Shown: positions 1-64,000 of the stretch, one piece after another
How positions within the stretch are numbered: position 1 is the stretch's first letter
How the letters are laid out: the number at the start of each line of letters is the position of its first letter
Assembly (NCBI GenBank): GCA_000708835.1
Contig: DF237436.1
Coordinates: 1 to 64,000, forward strand
Direction: 5' to 3'
DNA: 64,000 bases
Origin: Klebsormidium nitens
Taxonomy: Eukaryota; Plantae; Klebsormidiophyceae
Notes under the pieces: model-generated
The model's database searches: none
What the model was told of the DNA's origin: nothing
The model's input: only the letters and a program-made list of their open reading frames with translations
Position numbers and translations under genes: made by a program

Positions 1-782
1 TCAGTCAGGCCAGAGCTATCCATCATAGAGCCGCGCGAGCAGTTCAGAGCACATTAGGTGCCAGGCCATTGGCGTTGTCAGGTTTCGTAGGCCGTGGGGA
101 TCTCTTCACGGTCGCTGCTTCCGGTCGTATCATTGACATTTGAGGTGCTGTGGCACTCACTTTCTGACAATGAGTTGGCTTGGCCAACGCACTGCTTTGT
201 ATATTCCGATATTGGATTCAGGAATCTAGGTAACCGTAGTCATGCACATTGCAGAGTAGGTCACACAGCGGGCTCCTCCAGACACATGCCGACTTTCATG
301 GGGTCTCATCTTGGGGAGTTGCGTCCGCTTCAAAGCGGTACCGTATGCGGCATGCCAGTTTATCGGTTCATACAATCCAAAGATGCCTCTATCCCAAAGA
401 ATGTGTCGCTGGCAAAGTACGTACTAGTACCTATCCTAAAAGCGCACCACTGGAAAGGCTCAAGTTCTCTCATCAGTCAGAGCATGCACAACTGCCAATA
501 GCTTCTTCTGGCCTGCAGCAGCAACTGAACTACCAATCCATGCAATTGAAGAGGAGGTAGGAGCTCTCAGAGCCGCAGAAGGTTGTAATAGCAAACAGCT
601 CTGTAAGCAGCTGGCAAGCTCGAGCTCTCTGTCGTGATCAAGCTGATCGCTGTTGATGAAGAAATAGGATTTCCAATCGAGAAAGAACTTGCTACAGTAC
701 CTCAGGACGTAGATTGAAAGGACCAGGGCTTGATCTAACTTCTTCCAATTGTTGCAAACGTCCAAGGTAAACCGGCACCACC

Positions 783-3700
783 ATGGCAGGTCGTAGTCTG
801 TCCGCTCTGCTGCTGGTGACATTGGCTTTAGCAGCATGCTTTTCCAGTGCTGCTGCACAGCAAACTGTCTACCCTGACACAATCTCCTATCAGGTGATTA
901 TGAACAAAAGCTGTGCATGTCCTAAATTGACTCCATCTTCCTGCTTTCAGCTTTTTGTACCCCTCATGACAATGCAAACGTTTTTTTGTCAGATCAAAAT
1001 TTGCTAATAGGTGCAGAAGAGTCTTCTTCGATGCTTACCAACCAAGAAGACCTTGTGGAAATCACTGAACTTTGGAAGCTCAGTGTTCTGATAACTCCAA
1101 CTTGCGTAAAAAGTGATCATACAACTTCTCTTCAACAAGCTCCACTTTACACCCCTTACTGCGCCTTGAAGAGAAGCCAAGCTTCCTGAGCTGCATTCTT
1201 TTGCTGCTTTGCATATTATATGAAGGAAATGGGTGCACCTCCAAACAGGCTCATGGCCGTGATGACATCAGGCAGTGGCGCTCTGACATCATCAAGGGCA
1301 CAACTGTGTGGAAGGTGGACTTCAACTTCCTGCCCCAGGTGAGCCTTCCCCTCAAAAGGCCTTCATTGTTCAGAGGGTATTTGTCCCTTCTAGTCAACAT
1401 CTCCTCTACTTTGAAACAATCTTCCGAATTAGGAGTTTTTGCAGCTAGCGTCCTGCCAATTTCTGCCATTTCTTAGTCTCCATTCTGCTTCGAAAGACTT
1501 CACTTCCTCTATCAGTTCTCCTAAGCAAACGTAAAAGGGTCACGTTGCCATTATTAGAGATTCTTACTCTGCTGCAATACTCAACAGCTTCCTCGAAAGG
1601 AAGCAAAGCAGTCCTTTCTCCTGACCCCAGCATTGCATGCCTGTATCGCCAGGTCTGGTGCCAAAACCAGCCCAATGTGGCAGATCCCAGCGACCCAAGG
1701 GGATGCATTCTCCTCGTGCACAGCCAGACTGCTTACAATTTTGGGGACAGGGGTGGGTACTCTCTGGCTGAGCCTGACCTCAAATATTTGACGTATAAAT
1801 GCTACTTCTGTATTCTGTCATGCTGTTCTTTTCCTCGCTGTCTGGGACGGCATTGCTTTGAAGTATGCAAAGCTTACCAAATTGAGATATAGATGGTAAG
1901 TCTGCTTGGGCAACAGCTTTATCAATGGCAGTGGCCTCAGGGTGTTCTGATCAGGTCTTGAGGTGTTTTGTGACACCGAGGTGCCGAATTTCACACCAAA
2001 ACAACAAGTCAAGCGTATGTCCAATATTACATGCCAGGCAGGCATGCAGCAACCCCGCATTCAGTGTAGACCCACTTACTCATGCTTTGGCTTTACAGCA
2101 CCTTGCGCTGTCCTAAGTCATTGGTTTCTCATAAGTGCCTGCTTGTATGCGATAAGAACTGTGATGAGGCTGTTTCTTTGGCCTTGTTCACCAGGTCCCA
2201 ACAGCACCACAGACGTCCTCAACTGGCTGGCTGACCCTGCAAACAAGCCGCTCATCAGTATGGACAAGCCCCGTCAATACTTTGCTATGACTTTCCGAAA
2301 CTTCATCATCAACTGGGGTGGACGGACGCCTAAGGTGAAGCACTGATCTGCTCATGCTGGTGAAGCTTATTCCGTTTCTGGCTGCTGCAAGAGGTTCACA
2401 CCTGGGAGTCTGCCTTTCTGTTATCACCGCTCTAGCTCATCTGGAAGCTGGAGCTTGTCTCAGCTTCATATTTGCTGACGGTCTCGCTACCAAGTGCACC
2501 TTAACTGACAGGATTCACTTTTCCAAGTTGCAAGACGTCGGTTTGTGGCAACTCCTCAGGCCTCTGTTTAGAGGACATTGAGGGCAGCTGTTTGTGCACG
2601 TTGCTTGTACAGTCAGCTGAAATTCCATCCGATCGAAAAGTGGATTCGTGGTCTATCTGTTGGTAACTACCTTGTTGGCTTCATCTGTGAGCTGGAACCT
2701 CTACTTAATAAAAACATATAGGTTCCTAGATTTAAACAGCACAATGACGTATGCAACGTGCTCCTTCCTGAAGACGTTGTGTCTGATTGCAGAGCCCTTG
2801 TGACAACTCCACCGATTCGAACAACAACATAGCACTGTTTGACGACTTCTTCAATGCTGCAAACAAGGTCATCCAGGATAACAATCTGAATGTTGAGTTC
2901 TACATCGACCAGATTGCGGCGTGAGTCTATCATACGACAAACCACCTGCTTGCATATGCGCTCCTGTGTACATGCTCACTGTGCTAACTCTGGGGTCATC
3001 TCAACACAAAAGAAGTCTTGATGTGTGCTGTCACGTTACATTACTTTTTTAAGACTAACTGTGTGCTGGTTCCTGCAGCTCTGGCAATGCATCCTGCCTG
3101 GCTGACAGATGGCGGCCTTGGGTGAGGCGATGCCCTGGGTGTTCTTGGACGAAGGCCGGCTGATTTTGCTGCTGTTGGTCTTGTACTCAGCATGTCTTCT
3201 ATAATGTCATCTAGCTCTGATTGCTTGTCTGATGAAAACTCGCTCTGCGCCGACAGCGGCTGGGCTCTGCTGCGCTGCAAAACGGGGTGTAAGAAGCTTG
3301 GAAATCCATTTTTGATTCTAGAGACGGTGAGGGTAGATTAGCTGCTGCTGTTTTGTGTCCATTTAGAGCTTCCGCTTTGAGTGTGCAGGTGTCGAGCTGG
3401 GACAGAGGGGTGCTGGACAATCAGGCGCAGTCCAACACTTCCTCAAACGGTGACGACCGATTCCAGGTAATGGGAGCTAGTCTCAAGCTTGGCTTCTTTC
3501 AGGAGAACTGACCGAGCAACTGACGATGCTAGCTTTAATGTTGCTTACTTCGGAATTCGCAAAGGTCATCCTTGAAAATAGTTGACCATTGGATCTAAGC
3601 CGTTCGTGCGTTGGTGGGGTCACAGAGCTCCAAGGTAGCTCAACCCCCTTCATTCAGTATTTCCTGTGTGAATGCGCAAGTGGATATGTGGATCTCTTCG

Positions 3701-6700
3701 TCGTGTACAGGTCATGAATCGTGGCGAGTTGACGTCGCAATGGCAGCAGTTTGCCAACAACTCTTTCTTTAAGTTCGGCCAATCATCCTACCCACTCGTA
3801 CTGTACGAGGTGAGCGGATACTTCCAAACCTTGCGACAAATTAGCAACTTTACTGTCGTCCTTGGTTCACATTCAGATAAATCCAAGCAACTGGAGACCG
3901 ATCTCAGGCAACTCTGCAACGTTTCGCAGAGCTTTGAAGATGCTGATGCAGCGTCTGGAAGGGTTGACCCTTGCCATGGAGAGTCGCTTAGGGCGCTGGC
4001 TCTTCCCGCTTCGATCTTTTATGCGACCCCTTTTTCTAAAAGCAAGTGATGTTAAAGTACTGATCCAAGCACGTCACCGAAGGGTCAGATTGATGATCGA
4101 GATCGTTTGTATTAGGATTTTACCAAATCTAATTTTACCAAATCGAAGGTATTCATTCCGAGCGTCTCCTGTTCATGGCATGTCACTGAGCGACTTCTCA
4201 GCAACTATGACCACCCTAGATCTGATTGCTCTGGACTAACGAAAATAATGTTGTTGCGCAGCCCATCGACGAGCCACGCATCAACTTTTACCAGGACATC
4301 TACCTGAGCAGCGGACTCAATCACGTGCCAGGTGAGACACGCCATTTTTTCCAAGTACGTCGAGATCAATGAGCGAGGCACCCTTGATGGTCACAGTACA
4401 GGTTCCCTCAGCGCCTCAATTCTTAGCATATGAAAGTGCATTCGGCGGTTTCGTCATTGGTCGTCATTTGGCCGACTTCCTTTCGGCATGGAAAGTTTGA
4501 ATTTAAATCAGGCAACTTGCATATATTTCCTTCAAGCGCTTTTGAAAGGCGATCGCCGGTCCCTCTTGTCACCCCGCTTCAGCAACTCACATGCCAATCG
4601 CCCATTTTTCTTTCGAAGCCCACAGAGCTCTAGATCCGCCTCCCTTCTTCTCGGGCTGAGCTCTAGAAGTGGGGAAAATCAAGCACAACTTTTCTCACTG
4701 CCGCAGGGTTCCGCATCGCCACCAACTCGGATCCCGCCATGTTCAACCTGTACTCCGGCTCCCGGTCGAAAAAGACCGTTCATGTGCAGATCACCAACGA
4801 CACTGCCATCAACGTCAACAGCCCCGCCAACAACCGCGTCCTCGGCTACGTAAACTGGCCGCAGGTACGTCGTGCGCCCTCCGATGAGGATCTACCGGGG
4901 AAGTCTTTGGAGGATCCTCTTAGGATAATACTACTGAAACCCTCGCACAAGTTCGTCTTCGCTTCTTCTTTTGCGCTGTCTCACTCTTCGGAACCAACCA
5001 GGTACTCGCACGAGTTCGTTCACAGTTGTTTTTACGTTGTCTCGCTCTTCGCAGCCAACCAGGTACTGCAAGCTCGATTCTTTGACGCACGAGTCTCATG
5101 GTCGACTCGCTGCTTTTACTCTGAACTCGGTTGCAGAAACAGCCGTGTCTGAAAGCTTTAACAACCACATATTACGTAACTTGGTCTGCTGGTCAGGGGG
5201 AAAAGGAGCGGAACGACGGACGCTCTCAGTTTCCGCTTTCATTTTCTCAGCGTCATGCTCACTTTCTGGTTGTGCGCAGACGGTGACAATCCCGGGCAGT
5301 GGAAGCTTCACGATCGTGACCATCTACATTGACAACACCCAGACGTACCGTTACATCGCGCACTCTGCTCAGGCACCTGCTGACGTCAGCAACGTGGCGG
5401 GTCCGCTGCCCAGGTAGGCCCGTGCCGCAGCGTAGACACAAAAAGGCACTCATGACGGCTGTTGCTCATGTGCGCTTCAAGATGCTGACTTGCTTGCAGC
5501 TTCGGTGGACTGAAAATGGAGGGCAAACGAGAGATATGGAGCCCTCCTTTGAGCGACCTAAAAGTGAAATTTGAACCTCTTTGGTTCTGCCTGACGGCAA
5601 GACAGTGCATTCCTTTCTGCAACAGGAATCTCTGTTTAATGCTGACATTCATACATTGTTCCCTGACCTCGAAGCATTGGCTCCAACCTCTCGTGTACGA
5701 ACTCGAGTCTACCTCTGCTCCCGAAATTCAAGTGCAATTGGTTTCTTTCCCTCGAGTCTTGTTACGAGCTTCAAGCTCTTCCCTTCAGGGTAAAGATGCA
5801 GAACTACACCCAGATTGGCCGCAGCGCCTTGCCCTCTCCCCCTTCCGGAATCTTGACGTCCGCAGGCCAGGTCAATGTCAACGGCAACCAGCTCATCTGG
5901 GTTTCTAACAACACCGCCATGCTGACGTACAAGCTCGACGCCAGCACAGGTAAGCCGAATGGACACTGGACCCCGATACTTGACCCAATTTAGGAACCGA
6001 ATGACTCGCTAACTCGCTCCCAGCTCCCAGCAAGAAACACATCTAGGGCAGCTTTGCTTAACAACAGCTCTCAAACCAATCGTTGGTTCAGTCTGTAACA
6101 CGGACGTGGGCTTAGACCCCCAGACTTGCGCATAAATGGCTCTAATTCGGCGAGTGCTGCTTCCTGCAGATCCTCATTTGGGGGGCTGCTCCTTATCTTC
6201 AACTACTTACGGTTTTCAAGGCGATCTATCCTTAACGCATCACGTCGTTTCTTTTCGCAGGCAGCCTGACCTTCAACAGCGTCACCCTGTTCACGGCGAA
6301 CTCGACCACTGACGTCCAATGGGGCGTCGTGACGGCCATCCCCTTCCCCGGCGCGTCCGACGGGTCTTTGGCAGTAGTCAAGGTGAGCTTCCAAGCGTGC
6401 TCGCTGATCATACCTTCCAAGCGTGCTCGCTGATCATACCTTGCATAAGATGACTGATGCGTCTGATCAGAAGGGAGGTCTGCAAGAGAGATCTTACAAA
6501 TCGATGCTGCATTCAGCATCCGCAAATGGCTCGTAGGGTCTTGTATAGCAACGCAGATGAATCGCACTATCCCGATCATCATCGTGGAAGTATAGGCTAA
6601 GCCGCAGACGCAAAATTGTCTCGTGACGCGTTTCTTCGGTGTAGAACGGAGAAGAGTAGTACCCTCTCGAAGAGCCCAAGCTTCGTGTACGAATGTAATT

Positions 6701-9700
6701 AAAACACTTCTTCAAGCCAGTTCAAGCTAGCCTAACTGCGACGGCTTTTTGACCTCCGCGTTCTACACCACAATCCGAGCACACAGATCTGGACACTGGC
6801 TGATTGGTTTTGGTCCTTCTCCGCATCGAAGCAGCGCCTTTCTTGGATGCAACGCTCTGCAGGTCTCTAGCTCCCAAATTTTCACCTTCGCTTCCATCGT
6901 ACAGATGCTTCCGTAGACCTACCCTCCGAATCACTCCGCCAAGCATCCGTTTCTTTTCCCCCCCCCAGGTCACTGCGGGCGCGCTCGACAACAACATCCG
7001 GCTGCTGACTCCCTGCACCGTGTGGGCTCAGCTGTACAAGGTCAACCCCCTCGCCGCCAGCAACACTTCAGTGGCTGCCGCCTCCGCAGTAGGGTCCACC
7101 CAGTGCATCTCCAACTGGCCGGGACCCAGCCAGGGTTCTGGCGCCAAGCTGGCCGCGACGATCGTGCCGGCATATAACGGCTCTCGCTGCAACGGCGGTA
7201 TTGAGGTGAGCTTTGGTGGGAGTACGACGGACCGGAAGTGGTCTGCTTGAGGGGTAGCGGTGTGCGGAAGCAGCTTAGTTAGTCTGGGTCAGAGTCCGCT
7301 TTGCAGTTACCCTTCAAGTGTAGGATCTCCAAATGCTGCTCTGGTGTCCCGCCACCGTGGTCTTGTTCACTGCTGTTTGACTTCTCTATTTGGACGGGCG
7401 TACAAACCGCCTTGATAATAGAAAGTTCTGTACGTCCATTTAGAGTTGATTGTTGCCAGTCTGGACTTGAGGAGGAGTCAGCCCCTGAACGAAAAGGAAG
7501 CGACTACTAACGAACAGCCTCCCAATAGATGCTTAAAATGTTGTTGCATTTCACTAGATTTAGGAGCGCAGTGAAGTGAGATCAACCATTCTCGCGACCA
7601 ATGTTGCTGGAGTAGGATCCCTTTCAACCCCTCCTCTAAAGGTCCGTCATGCTGGGGCAGGTATTCGCGGCATACAGCGGCTACTTCTCGTTCAACATGA
7701 TCAGCATCGACCCCAAGGTCTACGCGACGCACTTCTGCATGGACCCCGCGGGTGAGGCGCTTCAATAGGCTCTGCTTACTTGCTCCGTAAGCGTTGGCAT
7801 CGAGCGGGGTGCATGGCAGCGAGCCGCCTGTTATTCTCTGCTGTCAATTCTCTGGGCGTCTTCCTAAAAGCTGAGATGTGGAAGCCAATGAGGCCAACGG
7901 GCCGATGATGGAGATAACAACTTGCGTCTGCTGGGGAAGGAAGTCAGTTGGCGAATGTGTGGGGAAATTGAGAAGGTGTGGCAGAGATTATAAAAAGGTC
8001 GTCGAGTTCGACGAACGGCTTGGTTTCGACGCAGGTGGAGACTCTCCCGCACCTCTGGTGCCTGCTTTGACTACGTATCCTCCCGTCTTCGCGATCGGCG
8101 ACTTCCCAAGTAAGTCAAGTACATGAAGGTCGCTTTCTGGATTGTAATAGTCAAAGAGAATTCATTTGAGCAGAAAGCATAATGTTTGGTGTACGAATCA
8201 ACTCCGGAAGCTTCTTTACGGCAGGACGCCTCTCTCCATCGTTGCTAATCTTCGACATGCCGAATCGATAACGAAGATCAAATGATCCGCCTTGCAATCA
8301 CGAGAGTTTGTTTTTGAAGAACCCTCCGCAGAAAGTCGTGCAAGGGATAACTCAGCGATGGCGACCCCAGCTTTGCGCTGAGGTGAGTACGTCGGCTTTC
8401 GGTTGACTCTTTTTCTGCCTGAGGAGTAGAAGCCTTTTCATATTGCAGGGTCACCGGATCTTATCACAAGCTTTTGCTGTGCAGGCGTGGCTGCTCTTGC
8501 TTACAATGGCCGCGCTGTCCTGGCTCTAGTCAACACCAACTCGTTTTGCTACAACAGCTACCAGCGCGATGACTCCCCGCTGGGGTAAGCTTAGCTTCTG
8601 TCCTACTTTCTGCGCACGCTTCTGAGCCTCCCGGTGTAGATTGAACCTGATTCGAACGGTTTGATCGCAATCTGGTGCCCACCATCAGCAGGTAGAGGTG
8701 CTGCATACATGAGTGACGTTTTCGCAGGTTCAATCGAGGTTGCAACGCGGAAAGCAGAGGGCTAAATGGTAGTGATTCTGAGACCCTTCAAAAGGGATGC
8801 ATGGGCTGTGATGAGAAGGAGGTTTGAAGAAGGTGCTTGAATGCTCGCATGAGATAACGCGCTGTGGTCAACATTTTGCAGGCTGCCCCAGATCTGCGAT
8901 GCCTACAAGCTTGGCTTTGGACAGCCGTCGGTAAGTCCTTTCTTTTTTGCTGACGTTTGGATGCTCTTCGAAAACGTTGTCTATCTCTTGCGCCCAAATC
9001 ATTGCTGGGCGCGGTGGTCAAGGCGGTGTTCATAACAATTGACTCATGTTGCAGAATGCAGAGGAGTAACACTATATCACTTGCACGTGCGATCAACCGC
9101 GAATGCAGTACAGACGTCGCTGCTGTCAAAAGATGCAAAGATCGGTTAGCATTTGCTGCATGTAACATTCCTCGGAAAGGTTTGCAGCATAGAGTCTGCT
9201 TTCTTCCCTTCGAAGCCAACACTAAACGACTAAATGTCCCATAAATCTCATCGAAATCTCATAAGGAAATCAAGGACAGAGCAGGCGCCATGGGGGGCTC
9301 CCATCTTTTCAACATACCGACTCGCTTGTTACAAACCTCTGTCGACCAACCTTGAGACGCACGGATGCTGCCGACAAATCTGACTCGAAAGATGGAGGTC
9401 TCTGTCAATTGTGTCATCAGCTCTTTGTTATTCTCAGTTGGGCGTCCTGGCGTACACGTACGGCTATGCGGACGTCCTGGTTCCGAAGCTCCAGGCCAAC
9501 ACGCCCAACGGCACGCTCATCACCAGTGCCTGCGACGACATGCTCTTGCACGGCACCTACGACCAGGTAAGTCGGAACACTCTTAGATCAGCTGGAAGCC
9601 CTTGATGAGTTCTGCGTGCCCAAATTGTTGATTGTTGAGTTCTGCGTGATTGTTGAATCCTTTAAGGGCAGGGCCGCGTGATGTACTTGCAGCTTTCTCG

Positions 9701-10519
9701 GTGGATCGAGCCTTTCCAGCCTTCTGGAAAGTCTAGTGAACTAGGAATTTGGTGTAGCTCATCTTTGCTCTTTCCAGTGACTTTCAAGGGGGGCTGGATT
9801 GTGAGTTCGAACTTGTACAGCAAACATCAACGTTGTCCGGGTGCTTTCGTGCAGGGGTATCAGCCCACCATTGCATTGGCCTACCCCGGGGGCCCCGCCC
9901 CCGTTGCCGTTGAAGTGCACGTTGGCATCGAGTCCCTTGGTAAGTCACTCCGCGAGGGAAGCCCATAGCAAGCCTTTCTCGCGTCCGAGCAATCTATCGG
10001 CCGTGTAGTGCAGCTCTTTGAAGTGCACAGGCTGTCCCCAAGGGCACTGATATTTTCAGAACCACCCGCACAATTCAAGATCTTGGCATGTTCGCGTGTC
10101 TCTCCGCGCTTCCGTCACAAGCCTTAAGCCTTCAATTTGCACGCCCTGAGAGTCCAAGTAAACCGCTCCGGCTGCCAGCGTCTGCTCCCCTTCCACTGGA
10201 AAAGTGCTCAGAGCGTGTTTTACGACATAAGGACCTTGTAGACTTCTTGTTCAAGCGATACGTTCGATCTGGGGGCCCAAAATGCTACTCGAAAGCAAGT
10301 GGCCGACTGTAATTCGTGACAATTGTGGTACTACGAAAAGATCTGGCAAAGGGAGTCGCAAAGGCGTCCCACTCAAAGCCACTGATCAGCTGACTGGGTG
10401 CTTCTCGTGCCGTTTTCCCAGCCCACGGCGACTGCGGGTCCCCGGTACCCTCTTCGGGTCTGGTACTCGACTCCTGGGTGCTCCCTCAGCTGCCCACTGC
10501 CGCGCCCGCTTCCTCTTGA
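783..10519 (+). CDS. Secreted ~765-aa protein, N-terminal PLC-like/GDPD-like phosphodiesterase-type region plus long Asn/Thr-rich C-terminal region (21 exons)
   Basis: Signal peptide MAGRSLSALLLVTLALAACFSSAAA. Phase-consistent exons: 783-893, 1249-1338, 1653-1752, 2195-2334, 2793-2920, 3079-3121, 3389-3466, 3711-3809, 4262-4331, 4707-4864, 5280-5413, 5789-5949, 6261-6382, 6969-7205, 7661-7751 (or 7307-7317 + 7642-7751), 8035-8109, 8485-8584, 8882-8930, 9438-9566, 9855-9939, 10422-10519 (TGA); total 2298 nt, all GT-AG. Motifs YQAHGR, KGTTVWKVDF, ILLVHS resemble the GDPD/PI-PLC TIM-barrel strands (AHRG, GADxxExD, VVxHD); many N-x-S/T sequons. Gene model well supported; family call is inference. 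Confidence 0.8.
4969..5067. repeat. Imperfect ~38-nt direct duplication (period 61) within an intron
   Basis: ttttgcgctgtctcactcttcggaaccaaccaggtact (4969-5006) vs ttttacgttgtctcgctcttcgcagccaaccaggtact (5030-5067). Confidence 0.8.
6388..6442. repeat. Perfect 26-nt tandem duplication just downstream of a splice donor
   Basis: cttccaagcgtgctcgctgatcatac x2 (6388-6413, 6414-6439) plus ctt. Confidence 0.95.
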
Positions 10520-11300
10520 CCGCAAGAAATCATGTTTATCACGAGTTGTCGACAGCTTTTAGGCGAGGCCTGAAATCCTGCAGGCACCTCGGTTGGGATT
10601 TTCCTTATTTATTGCGAAAACTACTGTAGCAGTGTTTGAGCGATGGCTGTTTTGAATTGTCCACTTTGAGTCGAGAAATCGGTTAGAATTCATGAACCAT
10701 TGTGCAATTACATAACGGCAATATAGCTAGCGGCCTCGTTTGAGGTAGTAGAGGTGACCCGGCGATCACGCATGAAAAACGCGAATTAACATGTGGGCAG
10801 GATGTACGTGTGCCATTCCCTATTGCAGTGACCGAAGGCCGTTGGCTGGAGCCACTGACCAAATTGACGGTTTGAACAACGTACTGTGAGTTGACCTCCC
10901 GCTCATAAATGTCACCAGATTCAGATGATGTGTGAAGTTGTTCATATAAGAGCGTGCGGAATAGCTCAATGAAATCGAGCTGAAACTTGGATACTTTATC
11001 AGGGAGGTGACGTGCATGCAGACACGCATCAATGTACGCATGGCCACTATTTACAGCATTCCGGCCTACTTCAAGTGGTCAAATCTCCTGGTTGAAGGAC
11101 TTGATACCGTCTACGTCAAACGTCCGCTCTGCACCTCTATATCAGCTCTGAAGCCTGCAATTTCACTCGGCAATCCTTTAAGTTCATAATAGCGGCTTAT
11201 AGAAAAGCTACGTGCTCGGACCAAGAGGATTCTACTCGCACGACAGGGTTTCAAAGGCGCGCGATCGGCCCCAATGTGCGCCTTGATCTCGTAGGGAAGC

Positions 11301-14300
11301 TCATCTCGCCTCGCCCATGTTCAACGCGACATGAGCAGTCCGACGTTTTCCCGATGTTCTTCTTATCTCGTCGATCAACCGGTTCCAGTTAGAGCCCGGT
11401 ACGCCCACAAAGTAATCACATTCCACTGAGATAACCAGATTGACGAACGACTGGTCGGTAATGTCCCGGCCCCTCCCGATGCCCCGCATCTCGGAAACTC
11501 GGGGGAGCCCCCGGGTGTATAGGAAATCCCACGAAGGGTAAAGACGCGTCTCGTTGACCACTGTCTCCATCTCCGTGCTCAACCAGATGGTCCTGCAAAC
11601 AAGCACGTATAGACTTCAATCAGCTAAAAAACTTGGTGGTAAAGAAGCCAGTGAGACATCGAGTGACACAAGGGGGCGCCACGTCAGGTGATCAGCCCAA
11701 TCTTGCTTTGAGCGAGTATTGAAGTGCACGAGCAAAGCGCGCGATTACTGCAGGGCGTCAAACGGACAAAAGGTTGCCGGATCGGGTAGAAGGTTGACCG
11801 CGACGGAGAAGAGATTGGCGCATAACAGGTTTCTACAACGAACAGAGATCTATGCCTTGCAGCTCTGCAGAACGTCTTCCGCAACTAAGAAAGGCGGGCG
11901 TCAACCAGATGCTTGGCGCTTGATCACGCTTGAAAATTTTCGTTGCAGGATTGAACGGACGGGATATGGATCCAACAGCACTTTCCTTACCAGAAGTTGA
12001 TCATGCAACTTTTACGCTTGTCTTTCTTTTCAGTCTGATCAACGTTGATCGGCTTGGGCGGCAGGCGGCAGCATTCCGTTAGCAAAGATGCAGCTGTTCT
12101 CTCGTTTTGGGGGGTAATCTGAAAAGGATACTAAGGAAGGTAATCAGAAATTCTTTCTGAATGTTTCATCGCGATGAAAAAGAGAGACGTGAAGCTCACC
12201 TGACGGAAGGGTTGTGCCGCCGTATCCGCTCCGCCATCGCCATAAAGGCGCCGAAGTCGTACAGTTCCATTTCGGCCGCCTTATCCCCCTGCCGCACGTG
12301 CAATGAGATACAAGGCCCCGGCAAGAAGGGCCCCCGCTCATCCGGGCTCCAAAACGTGGTCTCCAATTCGCCTTTCATGAGGCCGCCGTAACTAGAGTCG
12401 GTGAGGATTCTGCTCTGGCGCATTTTGGCGGCAAGCAGGTCACGGGCCACCTGATCAGGGGGAAGCGCGGTAACGGGTTATAGGAGGAGGAAAGGTGAGA
12501 GTTGGGCGCGGGTTTCGGTCTCTTGCTAGACACCTTTACAAGTCATCCTTGGAAAGGAGATCGAGCCTGCTACCATTGCAAGCATTGAATTCTGTTCTTG
12601 TGCATCGCTTCCGATCCTTGGAGCAGGTTCGCTTGCGCGATCACTGGTTGCTTGAGGATGTGGAAGAGTGCGGCACTTACAGAACGTCCACCGAAAACAG
12701 CATGCTTTTTGAAAATATAATGAATAGAAGGACACAACTACAAAGGAGACAGAGTTTCAAGCATAGAACTGAGCTTCCTGGACGAGCTTTTTCTCAGCGA
12801 TACCCTTCGACTCAAGTCTGATTTAGCATGGTGCGGAATCAATGGAGCTTTAGTCCACAGAGCCCGGTCTGGTTCGGGCTGGACGTTATTTGACTCTCAG
12901 AACGACGGAAACATGAAACAAACTTCCCAAAGCACAATTACTCGTCCCCAACAGGCGAGAGAGACTCTGATAGCAGAAGCAGGCGGCCAAGCAAATGTAG
13001 TTCGAACTGTTCAAGAAAGCTTCCGGACAAGCTGTCCATGGTCCTGACTTGTATGCAACGGAGTCGCACACCCAACTGGAAGCGCTCGCTCAAATGCGCA
13101 GCCAACCTCAGACAACATCATACGAGCAGCAAAAACAGAATAGTAAATGCTCACCTGCTTCCCGTACACGCGGTGCCGCTCCCGGTTGGCCAAATGGGAT
13201 CTTGTCATACGAGCATCAATGCAGGAAAGCTTATGCCCACCTGCTTTCCGTATACGCGGTGCCGCTCCCGGTTGGTGAGACGGCACAGATAGCTGCTGGG
13301 CCATCGCAGCAGGTACTTGGTGGCCTGCGCGCGCCACCAGGAAGTGCGCGCGCGCCTCTCGTCCGCGTGGAACAGCTTGCCCTGGTTCTCCAGGGTCAAC
13401 ACCGACTCCTTCAGCCACGGCTGGCCCCAGTTGCTGGGGGCCTGGAAGCACAGCGCACGGGAAGTTCTGGCTGCTGATTATCAGACTGTAGCTTCGGATC
13501 TAGAACATAACCTGACTTTAACTGTGTTACAAGACTGGTTACCGCCAAAGCCTGGTTCTTGGACAAATAACCACTCTCCAAGCATCCCCTAACCAGTTCA
13601 TAACTATCCATGGTTAAGGGTCACAAATTCTGAAGGAGCAGGTGGTACTCTGGATGTTGAACAGCGATTTTGGAAGAACACGAACCGTAAATGGGCAGCG
13701 GAATGCAAAGAGAACATTCCGCAGGATACAGTGGGTCCATAAGTGAAGCCTTTGCGAAGTCAGTGAAAGTCTGTGGATGCAAAAGGTGTCTGCAGTAGCT
13801 CCCTACTCGAATTTTCAGGGGGGTTCGTGACAGGTGCCGCTATGCATTCGCCTGAAACAAGACGAACCAACACTTTAAATGTCGCTCAAGCAGGACTGAC
13901 TTTTCACTTAAAAGCTCGTTCTACGCTTTCCATCCCGTCTATCATCTCGTCGACAAATTTCGCTGCTTACGGGATTGCTCGGTCAGAAGCCACTATCCCA
14001 CGAACAAAACGTCTGCGCCCACCAAATATTTGGGTCAGTTACGGTTATGGTTTGGTTGACAGCAACCTAAACGCATTTTGTGCGCTCACCTGCTCGGTGT
14101 ACAGCCAGTAGTGCGCGTGGTGAAACATTTCCCTGACGAAGTAAACGCGCGCGTCAGAGGCGAGCCCTGTGACTACTTGCTCGCTGCTCGCGTTGTGCGC
14201 GCCGCGGGCCACGGACACTTTGCGCGCAAACAGGTCCAAGCCGACCGTCCTGCAGCGAAGAGAAAAGAGCATTCAGCAACCAAACACAGGAGGTTCGGCT

Positions 14301-17300
14301 CTTAACCAAGGATGGGTCTGGGCTGGTTCTGGGCTGCTTAGAAAGTGGGTTTATCTCCCCGTCAAGCGGACTTGGATGTAAGCAGCCTTGGAACAAGGTC
14401 AAAACCCGGTTACTTGACCGATAACTTTGGAGTCAATTCTAGTAGTTAGCGTGGTTAGCGGCCAGAACTTCCTGTGTGCAAATGGTCGGTCTTCTTCCCT
14501 CTTGAACAGTTTGCAAAGCTTTCCGTTTGGTTCCATCTTTTGAAGACGCCGACGAAGCTTGCCTTCTTGAGAGCAGATGCGAACTGCAGAACTCTCATTG
14601 GAAACTGCCAACGCTGCCTTAGATTCTAGGAGGCTCTCATCTGTAAAAGCGAAAGGAACGATTGCCCTGCTAGCGACCCTGCCCGAGAAAAACCTATACT
14701 TGAAGCAGGAAAATGACCCGCTGTGCCTCAGACGAGATCGTGGATTCCCCACCTGCCTAAGCGCACTCTAAACCACCCCCCTTGTACTAGTAAGCCGTTC
14801 GAGCACGAAGCTGTGCGTAAACGCGGACGTTTTAGTATATTCAAGCCAGAAGCTGCTATCAGCATTAACCAAACCGAGCGGTCTCGATGAAGGAAGCCTT
14901 GTAGAACAATTCAGGCTAGAACAAGGGGGGGTGCCTCATAGTGTCGCTTACCTGCACTCCTCGCTAACGAAGTCAAAAAAGAAGCACGCGAGCGAGTCTT
15001 TTTTCCCCTCCGCCTCGCACCCTTCGTGGCTCGCCGGTTGGTACGTGTGAGGCAGCACCAGCACGCGGTTGTGGATCAGGGCGGCCGCCAGAATAATGGT
15101 CCACCCGTGCAACTGAGAACCCAGCCCGTGCACTTCGACAGTCCACCAGTCAGCCACCAGGAAGCGCAGGTTGGGGTCGTGGCAATCCTGCGGGTTCGGC
15201 AGGATTTAACCGAAGGTTAGTTGCCGGTTAGGATCTTAAACTAAGCTGGGGTTGATCAAAGAGTTGAGGGACCCTAGGAAGGACGTTTGCAGGAGCCTAA
15301 GCGGTTACGAGAGGGCTCGCCAAGAGATGTCTGAGGCGTGAGGAGTTCGTCGAGTGCCCACCTCCAGCTTCGATGCCCAACGCTTGCTTTATCTGACCTA
15401 ATTCCAGCTTTGACGGGTCGTCTGCCTTTGACGTATGACTGGAAGCGAGAATATGAACGGCCAATAGTATAGAGGTTACTTCCTCAGAGAAAACTTGTCC
15501 TTGACAAGTTACTTCCAGAAATGCTCTGCCGTCAATCTTTGATCAATATGCTGTTAGCCGTCTGCTTAACCTTCTGCTGGTTTCCTATCCTGCCCCCGTC
15601 AAGCTACCGTTGAACCAACCGACGCAGCCAAGAAGAACAGAACTCCCATCGGCGTGCAACTCATTGTTGCGGCGTGAAAAATGTGCCCAGTTAAAGCTTT
15701 CCTTACAGCTGGATGCTGATGCGCCCAGATGTCCGCCTGCGCACGCCGTGTTGCTGGGATGTTGTCGATGTCTGCCCCGTACACCCACGGGGGCTGGGAG
15801 GTATTCACACCCCCGTCGCCCTGGCCAAATATGTGCCCGCTGTGCCACAGTGGTAATGCCCCGTCTTCACCCCGGGTCTCCCAGGCTGTACGGTCCGCCG
15901 TCACTTTAGCGCAGTCCTGTAGCGGAACATACGCCTTTCTAGATCTGAGACTTAAGCTAAGAGAGATTGAGACTAAGAAAGACTCAGACTGCATTCTACA
16001 TTCAGATTACCAGGAGCCTCAGCTTCCCAAACCCAGCAAAAAACAGCCCCTCATTGTTCTCAGTACGCCAAAGTTACGGCTTATGAAGGGCTTCCTCACG
16101 GGATCTCCAATTGACAAGGCGCTGCTAATCAGTCAAAATGCGGAATTGCTCAATCAGAAGAACGTTTAAATGTCCGGCTTGGGTTCGGCTTACGAACCCC
16201 CTATGCAGTATCGGTTCAACGAGGCGCTTTAAAAGTATGCGCTCTTACAAGCTACAAGTACGAGCTCAAACGAGCACGGTTCGATTCGAAGGAATTCTAC
16301 TGCGAAAGGAGTTCCGTAACTGGAGAAATCAAATCACAAGGGTTCTGCAGACGGCACTGCCGAAGCTCTCTCCTAGTAAGTGGACTCTGAAAAAAACGGA
16401 GCAATTGGGCGTTGTCTAAAAGAGCACCAGCTAGAGCGGCAATCACATCGACCTACGAAACGGAAAGCTTCTCAATCATCGTGACACTACATGTGCCGCG
16501 AAAGTCGAAGGGAACGTCAAATTTCTCTTTTCGGTCCCAAGCTACTCTTTTCCTAATCCACCTTGCTATCCCGCCAACAGCCTTTACCTGTAAGTGAGGG
16601 GGCGGGAGCATTCCTGGAGACTGTACTGGAGCGCCCTTGAAGTGCAGGTCCTCCACAGCATACGCGCTCGACCATCCCTCCCATAGCTTATCCACTTCCT
16701 CCTCACTAGGGACATTTTCGTCCGTTTCTGCGCTTAGCTTGCGGTCAGGAACCGACTCCTGCGCCTTGGCGAGTCTGGCTTCGACCTGTCATGGAAGATG
16801 CCGTTCGGTTTGCTCTGGTCGACTCCACTAAGGCAAGTATTGGAAGCAAACAGCATTTTAGTGGCTGCTCGCAGATATTGTCTAACAACACTGCCCGCGA
16901 ACATTCTTGGGTGTGGTTCTGCTGTGGGGACTTCTTCTTCTCAATGAAAGGCACAAGCTGATAGAAGCCCCTAACGTTTGAGGTACCAGTTTAGCAACGA
17001 CAAAGAAAGCTCCTTTCCTCGAAAGTCAAAGGCTAGACAGCCAAATGAAACCAGATAGCCGACCTCATCTGCTTAGGAGCTGTCGATCTGTTGATCTTGC
17101 ACTAAACCGCCAGTTTCCTCTCAGTTTCGAATCATAGTAGAGTGCTACCAGGAAACCACTGTCTGCTGCGCCAGTCTGGCAGGGGCAACAGCTTTTCGAG
17201 TGGGCTCCCCAGCCTCTCCTTCTCCTCCGCAGACAGGTTGTACATCCAATCAACAGAAGCGCGGCAAGCCTCGTGGTTCGAAGATGGACAAGTTTGAGGA

Positions 17301-18666
17301 AAGTTGCATGGATTTCTTAAACAGACAGGGACTGTGCGCTTACGCCTGCAAGCGCTTCCTTCCAGCCCGCTGCGGACCCTTCAACCTGCGCCACTATGCG
17401 TGCTGTGAGGTCTCCAAACGCCCCCGCCTTTAGCTCCGTTGTTGCTTCCATTCTTGACAGTTTCTCTGTCAAAGTCGCCAGGGTCGTGTTCACACTGCCC
17501 TCCCGCACCACTGAGACGACCTGCAGAACGGGGGTGGGAAAAAGGACTCGATTGCTGGCAATGTGGAGGGCTCATCATCTGAGGTTCTGCTCTTGTGCAG
17601 TGGTAAGCCCAGAATTGTGTGAACAGTATCAATTGTACAAGACTAAAAGCCTTTTTTCACAAAGCTATATCAATTTTTGAGGTCTCCTACCCACTGTCCA
17701 AAGAGCTCTAGGTGCAGGGTCATACTTTTGGCACCACTCAAGTGGGTCCCTTCACTATATTGATGCAAGACAGCTTGTGATTTCTAGGTCGAGAGCAGAG
17801 AGCATCTTGACGGTATAGCATCTTAAGAAGAAATCTTTTTCCAGAGAATCTTAAGAACAGCATCTTTAGAACCCTGACCATCTTTTATCGTCTTTAGAAG
17901 AGATTATCTGTGGAGCGTCAAGCATTGATGCTACTCTTTACATTCTAGCCCAATTCTGCTTACAATCGGGTCCTTAAGAGACAACCAAATAATGAAAAAA
18001 TAATGTGTGTCTGTTTAGCAAGGCCAGCAAAGTTTCTGGAATTTAGCACTTTCGTCCAAGCTGCAATTCAGTCTTCTAAAGGTGGTAGTAAATTACCAGA
18101 TGGTAGAAGGGAGTACGCACAGATATCTTGTGTGTTCCAAATGGCTTGTAGTGGAATCGCTACAGCTTTGACATTTAATCCTGAAAGTTGTGGTCTGTGT
18201 GCCAAGCTTTGTCTCAGACTTGCCTACGGTTGCTTTCCAGGGGGGACATAAAAGTTGGCTAAGGATCTGTGGCAGTCTGACAACGTTTTCTTGATAGGCC
18301 GAATGTCCTCCCTTCCATTTCAGAAAAGCAGTGACCCGTCGAAGCAGTTCTTCATTCACATAACAGACATCTGCATTCTGGGGTCTTCAGTGCCTTTCAA
18401 AGACTAAGAAGGACCAACAGGTCGTTTAAAGCAGAGAAGAATCTCACCGTCGGACCGGCACAGAACGGCAGCAGCAGGCCAAAGCTGTGGTACAGCTGCT
18501 GAAAAGAGCTGTCAAACGCACTCGACGACATGTTGAGAGATCCGAGGGATTGCAGGATGGAGCTCAGTCCAAAGCCCATCACAAATAAAAGGACCGCTGT
18601 CATGGGCCCAAAGCGCATGCCCCCACCCCCGAGGGGGGGCGCATCCCCTCGCTTGAGGAGCTTCAT
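11301..18666 (-). CDS. GT23 / alpha-1,6-fucosyltransferase-like type II membrane glycosyltransferase (plant At5g28910/At5g28960-type), ~647 aa, 9 exons
   Basis: Exons (minus): 18448-18666, 17344-17520, 16588-16785, 15707-15916, 14952-15187, 14090-14249, 13241-13441, 12200-12450, 11301-11592; total 1944 nt, phases consistent. N-terminal TM (MTAVLLFVMGFGLSSIL); plant-type PPWVYGAD..N.P.TRRAQ.DIW.HQHP.DC; GLGSQLH; WWRAQATKYLLRWP; fucosyltransferase motif I SLHVRQGDK; IWLSTE; C-terminal ECDYFVG..GSNWNRLIDEIRRT.GK. Confidence 0.9.
13143..13290. repeat. Duplicated exon 3' end plus splice donor (86-nt offset) in the GT23 gene
   Basis: ctgctttccgtatacgcggtgccgctcccggttgg (13241-13275, true exon end, donor GTGGGC) vs ctgcttcccgtacacgcggtgccgctcccggttgg (13155-13189, intronic copy, donor GTGAGC). 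Confidence 0.9.
17801..17900. repeat. Degenerate short tandem repeat (core [GC/A]ATCTT[A/T]AGAA) in intron 1 of the GT23 gene
   Basis: agcatcttga, agcatcttaagaa, aaatctttt, gaatcttaagaa, agcatctttagaa, ccatctttt, gtctttagaa at ~11-19 nt spacing. Confidence 0.55.
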
Positions 18667-19845
18667 GCTCGTGCGAGGAGCGCTCCAGGGGAGTGAGGAA
18701 CTGAGTTTACCAACTGCAGTAGAAAATATGCTGCTCTTTCAATTGGGGATGCGCGCAACAACATTCACTGTGGTCTACCTGCACAAAACAGGTCAAGAAA
18801 GACTCAATATTCCAAAACATAATAAATGCAAGAACGAGCCTCTTGCCGGCTGCATGCTTGATGAGCATTTTGCTGATGGGCTTCCAATGTCACCCGCTTT
18901 CCTCACCTTGGTTTTTCTGCAGCGCGCCTTGTTCTGATAGATGCGCAGAGCGGGATTGATCAGGCAACTGTTTCCTTGTCACACTTACAAGGTGTATGGT
19001 CCTGAGTAGTTATGGGGTTCTGGGAGATCACTGCTTAGTCCATGACCATGAAGCTTCAATTCGTGCTGAAGAAACATGGTTCATTGCGTTGCAATGGTGA
19101 GAAATGTCAGCTCGCAAGCAGATATGTACTAGGACACTTGAGCTGCGAGCTGGCAGCTACAGCTTGCAAATAGGTAGGCGCCATGAAGAAAACTGCAGCG
19201 AAGTTGAGATGCACACGTGCTGTGGGCTCTACATCCGGTAGTGCCTAGTCGCTGTGCTCTGTTGCAACTTCCGCATGTCGGGGCCTTTTCCATGGGCGGA
19301 GTACTGGAAGTAAACAAATATTAGTACCTACCAATCATTGCTTTGGCATGCTGCAAAGCTGCGTACCCATACTCGGTACTCGGCAACTTGCAGGTCACAT
19401 GAAACTATCGCCGAGATAGAAGCTGTTACCGGTGTGCGGTAACGGCACCGTGCACAGTCCCACTGGACGGGTGGTCGTGAGCTGAACCTTGCTGAATGCG
19501 AAGAACGGCACCCCACCGGCTGAAAACCGGCTTGCGACGCCGGGAGTCAAGCCTTGTGGAGCAAGCGTGGTGCCCGGGGCTTAAAGCAAAATCACATATT
19601 GTCGATCAATGGATCTTTGAACCCCTATAATTGGTTTGAACCGGGTGGTCAAAGGGCATTCTGTCGAACAAAGACAAACTAGTGATCGATCCGGTTATTT
19701 AATCCGCTCCAGAGTCCGCACCCAAACCAACCCAAATCTATTATTTCTTCCTGGGTAATCGCACCTGCTCCCGGGCATGACCTTATCATCTGCCCGATAT
19801 CTCTAAGATTCCTAGGGCGTCGAAACCGGTGGCCGGCTTGTCCAA

Positions 19846-20098
19846 GTACCGAGCCGGGGGTTGTACCTGTACCTGCGAAAGCGTCGTCAGAGTTTGCGCG
19901 AGTACCTAGATAGCTCAAGCGGCGCTCCATAATGTACCTCTTTGTCGGCCGGTCTGGATACCTTAGTACCTATTGTATTTGAGACCGAGAAATTACCGTA
20001 CTGTAGGTAGGTACCCAGTGCGGCGTGCCGGTCGATCGTACACAATTTAATCAAGGTGTGTCCTTCAATAGGTACGGTACGTACATCCATTTCTGTAC
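19846..20098. promoter_or_regulatory. Dense GTAC cluster (13 copies in 253 bp), candidate SBP-box (CRR1/SPL7-type) binding array
   Basis: GTAC starts at 19846, 19863, 19869, 19902, 19934, 19966, 19998, 20011, 20038, 20072, 20077, 20081, 20095; 6 are GTACCT. Lies between divergently transcribed genes. Counts seen directly; regulatory function inferred. Confidence 0.5.
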
Positions 20099-20790
20099 CT
20101 GACGTGCACGTGGACTAGTGCACTGTCCAGTGACTCAAGTGTCCACTGCAAAACGGGCTTTCTGATGAAAATTTGATGATGTTTCCTGCAGCTCATGTGA
20201 GTTGCATGAGTTGCTGAAGAAAGGTAAAAGTGCACGCATACCTCAGGTCGAAAAAGACGTTATTGATTCTTGAATGATTGATACGAGCAACAGGAATGCA
20301 GCGCTGCAGACATTCAGGTTCATCCGCGGACTCCTCTGCAAGCTGTGTTAAAGCTGGTAGTCCTACCTGAGTCTTGCGCACCTCTTGATCACCGGTGCGC
20401 GTGCATATGCATCTCGTGCAGGCGTTCCTACTTATATAACCTAGTGTATGTCATGAGGTTACACTGTGATTGGCAGAGCCTGAGAAACTAGAGCCAGGAG
20501 CTCGATCAGGGGCTTGCGTAAGGCCTTCAGATTCTCGCCAATATTACGCTGCATCAAACCAAGCTGTGACTGGGGTGGACAGCTTGTCTACAAGATATGC
20601 ATTAAAGTGATCTCCAAAAGTCAGCGGGCTTGTATGCAAGCTTACAATTGCTACAGCTCTAGTACGTATATAGTTAAAGCTGTGGCCAGTGGTGCGGGGG
20701 GGAAAAGAGCAAGAGAGAATCGCTTGGAACTGGACGCATGATGCGCCGATGGGCGTATCTTCAGCATGAACAACGGCAATAATACGAGCC

Positions 20791-20797
20791 TATATAA
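20791..20797 (+). promoter_or_regulatory. TATA box of the SGNH/PC-esterase gene
   Basis: ccTATATAAgg about 50 nt upstream of ATG 20845. Confidence 0.55.
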
Positions 20798-20844
20798 GGA
20801 GGCAGTGAAGTGCGCAGAGAGACAAAACCTTGCCAAAACTCAAG

Positions 20845-23800
20845 ATGCCCTTCTCTCACCTGGCCAAGCATGCCACACTAGGCCAAGTCTTTTCCTTCAC
20901 GTTTCTGTTCGGCCTCGTGCTTGGGTGCCTGTTATCGGCTGTGATTCGTGATGCCGGAATTGAGAGTGGTTTCAGCTTATGTGATACCACAAAGGAAGTG
21001 CTACATTCTCGCCTCCTACTACAACGCACGTTGGAACAACCGACCAAAAAAAGTACAGCTGGCAGCATTGCACAAGTGACAGATGGCAGCAGCAAGGAAG
21101 CTGAGAGCCTTGCCCAGCTCCATCAACAGGTGGAGCTCCTTGAGAAGACCCGAGATCTGGAAGCGAAGGTATTAAGTCTCAAGCAACAGCTGGCAGAAGC
21201 TCTGAAAACAAACGAGAGTCTGACAGCAGTAAGCGGAAGCGAGGCACACACTGGCGTGTTGCCAGGTGTCAGCAGCTTACGAGAAACAGGAGGTGGCACA
21301 GCTGGGCTGGCGGCGAATCCATTACTGAAGGATGCAAAACTACATGGAGGCACTCGAACAGGGGAGCAAGGTGGCGAGATGCCATTGGCTGGGTCCCAGT
21401 GTGGTGCGGCGCAGTTCCGACACCTGGCAGAAGGAATAATGGTAGACGGGCCTTGCGAATGTGTGGTTGGCGTGCTGTGCAGTCTGACCGTCCTTTCAGA
21501 AAACGAGACCTACTGGGATACGCTGAATAAGGAGGCGCAGGAGATTGTACTGTACTTTCTGGGGCCGTCCAGAGCAGTCGCAGAGCTGCAGGCCAATCAT
21601 TTCAGCCCCGCCAGAGCGTCGTGGACGGCTAGCTTCCGGCTGTGGGATGCCGGGGATTACCAGGCTATTATTCTGGGGGGCTGCAACGCAGCGAGCGGTT
21701 TGGAAAAGCTAGCCGATTTTAGCGTCACCATTGTTCCTAGGCAGGGGGGTGGTCAACTGACCCCCTGTAGTTACGGACAGGGTTTCCAGTGGGTCAAGCA
21801 GGGGGAGGACAAGTGGGAGTGGACTAATCACCCGTGCGCCCCACCGGTGGTTCCTGCGGCGGACTACGCATACCTGATGCGGAGGAAGGGTTTCCGGCGG
21901 GTGCTGTTCGTAGGGGACTGCCATCAGCGCGTACTCTATCAGCACCTCAAGAATTTGCTGGGTGCCCCAATTGGGGACGACGACCTCAACAAGCCCAAGC
22001 ACGACATGAAGGAGGTGATCAACGCGGGCGACCCGGAGAGGGAACTGCATCTGCACTTCTACTGGGTAGATGGGTGAGTAAACCCGATGTACACTCAAGC
22101 AAATCTATAATTGTGCAAGCTACAAAAGTGCTGGCAATTGTTAATCTCTTCCGTATATCCTCATTAGACTAAACCAGGGTTGTTTCATGCCCTGTCTCTC
22201 GAGATCTGTGGGACGGCCAGAAGCATAGCGCAGGCCCCACCTCAACTTCTCCCACCCCGACTTGTGTTGCGTCTATATTGCACCACCTTAACGCCTTCGC
22301 CGCAATTTCTTTTCTCTGCTTTCATTTTCATAACTTCCCCGTTGTAATATCCTAGCTCTGCTTTGCTCTTCTCACTCAAACTTGCTTGCAATGGACTGCA
22401 ATTGTGTGGCTGCACGTTTCCAGTCTCGTCAAGATCGAAATGCATCGAGATTGGCTGCAAGAGCTGTTTGGGGAACGAAAAGCCCGGACCCGCTTTTGTT
22501 GTAAAGATGTCGGCACCGTTCGCTGAAGCAGGCCCCTTCAGGACGCTTTGGAGTCATTTTATGAAAGCAACTAGACCGATCTAGCCCAGTAGAGATTCTC
22601 GTGATCAGATGTAAGGTCAGAGCTGGATTTTTCGAGGGCAGGCCTTGTTCGCGCAGGTCTTGTGATGAACTTTGAGTGTCGTGTCTCGTCTAGTTGGTGA
22701 ATGTAGACACTGTGGCTCGTCTGCTCTGGGAGAGTTTATGCTGTAAACGCGCTTCCTTCAGCAGAGGCCAACCTGCAATCCAGGTCATCAAGAATGTTTG
22801 ATCCTGCAGTTGGCCGTGTTTTCCGCATCAAGCAAGCTGGTCCGAGGATGTGAGCACAGATTGAACGCATTGAACATCGCTAGCAAACGGTCAAGACTGC
22901 AATCAATGGCTCCGAGACGTCCATCAATCGTCGGCTCGAACCCAGCCGATACAACAGCTGGCTTTTACCACAAAAGTGCTCCTTTTCCTTTAGTCAAAGA
23001 AAATAGTGAGAACGGACTCCCTGGATCAGATGTGTTGTCATCTTCGATTATCACCTTCAAAAGCCATTCACAATTAGTTTGTCCGTTAAACATTGACGGA
23101 CGTCGCAAGGACACTGGTTCCAACTGGTTCCTCTGATCTGACAATGCAGCCCTCGTTCATGTTTCCTTCTTTGCTGAGGAATCCCCGGACCGCATCCACG
23201 TCGTTCGTGCAGGATTTATGCCAACGGCGAGTTTGGCTGCACCGACCGAGGCATGTACTCCGGGCGAAACGAGACCAACTCGTACCCGCAGATCCAGCCC
23301 GGTAGGTTGTGCTTTCATTACACCACAGGCAGGGCCTGTGGCAACCGCCTGTGGTACTGTCGTACACTGTCTTTAATGTTATACGTTTCTACAATCTGTG
23401 ATGAGCATTTTGACATTCTCCCTCTGCTGGGCAAGTGCTCTCAGGACTCGGACTGCTAACCAAGGATCTGGAGACCCATCTAAACAAAAGAAAACGGAGA
23501 TTACCCATCGGACGTAGGAAGGGTGCATTCTGAATGTAGCTACGATCAGCATGTCGGTTGAGCGAACCTGGCTCACAAGTCCTGCTATTTCTCAGCCTCC
23601 TCGTCTCTGCAGGTGCTGACGTCATCTCGCTCGACGCCGGGCACTGGACGGCCTACTGGTGCACGGACGCGTGGCAGGCGTTCAACAAGCACCTGCCCGC
23701 GTATCTAGACTGGGGGGAAAGTTTACTCAGCCCGCAGAGCCGCCTCGTGTGGCGCACCGCGCCGTCGTGGATGCCCGAGTGCCGCAGGAAGTACGTCACG

Positions 23801-23995
23801 CTGGCGTCACTCAACCGGCTTGCCCTAGAGGCGATTTCGTCCCGGCCATACGCCCCGTTTAGCAGCTGGGATGTTGAGGCTCCCCGTTTCTCGGAGCTCC
23901 GAGAGGGGCACTATTCTTGGACCACGGTGGATGATACTGGGTCGGAAGTAGTGAGGGGGGTGCGGTTGGGGAGGCTGTCGCGAAGGCGTTTATGA
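20845..23995 (+). CDS. NXPE / PC-esterase (TBL-like) SGNH-fold type II membrane protein with filamin/Ig-like domain
   Basis: Exons 20845-22073, 23213-23301, 23613-23995 (3' end uncertain: possible donor GTGCGG at 23960). N-terminal TM (QVFSFTFLFGLVLGCLLSAVI), coiled coil (LAQLHQQVELLEKTRDLEAKVLSLKQQLAE), SWTASFRLWDAGDY Ig-like strand, W.W...C, RVLFVGDCHQR (GDS block), DVISLDAGHW, RLVWRT, EGHY (DxxH block). Confidence 0.8.
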
Positions 23996-24017
23996 CGTGG
24001 AGTATTCACACTTTGCA

Positions 24018-24266
24018 ATGAAGTTCTCGGAAAGTACGGTCCAGAGGAAACAAGGCACAGCTTTTGCACTGACTACGCTGCTCGCAACTGGTTTTCTCTT
24101 TTGTACCGTGTATCTTGTTACAATTAGAGCAGAATACAGAACGCTTGCAATCCCGCCTGATCGACCGAGGCAGACCTCTTCCGAACCAACGACTCCTGGA
24201 CCATATGTACAGAGCGATAGAAATGGCTTCAATTGTAGAGTCAAGAAGCCAGATTCTCATATGTAA
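24018..24266 (+). CDS. Putative 82-aa single-pass membrane ORF immediately downstream of the SGNH gene
   Basis: MKFSESTVQRKQG-TAFALTTLLATGFLFCTVYLVTI-RAEY...PPDRPRQTSSEPTTPGP: basic N-tail, 22-aa hydrophobic stretch, Pro/Ser/Thr stem. No recognisable homology; may be non-coding 3' UTR or intron. Confidence 0.25.
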   Translation: MKFSESTVQRKQGTAFALTTLLATGFLFCTVYLVTIRAEYRTLAIPPDRPRQTSSEPTTPGPYVQSDRNGFNCRVKKPDSHM

Positions 24267-25191
24267 ATGATCAACTGAGACCACAATCACCAAGACTGCT
24301 TCCACTTGAGCACATCGTGTCACCACTGATTAGAGTGACACCCCAGGTCACTTTGCCTGGCGCAGAATTTCATCCTTGTCACAATATAAGCCGACTACGC
24401 AAAGCTGCGCGCGGCGGTATCTTGAACGTGCCGTTGCGGTCCGCCTGTTGAACACTCAACGGCAGTGCCCCCTACGATGTTCCAAGGTTCGCTAGCTTGC
24501 AGGCTACTGTAAGGACCAGAGACTCACGACGACTAGCCTGCCACCAATCTCAAGGTGAGATCATGATTTCATACAGAGGTACTCCTTACATGCCGCGCGC
24601 GTTGCATGTATACAGCTTGCCAAGTTGCTTTGAACACTTGGCACAATAAGTCAGTAATATATCGCATCGTTGTCCGGATGGCTATGCTTGATGCATCACT
24701 TAATCAGCGCGGCCTGCCGGGAGCACCGGCCATGATCCTTCGAAGGCCAATACAACTGCCCCGCGAGTCACGCACGGCCACCACGTGACTTCAGATCACC
24801 GATCGCGATGCAACTTAGCTCGGCCCCGCTGGATGCACTTAACAATTGCCTCGAGGGTTGTTATGTGTACAAGAACGTCTATGCGATATTGCTGCGAATC
24901 GAAAATTTGCAGCAATCGGTGTGTATGCTCGATAGACACGTGAAATGGACGGCCGGCAAGTACTCATCATTTACGGGTTCGACTGGACTCGCAATAAGTG
25001 GAACATTCTGCATATTCCGGTTTGTGCGTTCATTTATAGAGACATCTAACTCGTGAAGCGTCGAGCACGGCAGGACTGGTCGTCGACGCTGCGTGTAGAA
25101 AAGTTTCGAAGGTGCCACAAATGGCGCCGAAAGGAGGAGCGTACGCTCAGAAGAATAATTCCCGGTTCCGCCTGTCCACGACTGAACCGAC

Positions 25192-28100
25192 CTAGCCCGC
25201 GTGCTGGCCGGCGTCATCCTTGCTAAGCCGGAAGAACGCCTGCTGCAGAGTCGGTTGGCTCACAGAGTAGTCCTCTATCCCCAAGCTCGCCCGCTTCGTC
25301 TCCAATTCATGCAACAACATGGCCAGCTCCGGCAAGGTCTGGATCGGCACACCAAACCGCGCTTGGCCCCCCGAGTCGCTCTCCGAAGCAAAGCTGCGCG
25401 GGCCGCCGTTTTCGCGCCCGGACGACGTCGAGGGGGAGGGGAAGAGCGTGTTGATGAAGGTGCGTATAGCGGGCAGCTTGGAGGGATGCGCGCGCACGAT
25501 GAGCGAGTAGTCGCTGCCGTACTTTTTCTTGATGCTCTGGGGGGAGCCCAGGCATCGAAGCCGCCCCTTCACCAGAACGCCCACCTGGGTCCTGAGCAGC
25601 GGGCACGAGAAGCAGCAAATTGTGAGTAGAGGATCTTGGTACACACTGTCGCTTCGAAGAAATCCGCGAGAACAAGGCTAGAAGATCGAGAAAGACGAAA
25701 GGTGAGAAGGAAAACAAAACAAATCCCCGGCTTAACCAATGATTCTTTTGTTTTGAATAGTGTCAATATTTCCAATGTCGTAACTTGGCCATCAAAGTAG
25801 ATCGACGAAGGGGTGTAAAATAGAATTGCAAGCCATATATTCTTATGGAGAAGAGCGACGGAAGAGAGGGTCTTCATCACGTATGTCGAGTACATCCGTA
25901 GGAGAGGATACGGCATACGTCAGAGTAGCACCGATCAGACTCAGCCCTAGCATAATCACATGCAAAGGAGCATCCATTGGGCTCAGACTCTCTACTGCAG
26001 AGCTGCTAGATCTAGTCTGCCTTTGCACTTACCCCAGTGCTTCCGCTTCTTCGACCGAGCTGGTGCAGATGAGCGTCGCCCGCCCTGCGGAGCCAGCCTT
26101 GATCTGGGACCAGACGGCCTGCCGCCCTGCCGCATCCATGCCTGCGCGGACGCAAGAAACCTAGTTGAAGAGATCAGGGAGTAGCTTCCTAGCAGAAAAA
26201 CTGAGGTCTGCATTCGCAAAGACGTCGCAGGATTGCCTTGACCCTCGAGGGCCCCCATCAGCTAAATGAAGCCCTGGCAATACTAGTATTCAAACGAACG
26301 AAAGAACAGGATATCTTCTATACCGTCGGAATCAGAACGTGTGTTTGATTCGTCCAAGGTAAACGCTGTGGCCGCGATGTTTGGCAACCAGACCCACTGT
26401 TTGATTCGCAGCACGAGCAACTAGCAAAAAGCAAGGCGAACTAGCAGCTGGTTGGATTTGAGCGGACTCCCATCCAACTTCCAAAAATGTCAGTGCTTCA
26501 GGTCTCGAAGCAAACCGGATATTTTGAGCGCAGGCTTGAGCCCACTTAGTAGCTCAGCTCGGCCAGTTCGTTTTCTCACCGAACGTGGGCTCGTCCAACA
26601 ACAGCACTCGCGGGCCGCCTAGAAGCGCCATCGCCAGCTGGAGCTTCCTCAGCGTGCCAGGTGGCGCGTTGCGGGCCAGCTGCTTGGCTTCCTCGGCAGA
26701 AATCTCCGCAGACAGCAACGCCGAGTCGACTGCTAGAGAGCCCGACGCGGCGAGACCGCGCACGGTGCACAACATTTGGAGGTGCTCGCGTACAGTCATA
26801 GCTCCGGCCACCACCTGCGCAGGAGAACGAGACGCAGCTTTCGTCAATGCCTTCAGTTCATCCTTGTCCGGTGGCTTTCAATGACAAACCTATGTTACGC
26901 CGTAGATTGAGTGTTTCGGGTCCCCTTCATTCTCGAGGTTGTATCCTCCTGGCAAACAAACAAATCGAATCTGCGCAGAAATGCAGAAGCGCACTATTCA
27001 GCGGTCTGAAAATACTCTTGAGCGTCCTGTTTGCAGTCTTGGTATGTCTTCGTTCTCTACGTCTGCTGTTAGATGATCCACGTAAAACGTTCGGAACACC
27101 GTTCATGACCTGCTGTGACGAAGGACCATCGCACCGATGCACCTTGACTTTGCCCACTCTCCTCCTCCAATGGTGGTAGATTTAAACAATCGAATAACTC
27201 AAAAGACGACGCGCACCAGCTGGGTGCATTGCACTAGTGCTGAATGATCTCCAAAAAGCACCTGACCTTACTTTCGTGGCACCTTCATTCATCTCAGACC
27301 ACACGAAGCAGTTGATGTGAGAATCGACAATCCCTCCTGGCTCAATCTTGGCTCGATCTCGGCCGTCTCGATTTGTCCACGTTATTATCCTCAGACTGTT
27401 CGACTGGGTACTGTTATGGACGACACTACACGCGGCGGTCTCTGTGCGGGTAAAAGAAAGCGGAAGACACCAAAACCCGAAGAGACAACAAAGAAAAGAT
27501 CCTAGTACACGTGTCCTCACGTCTCCCTGCGGGCAGAAGCCGACCTTCCCCCCGTTCCCGAACTCGTAGCTGTAGCGCACGCTCTGGCCGCAGATGAGCG
27601 CGTCGCCGTGCGTCACCTCAGTGGTCCCCGCCAAGCAGCTCAGTAGCGTGCTCTTGCCCGCAGCCGCAGGGCCCACCAACACGATGGTCTGCACAGAAAT
27701 GGCGGCGGGGTCTGAATGCAACGGTCGTTTTTGTTTGGGAGCGCGGAAAAAAAGGGATCAATAACCTCACTGACTATCAACGTGATCTTTACGGGTTTGG
27801 ATTGGCCGTCTGAAGGCACCATCAGAGCGGCCTTTGTTAACGGAGGAGGATCCAATGACGTGCACTCTGGAGCTTAGGATGTCAAAGAAAAGAGGAACCG
27901 GTGCTGCCATTGACAGATCGACTGGTTCGTAGGATGGAGACGTCATGCGAGACTGAAGGTGGGTGCTCCACGCAAGCATTTACAATGGCTGCAACAAGAG
28001 AAGTGTGGGGAGTCTTATGACAAACGCGCTCTAGAACTTAAAAAGTTGGCTCAGAGACACAACTCAGCTCGAATCACTGACCTCTCCAGCCCCCACCGAC

Positions 28101-29515
28101 AGCCAGAAGTTCTGCAGCGCCACCACCGGGGGGGAGATCTCCGTGTCTTCCAAGACCGGTGGATATGTCTATGGGAAAACGACGAGGTCAGCACAGGAGA
28201 GGATCTCACCAGACCGAACCAGTCACCGCGCTTATCCTCCTTGCTCTGCGAGAGCACTTGTCTAAACTTGACACCTTTCGTTTCGCAGAACAGTCTCGGC
28301 TGTTACGAGGGACCCGCTGGCGGAGCTTTCGTTGTGGTGCACAAACACGCATGCAGATATCAACGAGTCTACCCAGCGAAAATTGTTTCATTATGCAAGC
28401 CGTGTCCCACGCTGGAACCTTCTTTAGACTATAACGACAGCGACTGGGAAACGACTTTTTTCCATGAAGTAATTGCACTAAACCCCATGGTTTCCAGCTC
28501 CACAATGCAGACCAGCATCTAACCTATTCCGACCCCCGTACCTTTCCCAGCCCATAGCACAGTGTGAGCGCGTCCTCCTGCTCCTGCACAGCCGTGTCGT
28601 TCTGCGCCAGCGTTTCCCACGCCGCGCCTTTCTGCACCACCTTCTGCTTCTCCGCCGCCACCTCCGGCTCTAATGGAGGCTCCGCGGCGGCGTCCGAGAG
28701 CTCGACCGGCGCTTCCTGCCGAGTCTCGGGCTCTGTAGCTTTCACCTCCAAGTGCCTGCGACGAAGACAGACCAATAGTATTATTGTTGACAAGTGAAAC
28801 GGGACTGAGCTGCTCTGGTGGAGATGTTTCGCGGTGATGGGATTCACGACTCATAATTGAGGGGTGCCCAACGCCCAGGTCAGCAGAGATTGTGTTTGGG
28901 TGACAGTCAAAGTCCGTTCAAAGAGAGCCGATCCGGCTCGCCGATCCGCTCTTGAAGCCCTTCCCGAACTCTCCTTAATACGCCCGATCCACTAACTTAT
29001 GAGAACGGTCGCGTTAAGAAGCAAATCGTCGTATCTGGAGCAGAAAATCGAACTTGTTGCGATGGAAACTCCAAGCTCGAAAAACGTACCACAGTCTCAG
29101 GGCGTAAAGCGCGGCTGCTGTGGTCAGCCCAAGCAGCGTAACCGGTATCTGCGTGTCCCACTGGAAGTACGCCCCCGCCGACACGCTGGCGGGCGGGCCC
29201 TCGCCGTTTTTGCCCGTCAGCCGTGCGTTGGTGTAGTTGATGAAGTGGTAGCCCGCAAGGAGCGCATACGGGGGATTGATGAACGACATGATCGTGTGGA
29301 AGGGGACGATCGACGAGGTGCCTGCGGAACGAAAAGAGGCGTGAACTTGGGGTGACATCGAGGCTCGACTACCGTTGTAGGTGTGGCTGTATGCTTGGAG
29401 CTGGAAAGTAGGTTCTGAGGTGCTTCTGTCATTTGTGGGCTTCGGACTTGATCCGGTGTGAGTTTGGTCTGATCAACATGGAGAAATCAAACAGCAGCAG
29501 AACGGCATCAGGATG

Positions 29516-29554
<39 letters not shown>

Positions 29555-32500
29555 GCCGACTCCAAATTTGAAAAGGGGAATGTCTCTAGTACGTCAGAGC
29601 AGACTTGCGTTTTAAATCCCGCTTGCGGGCTTTGGAATCTATCAGCAAGCGACTGTGAGCTGTGTGGTCACCGTCCCCGTCCATCGAGGTATTAAAAAAG
29701 ACAAACAAGAACCGGCTGAAACAGCAGAAACGGCTGAGCATTGGAAAGTGTAGATGGAAGCCCACATTCAAGAAAGACAACGCAAAAACGGCTGACGAGA
29801 AGTTGAAAAAGTTGACTAAGCGCGCGCACCGTCGGCCCAGATGGTGAGCATGAAGAAGTAGGGAATGACGGCGGCTGTGAAGAAGAGCACGGACAGGTTG
29901 GACGCCGCCGCGAGGCCATTGCGCGTGCCGAACGTCCAGACGTAGACCATCAGCAGCTGAGCCTTGGGCGCCAGCACGTTGAGCACGAACAGAACTAGCA
30001 TGGCGGGTTTCAGGAACGGCGTGCGCCCGAAGCAGGAGCCCAGGACGGTGATGAGCTGGTACGTGATGGCCATGAAGAGCGCGTCGCCCAGCCACGTGCC
30101 CAACCAGAAGGGGAAGCTGCGCAAGCCCGCCACGCGCAGCAGGGGGCGCAGCCCGATCTCGCGCTCCGAGACGACCTGCGGGAGGGGGGGAGTGTCAGGC
30201 TGAGCGCGAACTTAAAGAATGAGGCCGGGTAGAGTGAGTCACTGCCGTGCATGTCTAGCTTCGGACTGCATGCCACGATGCCAGACAATGGTTGAATAGG
30301 GGGGGCGAATAGAGGCGTCCTGAGATGTTGTTTGCTGTGTACTGAAAGAATGGGCGAGTCTATAATTGGCGAGTCTCTGATTGGGCTTGAGCAGAAACAC
30401 CGCAGTCGCCTTTGCGCTGACCATTGGAAGTAGCTTCTCGCACTGGCTCTTGTTGGAGATACAGACTCCTCTAAGATGTGAAGCGCGAAAGCGGGACGAA
30501 CGCGTCGGCTCTGATTGGGCTCGCATTTTGAAGGCAAGGCAACGTGACCGACTAACTTACCAGAACGACCTACACGAAGAGCTTCATCGTAGACTCTGTA
30601 AACGGGACAAGGCGTCGCTTCTAGACAACGAGTCTCCGAGAATTCTCAAAGCTCAGAGCAAGGCCTGGATATCGCAGTTTCATGGACACGACGAGTTCCC
30701 GAGTATTCCCAGATCTTAGAGCAAGGCAATATATTTCGCAGATTTATTTGAACATAAGTGTCGGCAACTACAAATCCGTTCCCTCACCTGCCCCCCTAGC
30801 TGCGGCGGGATCATGAGCGTGCTAAGGCACACGAACGCCCCAACGAAGTAGCCAAAGACGTACTCCGCATCCAGGTACGGCAACGCTTTGGACCACACCG
30901 AGAGCGTGGTCACCGCGCCGCTGACCAGATCGTTCATCGTTTCCAGAATCGCCGCGTCGAGCATGGAAGCCAGCGTCGGCAGCTGGTGCATCTGCCACGG
31001 TTGATAGAGTACCGTGTACTGGGCGGAACAACCGGGCAGGTCCAGGGCGTCGAACGAGACGGCAACGAAGTCGGAGGGATCCCCCGAGGCGGCCGAGGAG
31101 AGCGCGGCCGCGAGGGCGGCGGAGTCGTACTGCTGGATGTTGGGGCCGAACTTGCGCAAGACGGTCGTGACCTGAGGAGCAGCGGTTCGAACAGTCAGAT
31201 GGTCAAATGTGCCCTGCGCCGATTTTCGTTGTCACCACACTGCTTTCTGAGGTCTGCTTCGATCAAGCAACAGCCAAGTGCACCAGTTGATTGCATACAC
31301 CGTCTCACATGCGAGAAGTTCTTGGGGGGCTAACGACGAGGGAAAAATCAAAGAAGGACTCTCGTTTAGCTTTGCAACTTCCGTAGTGAGACGCAAAAAG
31401 CCGCATGTCACAGAGTACCTCAGATTCTCTCCGGACAGTCGCTGCACTAAACAGAAGGCTCTAGTGTGCTGGTTTTCAAACATAAAAGATGGATTGAACC
31501 CGCTTTGCGAAATGTGTGAAATTTTCGGTACGAAAAGCTTTGGTGGCACCACAAGATACATGTAGGTACACAAGTTCATTGCACATGCTACTGCCTGATA
31601 GCCATCCACGCAACCTTGAGGAGCTTCATCGTGCAAGACCGACCGCGAAATTGGTCCATACGAGGATGCAGAGACAGGTGTCCGCCTCCTGCTGACCTGA
31701 GACACGTTCTGTGCGCCATCTGGGGGTGAAAAGTAGATCGGGACGTCGTTGCCGTAAGCAGGGTTCACCAGGTGGACCGGGTCTTCCGCCGTGTCCTTGT
31801 ACGCGACTTGTACCAGAATGGCCACCAGCGTGAAGATCTGGCACAGAAATCGGAGAAAGTCTGTTGGAACCACGCTCGCTGCCTTCAGGTTTTGGGTCTC
31901 TCGTCGAAGTTTCTTTGGAATGGCATTCCGATTGCAGGATGCTGGGGCAAAAGATGGCAACTTTTGCTCTCCAGCATTTGGCCAGCCGTGATGACATCCC
32001 AGGATTGGCTGGAGCGCTGCATCAAAACGCCAGAAAAGCCAGCGGGAACGTAATTACTGCGGTATTTTCTGCGTAAGCGCCTGTTCACCTTCACTCACAG
32101 GCATCCCAGCGACCATAACATGTTTGCGGTGATTAGTAGCTCACGAATGAGATCCTTCATCAGTACTGAAACAATATCGGGGTCACCACCAGCACCTTTG
32201 ACCTATCTGCAGCATGCTGCATAAAGTCGCAGCCACTCACGAGCGCCATGCCGAGCGTGTTGAACAGCAGCCCGGGACTCCGCCGGTACGTCTTAACCCG
32301 CATCTTAACCACCGCCACAAACTGCTGCCGGAACGTGGCGCGCTTCCCTGCAGCGTCGGCGTCAAACCCGAGGTCGATCCGGTCGTCTGCACCGGAAGTT
32401 CCGTCCTCTTCGGCGGAATGGTGCAGCAGACTCTCATGCGTGGTGTCGTCATCGTCGGGCGGCGCACGGTGCGCGGCGGACTCGAGGAGGGGCGGCAGGG

Positions 32501-35500
32501 CGGCCGCTTCCTCCTCAGCTTCTCCTGGAGAGGTGGATTAAACAAGAGGGGCTAAACTGCATGTTCATAGGGCTGAAGACTTGAGCACTTCCTTTGTGCT
32601 TTGCAGGAACAGAGCTTGCTGATAGCAACATCGCGTTTGAGATCGACGAGGGGTTGTAGTTTGGAGCACGTGCACTGTTCTTCAGACGCAGAGGTCTGCC
32701 ATCCCGCGGTGCTCCTTGCCCGAAGGAGAACTCAAGCAGAGTCACCCCAGACCAGCACGAGGAGTCAACTGCAATAGTAAAACGGGTATTCACCGACCTT
32801 CAACGACCAAAACCGGAACGAAGAATACAACTCTATTGGCCGAATCGCTGTCTGTCAGCAATTGCCGTACCTGCAAATTGCATGAAGATCTCCTCGAGCG
32901 TGGTGGACTCGAGCGCGCCCCCCGCCACGCCCACTTGTTCCGCCCGCTCCGTCAGTTCCATCATCATAGAAGCAACTTCCGAGGACCTTCCGAGGGGTAA
33001 TCGGTAAGTGGCGTGGTCCCCCCTGGTTCCGGGGACGGGGATGGCCTCGGGAAGGGACGACTGGATCAGACCCAGAACGGAGGGGGCGTCGAACCTGTCG
33101 GTCTTTGTTACGTGGAGTAGATAAGAAAGACCTGCAGAAACAGGGGGAGTATTGTACCACACTGTGGCCAATGGAAGAGAGTGCCTGCGCATTGATTGCA
33201 TTGAATCGGGGGGTGTCGGGTGCAGGGTGATAGATTCCTGATTCCAGACTAAAGAGCGAGTCAATCTAACGAATACTTGTGGTTTCTGCTGAAGAAAACC
33301 AATGAGGCTGTGTAAGATGACCCAGCCTGCAGAAGCATCGAAAAGCAAGGCCGGACATGCCGACGGAGAAGGCGCAGCGATTTTGTACGAGGGGAAGCGA
33401 ACCGGAAAGCCCAGACTATTCACGGTCTTGCAACTTCGAGCGCACCGCCACCTTGCCGACCTTTTTCTTGATCGAGAGGCTCAGGGGGTTCAACGCTGTT
33501 GACGAGGAATCCAGGAAGAGCAAGCTTTAGTTGGAGCCCGAAAGATGGGGCCTCGCAAGCTTGTGCCCCCGTTCCCACCCAGGGCACAGTGCGGGGCTCA
33601 CCAAACTTGTTTTTGAGGAAGAGGCTGGAGCCGCAGCACTTGACGACGCCATGCGAGAGGATGGCCTTGCGGTCCGCCAGCACGTCCGCCTCCTCCATGC
33701 TGTCCGTAGTCACCACCACGCACTGCCCGCCCGCGCGACGCCGCAGGAGCGCCTCCCACACCTAGTCACGCACGATTATCGTCTTCATTTCGTGGAAACA
33801 TCTTATTTTGCTTGCTTCTCTCTGCTAAGCCAGTTTGATGGAGAATAGACAACGTCCTCCTCTCACCAATTTCAGTGACATCAAACAACGTTCAATACCA
33901 GCACTGACCGCCCGCTCATTGCCGCAGGAGCGCCTTTCACATCTGTGATGGCGCGGACAAAACACGTCCCGAAGCTTGCCTCGAGGTGCTGTCACGAGGC
34001 TCTGTGTCTCTGCCCCCAAATTAACCATCTGTCTGCACTTTCAACATGACTCTTTTGTATGGATGTCGTATATCCAGAGTTGCGGCCAGAAGCGACCTCT
34101 TAAACTAAGTCCGTGAGACAGGTGCAATGCAAGCTAAGACATCAATAGGAGATACATTGGGAGCTGTGCGTTATGTGCGCTCGACTGGCAACCAGCAGGA
34201 TGAATCTCAGGCACGCCTGATTTTGGGACGGCATCAGCAAGTCCAGGTGTTCAAGGGCCCTTCAAAGGGCCCCGAAGGCCACTCATTCTCTTATTCCAAC
34301 TCAATGAACAGAGCAGCCAAGTCAGGATACTAGCATCAGAGATGATACTGTATCTGTCCGGCACAAAGTCAGGACAGCCGTAGGGATCGAATCGACGCCT
34401 GCACAAGGATGCAAGTCTGCATCCTATTTATGCAGTGAAACACAACAAAACTCAGTGATAATAGCAACGCGGAGACCCATGAAAACGCCCCTTGATTAAA
34501 TGATTTGCAAATAAGAACTTTCGTGCATACCTGGCTTCTTGAAATCGCGTCCAAGCCCCTCGTCGGCTCATCCAGCACGACCACGTGCGGGTCTCCTACC
34601 AGCGCCAATGCGACCGTCAGCTTCCGACGCGCACTCTCGTCCAGTGTACGGGCCAAGTCGTCGCCGTTTGCAGCCATGCCTAGTTCGGCCAAAAGCGACT
34701 GAACGGTCTGGTCCACGTTGGGCGCGGGCGCGGTCGTACCGTCGGGGCCGGGAGCAGTGTGCGAGAGAGACGAGTTTTCGCCCTTGATGGTCGCGACGTA
34801 GACGAGCTGTTCGGCGGCGGTGAGGAAGCCCGAGTGGATGTTGCTTTGCGGGCACACGCCCAGGAGCGAGCCGCTGTGAAGGGCGGGGCCTGCAGAAAAA
34901 AGCCGGTAACGTCAGCATGGGGAAGAAGGGACACTGAACAACTTGAACAAGAAGGTGTTGTGGGGGATGTTAGCATGGCAATTGCTGTTTGCCTGTGGCG
35001 TGTCAGAATAAAGGGCGAAGAGGAAGCATAGCATATCTGCAAATGCCGAGCAACTCGTATTTGTGTACTGCCGTTTCTCTCCATCGCTTCTTTGTGCCCC
35101 AGAAATGGTCCCTCTGGCAAGACAAAGCGGTTTGCAGATTGCAGCGGAACATAGTGCTGGAGAGTTTCTCAAACTTTGGTAACATGCTCAGACTCAACCA
35201 TTGCTCGTCGACAAATTGGTCTGGGACAGAAGGCGGCAGACAGGAGGCACGACAAACGGGGCACGAGAAGCCAAGCAGATGTGCACACGGACAGCACGAC
35301 CACCTTGAATGTCTATGATCCAGAAGGAGGAGCAAGCGCCAAAGCAATCTAATAAGCACCGGCACGCAGGGCACGTCAATCTCACCCGCTTGCGATACCC
35401 TGTGGCTGTACACATACGCCTCCCCCGACGTGGGTCGCACCAGCCCCATCAGCATGCCCGCCACTGAGCTCTTTCCGCTTCCGGTGTGACCCAGGAACGC

Positions 35501-38500
35501 AAAGAGCTGCCCCTCGTACAGGCTCATCGTCAGGCCCTTGACCGCGACCGTCGGTTTGCTCGTTCGCTTTGCGCTGTCCCGTTGCCGATGGTATCCCCCG
35601 CCCCGCCCCCGCCCGAACGGCCACCATGACGTCAGCAGAGCGACCGAGCGGCCGATGAGGCCGTGCCGGCGAGGTGGGTATACTTTCCGGAGATTGGAGA
35701 AGACGATCGCAACCTTGCCGGCGAGAGAGGGTTCGACGGGCTCTTCGTCGGGGTTGTCCTCTCGGATCGCGATTTGGAGGTCGGACCCTGGGGAGAACGC
35801 AAGGGGCGCTTCTCAGAATCTTGCGATGAGCCTTCAGGTTCAGGGCGAGCTCTTTCTCTTGGTCGTGGTAAAACAGTTGACCTATACACTCAGTGTTTTG
35901 GGAGGAGGGGCGGTTTCGCTTGCCAAGGACAGTTCGGCGTGGACTAGAGTAGACTCCGCCGTCACTCCTCGAGCACAGCACATTCCGGAAGCATGCGCCG
36001 GCTGCCATGTTCATGGGGGCTCGACGTACTCATATGAATCCCCAATCCGGGCCGGCAAACATGACCAGCCTAAGGACCTTGTCTTAGAGCAAGGTTTGCA
36101 CAGCGCTCTCTTCCCAACTGCTGATCGTTTGTCCGAACTTCTCGGTCCGTTCAAACCCTGACATAAGAACAGAGTTTTAGGCGTCTCACGGGTTGCATCG
36201 TCCTCCCCGTCGTCCCCGTCTAGTTGCTCCAGCTCCACGACCCCCCCTTCCGTGTTGCGCCGGCTGCCCAGCCTCTGGTAGCCCTCCGGGGGGGGAGACC
36301 AGTAGGCTCGATCCAGCACGAAGCTCCAGGGCCGCTTGGCTCCCCGCCCCGGGTGTGGCCACACATTGTCCAGGTACCTGGTTGTGGGTCAACGTAAATC
36401 CTTTCATAGGACGGAGGCAGTTGGGGTCTGTCTGATGACGCGTTCTCGCTTTCTTGATGTTTCCCAAAATCTCGTTGCTGAAAATCGTCGGAAATGCTTT
36501 GATGGGTGGGAATTGCTCGTTTTCTTTCGTTTGTACTACATTCCCAAATCTAGGGAACAAGGAACCATGCATCTGAGAACTCTCGACCCCATGTGCTGCA
36601 GGCTAGCAATAACATGTCGACGTTCATCCCTGAACCATTTCGAAGAGCGAGATTCCGGAAAAACGGGCGGATCTTTCGTGCAACTCGACTGCCATCAGCC
36701 CTCCACGACAAAAGGCGCCGTGACTAGCAAAGAACAAGCTGTACGCATCTTGGGAGCATGCAGAGGGAAACAAGCAGTCTCCAGCCTGCCGCTCACCAGG
36801 CCAGAAGCAAGTACAGAATCGTGTCCGTCACGATGAGGCAGAGCGCCCCGCCCACGCTGAGTGGGTGCATCGGATCGCCCGGGTCGTTCCCCACCGTTCG
36901 CGAGAAGAGGAATCCCCCGTGAATGCCGTCCCCGCTGCCCTCCGCGATCACAGTGGTGTCAATGGCCAGCACGAAAGCGACCGGGGAGAAAAGGGCCAGG
37001 ATGCCGCAGACGCCGGACGGCAGGTTGAAGAGGTCAATCGGGAAGATAGCCAGGCTGCCGAGCACCATGAGCAAAAAGCCGGCCGCGGAGGCGGAGCGAG
37101 CCTGGGGGGAGCGCAAGAGCGACAAACTTGGTTTCTGTTACCCTTACATGTTGATTGTGCTTCACAGACTGCTTTGTCTCGACTTTCGTGACAAATGAAC
37201 ACTTCGGAGCGGTTGCTTCGAAAAGCGACAGAGATGGAGAAAGTCAGTCGTTTTGACATGCGCTTACAAGAAGGCAGGAACAAATGTCCGTCGAGACGGC
37301 AAGCAAACAGATCGTGACCAAGCGACTTTTCCCCCAACGCCGCATTCAAAATGAGAACTTTCTAAGACAGCCGCGCAGCTCACCTTGGTAAAGACCGCGC
37401 TGAGGGCGAGGCCGAGGGCGACCAAGGAGAGCAGGAAGAGATACACCAGCAGGAACATGAGCGCTACGCTGGAGGCCTCGAATAGGGCGGTCGCCCATGC
37501 AATGGCCACCTTGCAGGCGGTAGAAACAGGCGGTTGGATATACGGACCGAAAATGGTCGAGAAAGCCGTCCTAAACAGAGAGATCCAAAGGTCGAGACAG
37601 CCTGAACCGCAGGCTGCCCGGGCGGAGAAGGGGGTCAAGCAGATGTAGTGCCACGTCTTACTACTCACGTCGATGCAGCAATTGGTAGTCGAGACTGAAA
37701 TCAGAGGAAGATGAGAATACTTGACGAACTGCAGAAGCAAAGGAAGCACTCGAAACAAATGGCAGAGATGGCAAGCCTTCTGCAATGTCAGGGTGGCAGC
37801 TTCTCGCTCACCACAACCGCTGTGGTGATGGCAGCTGTGACTGCGAACGTGAGCAGCCAGGCTAGCCAGTAGACGGACTCGATGAGGCCCATTTGCAGCA
37901 GGCAATCCTGGGCAGACAACATGCACGGAACCGATGAGATCCACCTTGGTGAGGTAACATGGCTGTGGAGGCTGGATGACTCCCTGTGAGAATTGATGCT
38001 GAAGTCAAGACTGCTTGGTGAGTTCGCTTCTCGAGTCGACGGCCTGCCAGGTCAGAACGCTAACCCTGACACAGTCAACAATTGTCGTAGTCAATCCCTT
38101 CAAACGTAATGCACGTTGCCTCCGAGAGAATGCTGAATGACTGCCGCTTCTAACCTAGTTCGACTTGTCTTTCCGAAGGCTGCTTATTACTTGGTCGAGC
38201 AGTGACAATCTGACTTTGGCTGCAGCTTGCAGGTTCCTCATGTCAGCCGATGGCTGCTGTGCCCCACCTTGATGAGTGCGTCCTTTTCGTGGACGATTTC
38301 GCTGGCGACACTCTGGAGGACGGGAGCAAGGGCCCACACCATGTACATGGCGGCAAACAAACGGAACCGGACCTGGAAGACCATCGAGGAGAATGGTCAG
38401 CCTCTGGCCGAGGCCGTGTACCTACCGTTGGATTCCAGCGTTCTTAGGTATCACACGGTCAAGCTGCGGCACGTGGCATGATCTGAACTCGACGAACATT

Positions 38501-41105
38501 ATCGCCCTGGCATAAACTGAACTCGACAGCATCCTTCGCTAGACCCGCTGGATAGGGAGGAAGCACAATAAGAGAGCCAGAGAGCTTTTTGGGATCAAAC
38601 GGCCATGACATCTGACGCATGCGAGGCGGGCAGCTAGCTGCGACATGGAGAGCTTTGCAATGTCCCGTTCACGTGCCCTACCTCCAAACCTTGATTTGCG
38701 TCAATTTCGAAGGTCGGATCGGTCCCCTGATGCAGATAGTCAGAACAGAGGCAGAGTGCGGAAACTCACAGATGCGAACCCCTTGTCATAGGGCGGCAGC
38801 GGCCTTTGTTGTGCGTGCATGTGTCCCAAGCCCGCTCCCGCTGCCCCACACGACTCGGGCAGCTCGGCGGCCGCAAGAGCGTGGGCCACAGCCCCTTCCA
38901 GAGCTAGCAGACCTGTCACACGGAAGGCCTGATGAACTTTCAGGGGCTCTGGAAACCTTCGAAGCTTTCAGGGATACATCTTTCGTCCAGATTATCAACT
39001 CAATAGAGAGCTCCGTCTAGACGGAGCTGGAGGGTCAATTCAGCGATCGAAGAGAATGAACGTTCCAAGCAGCTTCGAGTCGCTAGTTGTCTATTGATCC
39101 TTCACATAAAGTTTACGAAGGCTTTACCAGGAACGGGGAATTTCAGAAGAGGCTTCTCTGAAGGCCGGCAATCTCTTGAACCCGTCTATCCTGACACTTT
39201 TGAATGGTGATGCAATTTAATATGAGCGAATCCAAGGCCAACGAAGCATCAGACATGCTGCGACAAAGCATCACAGAGATTGGTGGGGTCTCACCTGACG
39301 TCAGATACTTTTGTGTGGGGCACGCGGTGGGGAACTGATAGCTGCCTGCATCTGGTGCACGGCATGAGGACTTGTCTACCGGTGAGTCGTTGTCATTTGA
39401 AGAAGGAAGGTAGGAGCCGTTGATCCTGATTGTGTACTCAATGTCTGATGGCAGTGCGGTAGCCTGCTCAGGTATGTTGAAGACCAGGCCGGCATAGACC
39501 GTCTGCATAGGAAGCCCAAAAACATAAGGGCAATGGGTATTGTGGTTGGTGGCTGCATTGGATACCTGCCTGGAAGTCTAAACTTTGGAAACCCCAACAG
39601 GTTGACTTCCCCCTTAATCTGGGCTGAGTCAGGCTTATGATCTGTCACCCAAGTCTGTCTTGCGTCTATTGCAATTTGCGGGCCGCTCTTATGATTGAGA
39701 GTCTGATCTACAGCCAAAGGTCTCATAGTACAAGGATCGAAACAAAGTCTTTGCAGTGCTTAGATTGAAAAGCGCCCTTACCCCAGCATTCTGGTTATAT
39801 GCTGTGACGAGCTCGGCTTCCGTCGCATACCCTCTAACGGTCAGCGTCGGAAGGCCGGGATAGGTGGCTTCCAGAAAGTTTGCGGCACCCTGGACGACGG
39901 TCTGAATCGCCGCCCCCGGAGGAACAAAGCCGAGCTGCATCATGCAACACAATTTTCTCGCTCTTCAGTTGCTACCACGATGAGTATGTAACAAGTCTAA
40001 TGATGCATAAGACCCTGGCCGCTAGGCGACACTCTTGCGCTGGGAATGTTAGAAGAGTACACCATACAGACTTCCATCATTTAACAGCAGATGACCATTA
40101 AAGTGTCGGTCAACTGTCAACCAGGACCTTTGAAGACTTTGAAGTTTTTGGTTCAACTTCTGTTGGAATGGAGACCTGGCATGAGTCAGAATTGGCTACT
40201 GCCACCTACCACTGTCTCTTCATAGGAGCGGTCAGCCAGCTCCCAGCATGCACTGCCACTCCCGTCCAGATTGTTGCACACAGCGTCAGTGATTGGCTGG
40301 CTGGGGAGCGCGGGCAAATTTAGCACTGGCTGCACCACCTTCATGAACACCAGCAGCAGCAATATGTACATCTGCGCAGAAAGTAAGCTTATTTCATCAT
40401 AGCCAGGCAGCTCCCAATCCATCTATTCCAACCCAGACTTGGACTCGATGTTGGCCCGGGGACACTCCCCAGAGATCAGCATCAACCCAAGAACTTGTCG
40501 AAATGATCAGTGCCAGCAAGGTGGATGAACTTCCGAGGATAAGGGGCATTGATGAGAATGACTAGATGGGGGAAAGCGTTCCCCTCTGCCATTCAGAAAA
40601 GTATAGCTTAACAGTAGGCAAATGGTGAAGGCAGTGGATTGTAGTTCCATCTTAACAATGGCACCCCCAGCTCGTCACCATGACAGCTGGCCGATGTCAC
40701 ATGCCACAAACTCTGCATTTGCCAGAACCACATTGGCTCCTGGGGAAGGACATTAAAGGAAGAAGTAGACATGACTCATGCCTGAAGTGTTCTTGCAGAA
40801 TTGCCAAACACTCAGGACCAGGGATGCAGATGATGCAACAAAAGCGGGCTGGTGGAAGAAAGTAGTCAGTGAGCACAGGTTAGGAGACGCTTCAAGTGGT
40901 GAAGTCTCATGCAGAATGAACCTCAATTGGGGCAAACAAAAGCAACCAAATGAGGCAGTGCCCTGGCTACTTTATCGGTGTTGCACGGATTAGTACCACT
41001 CACGGGCAGAAAGATTTCCTGCAACGTCCTCCCCCCATCACGCGTCTTGATCCTCCAATTGCGGAGCAGCGTGGCCTGCATTTGGACATGCCATGGAGCA
41101 GCCAT
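25192..41105 (-). CDS. ABCA: Full-size ABCA-subfamily transporter (TMD-NBD-TMD-NBD), ~1789 aa, 25 exons, both NBDs degenerate
   Basis: Exons (minus): 41004-41105, 40210-40371, 39782-39934, 39295-39502, 38770-38912, 38268-38372, 37812-37907, 37384-37509, 36797-37101, 36190-36377, 35386-35787, 34531-34889, 33602-33761, 32871-33131, 32241-32524, 31697-31837, 30788-31171, 29830-30175, 29090-29321, 28542-28755, 28082-28168, 27521-27688, 26580-26814, 26033-26141, 25192-25591; total 5370 nt, no frame break. ABCA hallmarks: QMQATLLRNWRIKTR..RTLQEIFLP, IVHEK...IK, WYLDNVWP, Walker A GHTGSGKS / GPAAAGKS, CPQ Q-loops, LDEPT Walker B/D-loops, GSSLFLKNKFG, TTLEEIF, LGSPQSIKKKYG, QPTLQQAF. Confidence 0.95.
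29518..29553. repeat. (CT)18 microsatellite in an ABCA intron
   Basis: Uninterrupted ctctct run of 36 nt. Confidence 0.97.
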
Positions 41106-41327
41106 TGTGGTCGCAGGTTGCGGCTCCACGTATCCTTTCACCTCAAAAGAAAAGTGGTCATTGGCATTGGCATGAGCGCATCAAGAGGCAAGAACGTGAG
41201 TGCTGCTCGACTTCTTGAATCAGAATTGCATTGCATGAGCACTGCATGATGATGACAGAACTTCAGGAAGAACTCGAAGCACGGCCTCTAAAGAGTCTAG
41301 TACCGTGGCAGCTGTCAGCTAGCGCGC

Positions 41328-41348
41328 CGCGCGCGCGTCTCTTTATAT
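41328..41348 (-). promoter_or_regulatory. Putative ABCA core promoter: TATA box followed by (CG)5
   Basis: Minus strand ATATAAAGagaCGCGCGCGCG about 240 nt upstream of the ATG, within a GC-rich island; a possible 5'-UTR intron 41142-41303 would remove upstream ATGs. Confidence 0.5.
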
Positions 41349-43721
41349 GGTGCAGTGGGCGCCGCGCGCCGCGCCATCGGCCGCGCCGGCTTGGGCGCAC
41401 CGCGGCCGGAGTCCACCGTGCACGCGGCCGCCACTGTCCACAGGCTCCTAGCTCTTGCGACACTGAGTGACGAACTTGGGCATACAGCACGACTGAAAAG
41501 TGATGCTTTCCAGTGGTTTGCATGTTTCGGCTGGCTTCTTGCGTTGCTAGACTGAGTCACGGTGCAAATGTGAATGCGAACTAGACGTATGTGTCAACAA
41601 TTTTCCGTTCTTCTGTTTGTCGGGAAGGCAGTCGTGCAGAAATATGATGCAGATAATGACCGGGGCTTGGAGATTCACAGTTGGAGACACCGAACTTGGA
41701 AATGTGGCCCGAGCTAGTATGCCACTGCACAATGTCCAATGAATGTTGGGTTACACGGATGTCCACATCGTAACATTCTCGCGGTTGCTTTGTTAAAAAC
41801 GGTTGCTCTGCCGGGGGTCTTTCATGCCTTACATCACGCACATCATTGTCATGTTCACGCAAAGCGGCCCTTTGGGCAAAGGACTCAAGGCATCCCCAAT
41901 TCATTGTCGGAATGATCCCTAAATCTGCTCCGGCCTACGAACTGACCGCTACAATTGTTGAAGGAAGCATGTAGGTATCAAGTTAGGTCCTTCGGTTGGC
42001 TTGTTGATGAATCCCTGGTTTGAGTGTGGTTTGAGTCTGGTCAGTAGTACATCGCCATAGCAATTTCCAACGTGGCCACGAGTTCCAGCAGCTGCGAAAC
42101 GATTGCGTTTGAAGGACACTGCATGGTCCCTGTCACAACCCTGCAGGAGAGGGGATTACTTCAGAAGAGCTTACATTCACCAACGGACAAGTCACAAAAG
42201 GCAGTTGCTGATCCTCTGCAAGACATGCCCATGCTCGATCCAACACTGACATCCGAGAAGGACCTCTATCGCTCTTTATTTAGACAGCCCAGCCATTTCT
42301 AACAAAGGCAAGTGTAGGCCCCCTTCTGTTGCGCCCCGGAATCAGCAATTGACAGAATTCGCAACTACGCAAGCTCGCTATGTAAGTTGTACTACACTAT
42401 GTTCCATAGCAGGAAGCGTGCAGCTTGAGGTGTGCGCCTGTCCACAAAGGCTTGGTTGAGGCTTGCCAAAGTCGCACCTCGAAAGAAGCGGCACAAACCC
42501 CCTTCCATTATCTCAGACACATCTTGACGGGTTCCCCACCCTTCGGAGGCCTGTTGAATACTGTTGAATTGTCTTCGTGCTAAAGCGCCATGCAGCTCCG
42601 TTGCAGGCGAGGCAGATGGGCCGGGGTCTGACTGCCGATGTTTATCAGCTGCAAGCCGGCAGTGGAACCATGATATGGCGATCTGGACGCATCCACAACT
42701 CCGAAACTAACCGGTTGATAGCACACTCAAGACGCTGCAGAGCGAATGGAAGGACAAAACTTGGGACGAGGTCAGTCGACTGCACGCTTCACTCACGAAG
42801 TCAGCGAGAAACTCCTGTCATCTATGCTTCGGTAATGTACACATCAAAGCTCGTCCCAGAAAGCCTGACAATCTGAAAGAAACCTCGTGCAGATGGATTA
42901 TCGCTAGATGAACCCAGAAAGAGTAACTTTGGTATACAGCAATATCCAGCGACTTGGTATTACGCGCTGCTGCCTGATCATATGAGATCAGGGAGAGCTT
43001 CTCAAACAAGCCAAGTCAACAGCAGTCGTCAAACCCAATCTCCGCTGGACGTATCTTTCCATGCTCCACCCGGAAAGTGTGCTGCAGTATGAGCCACCGG
43101 CACGTTTCGTATGCTTCTGAGTTCGTGAGAAAATATCCGTTAAAAAAAAAGCTGTGATTAGGGAGTCAGCTTGGACAAAGAATTTGAAACTGTTTAAACA
43201 CTAGACGAACGTAGTTTCAACCCATCGGGCAAAGGCTGGAAGTGGCACCTGGTGAAATCTATTTGGACCCGCCAAGCACAGGATCTGCCATAATCCTCGA
43301 AAGACGTTCTGCCAGAACGACGTACTTCCATAATCCTCGCAGATAGCGCGAAGGCATTTGAGATCAAGGGAAAGAAGAAAGATAACGTGCAAAAGCCTGA
43401 TCATTTGCAATTTATTAGTGCCAGAGAAGATTCAATCGACCCCTTGTTTGACGCGTGGTTTGCTAGTGTATTGGCTGGGCTGAGAATGAACTCTGGTTTG
43501 ATATTTCGAGCAAGAAAGAGTCACTTCGAAACCGCTTTCCGATTTTTGAAATCGACAAATCCGGCAGCATTGAAAGAGGACCAGCACGCAAGAGGTTTAC
43601 CTTGATCAAAGGTTCGAGCACGTTAGCTGTTGTACAGGAAATGCAGTCTGGATGGAGTCGTTCTGTTTGGCGTGGCTGGAAGGGCCGGCTGAATGCTCAG
43701 AGGACGACGACCCTCTGTGCT

Positions 43722-45901
43722 TCATGATTTGCCTTCCGACTTCTTGCTCTGAAGGGGTGCACAGAGAAAAGCATCAGCACTGAAAAAGCAGGACGAAATA
43801 TAGATTGCAGTGCTTGCAACTCCTGTTTGGCTGTGTCAACACTTCAGGATCGCTTCGATAGCGCACCAACCAACAACTGAAGCGCATGCTATTGCCACGG
43901 TGCCACCAAGGAGCTTGCCGGTTCCGCAGCTGTACTTGCGCAATTGCCCTACCTTTTTACTTTTGTGACGGTCGTCTGTCTCCTCTCCTTCTCGATGCTT
44001 CCGCTTCTGCTCAAGCAACAAACGACGACCACTGAGTCAGGGAACAGTAAAATGAATCCTTCCGGTGCGCCTATAAAGTGTTCTTCGAATCTTCCAATTT
44101 TCGAATCTTCAAGAATGCATATCCAAGCATTTAGAGAGCATGGAACAGGATTGTTAAGAGCGGACCATGATTTAGACATTCTTGTCAGCCCCTCTTTGTC
44201 ACGAAGGAGTTGATTTGCGTTAAGTTGGGGCAAGCCCTGGATGTTAGGTAAGTGAAAGGGTCAAAAATGAAATTACTCTCGGCAGATTGAAAGGAAGCAA
44301 TAGTAAACGCGCTGCACATTTCTAAAACTGATGGGGTACTCAGAAGCGTGTAGCAAAGGGGAAACCGGCAAGCCTTAGGCATCAACTTTAAGTCTTGCTC
44401 CGCAATCCATGATCCACACGCGGTGATGATGCAAAACAAATGACACCATCGTCGCCCGTGTCCGCATTGAATCGGCCACGCATCCAATGGCAAGATACCA
44501 CCAACGCACAGATATGTAGTGCAAACTTTGTAGTCGACAGCAAGCCGTGCGAAGAACTAAGCCGCATACCTTCTTCTTGTCCTTCTTGCGGTCTCCCTCC
44601 TCTCCTTCCCGATCCCTGTGCTTGCTGCTGTGCTTCTTCTTCTTCTTTTTGTCTTCTTCTTTTTTCCCGTTGCTTCTGTCCACTTCCTTGACAAGTGGTG
44701 GGGTGTAGGTTGGGGAGCCAAGATCTTCCTGTGAACACAGAAAAGTCTTCGTTCATTTCTTAGCCAGCCCCGTCCTGTAAGTTTTGACACTCGAAGCTTG
44801 TGGAGATTGTACGGGGGACATTTGAGCAATACACCGGCACCCGGCATCATAGACTTGATCCACCACACTGCCAATCAATCCACCACCCACAGATGCGCCA
44901 GAAAAGAAGATCGCATTCAAAAGAAGGGAACACCCCTATCCTTCTGTTAGTTCTATTGCAGCATAGCTACGGGATCAAATTCAACACTCATATTCCTGCC
45001 TAAACAGCAGAGAATTTCACACGCGGTGTTATAATAGAAGGGGCTAACGGTCATTTATGTTGTAGGCAATGATGACCCCTCCCTTTCTGCTCGTCCAGTG
45101 CACGTGGAAATACGAAACTAGCCACTTGCTGGCAGGACCTCAGCAGCCCTGACTGACCTGCGCCAGCTCGACTGGCTCTTCACTTCGGAAGGTGAATGCA
45201 CTCCGCAGCGCATCCAGACCCAGAGGCACAATTGGGACATTCTCAGTAGCAACGCCTGGCCAAGTCCCTTCCAGCAGCTGGCAGAGCTCCATTCCTTGGC
45301 CTCTGCGCAGAGCAGTATCGCCAACCGGCCTCTTCAAGTAGCTGGACTCGGCTATGAAGCCCGGGGGTGCTGGGGCCTGGAGGGTGTCGGCGCCAAACTG
45401 GAGGCCGCTGTCGAAGGTGACTTCAGGTGGAACTGCAATGTAGGGGAGGGAGGCATTGTGAACCTCATGAAACACTGACAATGCGGTGGAGTGGTGGTGC
45501 AATGCAAACTAAGGTTTGATCAGGAATGGGAGAAACCCCATGTCACATTACAGGTCTGGATCACTTGACCAGCATGAGCAACCTTCTTATGGACAAAGCC
45601 AGGATGTGCAGCCTTCCTAAACAGCCAGTATCTGAACCAACTAGCCCAAACCAGATTGATTGTCTGAAAATTCGCTTAACATTTTGAGCAGAGCTCAGTC
45701 CCGCACGAGACATGCATGCTTCCAACATTTTCAGAAGTTCCTTGCAGGCTGCAACAATAATGGGTTTGATGCTCCAAGAAGTCTCCACACTTGGTGGTGG
45801 CACAGGGTCTTTGGATATGCCAGCAACGCAATGCACTTGCCTTCAGTTGCTCGAAGGAGTTGGAAAGCGGGAGTCTGGACCGAGGAATTGCCGGGCTCCA
45901 T
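43722..45901 (-). CDS. MED19: Mediator of RNA polymerase II transcription subunit 19, ~205 aa
   Basis: Exons 45841-45901 (GC donor, tentative), 45707-45748 (tentative), 45158-45432, 44570-44728, 43953-44006, 43722-43748. SSYLKRPVGDTALRRGQGMELCQL and VPLGLDALRSAFTFRSEEPVEL match plant MED19 (SHYLHNVVGDTEIRKGEGMQLDQL...FDLD.L..AF.L....PVEL); Lys/His-rich C-terminal tail KKKKKKHSSKHRDR...KRKHREGEE. N-terminal exons less certain. Confidence 0.85.
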
Positions 45902-46299
45902 TCTTTGCTTTCGAAATTTGCTCGGACAATGCAGGTCGAAGACCACTGCTGCCAACGATGTCAGAATAACATTTCTCGGCAGAGTATAAAACTGTTCGTC
46001 TATCAGAAGATGCTGGATAGACGAGCCTGATGCAATAGGACAGGTTTGCAGAAAGCCAAGTGAACTCAGTATGAGCAGAAGCCGAACATGGCAAATTATT
46101 CAGCTTGTTGGAGGCGCTTGACGCCCGCCATGTTCTCTGATCGAAGGCAAAGAACATGTGAGCCATGATGCCCACGTTTGGAACGAATGAGAGACGGGTG
46201 TGCTGGAAATGGCGTCCAACCTTGGCCATCATCACGCCCTCCTTGCTTGTCCGGTAAGCGTCCTCTTTCTGAGGACAAGCACGGGGCACTGATAGGAAC

Positions 46300-46656
46300 T
46301 CCTGACCGTCCGATCACGTCATCGGTCCTTGCAGACGAACGAGATGACAGGTTACTCGTTTCCACGTGATGAGGTCAGCATGTCACGTCGTACAAAGGGT
46401 TCTAAATATAACCCTACGTTCCGAAGACCGCGGGGATGGTTACTACTAATATTTATGGTTTAAAGACTCGTATTGCCGGTTATCCGACTTGATAGTGGTC
46501 AATCTTAACCTTCTCGAACTTCTCTGCTGCTGAAATGTGACCGTATGCGGGATGACTTTCCGAGGAACCTCGGAGGAGACATCTCTCCGCCCGCGAGCTT
46601 GCTTCCTCCTCTTCTGCCCTCTTGTTTGACACGGGCGAAAACGCAGGGCCGCCACC
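46300..46656. promoter_or_regulatory. Shared divergent promoter region of MED19 and RPL14; 5'TOP-like pyrimidine tract and Kozak context
   Basis: Start codons ~756 bp apart head-to-head; CACGTG at ~46366; pyrimidine tract cttcctcctcttctgccctctt 46602-46623; gccgccaccATG at 46648-46659. Confidence 0.55.
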
Positions 46657-49277
46657 ATGGTGAGTTTTTCGCCCACGGCTGAGAGACATGCCCTTGGTGC
46701 AGGGGCTGTCCTACTCTTCACGGTGATATACGACCGGAGGGCTAAGCTGTTGGCTACCGTAGTTCGACCGCCTCTCTTGTTGTAAAAAGGTCGAGCACAT
46801 TTTCATTTGAGTTCGACGGTTGGAGTCTTCTCATCAGCTTGATCCTGGACTGTATTGCTCGTAAAGAGAACAAATGGTCCGTGGCATTCTTCTGTGTAGG
46901 TTTTCAGGCGGTTTGTGGAGATTGGCCGGGTGGCTCTCATCAACTATGGTGAGAACTACGGCAAGCTGGTCGTCATCACCGACGTGGTCGATCACAACAG
47001 GGTGAGGCAATATTCTGGTGATGCATGCCTTTTGGGGTGCAAGTTGTGACCGGTATGAGCAGGCTGGAATGAGTGAAGAAGAGGAAGAGGCAGCAATTTC
47101 CCAGGAAAGGCGGCATGGTAAAGGATGTGCTTTGGCTGGCAGGCATCTGTTGAGAATGGTTATTGGAATATTCTGCTACATGAAGATACGTGGTAATGGT
47201 TACCTGAGCAGTGGAGGGAATGTGGTGTGCATCCTACAGAGGGCAGCTCTATGATGGCGCCTTTGGTCCAGCACGCGGCTCTTGAAAAGTTGATGAGGTG
47301 ACGCAAGAAGAGCAACTGGCAAAAAGGACATGCCCTGGCCATTAGACAGTCCTGCAAATCAAATCACGGGCTCAATTACGGGCAAGTAGATCTTAGTGAA
47401 CATTCTCTTTTCTTGGGACTGCCACATGTTGAGCTGAGGAAGGCTTCCAACCAAGGTTGCTGCTGAGCCTTATGAAAGTGCATCGGAGCTTGTGGAAAGC
47501 AAAGGGGATTCTTGGCATCTGGAGAAGCAGTAATAGTTTTAAAAGGAGATTTGGGACTCGTGCGCTCTCGTGAAAGTTGCAGTCTAGTCAACGGGCTTGA
47601 TTGAGCATGCCACGCCAGCACGAACAACAAATTGGCACCTCTGAGACACAAAGCTTGGGAGACCTGGGGGGCACAGCTAGTTCCTGCACACATCCGAGCA
47701 GCAAGACCCTTATTGGCGATCGACAAGGCCGCGGTGTCAGCCTGTTTTGTCAGATTGCTTGTATCTTCTACGGAGTGTCCTGCCGTGGGATGTCACTTAA
47801 GGCGTCCACTCTAAAAACAGTGCGAGGAAACTTGAAGGAGTCTTTCCCGTGTAATACCACCTATTTCTGAAGCGAGCATTCTGACGGGCTTCTTCTCTAT
47901 ATGCAGGCCCTTGTTGACTCTCCTGACATGGTGCGCACTGTGATCAACTTCAAGAGGCTTACGCTGACCGACATCACAATTGAGATCCGGAGACTTGCAA
48001 GGAAGAAGGAGCTCAAGGAGGCCATTGAGGCGGGCGGTAAGTTGTCTGCTTCGACAAGTCTGCTTCGTGTTTATTTACTATGTGAAATTGGTTCATGTGA
48101 TTTACTGGCTGACAGGCTTCTATCAGGTCAGTGTACTTGTTGCTTTGGACCGTAGTGAAGGTGCTGGCTTTCAGCAGGAGTGACCTACACAGCTTTGTTT
48201 AGTTGGGCCTTGGTGCACTATGGAATCGGGGGGGGTGGTGCAGGTTGGCTTTGTTGTTGTGTTCTAGGACGCTGTCTTTCAAGAAAAGCAGCTGGGCAAA
48301 GTGCCCAGTGTTTGCTCGACACATCGGGCACAGGGCAAGGGATGCTGCTGGCCTGTCGGCTCAGCCATGGGAAATTGTTTCCTTTAGGAGCTCGAGCAGT
48401 TCGGCAAGTTGTCCAGGCACTTGGCAAGCATAAAGGATGGTTCTAAGTTTAGCAGACGAGCGCAACTGCAAGGGGGCCAGGTTGGTAGTCTAGCAGGCGA
48501 GTGCGTCTGCTCAAGACAAGGATCTCACGCGGGCCCTTATGCTGGCTGCAGAGGTGCACAAGAAGTGGGCGGCCAGCTCATGGGGCAGGAAGCTGGCGGT
48601 GCAGGACAAGCGGGCGAAGCTGGGCGACTTTGACAGGTTCAAGGTCATGGTGGCCAGAGTCAAGGTGAGCCGCTGAAAGAGGGGGAATTGCCAAACCTGG
48701 GCTTTGAGACCTCTTTCGCTGTCACTGTGGGGTTGTCTTGTTTCCGTAAAGTGTGAGTCGCCGCGTGTTGGGAATGCTTCCGCAAATGCAGAGCAGCTTG
48801 GTCTCGGGTGTGCCCGCAGAGAGTTATTGGGGTACTGCCTCATGGGTGTGCTTTTGCGAAGGGAAAAAATGGGAGTATATTCTTAATGTGGGGTTTCACT
48901 AGAGTTCATTGGACGGCATTGGACGGCAGAATGAATCTTATCGAGCCCGCTATGACCCCTGCTCTTTATATAACCCAAGAAACGTGAGTCTGGTATTGAT
49001 CCGGTGGAAACCCGCGTTGGAAGTCAACTGGTCGGGCTTGGGCTCAATTCGCAGACCTGGGCTGGAAGTGTCACTATCAAACATTCGTCGCATGTGGGAG
49101 AATCTTGCTGCAGCTTGGGCACAAACGCATCCGTCAGCCCGTTTGGCATCAAGTGCAATCTTTACGCTTTCCATTCATGGGGGAGACTGGCATCGCTGAC
49201 TGTGGTTTTGTCGCTCCCCTTTGCAGAGGAGTGCCGTCCTCAAGCGGGAGCTGGCCAAGCTGAGGAAAACAAAGTAA
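46657..49277 (+). CDS. RPL14: 60S ribosomal protein L14 (eL14), 5 coding exons
   Basis: ATG-only first coding exon 46657-46659, then 46900-47001, 47907-48036, 48552-48664, 49227-49277: [58 protein letters not shown]...[10 protein letters not shown]...[29 protein letters not shown]. Confidence 0.98.
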
Positions 49278-51011
49278 CCTGGACACTGGCATCTGTCAAC
49301 GAAATGCCAATTACGGTTATTGCTTTCATTTTCCGCGCTTTTCCAGTCCAGCCCTCCCCATTGGCTGGCTGAGTTGCTGCTCTCTTTCTTTCATCATTGT
49401 TCCTTGCTTGCGAAGTGACTTTTCGGGCCTCAGTAAAGCTATGTTCTGACCCATTTGTGACCACCCAACATCGAGGTGTGCCGGGCCTAAGTGAGTTTGT
49501 TGCTAAGCGTCCGCCCGACTGTACATGCGTATGAAACTATGAAACTAGCGAGTGTGCATGGATGCCGCCGAGCTCGCCACTTAACTTACTGCGCACTTAC
49601 AGAGTGGCGGCCACTGCCAGGCCAGTTGTTCATTCATGTCTAAGGGTTCATCACATTTGGCTGCGGCATTGAGTACGAAATGAGACCACCACACATTCAG
49701 GGGCCTGCGTTCATTATATGCCGTCATAACCAGCTTCACAGCAGATCGGATCAACAAAAGTGGTCATGGGAAATCATGCAATTTGGACTGCACATATTAT
49801 ATAACACATGCTTGAACTTCAATATCGAAGTATATACATGTCGCGCCCGTCTCATCCTTGACTCAGTCCGGAATCAATCTGGCATGCACGAAACAATCAC
49901 ATATTATTGGTCGTTATATGTGACGAGACACAGCTTGCAAACTTACGTACAGCGGTGTTATACAATCTGACTCTAATGCAAGCGATGCTGCGTCACAGAG
50001 ATCACCTAAACGCTCAATAACGGAAGGATTGAGAATCGAGATGTCAAACATTCCTAGCTCCGTATACAGATACAATTCTGCTCTAGGTTTCGAGAGGTGC
50101 CAGCACATGGGCTCTTGAATCAACGCCCAAGGATCCGTGCATATGTTAAGCCAAAAGTCAAAATATAACACTAAATTGATTAAATCTACACTGCAAGCAC
50201 AAGAAACTGTTCACTTAAGCTTGCTTTTAACCTCCTGCACCTATCGCCTCTCACCTTGGACTTAGGGATTCAAAGCGTAAGAATGTCTGCACCTGAAAGA
50301 TTGACTAACAGCTTGCCGCTCAATTCAAAAACGGTCCAGCCCCCAAGAATTGACTCCAACCTCATCTGACCATCTAATCACTCGCTAATTAAGGTTACGG
50401 CAAACCTGGTCAATACCTTGTCTTTGAAATTCCGACTGCTGCTGAGGAACCTCAACTCAAGAATCTGCTGGAGGGATGCACCTGTCTAAGGCTGAGTCGA
50501 AGGAAGTCTTTGCTTTGCAATCGCGAAGCTTTGCGAACCCGTAAGTTTGTACCATAAAATCCTCAATAGTAGATTGTCCTACTACCTCTACTTTGTAAGT
50601 CTTACACGAGAGAAGTCCCGCCAAAAAGTGAACAATACCCTTTGCTACGGCCGCAGAGCTGCCTTTGACTTCTTCTTTGCTGCTTTAATCTGGCCCAGTT
50701 GTTAATAGCCCCTGCTGCGAGTACCTCTCTCAATACCGACAATGTCTGTTTCTCGAAATATCAACTCCGACAAGTACTGCCATCCGGTGATCCGCACGAC
50801 CCAACCCTACGACCACACGTCCCCATGTCCCGGCCCTTCTCCCCGCCTTTCGCCCTTGACGGACGTACCGGCCCTTTCGACGTCCGATCCCGCTCCTCTA
50901 ACAACCAGCGCTCTTCTTGAATCGGGACGCGCCCTGCATCCCCTCTCTGAACTCTCGCACATCTAGCCTGGCTCTTTCTACCCGCCCTAGTTCTTCTCTC
51001 ACACCCGTCAC

Positions 51012-53405
51012 TCACGCCTCGTAAATCTTGAGCACGCGCTCGATGGGCCGCCGGCAGACGGGGCAGCCCTGGCCGCCCTGCTGCACCAAGCGTCCGCACG
51101 CAAGGCACGTGGCGTGGTGGCCGCACGGCACAAAGACGCACTCCTTGGGCGCGTTGCAGCACACGATGCAGATCTCGTCCTCGGGCAGGCCCTCGATGCT
51201 GGCGGGGGGGGCGTCCGTGGAGGGGGCTTCTGTGGGCAAGACAAGAGGAGAACGTGAGCGGGGGGGCGAAGTTCGGCTCTGTAAAACGTGGACGACTGGC
51301 CAGCGATTGCGGATTCTGGCAGACCAAGAAGCAGCAGGATTCTACGAGACAACAAGTTGGTGATTCCATGTACTCGACCTTTGAGTGGTCGATGTGTACC
51401 CCTGTATATATGCATTGTCGGTGGCAGTTCAACGGCGAAGTAGGGCAGAGATATAATTGAAAATTTTGCACTTGACAGGTTCTGTGTCAGGGTTGGCAAC
51501 AGCAGATTTCCGAATCAGACACGGTCTGAACGGCTTGGCAGCACCGTGTATGTGGTACCAGAAATTTACCACTAAAAGTGAGTTGAACTTTTTCCAGACA
51601 GTGCGACAGGTTCTGAGTATCTAGAGGGGAATCCACCATCTTCCAGAAATATGATGGGAACTAAGCATACAGCAGCCCAATCCGCAGTTCCGAAAATGCG
51701 TAGAAAGGGGAGCACACTGTTCAGGCTGCTACTTGGAATCTTAAGGCAGTTGCGCTTGCAGCATACCATTACATTGAAAGGTTCAGAAGGGCAGGCTTAC
51801 CTGGCTCTTTGCCCTTGGCCGTACGCTCCCTGGCCGCATCCGCTGCCCCACTCGAGTAAGAATAAGTGCCTTCGGCAGTTGGAGGGCTTTCTTCCCATTC
51901 GCTCCAATGATTCACAGACGCCGGAGGGTTTTCGTTCCTCTTGGTCCGTTGTGCTGCAGGCCCCGTAGCGCTGCTCGTGCCTGCTCCACTGCCGTCCTGA
52001 CCATACAATGTTGCAAACATCTCGACAAAGCGTGCGTTCTTGGGGATCGACTTGCTGAAGAACACGCCCGCTCCCGTGGTTTTGAACGTGGACCCGTTGA
52101 ACCCCGGCTCGAACCACTTCTTGGCCCCAGCCTCTGCGGACCCCCCCCCAGACTTCGTTTTTGGAGCGCTGGTAGGTCTGCCGATAAGGGGAGGCTGCTC
52201 AAGATCGTTTCTCCTGGCCGTTAGCCGAGGCGCCCTCTTCTTACAATAGCAGCAGTAGCAGGTAACAATCGTGCCTATGATCACTGCGATCCCTCCCCAC
52301 GTGCAGCCTATGATGATAGCTACTCTTTTCTGGATGGAAGAGCCAAGATTGGATTGCTTGTATGGGGGAGGCGGGGGCGACCGAATGGCCGGGGGCGAAA
52401 ATGCGTAGATTGAGCCACGCCCTGTGCAACAAGTGCAGCTGTAACTTCCGGCTGAGATAAGGAGTATCTTCCCTCCAACTGCAGTGCACTTGTCTACCGC
52501 GTCAGTTGTATTTCTTGCAGATGGGCAGCTCCGTTTGATGGCGTTGACGCAGGGGCTCGTGGGCAGGGGGCCAGGCGGGGGAGGAGGGGGAGGAGGACTG
52601 CAGTACAAATAAAGCAAGTGTCATTTTGTGGCCTGGTAATACTTGTCGCCATGGGGTTGACTCAAATGACTTTTGTTCAGCAAGTGCACACTGTAGGAGG
52701 ACTTTCTAGCATGGCAAGCAGTCTTCCCTCACAGCAAGCGCATTCACTTTGTCGAGGTTCCTAGAAGAATGTCACTGCCGGAAATTAACAAGCGAATCTG
52801 CTACCTTTACTTGAAACATATGCCTTTTGTCTGGCTACTCGGACCTGGACGGAGAAGCAAAGTCTCCCAACCCAATGTAGTTAGGGTCCAGTCAAAAAGC
52901 TGAACTGAGGCAGGTGGAACGTGCTGGGTGTGCAATGCTGGCCAGCCCCTACAAGTAAACTCTCCTGACACTCACAGCATGACCAATTGGCAACCAGTGC
53001 GACAAAATTAGCAACAACAACTTTATCACGCCTGGGTTGCTCCATATGGATATACAAAATGACTCACAGCTTTGGAGCTTCGATGCACGGGCACAGGAAG
53101 ATGCCAAAGTAGCCGCCGTCAGCGCACTTGTCGCCGTTCTTGCAGGTGCAGATATGGCCGCTGGCGCAGGAGTAGTCGCTGTAGCACCCCGTCTCGTAGG
53201 CCCATCGGGGGTCACATGTGGGGTCGCTGTTGGGTAAAACCGCTCCAAATTGGAACGGACCAGGGGCAGGGGCAGGCCCTGCCTGGAGAACCTTCCGGCC
53301 CGGTTGAGAATGGGGCCCTGAGTCCGCGTCTGGCTCCAGTGCTGAGCTTCCGCCAAGTGTCAGCAGAAGAGTGGCTATGACAAGGCAGCCAAGCAAGAAA
53401 GACAT
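51012..53405 (-). CDS. Type I membrane protein: signal peptide, two Cys-rich ectodomains, Pro-rich linkers, TM, cytosolic RING-HC (C3HC4) E3 ligase; ~450 aa
   Basis: Exons 53068-53405, 51801-52597, 51012-51229 (1353 nt, phases 2 and 1 consistent). Signal MSFLLGCLVIATLLLTLGGSSA; TM VAIIIGCTWGGIAVIIGTIVTCYCCYC then KKR; RING CIVC...CGH..TC..C...CPVC with C-terminal IERVLKIYEA typical of XIAP/MDM2/LUL-type zf-C3HC4_3 domains. Confidence 0.9.
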
Positions 53406-53847
53406 GGTGGGATTTCGAAGGAGCGAGGGGCCAAGAATGTGAGCGGGCAAGAAGCTACTTGAGGGAGAGTTTTGGCTGCAAGATGTCTCGCTTCACGCGA
53501 AAACTTGAGTAATTGATGGCGGGAAAGATACAGTGGGTTCCAATTGCTCTGAAGCGCTCCTTAGCAGCGACACGGGGCTTGGGTTTTAGAGAATTGGCTG
53601 CTCGTGATAGAATGACTGCGAACAAGACAATGCAGGCCCCTTGGATAGAAATGCTTCTTAGAAAGGCCTCTGGATCACTCCAATTGCGTTGTAAACCTGT
53701 ATCACTACGCCGAATCAGCTCAATGGCAAAAAGTAGGGTGTGAAATGTGGATGCAACTTGTGATTTGCAGCATAAGGAGGCGTGACCGGCTCAAGTCTCC
53801 CCTCAACAGGATACTGAGCGCCGCCCTTCTGCGTCCCTCAACCCAGC

Positions 53848-53870
53848 TAGTAGTAGTAGTAGTAGTAGTA
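53848..53870. repeat. (TAG)7 microsatellite in the divergent intergenic region
   Basis: tagtagtagtagtagtagtagta. Confidence 0.95.
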
Positions 53871-54454
53871 CTCTGCCAGTGGTCAGTAAATTGGCAGCAC
53901 TTGGCTGTCCTCGCTGGTCAAACTGGTGCTCTCTCAGTCTGCTTTGCACCTACGGTAGTACGGTCTGGACCTAGGATACCTACCTAGACTCCTAGTCCAT
54001 CAAATGCATGGGCGGATTGCAACATGTTCACATCCTGAACATCATCAATATTGCAGGCATGCATGCCAGTAAAAGCACGGGTGATCCCCCGCCCTCGGAC
54101 ACGTGACGTTGCCCAGCCCAGAAAACTCGGATCGTCTTGACACAAACTTTCAACAGGATTGCCGGTTCCCCTGACGGTTCACGCCTGCCGCGGGGAAGCG
54201 TCTGCTCCGGCGCGCGGCTTTCAACGGCATCTCCCGTCTGGTGTCACCAATCTTCGCAAAAGTGCGTACGGTACCTACCAGCTTTTGCTGCTCCATCATC
54301 AATGAGTCGAAGTCTGTCTGACTTCGCCTATTAGGCTACACTCCCAACGTCCAAGTTCATTTCCAGACTTAGCCTTGTTTGTAGCGTTTGAATCAGAAGG
54401 CGTCGAGCTGGCAATACCTATCTAGAGGGCTGAAGCCTGAAGGGAGTAGAGGGC

Positions 54455-57317
54455 ATGGCAGCAACAGCTGTTTGCTTCCGCCCGCATCAGCTTCAACATT
54501 CAGCAACCAAGAGCTTTGCTTCAGAGCGTGATCTGCTGGCAAATCAACGCACATATTGCTCACAGAGGCAGGGAAAAGCTGCATTCCACTGCGTGATCCA
54601 TCAATCTATGCCCGCAAGGGCAAAAGCTCATCTCATAGCCAAAAGTGCTTGTCGCTTTGACTCGTGTTCCCTCCGCTCTTTGAACAAACGAACAGCTGTT
54701 GATAATCCCCAATTAGCAGCTTCTAAATCTAGGACCAAGTGTCTGGAGCTGACACGGCGTCGTTGCAGCACATCAATGGCAAGCACAGGGTCGGGGAACG
54801 AAGCAGAAGAGGCTGCCAAGTCAAGCAGTCAGCAGGACATGACCGTGTTGTTCGTCGAGATGGGAGTTGGCTATGACCAGCACGGGTGAGAGTTTGCGTC
54901 AGCAGCTTCCCAATGGAAGCAGCATTGTCATAGTTTTAGGCAACCTGGCTGCGATTGCAGCCAATCGCTGCAGGATAGGATGATGTAGGACGCAGCTTCG
55001 GGGTGGTGGTGGCATTGCCATGCACTTTCGCTGCTGATGCCGCAGACAATGGCGCTGGTGGTATTCAAGTCATTGGTGTCATAAGTGCGACTAGGAAGGT
55101 GGCCAAACCACCGCATGGCAAGCCTTCAAAGAGTGCTCTGTACCACCCATTGAGCTTTTTAACGGCATGATTGAGTCATGATTCATTTGTGCTCTCAATT
55201 CCAGGTTGTCTGGGAATTCTACAATTTGGTGCCTGCTTGATGGCAAGTTACAAGAATTACCTCAAGGTTTGCCATCTTTCGCAGTGCTAATGAGCGACAT
55301 GTTTGCTACAGTTGCTAACACTCGCATTCGCAGCTTGACAAACTAAGTGGGCCCCTGATCAATAAGAGCAGGTTTGTGGCAGCACGAGTTTCCGTGCCTT
55401 TAGCGAACAGAGGTGTCCGATCTTCAAATGATGTCACGGCTCTGCTCTGCAGGCAGGATATTACCAGCGCAGCAGTCAAAGCATGCAAGAATGCCATTAC
55501 GTCAAACTCCATACCTGCATTCCGAACAGGTGGGACATGCTGCTACCCTTTGAAAGTTGGCAGACAACATGGATTTCTCAGCAGCAGTTCCATGTCAGAT
55601 TGCTGACAACTTTCAGTTTGTGGGAGCTTAGACAATCACCAACTTGTGTTCGGAGCACCGTTCCTGGACCCCTACTACTTACTGTCTTGTGACGAGCCTG
55701 ACTGCTGCGCTCTTCCTACACATATCCATTCTAGAATGATGACAGCCCGCTTCTACTGAGGAAAGCCACAGATCTTGACCACCCTCCGCTGTCTTGAGAC
55801 CACTTCAAGGACAGTCTGCGGTGCCCTTGGAGACTCTGCCCACCAGTTCCTAAGTCTGAGAGGCTACTTGTATGGTACATATCGATAGCAATGCTTGATG
55901 TTTCCCAACTGGCTTCAGGCTGCTGTCTTGTTCACATAGAAGCAAGAGTAGAGCACAAACCTGACCACAAAGACGTCCAGTTGAACGTTCGGTTACAATC
56001 GGCTCGCCGATTGTGCCTTGTGTATATCTCTCAACGAACCACCTTTTCATGAAGCGACGTTTAAAAATGCAGTGCAAATGAAGCATCAGTCCGTTTTTGT
56101 GTTGTCTCTTGGGGTGGCCACTTCTCTCGTCCCTCAATCGTTTGGAGCCCGTTCGAACGATTTATGGAGAATCGGAGCGGGAAGCAAGGAATATGAAGAG
56201 CCTGCCTGACTCGAAGAGCCATTGTACATTTCTGACATTCCTCGGCGCCTTTTCTTTTGGTATAGGTGCGATTCCTGGGGTGAGCTGGGGCGAGATGAAG
56301 TTGAAAGTCGTCCTGGGCGTACCTCGGGAGGCCGCTCACGAGCTGGACATTCCAAAAGTGAAGGCCATCTTTCCATAGTAAGGAGGGATCCTATTCTTGA
56401 AATGCAAAGTGCTTCAAATAAGTCCGGCGCTGTGCTGCTTTACTTCGTGCGTGCATTCAAGCAACCTTGAAACTGTTCGCTTGAACTCGCGGATTGCCGG
56501 TACTTTCAAGGTCCGAAGACGATTTTCGATTTGTCCAGCTCATCGACCACGATTTAAAACGCCGTCCGTTCATAACATCGGGCGATAGGGTATCTTTGAT
56601 GCTGTCTTGATTACCACAACTTCCTGCCCGCTGTTTTCTAGGAGAGTCTTGTGGAGAACGTCGCACGAAGGGCAATAGGTTGCTTTTGTATGTTTTTGGG
56701 ACGCAAGGGACGCAAATGAATCGTTCGCTATACAAAATGGCTTCCAGAAACAGGCGTTTTGTATGGGCATTATTGCCTATACAAATTAGAGAATGCATAT
56801 GCAAAACGCTTGATTTCATGTTTTGCATATGCATTATTATGCCTATGCATTTTGCCGATGGTTTTGCATAGGCACTTTTCTGTCGTTCGCATTCAAAGGT
56901 TTTCCAAAATTGGGCGGGATTGAGTCAATCTGCTCAACAAGCACTGGGTCTGGACGGCCTAAGCCTAGCTGCGATAAAATATGGAGGCCTTTACCGAGCA
57001 CGTTTCGCACGACGTCCTCAGTAAATCGTGCTTGCATTTCCCGACGCTCGCGGATTCAGACCCGATTTTCCGAGAATGGAAAATCGCTTCAGCATGCTAG
57101 ACCGTAGTGCAATGGCCAACCCGCAACAGACTTTTTCCTGTTTGCTTTCCTGTTGCCCTCTTGTGACTTTGCCAGCTTTCGTTGCAGTGGCGACATAATT
57201 GACGTGGAGGTGAAGGACGGCGGACTAGTGTGCTCGAGTGGGGTCGCCATCGAGGCCCTCGGGGACAAGAACGATCAGTGCTACATCGTCAATGCGGCCG
57301 TTTATGTGGGCTACTAA
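54455..57317 (+). CDS. Lin0512-family protein (conserved hypothetical CHP02058) with probable organellar transit peptide
   Basis: Exons 54455-54885 (alternative start 54776), 55453-55529, 56266-56377, 57188-57317. VLFVEMGVGYDQHGQDITSAAVKACKNAITSNSIPAFRTGAIPG...KLKVVLGVP...LDIPKVKAIFPYG...DGGL...NAAVYVGY matches this family from memory of its motifs. Confidence 0.9.
56682..56874. repeat. Array of four inverted-repeat pairs built from one ~12-nt motif (TTTTGYATRKGCA), MITE/foldback-like
   Basis: ttttgtat..atacaaaa (56684/56730); tttgtatgggca-ttat-tgcctatacaaa (56758-56785); aatgcatatgcaaaac-12nt-gttttgcatatgcatt (56792-56835, perfect 16-bp stem); tgcctatgca-15nt-tgcataggca (56840-56874). Confidence 0.85.
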
Positions 57318-58409
57318 AGTGTCTAGCTGCGCATGAAGAGAACTTGTGCAAGCCCTCCTAATACGCTCAAACCCAGCCACCGTTGGAAGGAGGCTGTGAA
57401 ACTGCTCAAGTCACAAAATTTTGTTCCTCAACTGCCTGCGGCATGGAAAAGGGGGCTCAGATCTCCCTGATTGCGAGATTCTGAAACCGTCGTAGGATAG
57501 TCAGGGGACTGAGCCATAGCCGGACACCATTGAGAGCTTGATGTCTTTGGACGATTGGCCACAAAGGCTCAACTCCGACCGGCTGTTTGACTTCGCTCTG
57601 CGATACACGCCAAGGCAACCAGACAAGCTATTGGTAGCTGCACTCTCCGTGCAAACGATCGTGGAAAATATTCATCCTCTTGAGCCAGTGAGTACGGCAG
57701 TTCAGAACATCGTCTTTCCGTGCAGATCGACCACCTACTTCCTTGTTTCACGTACGTCATATGTGCTTATAGAAGCACATAGAGTTATCTTGTCATTTCA
57801 CTGAGCTGCTTATGTGGAGGCCAGATGTTGCAGCTATACGGCCGTGGCGCCATAGCTGAGTGCTCGAGCTAGCCACGTTGCTCTTTCCTCGAGCTGGAAT
57901 TGCACAAAAGTGACATGGGTGGATGGTGGCCAGCTGTATGCGGGCGCCCATGACTCTTGGACTAGGATATCATCAGCCGCAAGCATCCAAAAATTCAAAC
58001 AGTACCCTGGTTACCAGGAATCGTATGGACTTCTGCAACCATGATTTCAGAGACCCGACTGCCATCACCACTACATGCCAAATCCTACAGTCACATGCAA
58101 TGCATGCTTGAATTGACTTTGATCATGACAGGCATAACCTGCATGCCAGAATTAAGCGGCGTGTGCAGTAAGAGTGACTGAACACGCAAGAGCAGCCGTC
58201 TACACGTAATTGGCATTGTCACTAAAAATTGGCATGAAGGCCCATATGGACACAAAGTGTCCCTCGTGTGCGCGTCACACAAGGTGTGCGAGGTGTCAGC
58301 TCCTTGAGCTCGACTGTTCTATTGCGGATGTCTACAAGGCCGACTCACCGTCGTTTCCCCGCCTTTCAAACAGGACTCGGCGGGGCAACAAAGTGTCAAA
58401 CTGGGAAGC

Positions 58410-59688
58410 CTAATAGAGCGTGCTATTCCAAGGAACTTGATAACCTCTCGGGTACGATGTGTAGATCTTGGGATAAGCTGGCCAGACGTCCTTCACAAAC
58501 GGCCCATAGAAAGTCTTTGGGAGCACTGCAAAACGACGCAGCCGGCAAGGTGAGCAGCTAGAGCAAGGTTGGATGGGGATTAGAAACGCATCACTTTCCT
58601 GCAGCTAAAAGACACACCTCACGCAAGGACTTGCCTGCCATGACGAGAACAAGCTAGGAAGGAGTTCAGCCCTCGCTGCGCGCACAACTCAGATGAAGTC
58701 AGAAGAGCGCAAGCAGAGTAAGAAAGTCGTCTTTGAAACAGCGTTCATATTCATTTAACGCCTGCACTTACCCAAGTACCGATCGTCTCGCACTTCGAGA
58801 GCAACTTGGAGGAGGCCCAAGAAATAGAGTAAGAAGCCACTGTACAGGACGCAGAAGACGAGCAGAATGTAGCCTGCAAAGTCGTGAGAAGAGATGAGTA
58901 AAGCCCCTAGGAGGGTTGATGAATGCTGTCACGATTGGGTGTGTTTCAGCTGTGGGCTCAGTTTCAACGAGCTGTGAATGGGCATACTCTGCTTACGAGG
59001 GCGCACCCACCTTTCAGCATTGGTTGACAGGAGAATTTCCTAAGTCATTGTGAGCACCGGCGCTACTGCAAGCTTCCAGCTCACTTTCAAAAGCAGGAAG
59101 GAGACCACCTTCTCACCCCAGTTCCGGTAGGTGATGCCAAAGACCCCGGGGAACCGCTTCTTGATGATGCGCATGGACGGGGATCGGCCATAGTTTCTCC
59201 GAGCCGAGGGGCTCCGAGTCTGAGGGAAAGCAAAAGCAGGACCTCAGCAAAAGAGACTTCTTTGGCAGCTCAAACCTCAAAGTCCCAAACTTAGGCTGCT
59301 GATCCTGCTTAAGAACAACCAAAATACTTGCTTTTTCGACTTTTGATGAACTAACTTCTTGACTTCAGCTTTCACACCCGCAGCACATCAGTGCTTCACC
59401 CATGTACCTAGGGGATGCTTGTACATGCCAGATGTTTGAGATCTGTGCTGCACAGGTCGGCCCCGGCATTTTGGGCCGGGCGAAACTCCGTCCTAGCTAT
59501 GACACACACTGGCAACTCAAGGCTGTGCAAAGGCTGCCCAGCAACCGGTGCATAGAGTAATCAGGAATGCTCTCAGTCATGGGAAAGGATGACAGCAGCA
59601 CTCTAAGAGGTGACGACCAAGGGTTGTTGACCTTTCTCACCAATTCAATGTTGGAATCGATGGCGACCCTGGCCGCAGGCGAGGCCAT
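58410..59688 (-). CDS. Small (~122 aa) single-pass membrane protein of unknown function
   Basis: Exons 59641-59688, 59117-59219, 58772-58873, 58410-58525 join in frame with canonical GT-AG: MASPAARVAIDSNIELTRSPSARRNYGRSPSMRIIKKRFPGVFGITYRNWGYILLVFCVLYSGFLLYFLGLLQVALEVRDDRYLVLPKTFYGPFVKDVWPAYPKIYTSYPRGYQVPWNSTLY. Last exon may be incomplete. Confidence 0.7.
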
Positions 59689-60178
59689 GGCTTGCTCTGC
59701 CCACTGCCCTCCTCCGGCCCCTCAAATGCAGGTCACTCTGCGGCAAGGCTAGTACATTCAGCAATAAGAGCCCGCTGGCACTGCTGCCCCTCCCAGCAGA
59801 TGAGACAGGAACTCCCAAGAACGCTCTTGGCGGTCCTGCACACCTGAAAAGTTCTTCTTGGACCGCTGTCCTGCCTCCCGTTTATAACTAGGCAACTGGG
59901 TAGGATCCTGCAACCCTTCAGGCGCAAGGGCAGACTGAGGCACTGCGGATCCAAGAGCACTCTACTACCTAATAGAATTTCGACCAGACTCTCACACCTG
60001 CATTCATACCACAGGTCCTAGTCATGTCCATTCAGACATTAGTCCATACTGTATCTATAATCTAGTGTGAATTGTTGCGTGAGGATTTTTACGGTGTGTC
60101 AATGACATCGTGACTGAGGCCCAGGGTGCGTTCTGAACCGGCCGGCGGCGGCCGATGGAAACGCTTACCAACCTCAGT

Positions 60179-60199
60179 GCGCGCGCGGGCTTTATTTAT
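60179..60199 (-). promoter_or_regulatory. Putative core promoter of the small membrane-protein gene: TATA-like box followed by (CG)4
   Basis: Minus strand ATAAATAAAGccCGCGCGCGC followed ~10 nt later by a GTAAGC donor (5'-UTR intron). Confidence 0.4.
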
Positions 60200-61382
60200 C
60201 GACGGTGCGAAATTTTATTAACTTGAGATCGGACGGTATGAATTGGCTTTCAAAGTTCTCGTCTACATTGTACCAACGGTGCTGATGATGCTGATGCTAC
60301 CGGTATCTAAGTGGTATTAGCCTATAGTACCCTGAGGTCACGCCACGCACGCGAGCGAGCTGAGCCTGAACTTCGTGTGTACCGACAACCTTTCTCATTG
60401 CAACTAAACTATACCTTAGGGGGAGTCCACCTCGCGAGCTTCTGAAATGTTCCTTCGGCATCTCCGTAACAGGATTTTGGAGTCAGTACTTTTATGCAAG
60501 CCGCGCATGGCGATGCGCCATGCGGCTGAATTGAAAGAAGGGCAGAAAGAGTGTATTGCTCTCGCAGTTGTTCGCCCCAAGTCGTCCTAGTCGTGTGCAA
60601 AACACGTGCGCAGGCGGTATATCTCCATCAGGTGCGATTAGATGGGATAGAAGGAATGCATGCCCGCGAATTTGTGTTTGACGAATCCGCCATGTGGAGT
60701 GGGAAGAGTATCTGAGTCTCCAGCACCGTCAGCTGCATTGCGGAAATTGTACAAATACATCAGCCCTCGGAGCTAATTCCAAAGTTGCTCATGCATGCTC
60801 CGTTCGCAAACTCGCTGCAACAGCACATGGCACTAACATCGTGAGCTCTATCAAGTAAGATTGCCCGCACGCCGGAGCCGTATATTGATGTTCCGAATTA
60901 AGCATGTCGATCTGATCTTGGATCCTTTTGCTCAACAGGCTTTGTTTACTATCTTGAATATTTGATTGTTGTAATTTGATTGTACAATACATATTGCGTT
61001 TGAAACCAATGAGAAAGGAAGGGCTCTTTGGGGGGCCTTGCTGGTCAACTCTAGCTGACCTGATCTTACGAAAGCGGAATGTCAGATTTGGATCAAACAT
61101 CCACCGGCGGTGTCCTCACACAGATATGAGTCTCTCCATCCAATATGATTAGTCAGTGCCGCTTTGGCCCCTCATCATGGTTCCAGGCTCCCGGCTGCCC
61201 GGGGCTTTGTGACTCGGATCGCTTTGACGTTAGATGCCGTATGAGCTTAGCTCGCTGGTTTGGAGATGTTGAGATGTGGCTTCACATGCGACGCCCTGAC
61301 ACACAGCAACGCATGTGCATGCCAACCTTCGTCATACACGCGTGGGGTTTGCAGCTTGTCAACTCGAAATGATTCAACCATC

Positions 61383-64000
61383 TTACTTGGCTCTCCGACG
61401 AAACAAAAACTTTATCTCCCCGTTCTGCAGCCTCTGGCCCGAGATCACAAAACGAGCACCCTGCACCAGCATCCGCTGCATGATTCTCGCGATGTTGTGT
61501 GCGTCATCCAGCCCGACGTGGTGCGTACCCCACAGCGGAAGTTGGAGGTCCCGCAGCATCGGCCGCATGCCGCTTGCCTGCATGAAGATAATTCAACGAA
61601 GTCGGTATTCAGAAGGGACTTCAAAAGCAAGCGGGAAAACTACGCGACAACGTCGGCGTTTAGTGAAGACTCCGGAAGCAAGCAGGAGAACCACGCTACG
61701 ACTACGGCGCTGCGAGGTACGAAGGGTACGAAAGAGGTCGAAGCTTGAAATCAAGGACAATAATTGCTGTGACTTCGCGTCGTCAGCCGACGTACATATG
61801 CCGAGAATCCGCTTCCAAAATAGGGCTGTAGCCCGGTGCTTGATGTGTGAAAGGTTGCGGCGACGAGCTCTTTCACGGTTGAATCTGAAGACTGTAAGGA
61901 CTCGTGCCGAAAAAACAACTTTGAGAAACCAGCACGAGGGTGTGCCTCCGAATCGGGTATGGGCTCGGGGACCAAACCTGAGAACGGATGGAGACTCACG
62001 TTTCGTCTGTAGTGGTTGACGTAGATGTCTTTGATGTTTATCCACTCATTAAAGTAAGGAGGTATGCCGATCTCCGAAGAAACGCACTGCTCCGCGATCT
62101 TGGTCTTGATGTCCCAATTACCACTGCAAGAGGAGAGAGCAGCATTGTGTCAATCGACTATACGTAAGGCGGGTAAAGTGCCATTTACGCGAAGAACGTC
62201 CGAAGATTGGAACAGGAACAAGCTCGTGGAATCGATGGTTTGCGCTTGACCAGGCGGGATCGCAGGATCAAGTGAACACTCAGGGCCCGTCGTCAATTCA
62301 GCATATCAACCGAAAACGGTTCAAAATCAGGCCACGAAATGCAAAAGCGTACCAAGCCCTGGATCCACCGAGGAGCTGCAGAGAGAAAACATTCTTGTCG
62401 CACAGACAGGCTTGGGGACCTGGGTCAAACTCACCAAGTAACAAACGCTGCATTTTTGACTCACCAAGTAACAAACGCTGCATTTTGCAGCTTGCCTGAC
62501 GTCGAGGCCGCTTCGTTCGCCGCCTCGGGTCCCTGGTCTTTGTCTGAAGTTGCCGTGCTGCCGTCATTCTCTGCCCCCGACGTTTGCTGTGCGCTCTCGT
62601 TCGTCGGCGGCCTCCACAGGCCGTGCCCCTCTAGCCACACCTCGAACTCGTCCAGGACTTGGGTGAACGGGATGGCGGTGTCAAACCAAACGCTGCAAGC
62701 AGGGCGCTGCACGTGAGAACAAATGCGAGCCAGGAGCTAGAGAGAGTCAAAGATCGCCCGGTCGTTTAGTTGAAACATCATGGGGATTCGTTACTGAGGA
62801 ACGCCGTGGGCGTTGCAGGCAGAAGCCTACCTAAAGGCAGCCCTCACGCACGCACAGAAAATGAAAAGCCCCAGCAAATTGGAGTCTCGAGAGACTCACC
62901 GGTGAATGCCCATCAGGCCGTATTTGCCCTTCACGTATTGTGTAATGTACTCATCGGACATTTTGACGGGGCAAACAAATCTGCAAGAAAGGCACAGAGA
63001 AAAGTAGGTTCACTAGCACTTCAAGGAGGACCGGGATCCCCTAGCCAAAGGTGACGAAGATTCAAGCACTGTAACATGGGCTTGCACACCCTGCGAGGGA
63101 GTATGCAGGCTGGCCAGACGCCTGCCTGGCCGTTTAAGTATCCAGTGCTTTGCAGCGACATTCCTTCAGAAACAACAACCCCAAATTGGCAACATGAAGA
63201 AATGATGAGTAACCAAGTATTCGCTTCGGCTTCTACCTATGAAAGCGGTCCAGCACTTTGAGAGTCTTGGGGTCGAGCAAGACGACTGGAAACTCCAGGA
63301 TCTCGACGCGCCCCTCCAGGTCCAGGATGAGGTACTTGTCAAACGGCTGGGGCCGCACCCGCCGCCAATCGGCAGGCCGCACTGGCAGCTCTGGATACTT
63401 GTGGGCATGTTGGTCCGTGTGGTTTGCATTCCACCCCTGGCACGAGCAACAGCAGTCGCCGCCTCAGCTAGTATCTATATGCTAGACACTTAGGGGACTC
63501 TTGATGATGAGGACTCTCAGCCCCATGACCACAAAAATAAGAAGTGAGAGGCTGGAGGTTGTACGGCGGCACACAGTTGGCTGTTTGGTGAAACACTCCC
63601 CACTGACGAGAATGGAATGTTGAGGGGCTTCTTTGCAGACGAGATAGATGACTCTAGGCCTATGACTCAGCAATAAGGAGTCTCGAAGATTCCCAAGAAG
63701 GCTTTGATTGGCAGGGGTACGGCAGAATGAGGTGTGGGGTGTTCCTGACTGTAACTGATCTGCGGGGGAGGACTCAATGTCTCACCGACACAGAGCAGGA
63801 GCTTTGAGCTCGACAGACAGTAGATTTACAAAGCAGGAAAAAGCTGCCAAAGACGGGGGCCCAGTACTCGTTCAGGTGCACCAAATGGCACTGAGTCAGT
63901 GGCTGTTTTCAAGCCGCTCTCAGAATGTGATACAATAGGTGCACCACTTGCCTGATCGCATTTTCCCTGGGTCCAGTAGTAACAAAGGCGTTTTGTCCCC
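61383..64000 (-). CDS. ERL1: ERI1-like DEDDh 3'-5' exoribonuclease (plant ERL1/ERIL1 type), 5' end outside window
   Basis: Exons 63952->64000, 63237-63436, 62900-62980, 62465-62692, 62000-62123, 61383-61577. RLCYYWTQGKCDQ|GWNANHTDQHAH; YLILDLEGRVEILEFPV (ExoI); DTAIPF..V..EFE.WL; AAFVTCGNWDIKTKI.EQC (ExoII); EWINIKD; GTHHVGLDDAHNIARI (ExoIII). Matches remembered Arabidopsis At3g15140 motifs. Confidence 0.93.
62429..62486. repeat. 30-nt-period tandem duplication of an ERL1 exon end plus splice donor
   Basis: actcaccaagtaacaaacgctgcatttt at 62429-62456 and 62459-62486. Confidence 0.95.

What the first reader, a model, noticed from the sequence alone, without database searches (positions are those of the whole stretch)
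26033..35787. Intact full-size ABCA with both signature motifs and both H-switch histidines lost: a candidate pseudo-ATPase transporter
NBD1: Walker A GHTGSGKS and Walker B VVLDE are intact, but the signature is LDESARRKL (34619-34645; ABCA consensus LSGGMKRKL) and the H-loop is VTTDSMEE (His to Asp, ~33700-33710). NBD2: Walker A is GPAAAGKS (conserved Gly to Ala), the signature is NAPPGTLRKL (consensus YSGGNKRKL) and the H-loop is ICTSSVEE (His to Ser, ~26055-26070). Known asymmetric ABC proteins (CFTR, SUR, TAP) degrade one composite site; here both sites lack both elements. Yet 25 exons and 1789 codons are uninterrupted and both TMDs, ectodomains and regulatory motifs are retained, which argues for selection on a non-hydrolytic role (lipid/nucleotide sensor, scaffold, or passive conduit).
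Basis: partly seen in the sequence, partly recalled or inferred. Interest (0 to 1): 0.78.

Follow-up and report, generated by a model that had tools for sequence, protein, structure and literature searches.

The report
Ancient plant-lineage ABCA with dead ATP sites
This alga's gene for a full-size ABCA membrane transporter has lost the hallmark ATP-splitting motifs in both of its engines. The gene is expressed, strongly conserved and shared with stoneworts, liverworts, a moss and conifers, so it marks an old, undescribed protein family that probably binds ATP without the normal pumping cycle.

Summary
A 25-exon minus-strand gene (ATG 41105, stop 25194-25192, 1781 codons in my model) encodes a full-size ABCA. 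Alignment to ABCA1/3/4/7 shows both signature motifs lost: LDESARRKL for LSGGxxRKL, and NAPPGTLRKL for YSGGNKRKL. Both H-loop histidines are replaced (Asp, Ser). It is not a decaying copy:
- Spliced RNA contigs of 5.1-5.7 kb from four studies show eight exact GT..AG joints.
- Two close relatives from metagenomes conserve only the 25 exons.
- dN/dS is 0.08-0.09, also in the NBD exons.

The degeneracy is ancient. Every member of a monophyletic streptophyte clade lacks SGG in both signatures. The clade holds Chlorokybus, Klebsormidium, Chara, Mesotaenium, Closterium, liverworts including MpABC51, the moss Ceratodon, and Cryptomeria. In 100 next-best ABCA relatives, SGG, the catalytic Glu and the H-loop His are nearly invariant.

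Within the clade, the residues that bind nucleotide are invariant or mostly kept. The residues needed only for hydrolysis were lost differently in different lineages. The best reading is a protein that binds nucleotide but is poor at or incapable of hydrolysis. This is unproven, and the invariant NBD2 Walker B Glu leaves room for slow catalysis. I found no paper describing the clade. The scan noted this same stretch once before (s1-305646).

The parts
25192..41105 (-). Whole gene: full-size ABCA (TMD1-NBD1-R1-TMD2-NBD2-R2), 25 exons, 1781 codons plus stop
   Evidence: tblastn of clade proteins. 25 exon-only conserved blocks against L003. The in-script frame check found no internal stop and all introns GT..AG.
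41004..41105 (-). Exon 1 (ATG at 41105; N-terminus MAAPW...)
36797..40371 (-). Exons 2-9 (ECD1 and TMD1): 40371-40213, 39934-39782, 39502-39295, 38912-38770, 38372-38268, 37907-37812, 37509-37384, 37101-36797
   Evidence: Boundaries come from conservation with L003 plus GT..AG and reading frame. I have no RNA joints here. The exon 2 donor at 40213 is the least certain.
36190..36377 (-). Exon 10
35386..35787 (-). Exon 11: NBD1 A-loop, clade-specific WW insertion, Walker A
   Evidence: Pfam ABC_tran 5.9e-08
35552..35677 (-). Insertion of 42 residues with a WW motif between the A-loop Tyr (NLRKVY, 35678-35695) and the strand before Walker A. It is present in the whole clade and absent from canonical ABCAs.
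35468..35491 (-). NBD1 Walker A GHTGSGKS (P-loop Gly, Lys and Ser intact)
34531..34889 (-). Exon 12: NBD1 Q-loop (CPQ, within 34843-34860), degenerate signature, Walker B, D-loop TRGLD (34549-34563)
34618..34644 (-). NBD1 signature position: LDESARRKL instead of LSGGxxRKL
   Evidence: phmmer alignment to ABCA4/ABCA7; clade table
34561..34584 (-). NBD1 Walker B VVVLDEPT (Asp and Glu kept in this species)
33602..33761 (-). Exon 13: NBD1 H-loop region
33690..33713 (-). NBD1 H-loop VTTDSMEE (His replaced by Asp)
   Evidence: alignment to ABCA3 TTHFMDEAD
30788..33131 (-). Exons 14-17 (R1 domain, linker, start of TMD2 and ECD2): 33131-32871, 32524-32241, 31837-31697, 31150-30788
   Evidence: The 3' end of exon 17 is fixed by an RNA joint.
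28082..30175 (-). Exons 18-21 (TMD2, linker, NBD2 A-loop): 30175-29830, 29321-29090, 28755-28542, 28168-28082
   Evidence: RNA joints in four runs; GT..AG
27521..27688 (-). Exon 22: NBD2 Walker A and Q-loop (CPQ, within 27524-27541)
27650..27673 (-). NBD2 Walker A GPAAAGKS
26580..26814 (-). Exon 23: NBD2 degenerate signature and Walker B
26641..26670 (-). NBD2 signature position: NAPPGTLRKL instead of (N/T)YSGGNKRKL
   Evidence: alignment to ABCA1
26584..26607 (-). NBD2 Walker B VLLLDEPT (Asp-Glu invariant in the whole clade)
26033..26141 (-). Exon 24: NBD2 D-loop (FG|MD) and H-loop
26047..26070 (-). NBD2 H-loop ICTSSVEE (His replaced by Ser)
   Evidence: alignment to ABCA3 ITSHSMEE
25192..25591 (-). 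Exon 25: end of NBD2 and the C-terminal ABCA regulatory (R) domain; stop TAG at 25194-25192
   Evidence: Pfam R1_ABCA1 26.5 bits against a cut-off of 27

Best explanation
This is a functional, expressed member of an old streptophyte-specific subfamily of full-size ABCA proteins. The subfamily is a paralogue of the canonical plant full-size ABCAs and lies nearest to the animal ABCA5-like group. Its common ancestor had already lost the SGG core of the signature motif and the D-loop Ser in both NBDs.

Shown:
- The gene is intact, spliced, transcribed and under strong purifying selection, including its NBD exons.
- The degeneracy is shared by every clade member found.
- Residues that hold nucleotide and Mg are invariant: Walker A Gly/Lys/Ser-Thr and Walker B Asp in both NBDs. 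The A-loop aromatic and the Q-loop are mostly kept.
- Residues needed only for catalysis or for ATP-driven closure of the dimer drift freely or were lost independently in different lineages:
  - NBD1 Walker B Glu became Gln or His in land plants.
  - NBD1 H-loop His became Asp, Glu, Gln or Ser.
  - NBD2 H-loop His became Gln in land plants and Ser in Klebsormidium.
  - Q-loop Gln became Lys or Glu in some members.

Inferred mechanism:
- Each NBD still binds ATP at its P-loop.
- The canonical ATP sandwich (P-loop of one NBD against the signature of the other) and the hydrolytic power stroke no longer operate.
- In Klebsormidium both sites look dead. At the NBD2-based site, the partner signature Ser is Asp and the H-loop is Ser.
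- The NBDs, tied together by the ABCA regulatory domains, would then serve as a nucleotide-occupied structural or allosteric module. The membrane and luminal domains would do an energy-independent job such as lipid binding, passive lipid movement, or regulating a partner.
- This resembles how CFTR site 1 or SUR uses nucleotide as a ligand rather than as fuel.
For: - Motif substitutions are shown by alignment to solved ABCAs.
- Expression and splicing: 20 runs from 7 studies hold the exon share of the words. Spliced contigs of 5.1-5.7 kb carry 8 GT..AG joints and no base differences in 4 runs.
- Intact ORF: 25 exons, 1781 codons, no stop.
- Exon-only conservation with relatives L001, L002 and L003.
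- dN/dS is 0.088 for window against L003. For L001 against L003 it is 0.080, with unsaturated dS of 0.18. The NBD exons give 0.106 and 0.086.
- The clade was identified with a query that does not contain any motif, the C-terminal exon. Members were named.
- All 14 distant members and both close relatives lack SGG in both signatures. Binding residues are invariant and catalytic residues variable.
- 100 next-best relatives are almost invariantly canonical.
- The clade is monophyletic (SH-aLRT 100) and its topology follows streptophyte phylogeny.
- No hidden canonical alternative exon lies in the introns.
- Review PMC7756269: in human full-length ABC proteins the degenerate site is always NBS1 alone.
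Against: - No biochemistry. Loss of hydrolysis is read from sequence only.
- The NBD2 Walker B Asp-Glu is invariant in all 16 sequences. The NBD2 Q-loop Gln is kept in all members except the L001/L003 relatives. The NBD1 signature keeps its Ser in 11 of 14 distant members. The algal members Closterium, Mesotaenium, Chara and Chlorokybus keep the NBD2 H-loop His. The NBD2-based site may therefore still hydrolyse slowly in part of the clade.
- Some signature Gly substitutions in other ABC proteins only weaken activity (my own knowledge).
- The proposed membrane function is speculation. Nothing in the data says what is bound or moved.
- The tree is a quick LG+G4 search, and the stem of the clade is long (0.66).
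Confidence: 0.6

Rival explanations
1. It is still an ATP-driven pump with one very degenerate site (NBD1 P-loop with NBD2 signature) and one weakened but working site (NBD2 P-loop, Walker B Glu, Q-loop, with the altered NBD1 signature). This would be an extreme form of the usual NBS1-degenerate asymmetry.
For: - The NBD2 Walker B Asp-Glu is invariant in all clade members, and the NBD2 Q-loop is almost invariant.
- The NBD1 signature Ser is kept in 11 of 14 distant members.
- The NBD2 H-loop His is kept in Chara, Closterium, Mesotaenium and Chlorokybus.
- The NBS1 pattern (NBD2 signature, NBD1 Walker B Glu and NBD1 H-loop changed) is exactly the known pattern of degenerate sites (PMC7756269).
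Against: - In Klebsormidium the partner signature Ser is Asp (Asn in L001/L003), and the NBD2 H-loop is Ser. The relatives also changed the NBD2 Q-loop Gln to Glu.
- In land plants the NBD2 H-loop is Gln.
- The two signature positions that are Gly-Gly in canonical ABCAs vary freely in the clade. That is not expected if the loop still contacts the gamma-phosphate.
- The D-loop Ser is lost in both NBDs.
Confidence: 0.33
2. It is a young, decaying pseudogene or redundant copy whose motifs are drifting.
For: Only the motif losses themselves.
Against: - No stop or frameshift in 1781 codons.
- Correctly spliced mRNA in four studies.
- dN/dS of 0.08-0.09 in two independent comparisons.
- Only exons are conserved against relatives.
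- The same degeneracy in a clade reaching from Chlorokybus to conifers.
Confidence: 0.01
3. It is an artefact of the gene model: the real transcript uses other, canonical exons (for example mutually exclusive twin exons, which this genome is noted to have), or the reading frame was misassigned.
For: Other notes on this genome report twin exons in transporter genes.
Against: - RNA joints connect exactly the exons that carry the NBD2 motifs.
- tblastn with six canonical and clade ABCAs finds nothing better than E=0.8 outside the 25 exons.
- Orthologous loci and 14 annotated or transcript-derived proteins from other species carry the same substitutions.
Confidence: 0.01

Closest known systems
Full-size ABCA transporters of known structure (human ABCA1, ABCA3, ABCA4, ABCA7)
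   Same: They are the best solved-structure matches for every NBD exon. The forward TMD-NBD-TMD-NBD order is the same. An ABCA-type regulatory domain follows NBD2. The ABC2_membrane_3 and ACT_13 Pfam domains are on the clade proteins.
   Different: Both signature motifs, both D-loop Ser residues and both H-loop His residues are replaced. NBD1 carries a 42-residue WW insertion. Identity to these proteins is low; the Marchantia clade member is about 25-30% identical to its nearest non-clade relatives.
ABC proteins with one degenerate nucleotide-binding site (CFTR, SUR1/2, MRP1, TAP1/2, ABCB11, ABCG5/G8, yeast Pdr5, TM287/288)
   Same: The site built on NBD1 shows the classical degenerate pattern: NBD2 signature changed, NBD1 Walker B Glu and H-loop changed in many members. 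Nucleotide probably stays bound as a ligand.
   Different: Those proteins keep one consensus site that hydrolyses ATP. The review PMC7756269 states that in human full-length proteins only NBS1 is degenerate. Here the second site has also lost its signature GG core, and in Klebsormidium and land plants its H-loop His too.
Animal ABCA5-like group (ABCA5/6/8/9/10)
   Same: It is the nearest non-streptophyte relatives by score (551 bits and below) and by tree.
   Different: The ABCA5-like proteins are canonical: SGG (rarely SAG) in both signatures, and the Walker B Glu and H-loop His invariant. The score gap is large (1039 bits against 551).
Plant full-size ABCA of the AtABCA1/AOH type, and canonical full-size ABCAs of Riccia (P0019) and Mesostigma (P0020)
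   Same: Full-size ABCAs of the green lineage. Riccia sorocarpa carries both kinds.
   Different: They sit in a different part of the tree and have canonical motifs. The plant ABC surveys I read describe only this type as the full-size plant ABCA (PMC9164057).

Membership tests
ABCA subfamily (full-size) | Two ABC_tran nucleotide-binding domains in the forward order TMD-NBD-TMD-NBD | tested here: met
   Pfam ABC_tran on exons 11 and 22 is above the cut-off; on exons 12 and 23 it is just below. Collinear tblastn with full-length ABCAs runs from residue 1 to the C-terminus.
ABCA subfamily (full-size) | Closest solved relatives are ABCA proteins rather than other ABC subfamilies | tested here: met
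   ABCA1/3/4/7 top every PDB search, with E-values from 1e-22 to 6e-06. Other subfamilies are far weaker.
ABCA subfamily (full-size) | ABCA-type regulatory (R/ACT-like) domain after the NBDs | tested here: inconclusive
   R1_ABCA1 scores 26.5 bits against a cut-off of 27 on the last exon. PF26955 is listed for the clade proteins.
ABCA subfamily (full-size) | Membrane domains of the ABC2_membrane_3 type with large luminal domains after TM1 and TM7 | tested here: inconclusive
   Single exons gave no Pfam hit. However, all exons align to clade proteins that carry PF12698. No topology prediction was run.
Catalytically competent ABC ATPase | LSGGQ-type signature in each NBD | tested here: not met
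   DES and PPG stand in place of SGG. The same loss is in all clade members.
Catalytically competent ABC ATPase | H-loop histidine in each NBD | tested here: not met
   Asp in NBD1 and Ser in NBD2.
Catalytically competent ABC ATPase | Walker A GxxxxGK[ST] and Walker B hhhhDE | tested here: met
   GHTGSGKS with VVVLDE, and GPAAAGKS with VLLLDE.
Catalytically competent ABC ATPase | Measured ATP hydrolysis | not testable with these tools
   Needs purified protein.
ABC transporters with a single degenerate site (CFTR/SUR/MRP/TAP/Pdr5 type) | One degenerate site (NBS1) paired with one consensus site (NBS2) | tested here: not met
   NBS1 is degenerate. NBS2 also lacks the signature core and the H-loop His in this species.
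AtABCA1/AOH-type plant full-size ABCA | Groups with AtABCA1-type sequences in a tree | tested here: not met
   The clade is separate (SH-aLRT 100) and sits with the ABCA5-like group. The Impatiens ABCA1 scores only 465 bits against the Marchantia member. The window gene itself was placed exon by exon, not in the tree.
Pseudogene | Disrupted frame, relaxed selection, or no transcript | tested here: not met
   No stops, dN/dS of 0.08-0.09, spliced RNA.

The most novel reading that the evidence does not exclude
A family of full-size ABC 'transporters', retained from the earliest streptophyte algae to conifers, works without ATP hydrolysis at either site. Nucleotide serves only as a bound ligand, or is not needed at all. 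The ABCA membrane and luminal scaffold does a non-pumping job such as lipid sensing, passive lipid transfer or regulating a partner. This would be the first ABC transporter fold shown to be kept by selection with both catalytic sites dead.
Probability: 0.45. Interest if true: 0.85.

Novelty: new variant of a known kind. Interest (0 to 1): 0.7.

Why it matters
Current models of ABC transporters need at least one consensus ATP site. All well-studied asymmetric members (CFTR, SUR, MRP, TAP, Pdr5) keep one.

A family that has lacked both signature motifs since the base of the streptophytes, and whose catalytic residues then eroded differently in different lineages while the rest of the protein stayed under strong constraint, is a natural experiment. 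It asks what the ABCA fold can do without the power stroke.

The question is directly testable, because Marchantia polymorpha, a tractable genetic model, has a member (MpABC51).

The result also corrects plant ABC inventories. Those describe only the AtABCA1 type as the full-size plant ABCA, and one survey states that early land plants lack full-size ABCAs (PMC9164057).

Tried and rejected
- Pseudogene reading: rejected by the intact frame, the spliced RNA and the low dN/dS.
- Hidden canonical or mutually exclusive exons in the introns: searched with six ABCA proteins. Nothing outside the 25 exons scored better than E=0.8.
- AtABCA1/AOH identity: rejected by score gap and tree.
- Pfam on single TMD or ECD exons gave nothing because the pieces are too short.
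- The first tree run, with the mixture model, did not finish. The LG+G4 quick tree was used instead.
- A brute-force search over all splice combinations timed out. It was replaced by junction-by-junction choice using conservation blocks.
- A look-up of an L001 called product failed because that call starts at GTG. I walked upstream with an ATG-start product of L002 instead.
- The window's own protein did not appear in either protein search, so I had no protein id for it.
- The joined 25-exon protein was sent to no search or folding tool. All searches were done exon by exon by reference. The joined reading was used only inside one local script, to count codons and check for stops.
- No AlphaFold model was made. 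The tool returns confidence only, and without coordinates it could not settle the geometry of the NBD dimer.
- Literature searches for a both-sites-degenerate ABC transporter, for this clade and for MpABC51 found nothing relevant.
- The species name Klebsormidium nitens comes from other notes of this scan. I did not verify it. It is consistent with the streptophyte identity of the relatives.

Full report
**What is there.** The finding lies in a minus-strand, multi-exon eukaryotic gene.
- Stop-to-stop reading of the minus strand shows ABCA-like pieces from an N-terminus (MAAPW..., near 41105) to a C-terminal exon ending at a TAG at 25194-25192.
- Pfam finds ABC_tran on the exons with the two Walker A motifs, and a near-threshold ABCA regulatory-domain match on the last exon.
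It therefore covers NBD1 through the NBD2 H-loop, not the whole gene.
- Other notes of this scan name the genome as Klebsormidium nitens. I did not verify that. The gene's relatives are all streptophytes, which fits.

**The observation.** Each NBD exon was searched by reference against solved structures. The best matches are always ABCA1, ABCA3, ABCA4 and ABCA7, and the alignments place the odd residues opposite the canonical motifs:
- LDESARRKL against LSGGMQRKL.
- NAPPGTLRKL against NYSGGNKRKL.
- VVVTTDSMEEAD against IVLTTHFMDEAD.
- LICTSSVEEAEAL against IIITSHSMEECEAL.

Both Walker A motifs keep the P-loop Gly, Lys and Ser. Both Walker B motifs keep Asp-Glu. Both Q-loops are CPQ. Both D-loops have lost their Ser (TRGLD, TFGMD). 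In 100 next-best ABCA relatives, the SGG core, the Walker B Glu and the H-loop His are almost invariant, so the pattern is not chance.

**Gene model and expression.**
- Twenty public runs from seven studies hold 0.23-0.49 of the sampled words of 25100-31000, which is about the exon share of that stretch.
- Contigs of four runs from four studies were laid on the stretch. They are 5.1-5.7 kb long and identical in sequence, and they skip eight introns. All eight introns are GT..AG on the minus strand.
- These joints connect exactly the exons that carry the NBD2 Walker A, signature, Walker B and H-loop.
- For the 5' half I used an orthologous locus. blastn of the gene region against L003 gives 25 conserved blocks and nothing in the introns. 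Splice sites chosen at the block edges give 25 exons, all GT..AG, 5343 nt, 1781 codons and no internal stop.
The codon count differs by eight.
- tblastn with six ABCA proteins finds no other NBD-like exon hidden in the introns.

**Selection.** L001 and L002/L003 are contigs of 53 kb and 46 kb from two JGI metagenomes. They carry the orthologue in two close relatives of the window's organism, which differ from each other by 13-18% in nucleotides, introns included. Exon-wise Nei-Gojobori estimates:

| Comparison | Codons | dN | dS | dN/dS | NBD exons only |
|---|---|---|---|---|---|
| Window vs L003 | 1765 | 0.111 | 1.26 (saturated) | 0.088 | 0.106 |
| L001 vs L003 | 1241 | 0.015 | 0.18 | 0.080 | 0.086 |

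The relatives keep the degeneracy and add to it:
- NBD1 signature: LNESARRKL.
- NBD1 H-loop: TTDSMDEAD.
- NBD2 Walker A: GPEHAGKS.
- NBD2 Q-loop: CPE.
- NBD2 signature: NSSVGTLRKL.
- NBD2 H-loop: CSSSVEEAE.

**Wider relatives.** I searched 1.84 billion representative proteins with the C-terminal exon, which contains none of the motifs.
- The best full-length hits come from Mesotaenium, Chara braunii, Marchantia (the cluster holds MpABC51), Closterium, Chlorokybus and an unnamed transcriptome. There is also a Welwitschia fragment.
- A word search with the Marchantia protein added Riccia (two species), Calypogeia, the moss Ceratodon, the conifer Cryptomeria and more Closterium.
- After these, the score falls from 1039 to 551 bits, to animal ABCA5-like proteins. 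An AtABCA1-type protein scores 465.
- No angiosperm, fern, lycophyte or hornwort member appeared. That is suggestive of loss but is not proof.
- Every exon of the window gene hits clade members first.
- A quick LG+G4 tree of 49 proteins recovers the clade with SH-aLRT 100. Its internal order follows streptophyte phylogeny: Chlorokybus first, then Chara, Mesotaenium and Closterium, then moss, conifers and liverworts. The clade sits beside the ABCA5-like group, away from the AtABCA1 type and from the canonical full-size ABCAs of Riccia and Mesostigma.
- Riccia sorocarpa has both a canonical full-size ABCA and a clade member, so the two are paralogues.

**Motif pattern across the clade.**
- Invariant in 14 distant members and both close relatives: Walker A G, G, K and S/T in both NBDs; Walker B Asp in both; the D-loop Asp; the RKL that follows each signature; and the NBD2 Walker B Glu.
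- Lost in all: the SGG core of both signatures. In NBD1, the two positions that are Gly-Gly in canonical ABCAs read P/A/K/L/E and S/P/A. The NBD2 core is equally variable.
- Lost in all except one NBD1 (Chlorokybus): the D-loop Ser.
- Lost in some lineages only, and differently in each:
  - NBD1 Walker B Glu is Gln in liverworts, moss and conifers and His in Calypogeia. The algae keep Glu.
  - NBD1 H-loop is Asp, Glu, Gln, Ser or His.
  - NBD2 H-loop is His in four algal lineages, Gln in land plants and Ser in Klebsormidium.
  - NBD1 Q-loop Gln is Lys in conifers and Glu in Chara.
- The clade also shares a 20-70 residue insertion with a WW motif between the A-loop and Walker A of NBD1.

**Interpretation.** Binding residues are frozen. 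Catalytic and dimer-closing residues are either free to vary or were lost independently. This is what is expected if, at the base of the clade, ATP hydrolysis stopped being required while nucleotide binding and the rest of the protein stayed essential.
- The site built on NBD1 looks like a classical degenerate site. A review of degenerate sites states that in human full-length ABC proteins only NBS1 is ever degenerate, and that the NBD2 signature is always changed there (PMC7756269).
- What is new here is that the second site has also lost its signature core. In land plants and Klebsormidium it has lost the H-loop His as well.
- In Klebsormidium the partner signature even carries Asp (Asn in the relatives) where the gamma-phosphate-contacting Ser should be.
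- I therefore favour a protein that binds nucleotide but is poor at or incapable of hydrolysis. I take that to be a structural or allosteric use of ATP on an ABCA scaffold.
- The main rival, at about one in three, is a slow pump that still uses the NBD2-based site. Its Walker B Glu is invariant, and its Q-loop is nearly so.
- Pseudogene and gene-model artefact are excluded.

**Novelty.** Two surveys of plant ABC families do not describe this clade. One says that AtABCA1 is the only full-size plant ABCA type and that early land plants lack full-size ABCAs (PMC9164057; PMC10513242). MpABC51 appears in no paper of the library. Searches for an ABC transporter with both sites degenerate found only single-site cases. 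The library is not complete, so this is absence of evidence. I class the finding as a new variant of a known kind.

**Limits.**
- There is no biochemistry.
- The 5' exon boundaries rest on conservation and splice rules.
- The tree is a quick search.
- The joined protein model was searched or folded with no tool. It was used only in a local script for the frame check.
- The same stretch was noted once before by this scan in an overlapping window (s1-305646).

Noticed in passing
window 35552-35677 (exon 11); the same position in all clade proteins: There is a clade-specific insertion with a conserved WW motif (WWPFGRGRGG here, WWQFWDIEGGRG in liverworts). It lies between the A-loop and Walker A of NBD1 and is absent from canonical ABCAs. 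Its length ranges from about 20 residues to about 70 in Closterium. Its function is unknown.
   Followed up: partly
window 33762-34530 (intron 12) against L001 1253-1781 and L003 9034-9562: This 769-nt intron between the NBD1 Walker B exon and the H-loop exon is absent in both close relatives, where the two exons are contiguous. This is an intron gain or loss between closely related algae.
   Followed up: partly
window 25592-26032 (last intron); also 26126-26373, 28203-28497, 28788-29070: Low-depth contigs run unspliced through introns: depth about 10-13 against about 50-125 for the spliced contigs, and 2-5 at the other places. The last intron is retained in all four runs. This could be pre-mRNA, some intron retention or traces of genomic DNA.
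   Followed up: no
window about 29476-29561 (intron 18): A (GA)n/(CT)n microsatellite reads as (RE)n or (SL)n in translation. The reads tool skipped 29510-29561 as a repeat.
   Followed up: no
L001 14205-20024; L002 14047-20227: Downstream of the orthologue, both relatives carry a WLM/PUB-domain gene and XAF1/TRAFD1-type zinc-finger genes in the same order. Whether the window below 25000 has the same neighbours was not checked. blastn found no conserved DNA outside the ABCA exons in 23000-44000.
   Followed up: no
protein searches: No protein identical to the window's gene product came back from either large protein search, although the species' proteome is public according to the papers read. 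The public model of this gene may be missing, split or different.
   Followed up: no
P0019 and P0177 (Riccia sorocarpa); P0006/P0170 (Marchantia): Liverworts have full-size ABCA genes, and Riccia has both a canonical and a degenerate one. This contradicts the statement in PMC9164057 that early land plants lack full-size ABCAs.
   Followed up: partly

Follow-up and report, generated by a model that had tools for sequence, protein, structure and literature searches.

Gene structure and transcription

On the minus strand of the 64-kb stretch of DNA from the land-dwelling alga Klebsormidium nitens analysed here (the window), a gene of three exons encodes a predicted single-pass membrane protein with a cysteine-rich outer part and a C-terminal RING domain (Table 1). 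The exon phases are compatible, the joined exons comprise 1353 nt (450 aa), and an in-frame stop precedes the initiating ATG upstream. An earlier note, made from the sequence alone, had read 51012-53405 as a receptor-like order running from a signal peptide through a transmembrane (TM) helix to a RING, and all of its features were recovered where it had placed them, a set well beyond chance expectation.

Table 1 Features of the gene and of the encoded protein, in positions of the window.
Feature	Position	Strand	Details
Coding part of gene	51012..53405	(-)	3 exons, 2 GT..AG introns, 450 codons + stop
mRNA, approximate extent	50100..53841	(-)	~2.6-2.7 kb spliced; ends inferred from RNA-type contig extents
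Exon 1	53405-53068	(-)	from sequence and translation; ATG at 53405
Intron 1	GT 53067..AG 52598	(-)	
Exon 2	52597-51801	(-)	
Intron 2	GT 51800..AG 51230	(-)	
Exon 3 (RING exon)	51229-51012	(-)	stop is TGA
Predicted signal peptide, aa 1-22	53340..53405	(-)	hydrophobic core, then GGSSA ahead of LEP
R-x-x-L-Q (aa 37-41) and (A/P)APAP motif (aa 44-50)	53256..53297	(-)	flanking N-terminal stretch variable
8-Cys module, aa 59-112	53070..53231	(-)	C-x9-C-x5-C-x5-C-x-C-x5-C-x10-C-x-C
Pro8 spacer, aa 114-121	52573..52596	(-)	separates the two Cys modules
6-Cys module, aa 128-176	52408..52554	(-)	C-x7-C-x12-C-x16-C-x-C-C; one N-glycosylation sequon
Pro-rich stalk, aa 177-203	52327..52407	(-)	includes SPPPPPY, aa 186-192 (52380-52360)
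Predicted TM helix, aa 204-226, and juxtamembrane CYCCYC-KKR, aa 226-234	52234..52326	(-)	
Conserved cytosolic motif block, aa 271-312	52000..52125	(-)	KKWFEPG[FY]NG..FKTT...PK[NH]ARF.E[ML]FA
C-terminal RING-HC, aa 396-450	51015..51179	(-)	Zn-ligand core 51170-51054
RING tail	51053-51015	(-)	RRPIERVLKIYEA

RNA-type contigs from four studies (runs X1, X2, X5, X6; 2550-2691 nt each) match all three exons with 0 mismatches and omit exactly 51230-51800 and 52598-53067, joining 51229 to 51801 and 52597 to 53068. Single contigs span both junctions and so show the RING exon joined to the TM exon by splicing; the possibility raised in the earlier note, of a RING exon (51012-51229) not spliced to the TM exon, is thereby removed. 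The gene is real, transcribed and spliced as modelled, and the spliced RNA confirms a receptor-like E3 architecture, in which a single chain combines an ectodomain and a membrane span with an E3 domain in the cytosol. Prokaryote-style gene callers break the locus into three ORFs. Nothing in favour of an artefact, with separate genes or ORFs wrongly joined, was left after testing: single RNA-type contigs cover the three exons in all four studies, and splice sites and phases are conserved across three species. Misjoining is refuted, its probability being practically zero.

The RNA-type contigs extend 212-241 nt past 53600 and 578-704 nt past 50800, giving a 5' leader of ~410-435 nt, which carries a 17-codon uORF (uATG 53773), and a 3' UTR of ~790-915 nt. 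No paralogue of the gene was found in the window.

Orthologues and selection

Positional orthologues were found on four other contigs from close relatives, one from a Logan run (L001) and three from JGI metagenomes (L002-L004). L002 and L004 are complete and L003 is partial; ORFs were modelled for L001 and L002, where they are intact at 438-448 aa. L002 is collinear with the window over 12 kb. Intron positions are identical in the orthologues, with the same positions and phases in L001 and L002, and alignment with one orthologous contig gave 79-91% identity in the exons and ~60-62% in the introns. In related algae the gene has kept both its chromosomal position and its introns.

Database searches were run exon by exon, and the analyses of alignment, hydropathy and dN/dS drew on the joined translation. 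The 8-Cys module (identity 76-93%, dN/dS 0.09-0.12), the cytosolic motif block (59% identical to L002 vs 35-38% in its flanks, dN/dS 0.06-0.20) and the RING (87-95% identical, dN/dS 0.06-0.07) are under strong purifying selection. The 6-Cys module is fast-evolving (identity 47-55%, dN/dS 0.43-0.68). An exhaustive profile search of 1.84 billion proteins with exon 2 as the query returned these orthologues only and no paralogue, and two metagenome locus scans, with an exon-1 profile and a RING profile, gave pattern matches among which 0 relatives were confirmed. The family is so far confined to a few close relatives among Klebsormidium-type algae.

Two orphan cysteine-rich modules in the ectodomain

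All 14 cysteines of the ectodomain (14/14) are invariant in K. nitens, L001 and L002. The gaps in the first module (9, 5, 5, 1, 5, 10 and 1 residues) agree exactly with the eight-cysteine pattern read earlier, and both cysteines and spacing are invariant in the three species. No match to this module was obtained in Pfam (E ≤ 10 in three species), among PDB sequences or in the ESM Atlas, the module being compared with proteins of 62-196 aa, and a PDB sequence search with the exon-1 profile returned zero matches at E ≤ 10. An EGF-like identity was rejected: there is no Pfam EGF match, and the signatures C-x-C-x2-[GP]-[FYW]-x4-8-C and C-x-C-x5-G-x2-C are absent. AlphaFold2 (AF2) modelling of exon 1 from a two-sequence alignment gave a pLDDT of 43, too poor for use.

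The second module, given earlier as C-x7-C-x12-C-x16-CTCC, was found with gaps of 7, 12, 16, 1 and 0 residues and invariant spacing. It is the sole confident part of the AF2 model of exon 2 (pLDDT 77-85; one helix and three strands listed). The best fold matches of this model are beta-alpha-beta-beta-beta half-domains, all with Z ≤ 3; its likeness to a VOC/FosB half-domain (VIA-align wide, best Z 3.0) is generic and uninformative, and was set aside. A shape search of the Atlas gave TM ≤ 0.23, Foldseek on the PDB gave no match at E ≤ 0.001, and an ESM Atlas feature search with the module gave no usable match. A Pfam match to TsiV (E 0.29) was dismissed as noise. When each exon was searched against Pfam for the three species at E ≤ 10, the RING alone matched, and exons 1-2 gave none. 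The two modules are unrelated to each other. Judged from its sequence, the ectodomain is an orphan made of two unrecognised Cys-rich modules. Its earlier description as novel is borne out, since neither module matches Pfam, PDB sequences or the Atlas, and the one that folded resembles no known fold.

N-terminus, proline-rich segments and membrane span

The joined translation contains two hydrophobic stretches, aa 1-22 and aa 204-226. The first has a Kyte-Doolittle value of 2.15 over aa 1-19 and small residues at -3 and -1, and its hydrophobicity is retained in the orthologues despite 27-36% identity to L002. These features point to a signal peptide, as had been proposed, which would then be cleaved. 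In the region that follows, R37, L40, Q41 and P44-P48 are invariant in the three species. It includes the PAPAPGP motif listed earlier (aa 44-50) and may be a subtilase (S1P-type) site or a Hyp-glycosylation site.

PPPPPPPP lies between the Cys modules as previously described, and Pro runs occur at this place in all orthologues, with differing lengths and flanks. The ectodomain had also been called extensin-linked. The SPPPPPY sequence is indeed present in the K. nitens stalk, but the Ser-Pro motif is not conserved: SPPP(+) motifs number one in K. nitens, two in L001 and none in L002, where the stalk has P5 and P9 runs without Ser or Tyr. Extensin/PERK-type HRGPs are defined by at least two SPPP motifs (PMC4769139), and with a single SPn motif in K. 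nitens and none in L002 the extensin reading was rejected. What the orthologues keep is the poly-Pro spacer.

The second stretch is the sole internal segment above a Kyte-Doolittle value of 1.6 (2.22), in agreement with the single TM helix predicted earlier. The basic KKR that follows it suggests a type-I orientation, as far as hydropathy can indicate. The juxtamembrane CYCCYC, from which S-acylation had been proposed, and KKR are present in K. nitens as first reported, but the Cys cluster is not conserved in L002, where CVCVSQS takes its place and the cluster is shrunk to CVCV.

A cytosolic linker of ~165 aa separates the membrane from the RING. Both motifs ascribed to it earlier occur in K. 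nitens, WFEPGFNGSTF at aa 274-284 and HWSEWEE at aa 343-349, but the latter is reduced to HW[ST] in L002. The conserved motif block has no Pfam match, and its AF2 pLDDT of ~30 suggests that it is probably a linear motif within a disordered linker.

A C-terminal RING-HC domain with a predicted dimer interface

The RING has the spacing C-x2-C-x11-C-x-H-x3-C-x2-C-x10-C-x2-C (C3HC4), with the eight ligands invariant in three species and a second loop of x11 in L002. It matches PF13920 (zf-C3HC4_3) over profile positions 1-49 of 49, with an E-value of 2e-13 and 50.3 bits (cut-off 27). The nearest PDB sequences are MUL1 (~2e-9) and MDM2 (4-8e-8), with MYLIP and XIAP also found and MGRN1 weaker. The ligand core (aa 399-437) ends 13 residues short of the C-terminus. 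The domain closes the protein, and its short hydrophobic tail carries an aromatic residue, as in RINGs of the MDM2/XIAP/MYLIP type. In the alignments Tyr448, three residues from the C-terminus, pairs with the tail Tyr of both MDM2 and MUL1, and an Arg directly follows the last Cys. The Pfam and PDB matches uphold the earlier assignment to a C-terminal XIAP/MDM2-type RING.

A homodimer model of the RING scored 0.43, against 0.00 for the best control, although the model may owe this score to solved RING dimers that it remembers. The mark was attained by 21 of 30 solved homodimers, against 0 of 23 monomers. Three runs gave 100% contact agreement with a partner pLDDT of 87, again possibly reflecting memory of solved relatives. 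The modelled interface is formed by the tail and the central strand (exon-3 residues 31, 33-39 and 64-71).

The predicted interface is well defined, and the Pro-rich rods and Cys modules resemble parts of wall glycoproteins, which would suit a mainly structural tether between wall and membrane, with the RING acting as a dimerisation or docking module devoid of ligase activity. The conservation of the domain argues otherwise: at a dN/dS of 0.06, all eight Zn ligands (8/8) are retained, together with the Ile that follows the first Cys, the Pro next to the seventh, the Arg behind the last one and the Tyr of the tail. In RING E3s these are the positions that contact E2 and ubiquitin, and their retention fits a working ligase. 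A mainly structural role is very unlikely.

As MUL1 provides the best PDB sequence match to the RING, C-terminal tail included, the protein could instead be a divergent organelle outer-membrane ligase of the MUL1/SP1 type, with the N-terminal stretch serving as a first helix that stays uncleaved, the Cys-rich part located in the intermembrane space and the RING on the cytosolic side. The two also share an outline of hydrophobic segment, ~180-aa domain, helix and C-terminal RING, with membrane anchorage and a non-cytosolic middle domain. MUL1 of animals and SP1 of plants have two helices and a GIDE domain and reside in organelle outer membranes. In contrast, Pfam at E ≤ 10 finds neither GIDE nor any other family in exons 1-2 of the K. 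nitens gene, and its product has secretory-type features, namely the Pro8 and SP5 runs, the N-glycosylation sequon and the signal-peptide-like c-region. It also carries 165 aa of linker ahead of the RING, and MUL1 is not known to have such a linker. The RING subtype, moreover, is common to many unrelated proteins. We therefore regard a MUL1/SP1-type identity as highly improbable.

Comparison with known membrane RING ligases

Receptor-like E3 ligases are established, and include RNF43/ZNRF3, in which an extracellular ligand controls the ubiquitination of surface receptors, MEGF8-MGRN1 and GDU1-LOG2 (bioRxiv 10.1101/2020.05.25.113944). RING accounts for 13.9% of WAK-RLP inner domains (PMC10834447), ATL members with GUB_WAK_bind exist in plants (PMC5133618), and a "ring finger-RLP" class has been named in Arabidopsis (PMC9603095). 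Because receptor-like RING ligases such as RNF43/ZNRF3, WAK-RING proteins and ring finger-RLPs have already been described, the term "undescribed system" used in the earlier note is too strong for the concept; what stands of it is the orphan ectodomain. The receptor-like E3 design is known, and its lineage-restricted version with an orphan ectodomain is new.

PA-TM-RING proteins (RNF43/ZNRF3, animal Goliath/GRAIL, plant RMR) share with the K. nitens protein the plan of signal peptide, ectodomain, one helix and cytosolic RING. They have a PA ectodomain and a RING-H2 close to the membrane. The K. nitens protein, in contrast, has no PA domain (PF02225; Pfam E ≤ 10, exons 1-2, three species), and its RING is a C3HC4 domain of the dimerising-tail kind at the extreme C-terminus, with Cys420 rather than His as ligand 5. 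It likewise differs from ATL proteins in its C-terminal RING-HC, which scores 21.8 bits with zf-RING_2, below the cut-off of 27.3, and no GLD motif of the ATL kind is visible in the three-species alignment. The separation from both families made in the earlier note is therefore sound.

The plan shared with PA-TM-RING proteins also allows an intracellular role, as an endomembrane sorting or quality-control ligase. Its Cys-rich domain would bind cargo, such as Pro-rich wall glycoproteins in transit, in the lumen of the Golgi, TGN or endosome, and its RING would tag either the cargo receptor itself or proteins next to it for sorting, as proposed for RMR-type PA-TM-RING. Topology and domains would be the same as for a surface receptor, and the data here do not separate the plasma membrane from post-Golgi compartments. 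The protein nonetheless has neither a PA domain nor a RING-H2, no known sorting motif was identified in it, and Pro rods of such length typify proteins exposed to the wall, PERKs among them (PMC4769139); we consider a sorting role unlikely.

WAK-type TM-RING proteins resemble the K. nitens protein in combining a Cys-rich, wall-directed ectodomain with one helix and a RING (PMC10834447, PMC5133618, PMC9603095), but theirs are GUB_WAK_bind and RING-H2 (PF13639), against orphan Cys modules and PF13920 here, and no sequence relationship to them was found. The RING subtype of the K. nitens protein, C-terminal and predicted to be dimer-dependent, is unlike both the animal RNF43/ZNRF3 and the land-plant WAK-RING/ATL versions. 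MDM2/MDMX, XIAP/cIAP and MYLIP (IDOL) share the Pfam family, the ligand spacing and the C-terminal aromatic tail; they differ in being soluble proteins with p53-binding, BIR or FERM domains and no membrane helix or ectodomain. PERKs, also of the plant lineage, have a Pro-rich extracellular part adjoining a single helix (PMC4769139), but with repeated SPn motifs, no Cys modules and a kinase inside where the K. nitens protein has a RING.

Proposed function

Klebsormidium stands near the base of the land-plant lineage, and wall and environment sensing in such algae has been debated mainly in terms of receptor kinases. Transcripts prove that K. nitens also has a direct link, within one protein, between a wall-type outer part and a ubiquitin ligase RING. 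The reading that we favour, and hold to be moderately probable, is that the protein is a type-I single-pass membrane RING-HC ubiquitin ligase, a receptor-like E3 so far seen in Klebsormidium-type algae only.

In the proposed pathway, the signal peptide would bring the 180 residues of the N-terminal part into the secretory pathway, where the 14 invariant cysteines would form disulfides, and hydroxylation and arabinosylation would probably turn the Pro runs into stiff rods. Hyp-Araf4 is present in K. flaccidum walls (PMC5371791), so machinery for arabinosylating such runs exists. Such rods would keep both small Cys modules clear of the plasma membrane and extended into the cell wall, while the helix at aa 204-226 and the Cys/Lys/Arg cluster, possibly S-acylated, would anchor the protein. 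On the cytosolic side, the flexible ~165-aa linker may bear short conserved docking motifs, and two copies of the RING would pair through tail and central strand in the manner of MDM2, XIAP and MYLIP. The paired RING would recruit E2~ubiquitin and tag membrane or cortical proteins in its vicinity, whose fate would most likely be endocytosis or degradation.

Because RINGs of this kind are active as dimers, control would most plausibly act through a wall component or ligand that clusters the ectodomains, which would make the protein a receptor-like E3 ligase. As the Cys modules have no recognisable relatives, the binding function of the ectodomain is a guess, and we can only infer that sensing of the wall or of a ligand would be coupled to ubiquitination. 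A bolder proposal, to which we give a low probability, is that a signalling design parallel to receptor kinases was built by early streptophyte algae living on land. In it, wall- or ligand-driven pairing of orphan Cys-rich ectodomains would activate a dimer-only RING and so convert an outside signal directly into ubiquitination, and the Cys modules would be new folds that have a specific wall or peptide ligand. If the ectodomain does control RING pairing, ligand-gated ubiquitination would have been invented independently here, and the protein would offer a compact model in which to study it. The gene in any case supplies two small disulfide-rich modules without known relatives.

Gene model and transcript

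Coordinates of the gene and features of its 450-aa product
Feature	Position	Strand	Detail
Gene	51012-53405	minus	reverse complement read, each piece translated
Exon 1	53405-53068	minus	ends after two bases of a codon
Exon 2	52597-51801	minus	ends after one base of a codon
Exon 3 (RING exon)	51229-51012	minus	stop TGA
Hydrophobic N-terminus	aa 1-22		
PAPAPGP	aa 44-50		
Eight Cys (8-Cys module)	aa 59-112		gaps 9,5,5,1,5,10,1
Pro8	aa 114-121		
Six Cys (6-Cys module)	aa 128-176		gaps 7,12,16,1,0
SPPPPPY	aa 186-192		
Internal hydrophobic helix	aa 204-226		only one
CYCCYC-KKR, then WFEPGFNGSTF, then HWSEWEE	after helix, before RING		
C3HC4 RING	C-terminal		Pfam zf-C3HC4_3 (PF13920), E 2e-13, full profile

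The coding sequence totals 1353 nt (450 codons and TGA), with both introns GT..AG and of compatible phases, and a stop codon lies in frame upstream of the ATG. Nine runs contained about 0.61 of the words sampled from 50800-53600, as expected of spliced RNA, since introns make up 37% of this interval. In four studies, represented by a run apiece, a single contig of 2550-2691 nt matched 50800-51229, 51801-52597 and 53068-53600 with 0 mismatches. These RNA-type contigs lack precisely 51230-51800 and 52598-53067; the missing segments read CT..AC on the plus strand, corresponding to GT..AG on the gene strand. The runs carry the label "RNA?" rather than a firm RNA label; intron-less contigs with canonical junctions from four studies can hardly be anything but mRNA, and the exon model is therefore exact. 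The earlier note had made its architecture depend on splicing of the RING exon to the exon encoding the transmembrane helix. The contigs from all four studies cross both junctions without mismatch and join all three exons, refuting a wrongly joined gene model.

The transcript extends from about 53841 to about 50100 on the minus strand. Its 5' leader contains an upstream ORF of 17 codons at 53773 (minus), in a different frame from the main ORF and covered by the RNA contigs. A (TAC)7 microsatellite (minus-strand reading) occupies 53850-53870, just upstream of the RNA-contig 5' ends (53812-53841).

Orthologues and distribution

Database searches and fold predictions were run exon by exon. A word-indexed search with exon 2 returned one protein, P0001, on the 3.5-kb Logan contig L001. 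This contig carries a complete gene with an intact ORF of 438 aa and 4/4 splice dinucleotides retained, its exons sharing 90%, 79% and 91% identity with the window, versus 60-62% for introns and flanks. An exhaustive exon-2 profile search of 1.84 billion representatives matched only P0001 and P0002, the latter located on L002, a eukaryotic contig of 33.8 kb from a JGI metagenome. L002 has three exons with intron positions and phases as in K. nitens and encodes a product of 448 aa (54% identical). Its positions 730-14337 are collinear with window 46885-59237, with gene order fully kept over about 12 kb. Among the genes of the collinear block are one for ribosomal protein L14e (window about 47.9-49.3 kb), tail-to-tail with the RING-ligase gene, and one for a small pump-beta-like membrane protein (58.4-59.7 kb).

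Two further contigs, L003 and L004, represent with L002 three versions of one locus in two sister metagenomes (JGI samples 3300060284 and 3300060285). L003 is a partial copy, with 86.7% DNA identity to L002 throughout, while L004 matches L002 at 99.4% as far as exon 2 and at only 87.6% past it; the pattern suggests that a single Klebsormidium-like alga is present as recombining haplotypes or coexisting strains. At about 6510-6581, L002 has two extra in-frame ATGs, after the upstream stop but before the ATG aligned to the K. nitens start. The true start in L002 may lie at one of these, which would lengthen the region ahead of the hydrophobic core.

Exon 1 and a three-species exon 2 (K. nitens, L001, L002), used as search profiles, retrieved no sequences beyond the orthologue copies, and two metagenome locus scans confirmed no further relative. 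Within the reach of these tools, the family comprises positional orthologues from a small number of close relatives. This narrow distribution limits the significance of the gene, whose functional reading is predicted from sequence and models.

Conservation and selection

In the three-species alignment, 14/14 ectodomain Cys are invariant, as is their spacing. By the Nei-Gojobori method, dN/dS is 0.12 versus L001 and 0.09 versus L002 for the 8-Cys module, 0.06-0.07 for the RING, and 0.06-0.20 for a cytosolic block at aa 271-312, KKWFEPG[FY]NG..FKTT...PK[NH]ARF.E[ML]FA. The 6-Cys module, at 0.43-0.68, evolves fast despite its fixed Cys framework, and the helix and juxtamembrane parts reach about 0.5 versus L002. 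CYCCYC is replaced by CVCVSQS in L002, and HWSEWEE is reduced to HW[ST]. The "extensin-linked" description of the ectodomain does not hold as a constant feature: L002 lacks the SPn Ser, leaving poly-Pro rather than the extensin motif as what is conserved.

The RING and its predicted dimer

Pfam recognised no part of the protein other than the RING. The domain has 8/8 ligands; the first Cys is followed by Ile, the seventh by Pro and the last by Arg, which in RING E3s are E2- and ubiquitin-contacting positions. That the protein serves as a structural tether whose RING is inactive is highly improbable. Its nearest solved sequence relatives are MUL1 (about 2e-9), MYLIP, MDM2/MDMX, XIAP and the cIAPs, with MGRN1 weaker. 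Despite the match to MUL1, an organelle ligase of the MUL1/SP1 kind is scarcely credible, the GIDE domain being absent and the features being of secretory type.

The last ligand lies 13 residues from the C-terminus, the protein ends ...VLKIYEA, and in alignment Tyr448 falls on the tail Tyr of both MDM2 and MUL1. In RINGs of the MDM2, XIAP and RNF4 type, the tail forms the dimer and touches donor ubiquitin across it. Homodimer prediction for the RING scored 0.43, a mark attained by 21/30 solved homodimers and 0/23 monomers; of three controls, the best scored 0.00. The tool warns that a pass may reflect memory of solved relatives. Three runs agreed in 100% of contacts (partner pLDDT 87), placing the interface at the RING tail and central strand.

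Ectodomain structure

AF2 on exon 1, with a two-sequence alignment only, failed (pLDDT 43). On exon 2, the 6-Cys module alone was modelled confidently (pLDDT 77-85), with one helix and three strands making up a small unit; the remainder, including the cytosolic linker, stayed around 30. Fold searches with the exon-2 model gave generic half-domain matches only (Z <= 3), with no significant Foldseek or Atlas match. Atlas feature searches matched neither module, and comparison of the two modules revealed no relationship. On these null results the ectodomain is without recognisable relative, as judged for the 8-Cys module by sequence methods. Since the comparison for that module covered proteins of 62-196 aa, longer ones, such as receptor kinases, could also contain it.

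Comparison with known designs and proposed working

All features listed in the earlier note were found in the translated protein, and its interpretation is supported in part; the overall receptor-RING design, proposed there as possibly undescribed, is already known. The layout of ectodomain, helix and RING has precedents: RNF43/ZNRF3 and the broader receptor-like E3 ligase concept have been treated (bioRxiv 10.1101/2020.05.25.113944), a RING occurs inside 13.9% of plant WAK-type receptor-like proteins (PMC10834447), GUB_WAK_bind is present in some ATLs (PMC5133618), and Arabidopsis "Ring finger-RLPs" are a named class (PMC9603095). The gene lacks the defining features of PA-TM-RING, ATL, MUL1/SP1 and extensin/PERK proteins. 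An EGF reading was rejected, the defining features of EGF being absent. The novelty is that two orphan Cys modules carried on Pro rods occur together with a RING-HC of dimer type at the C-terminus.

The gene is expressed, conserved and selected, and its product combines two hydrophobic stretches, one N-terminal and one internal, with a complete RING at the C-terminus. The protein would sit in the membrane in type-I orientation, with a disulfide-rich ectodomain carried on Pro rods, which can be arabinosylated given the presence of Hyp-Araf4 in K. flaccidum walls (PMC5371791). A flexible cytosolic linker would bear docking motifs, and the dimer-dependent RING would ubiquitinate nearby membrane or cortical proteins. 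Control of the RING by ectodomain clustering would be the most attractive, purely speculative, mechanism. That the ligase instead acts in endomembrane sorting seems unlikely.

An R-x-x-L-Q motif at aa 37-41 (window 53283-53297, minus), 15 residues past the signal peptide, is invariant amid a variable stretch, reading RKVLQ in K. nitens and L001 and RSLLQ in L002. Its form resembles the plant S1P/SBT6.1 sites RRLR and RRAL of CLEL6 (PMC7162652), and it may be a processing or sorting signal.
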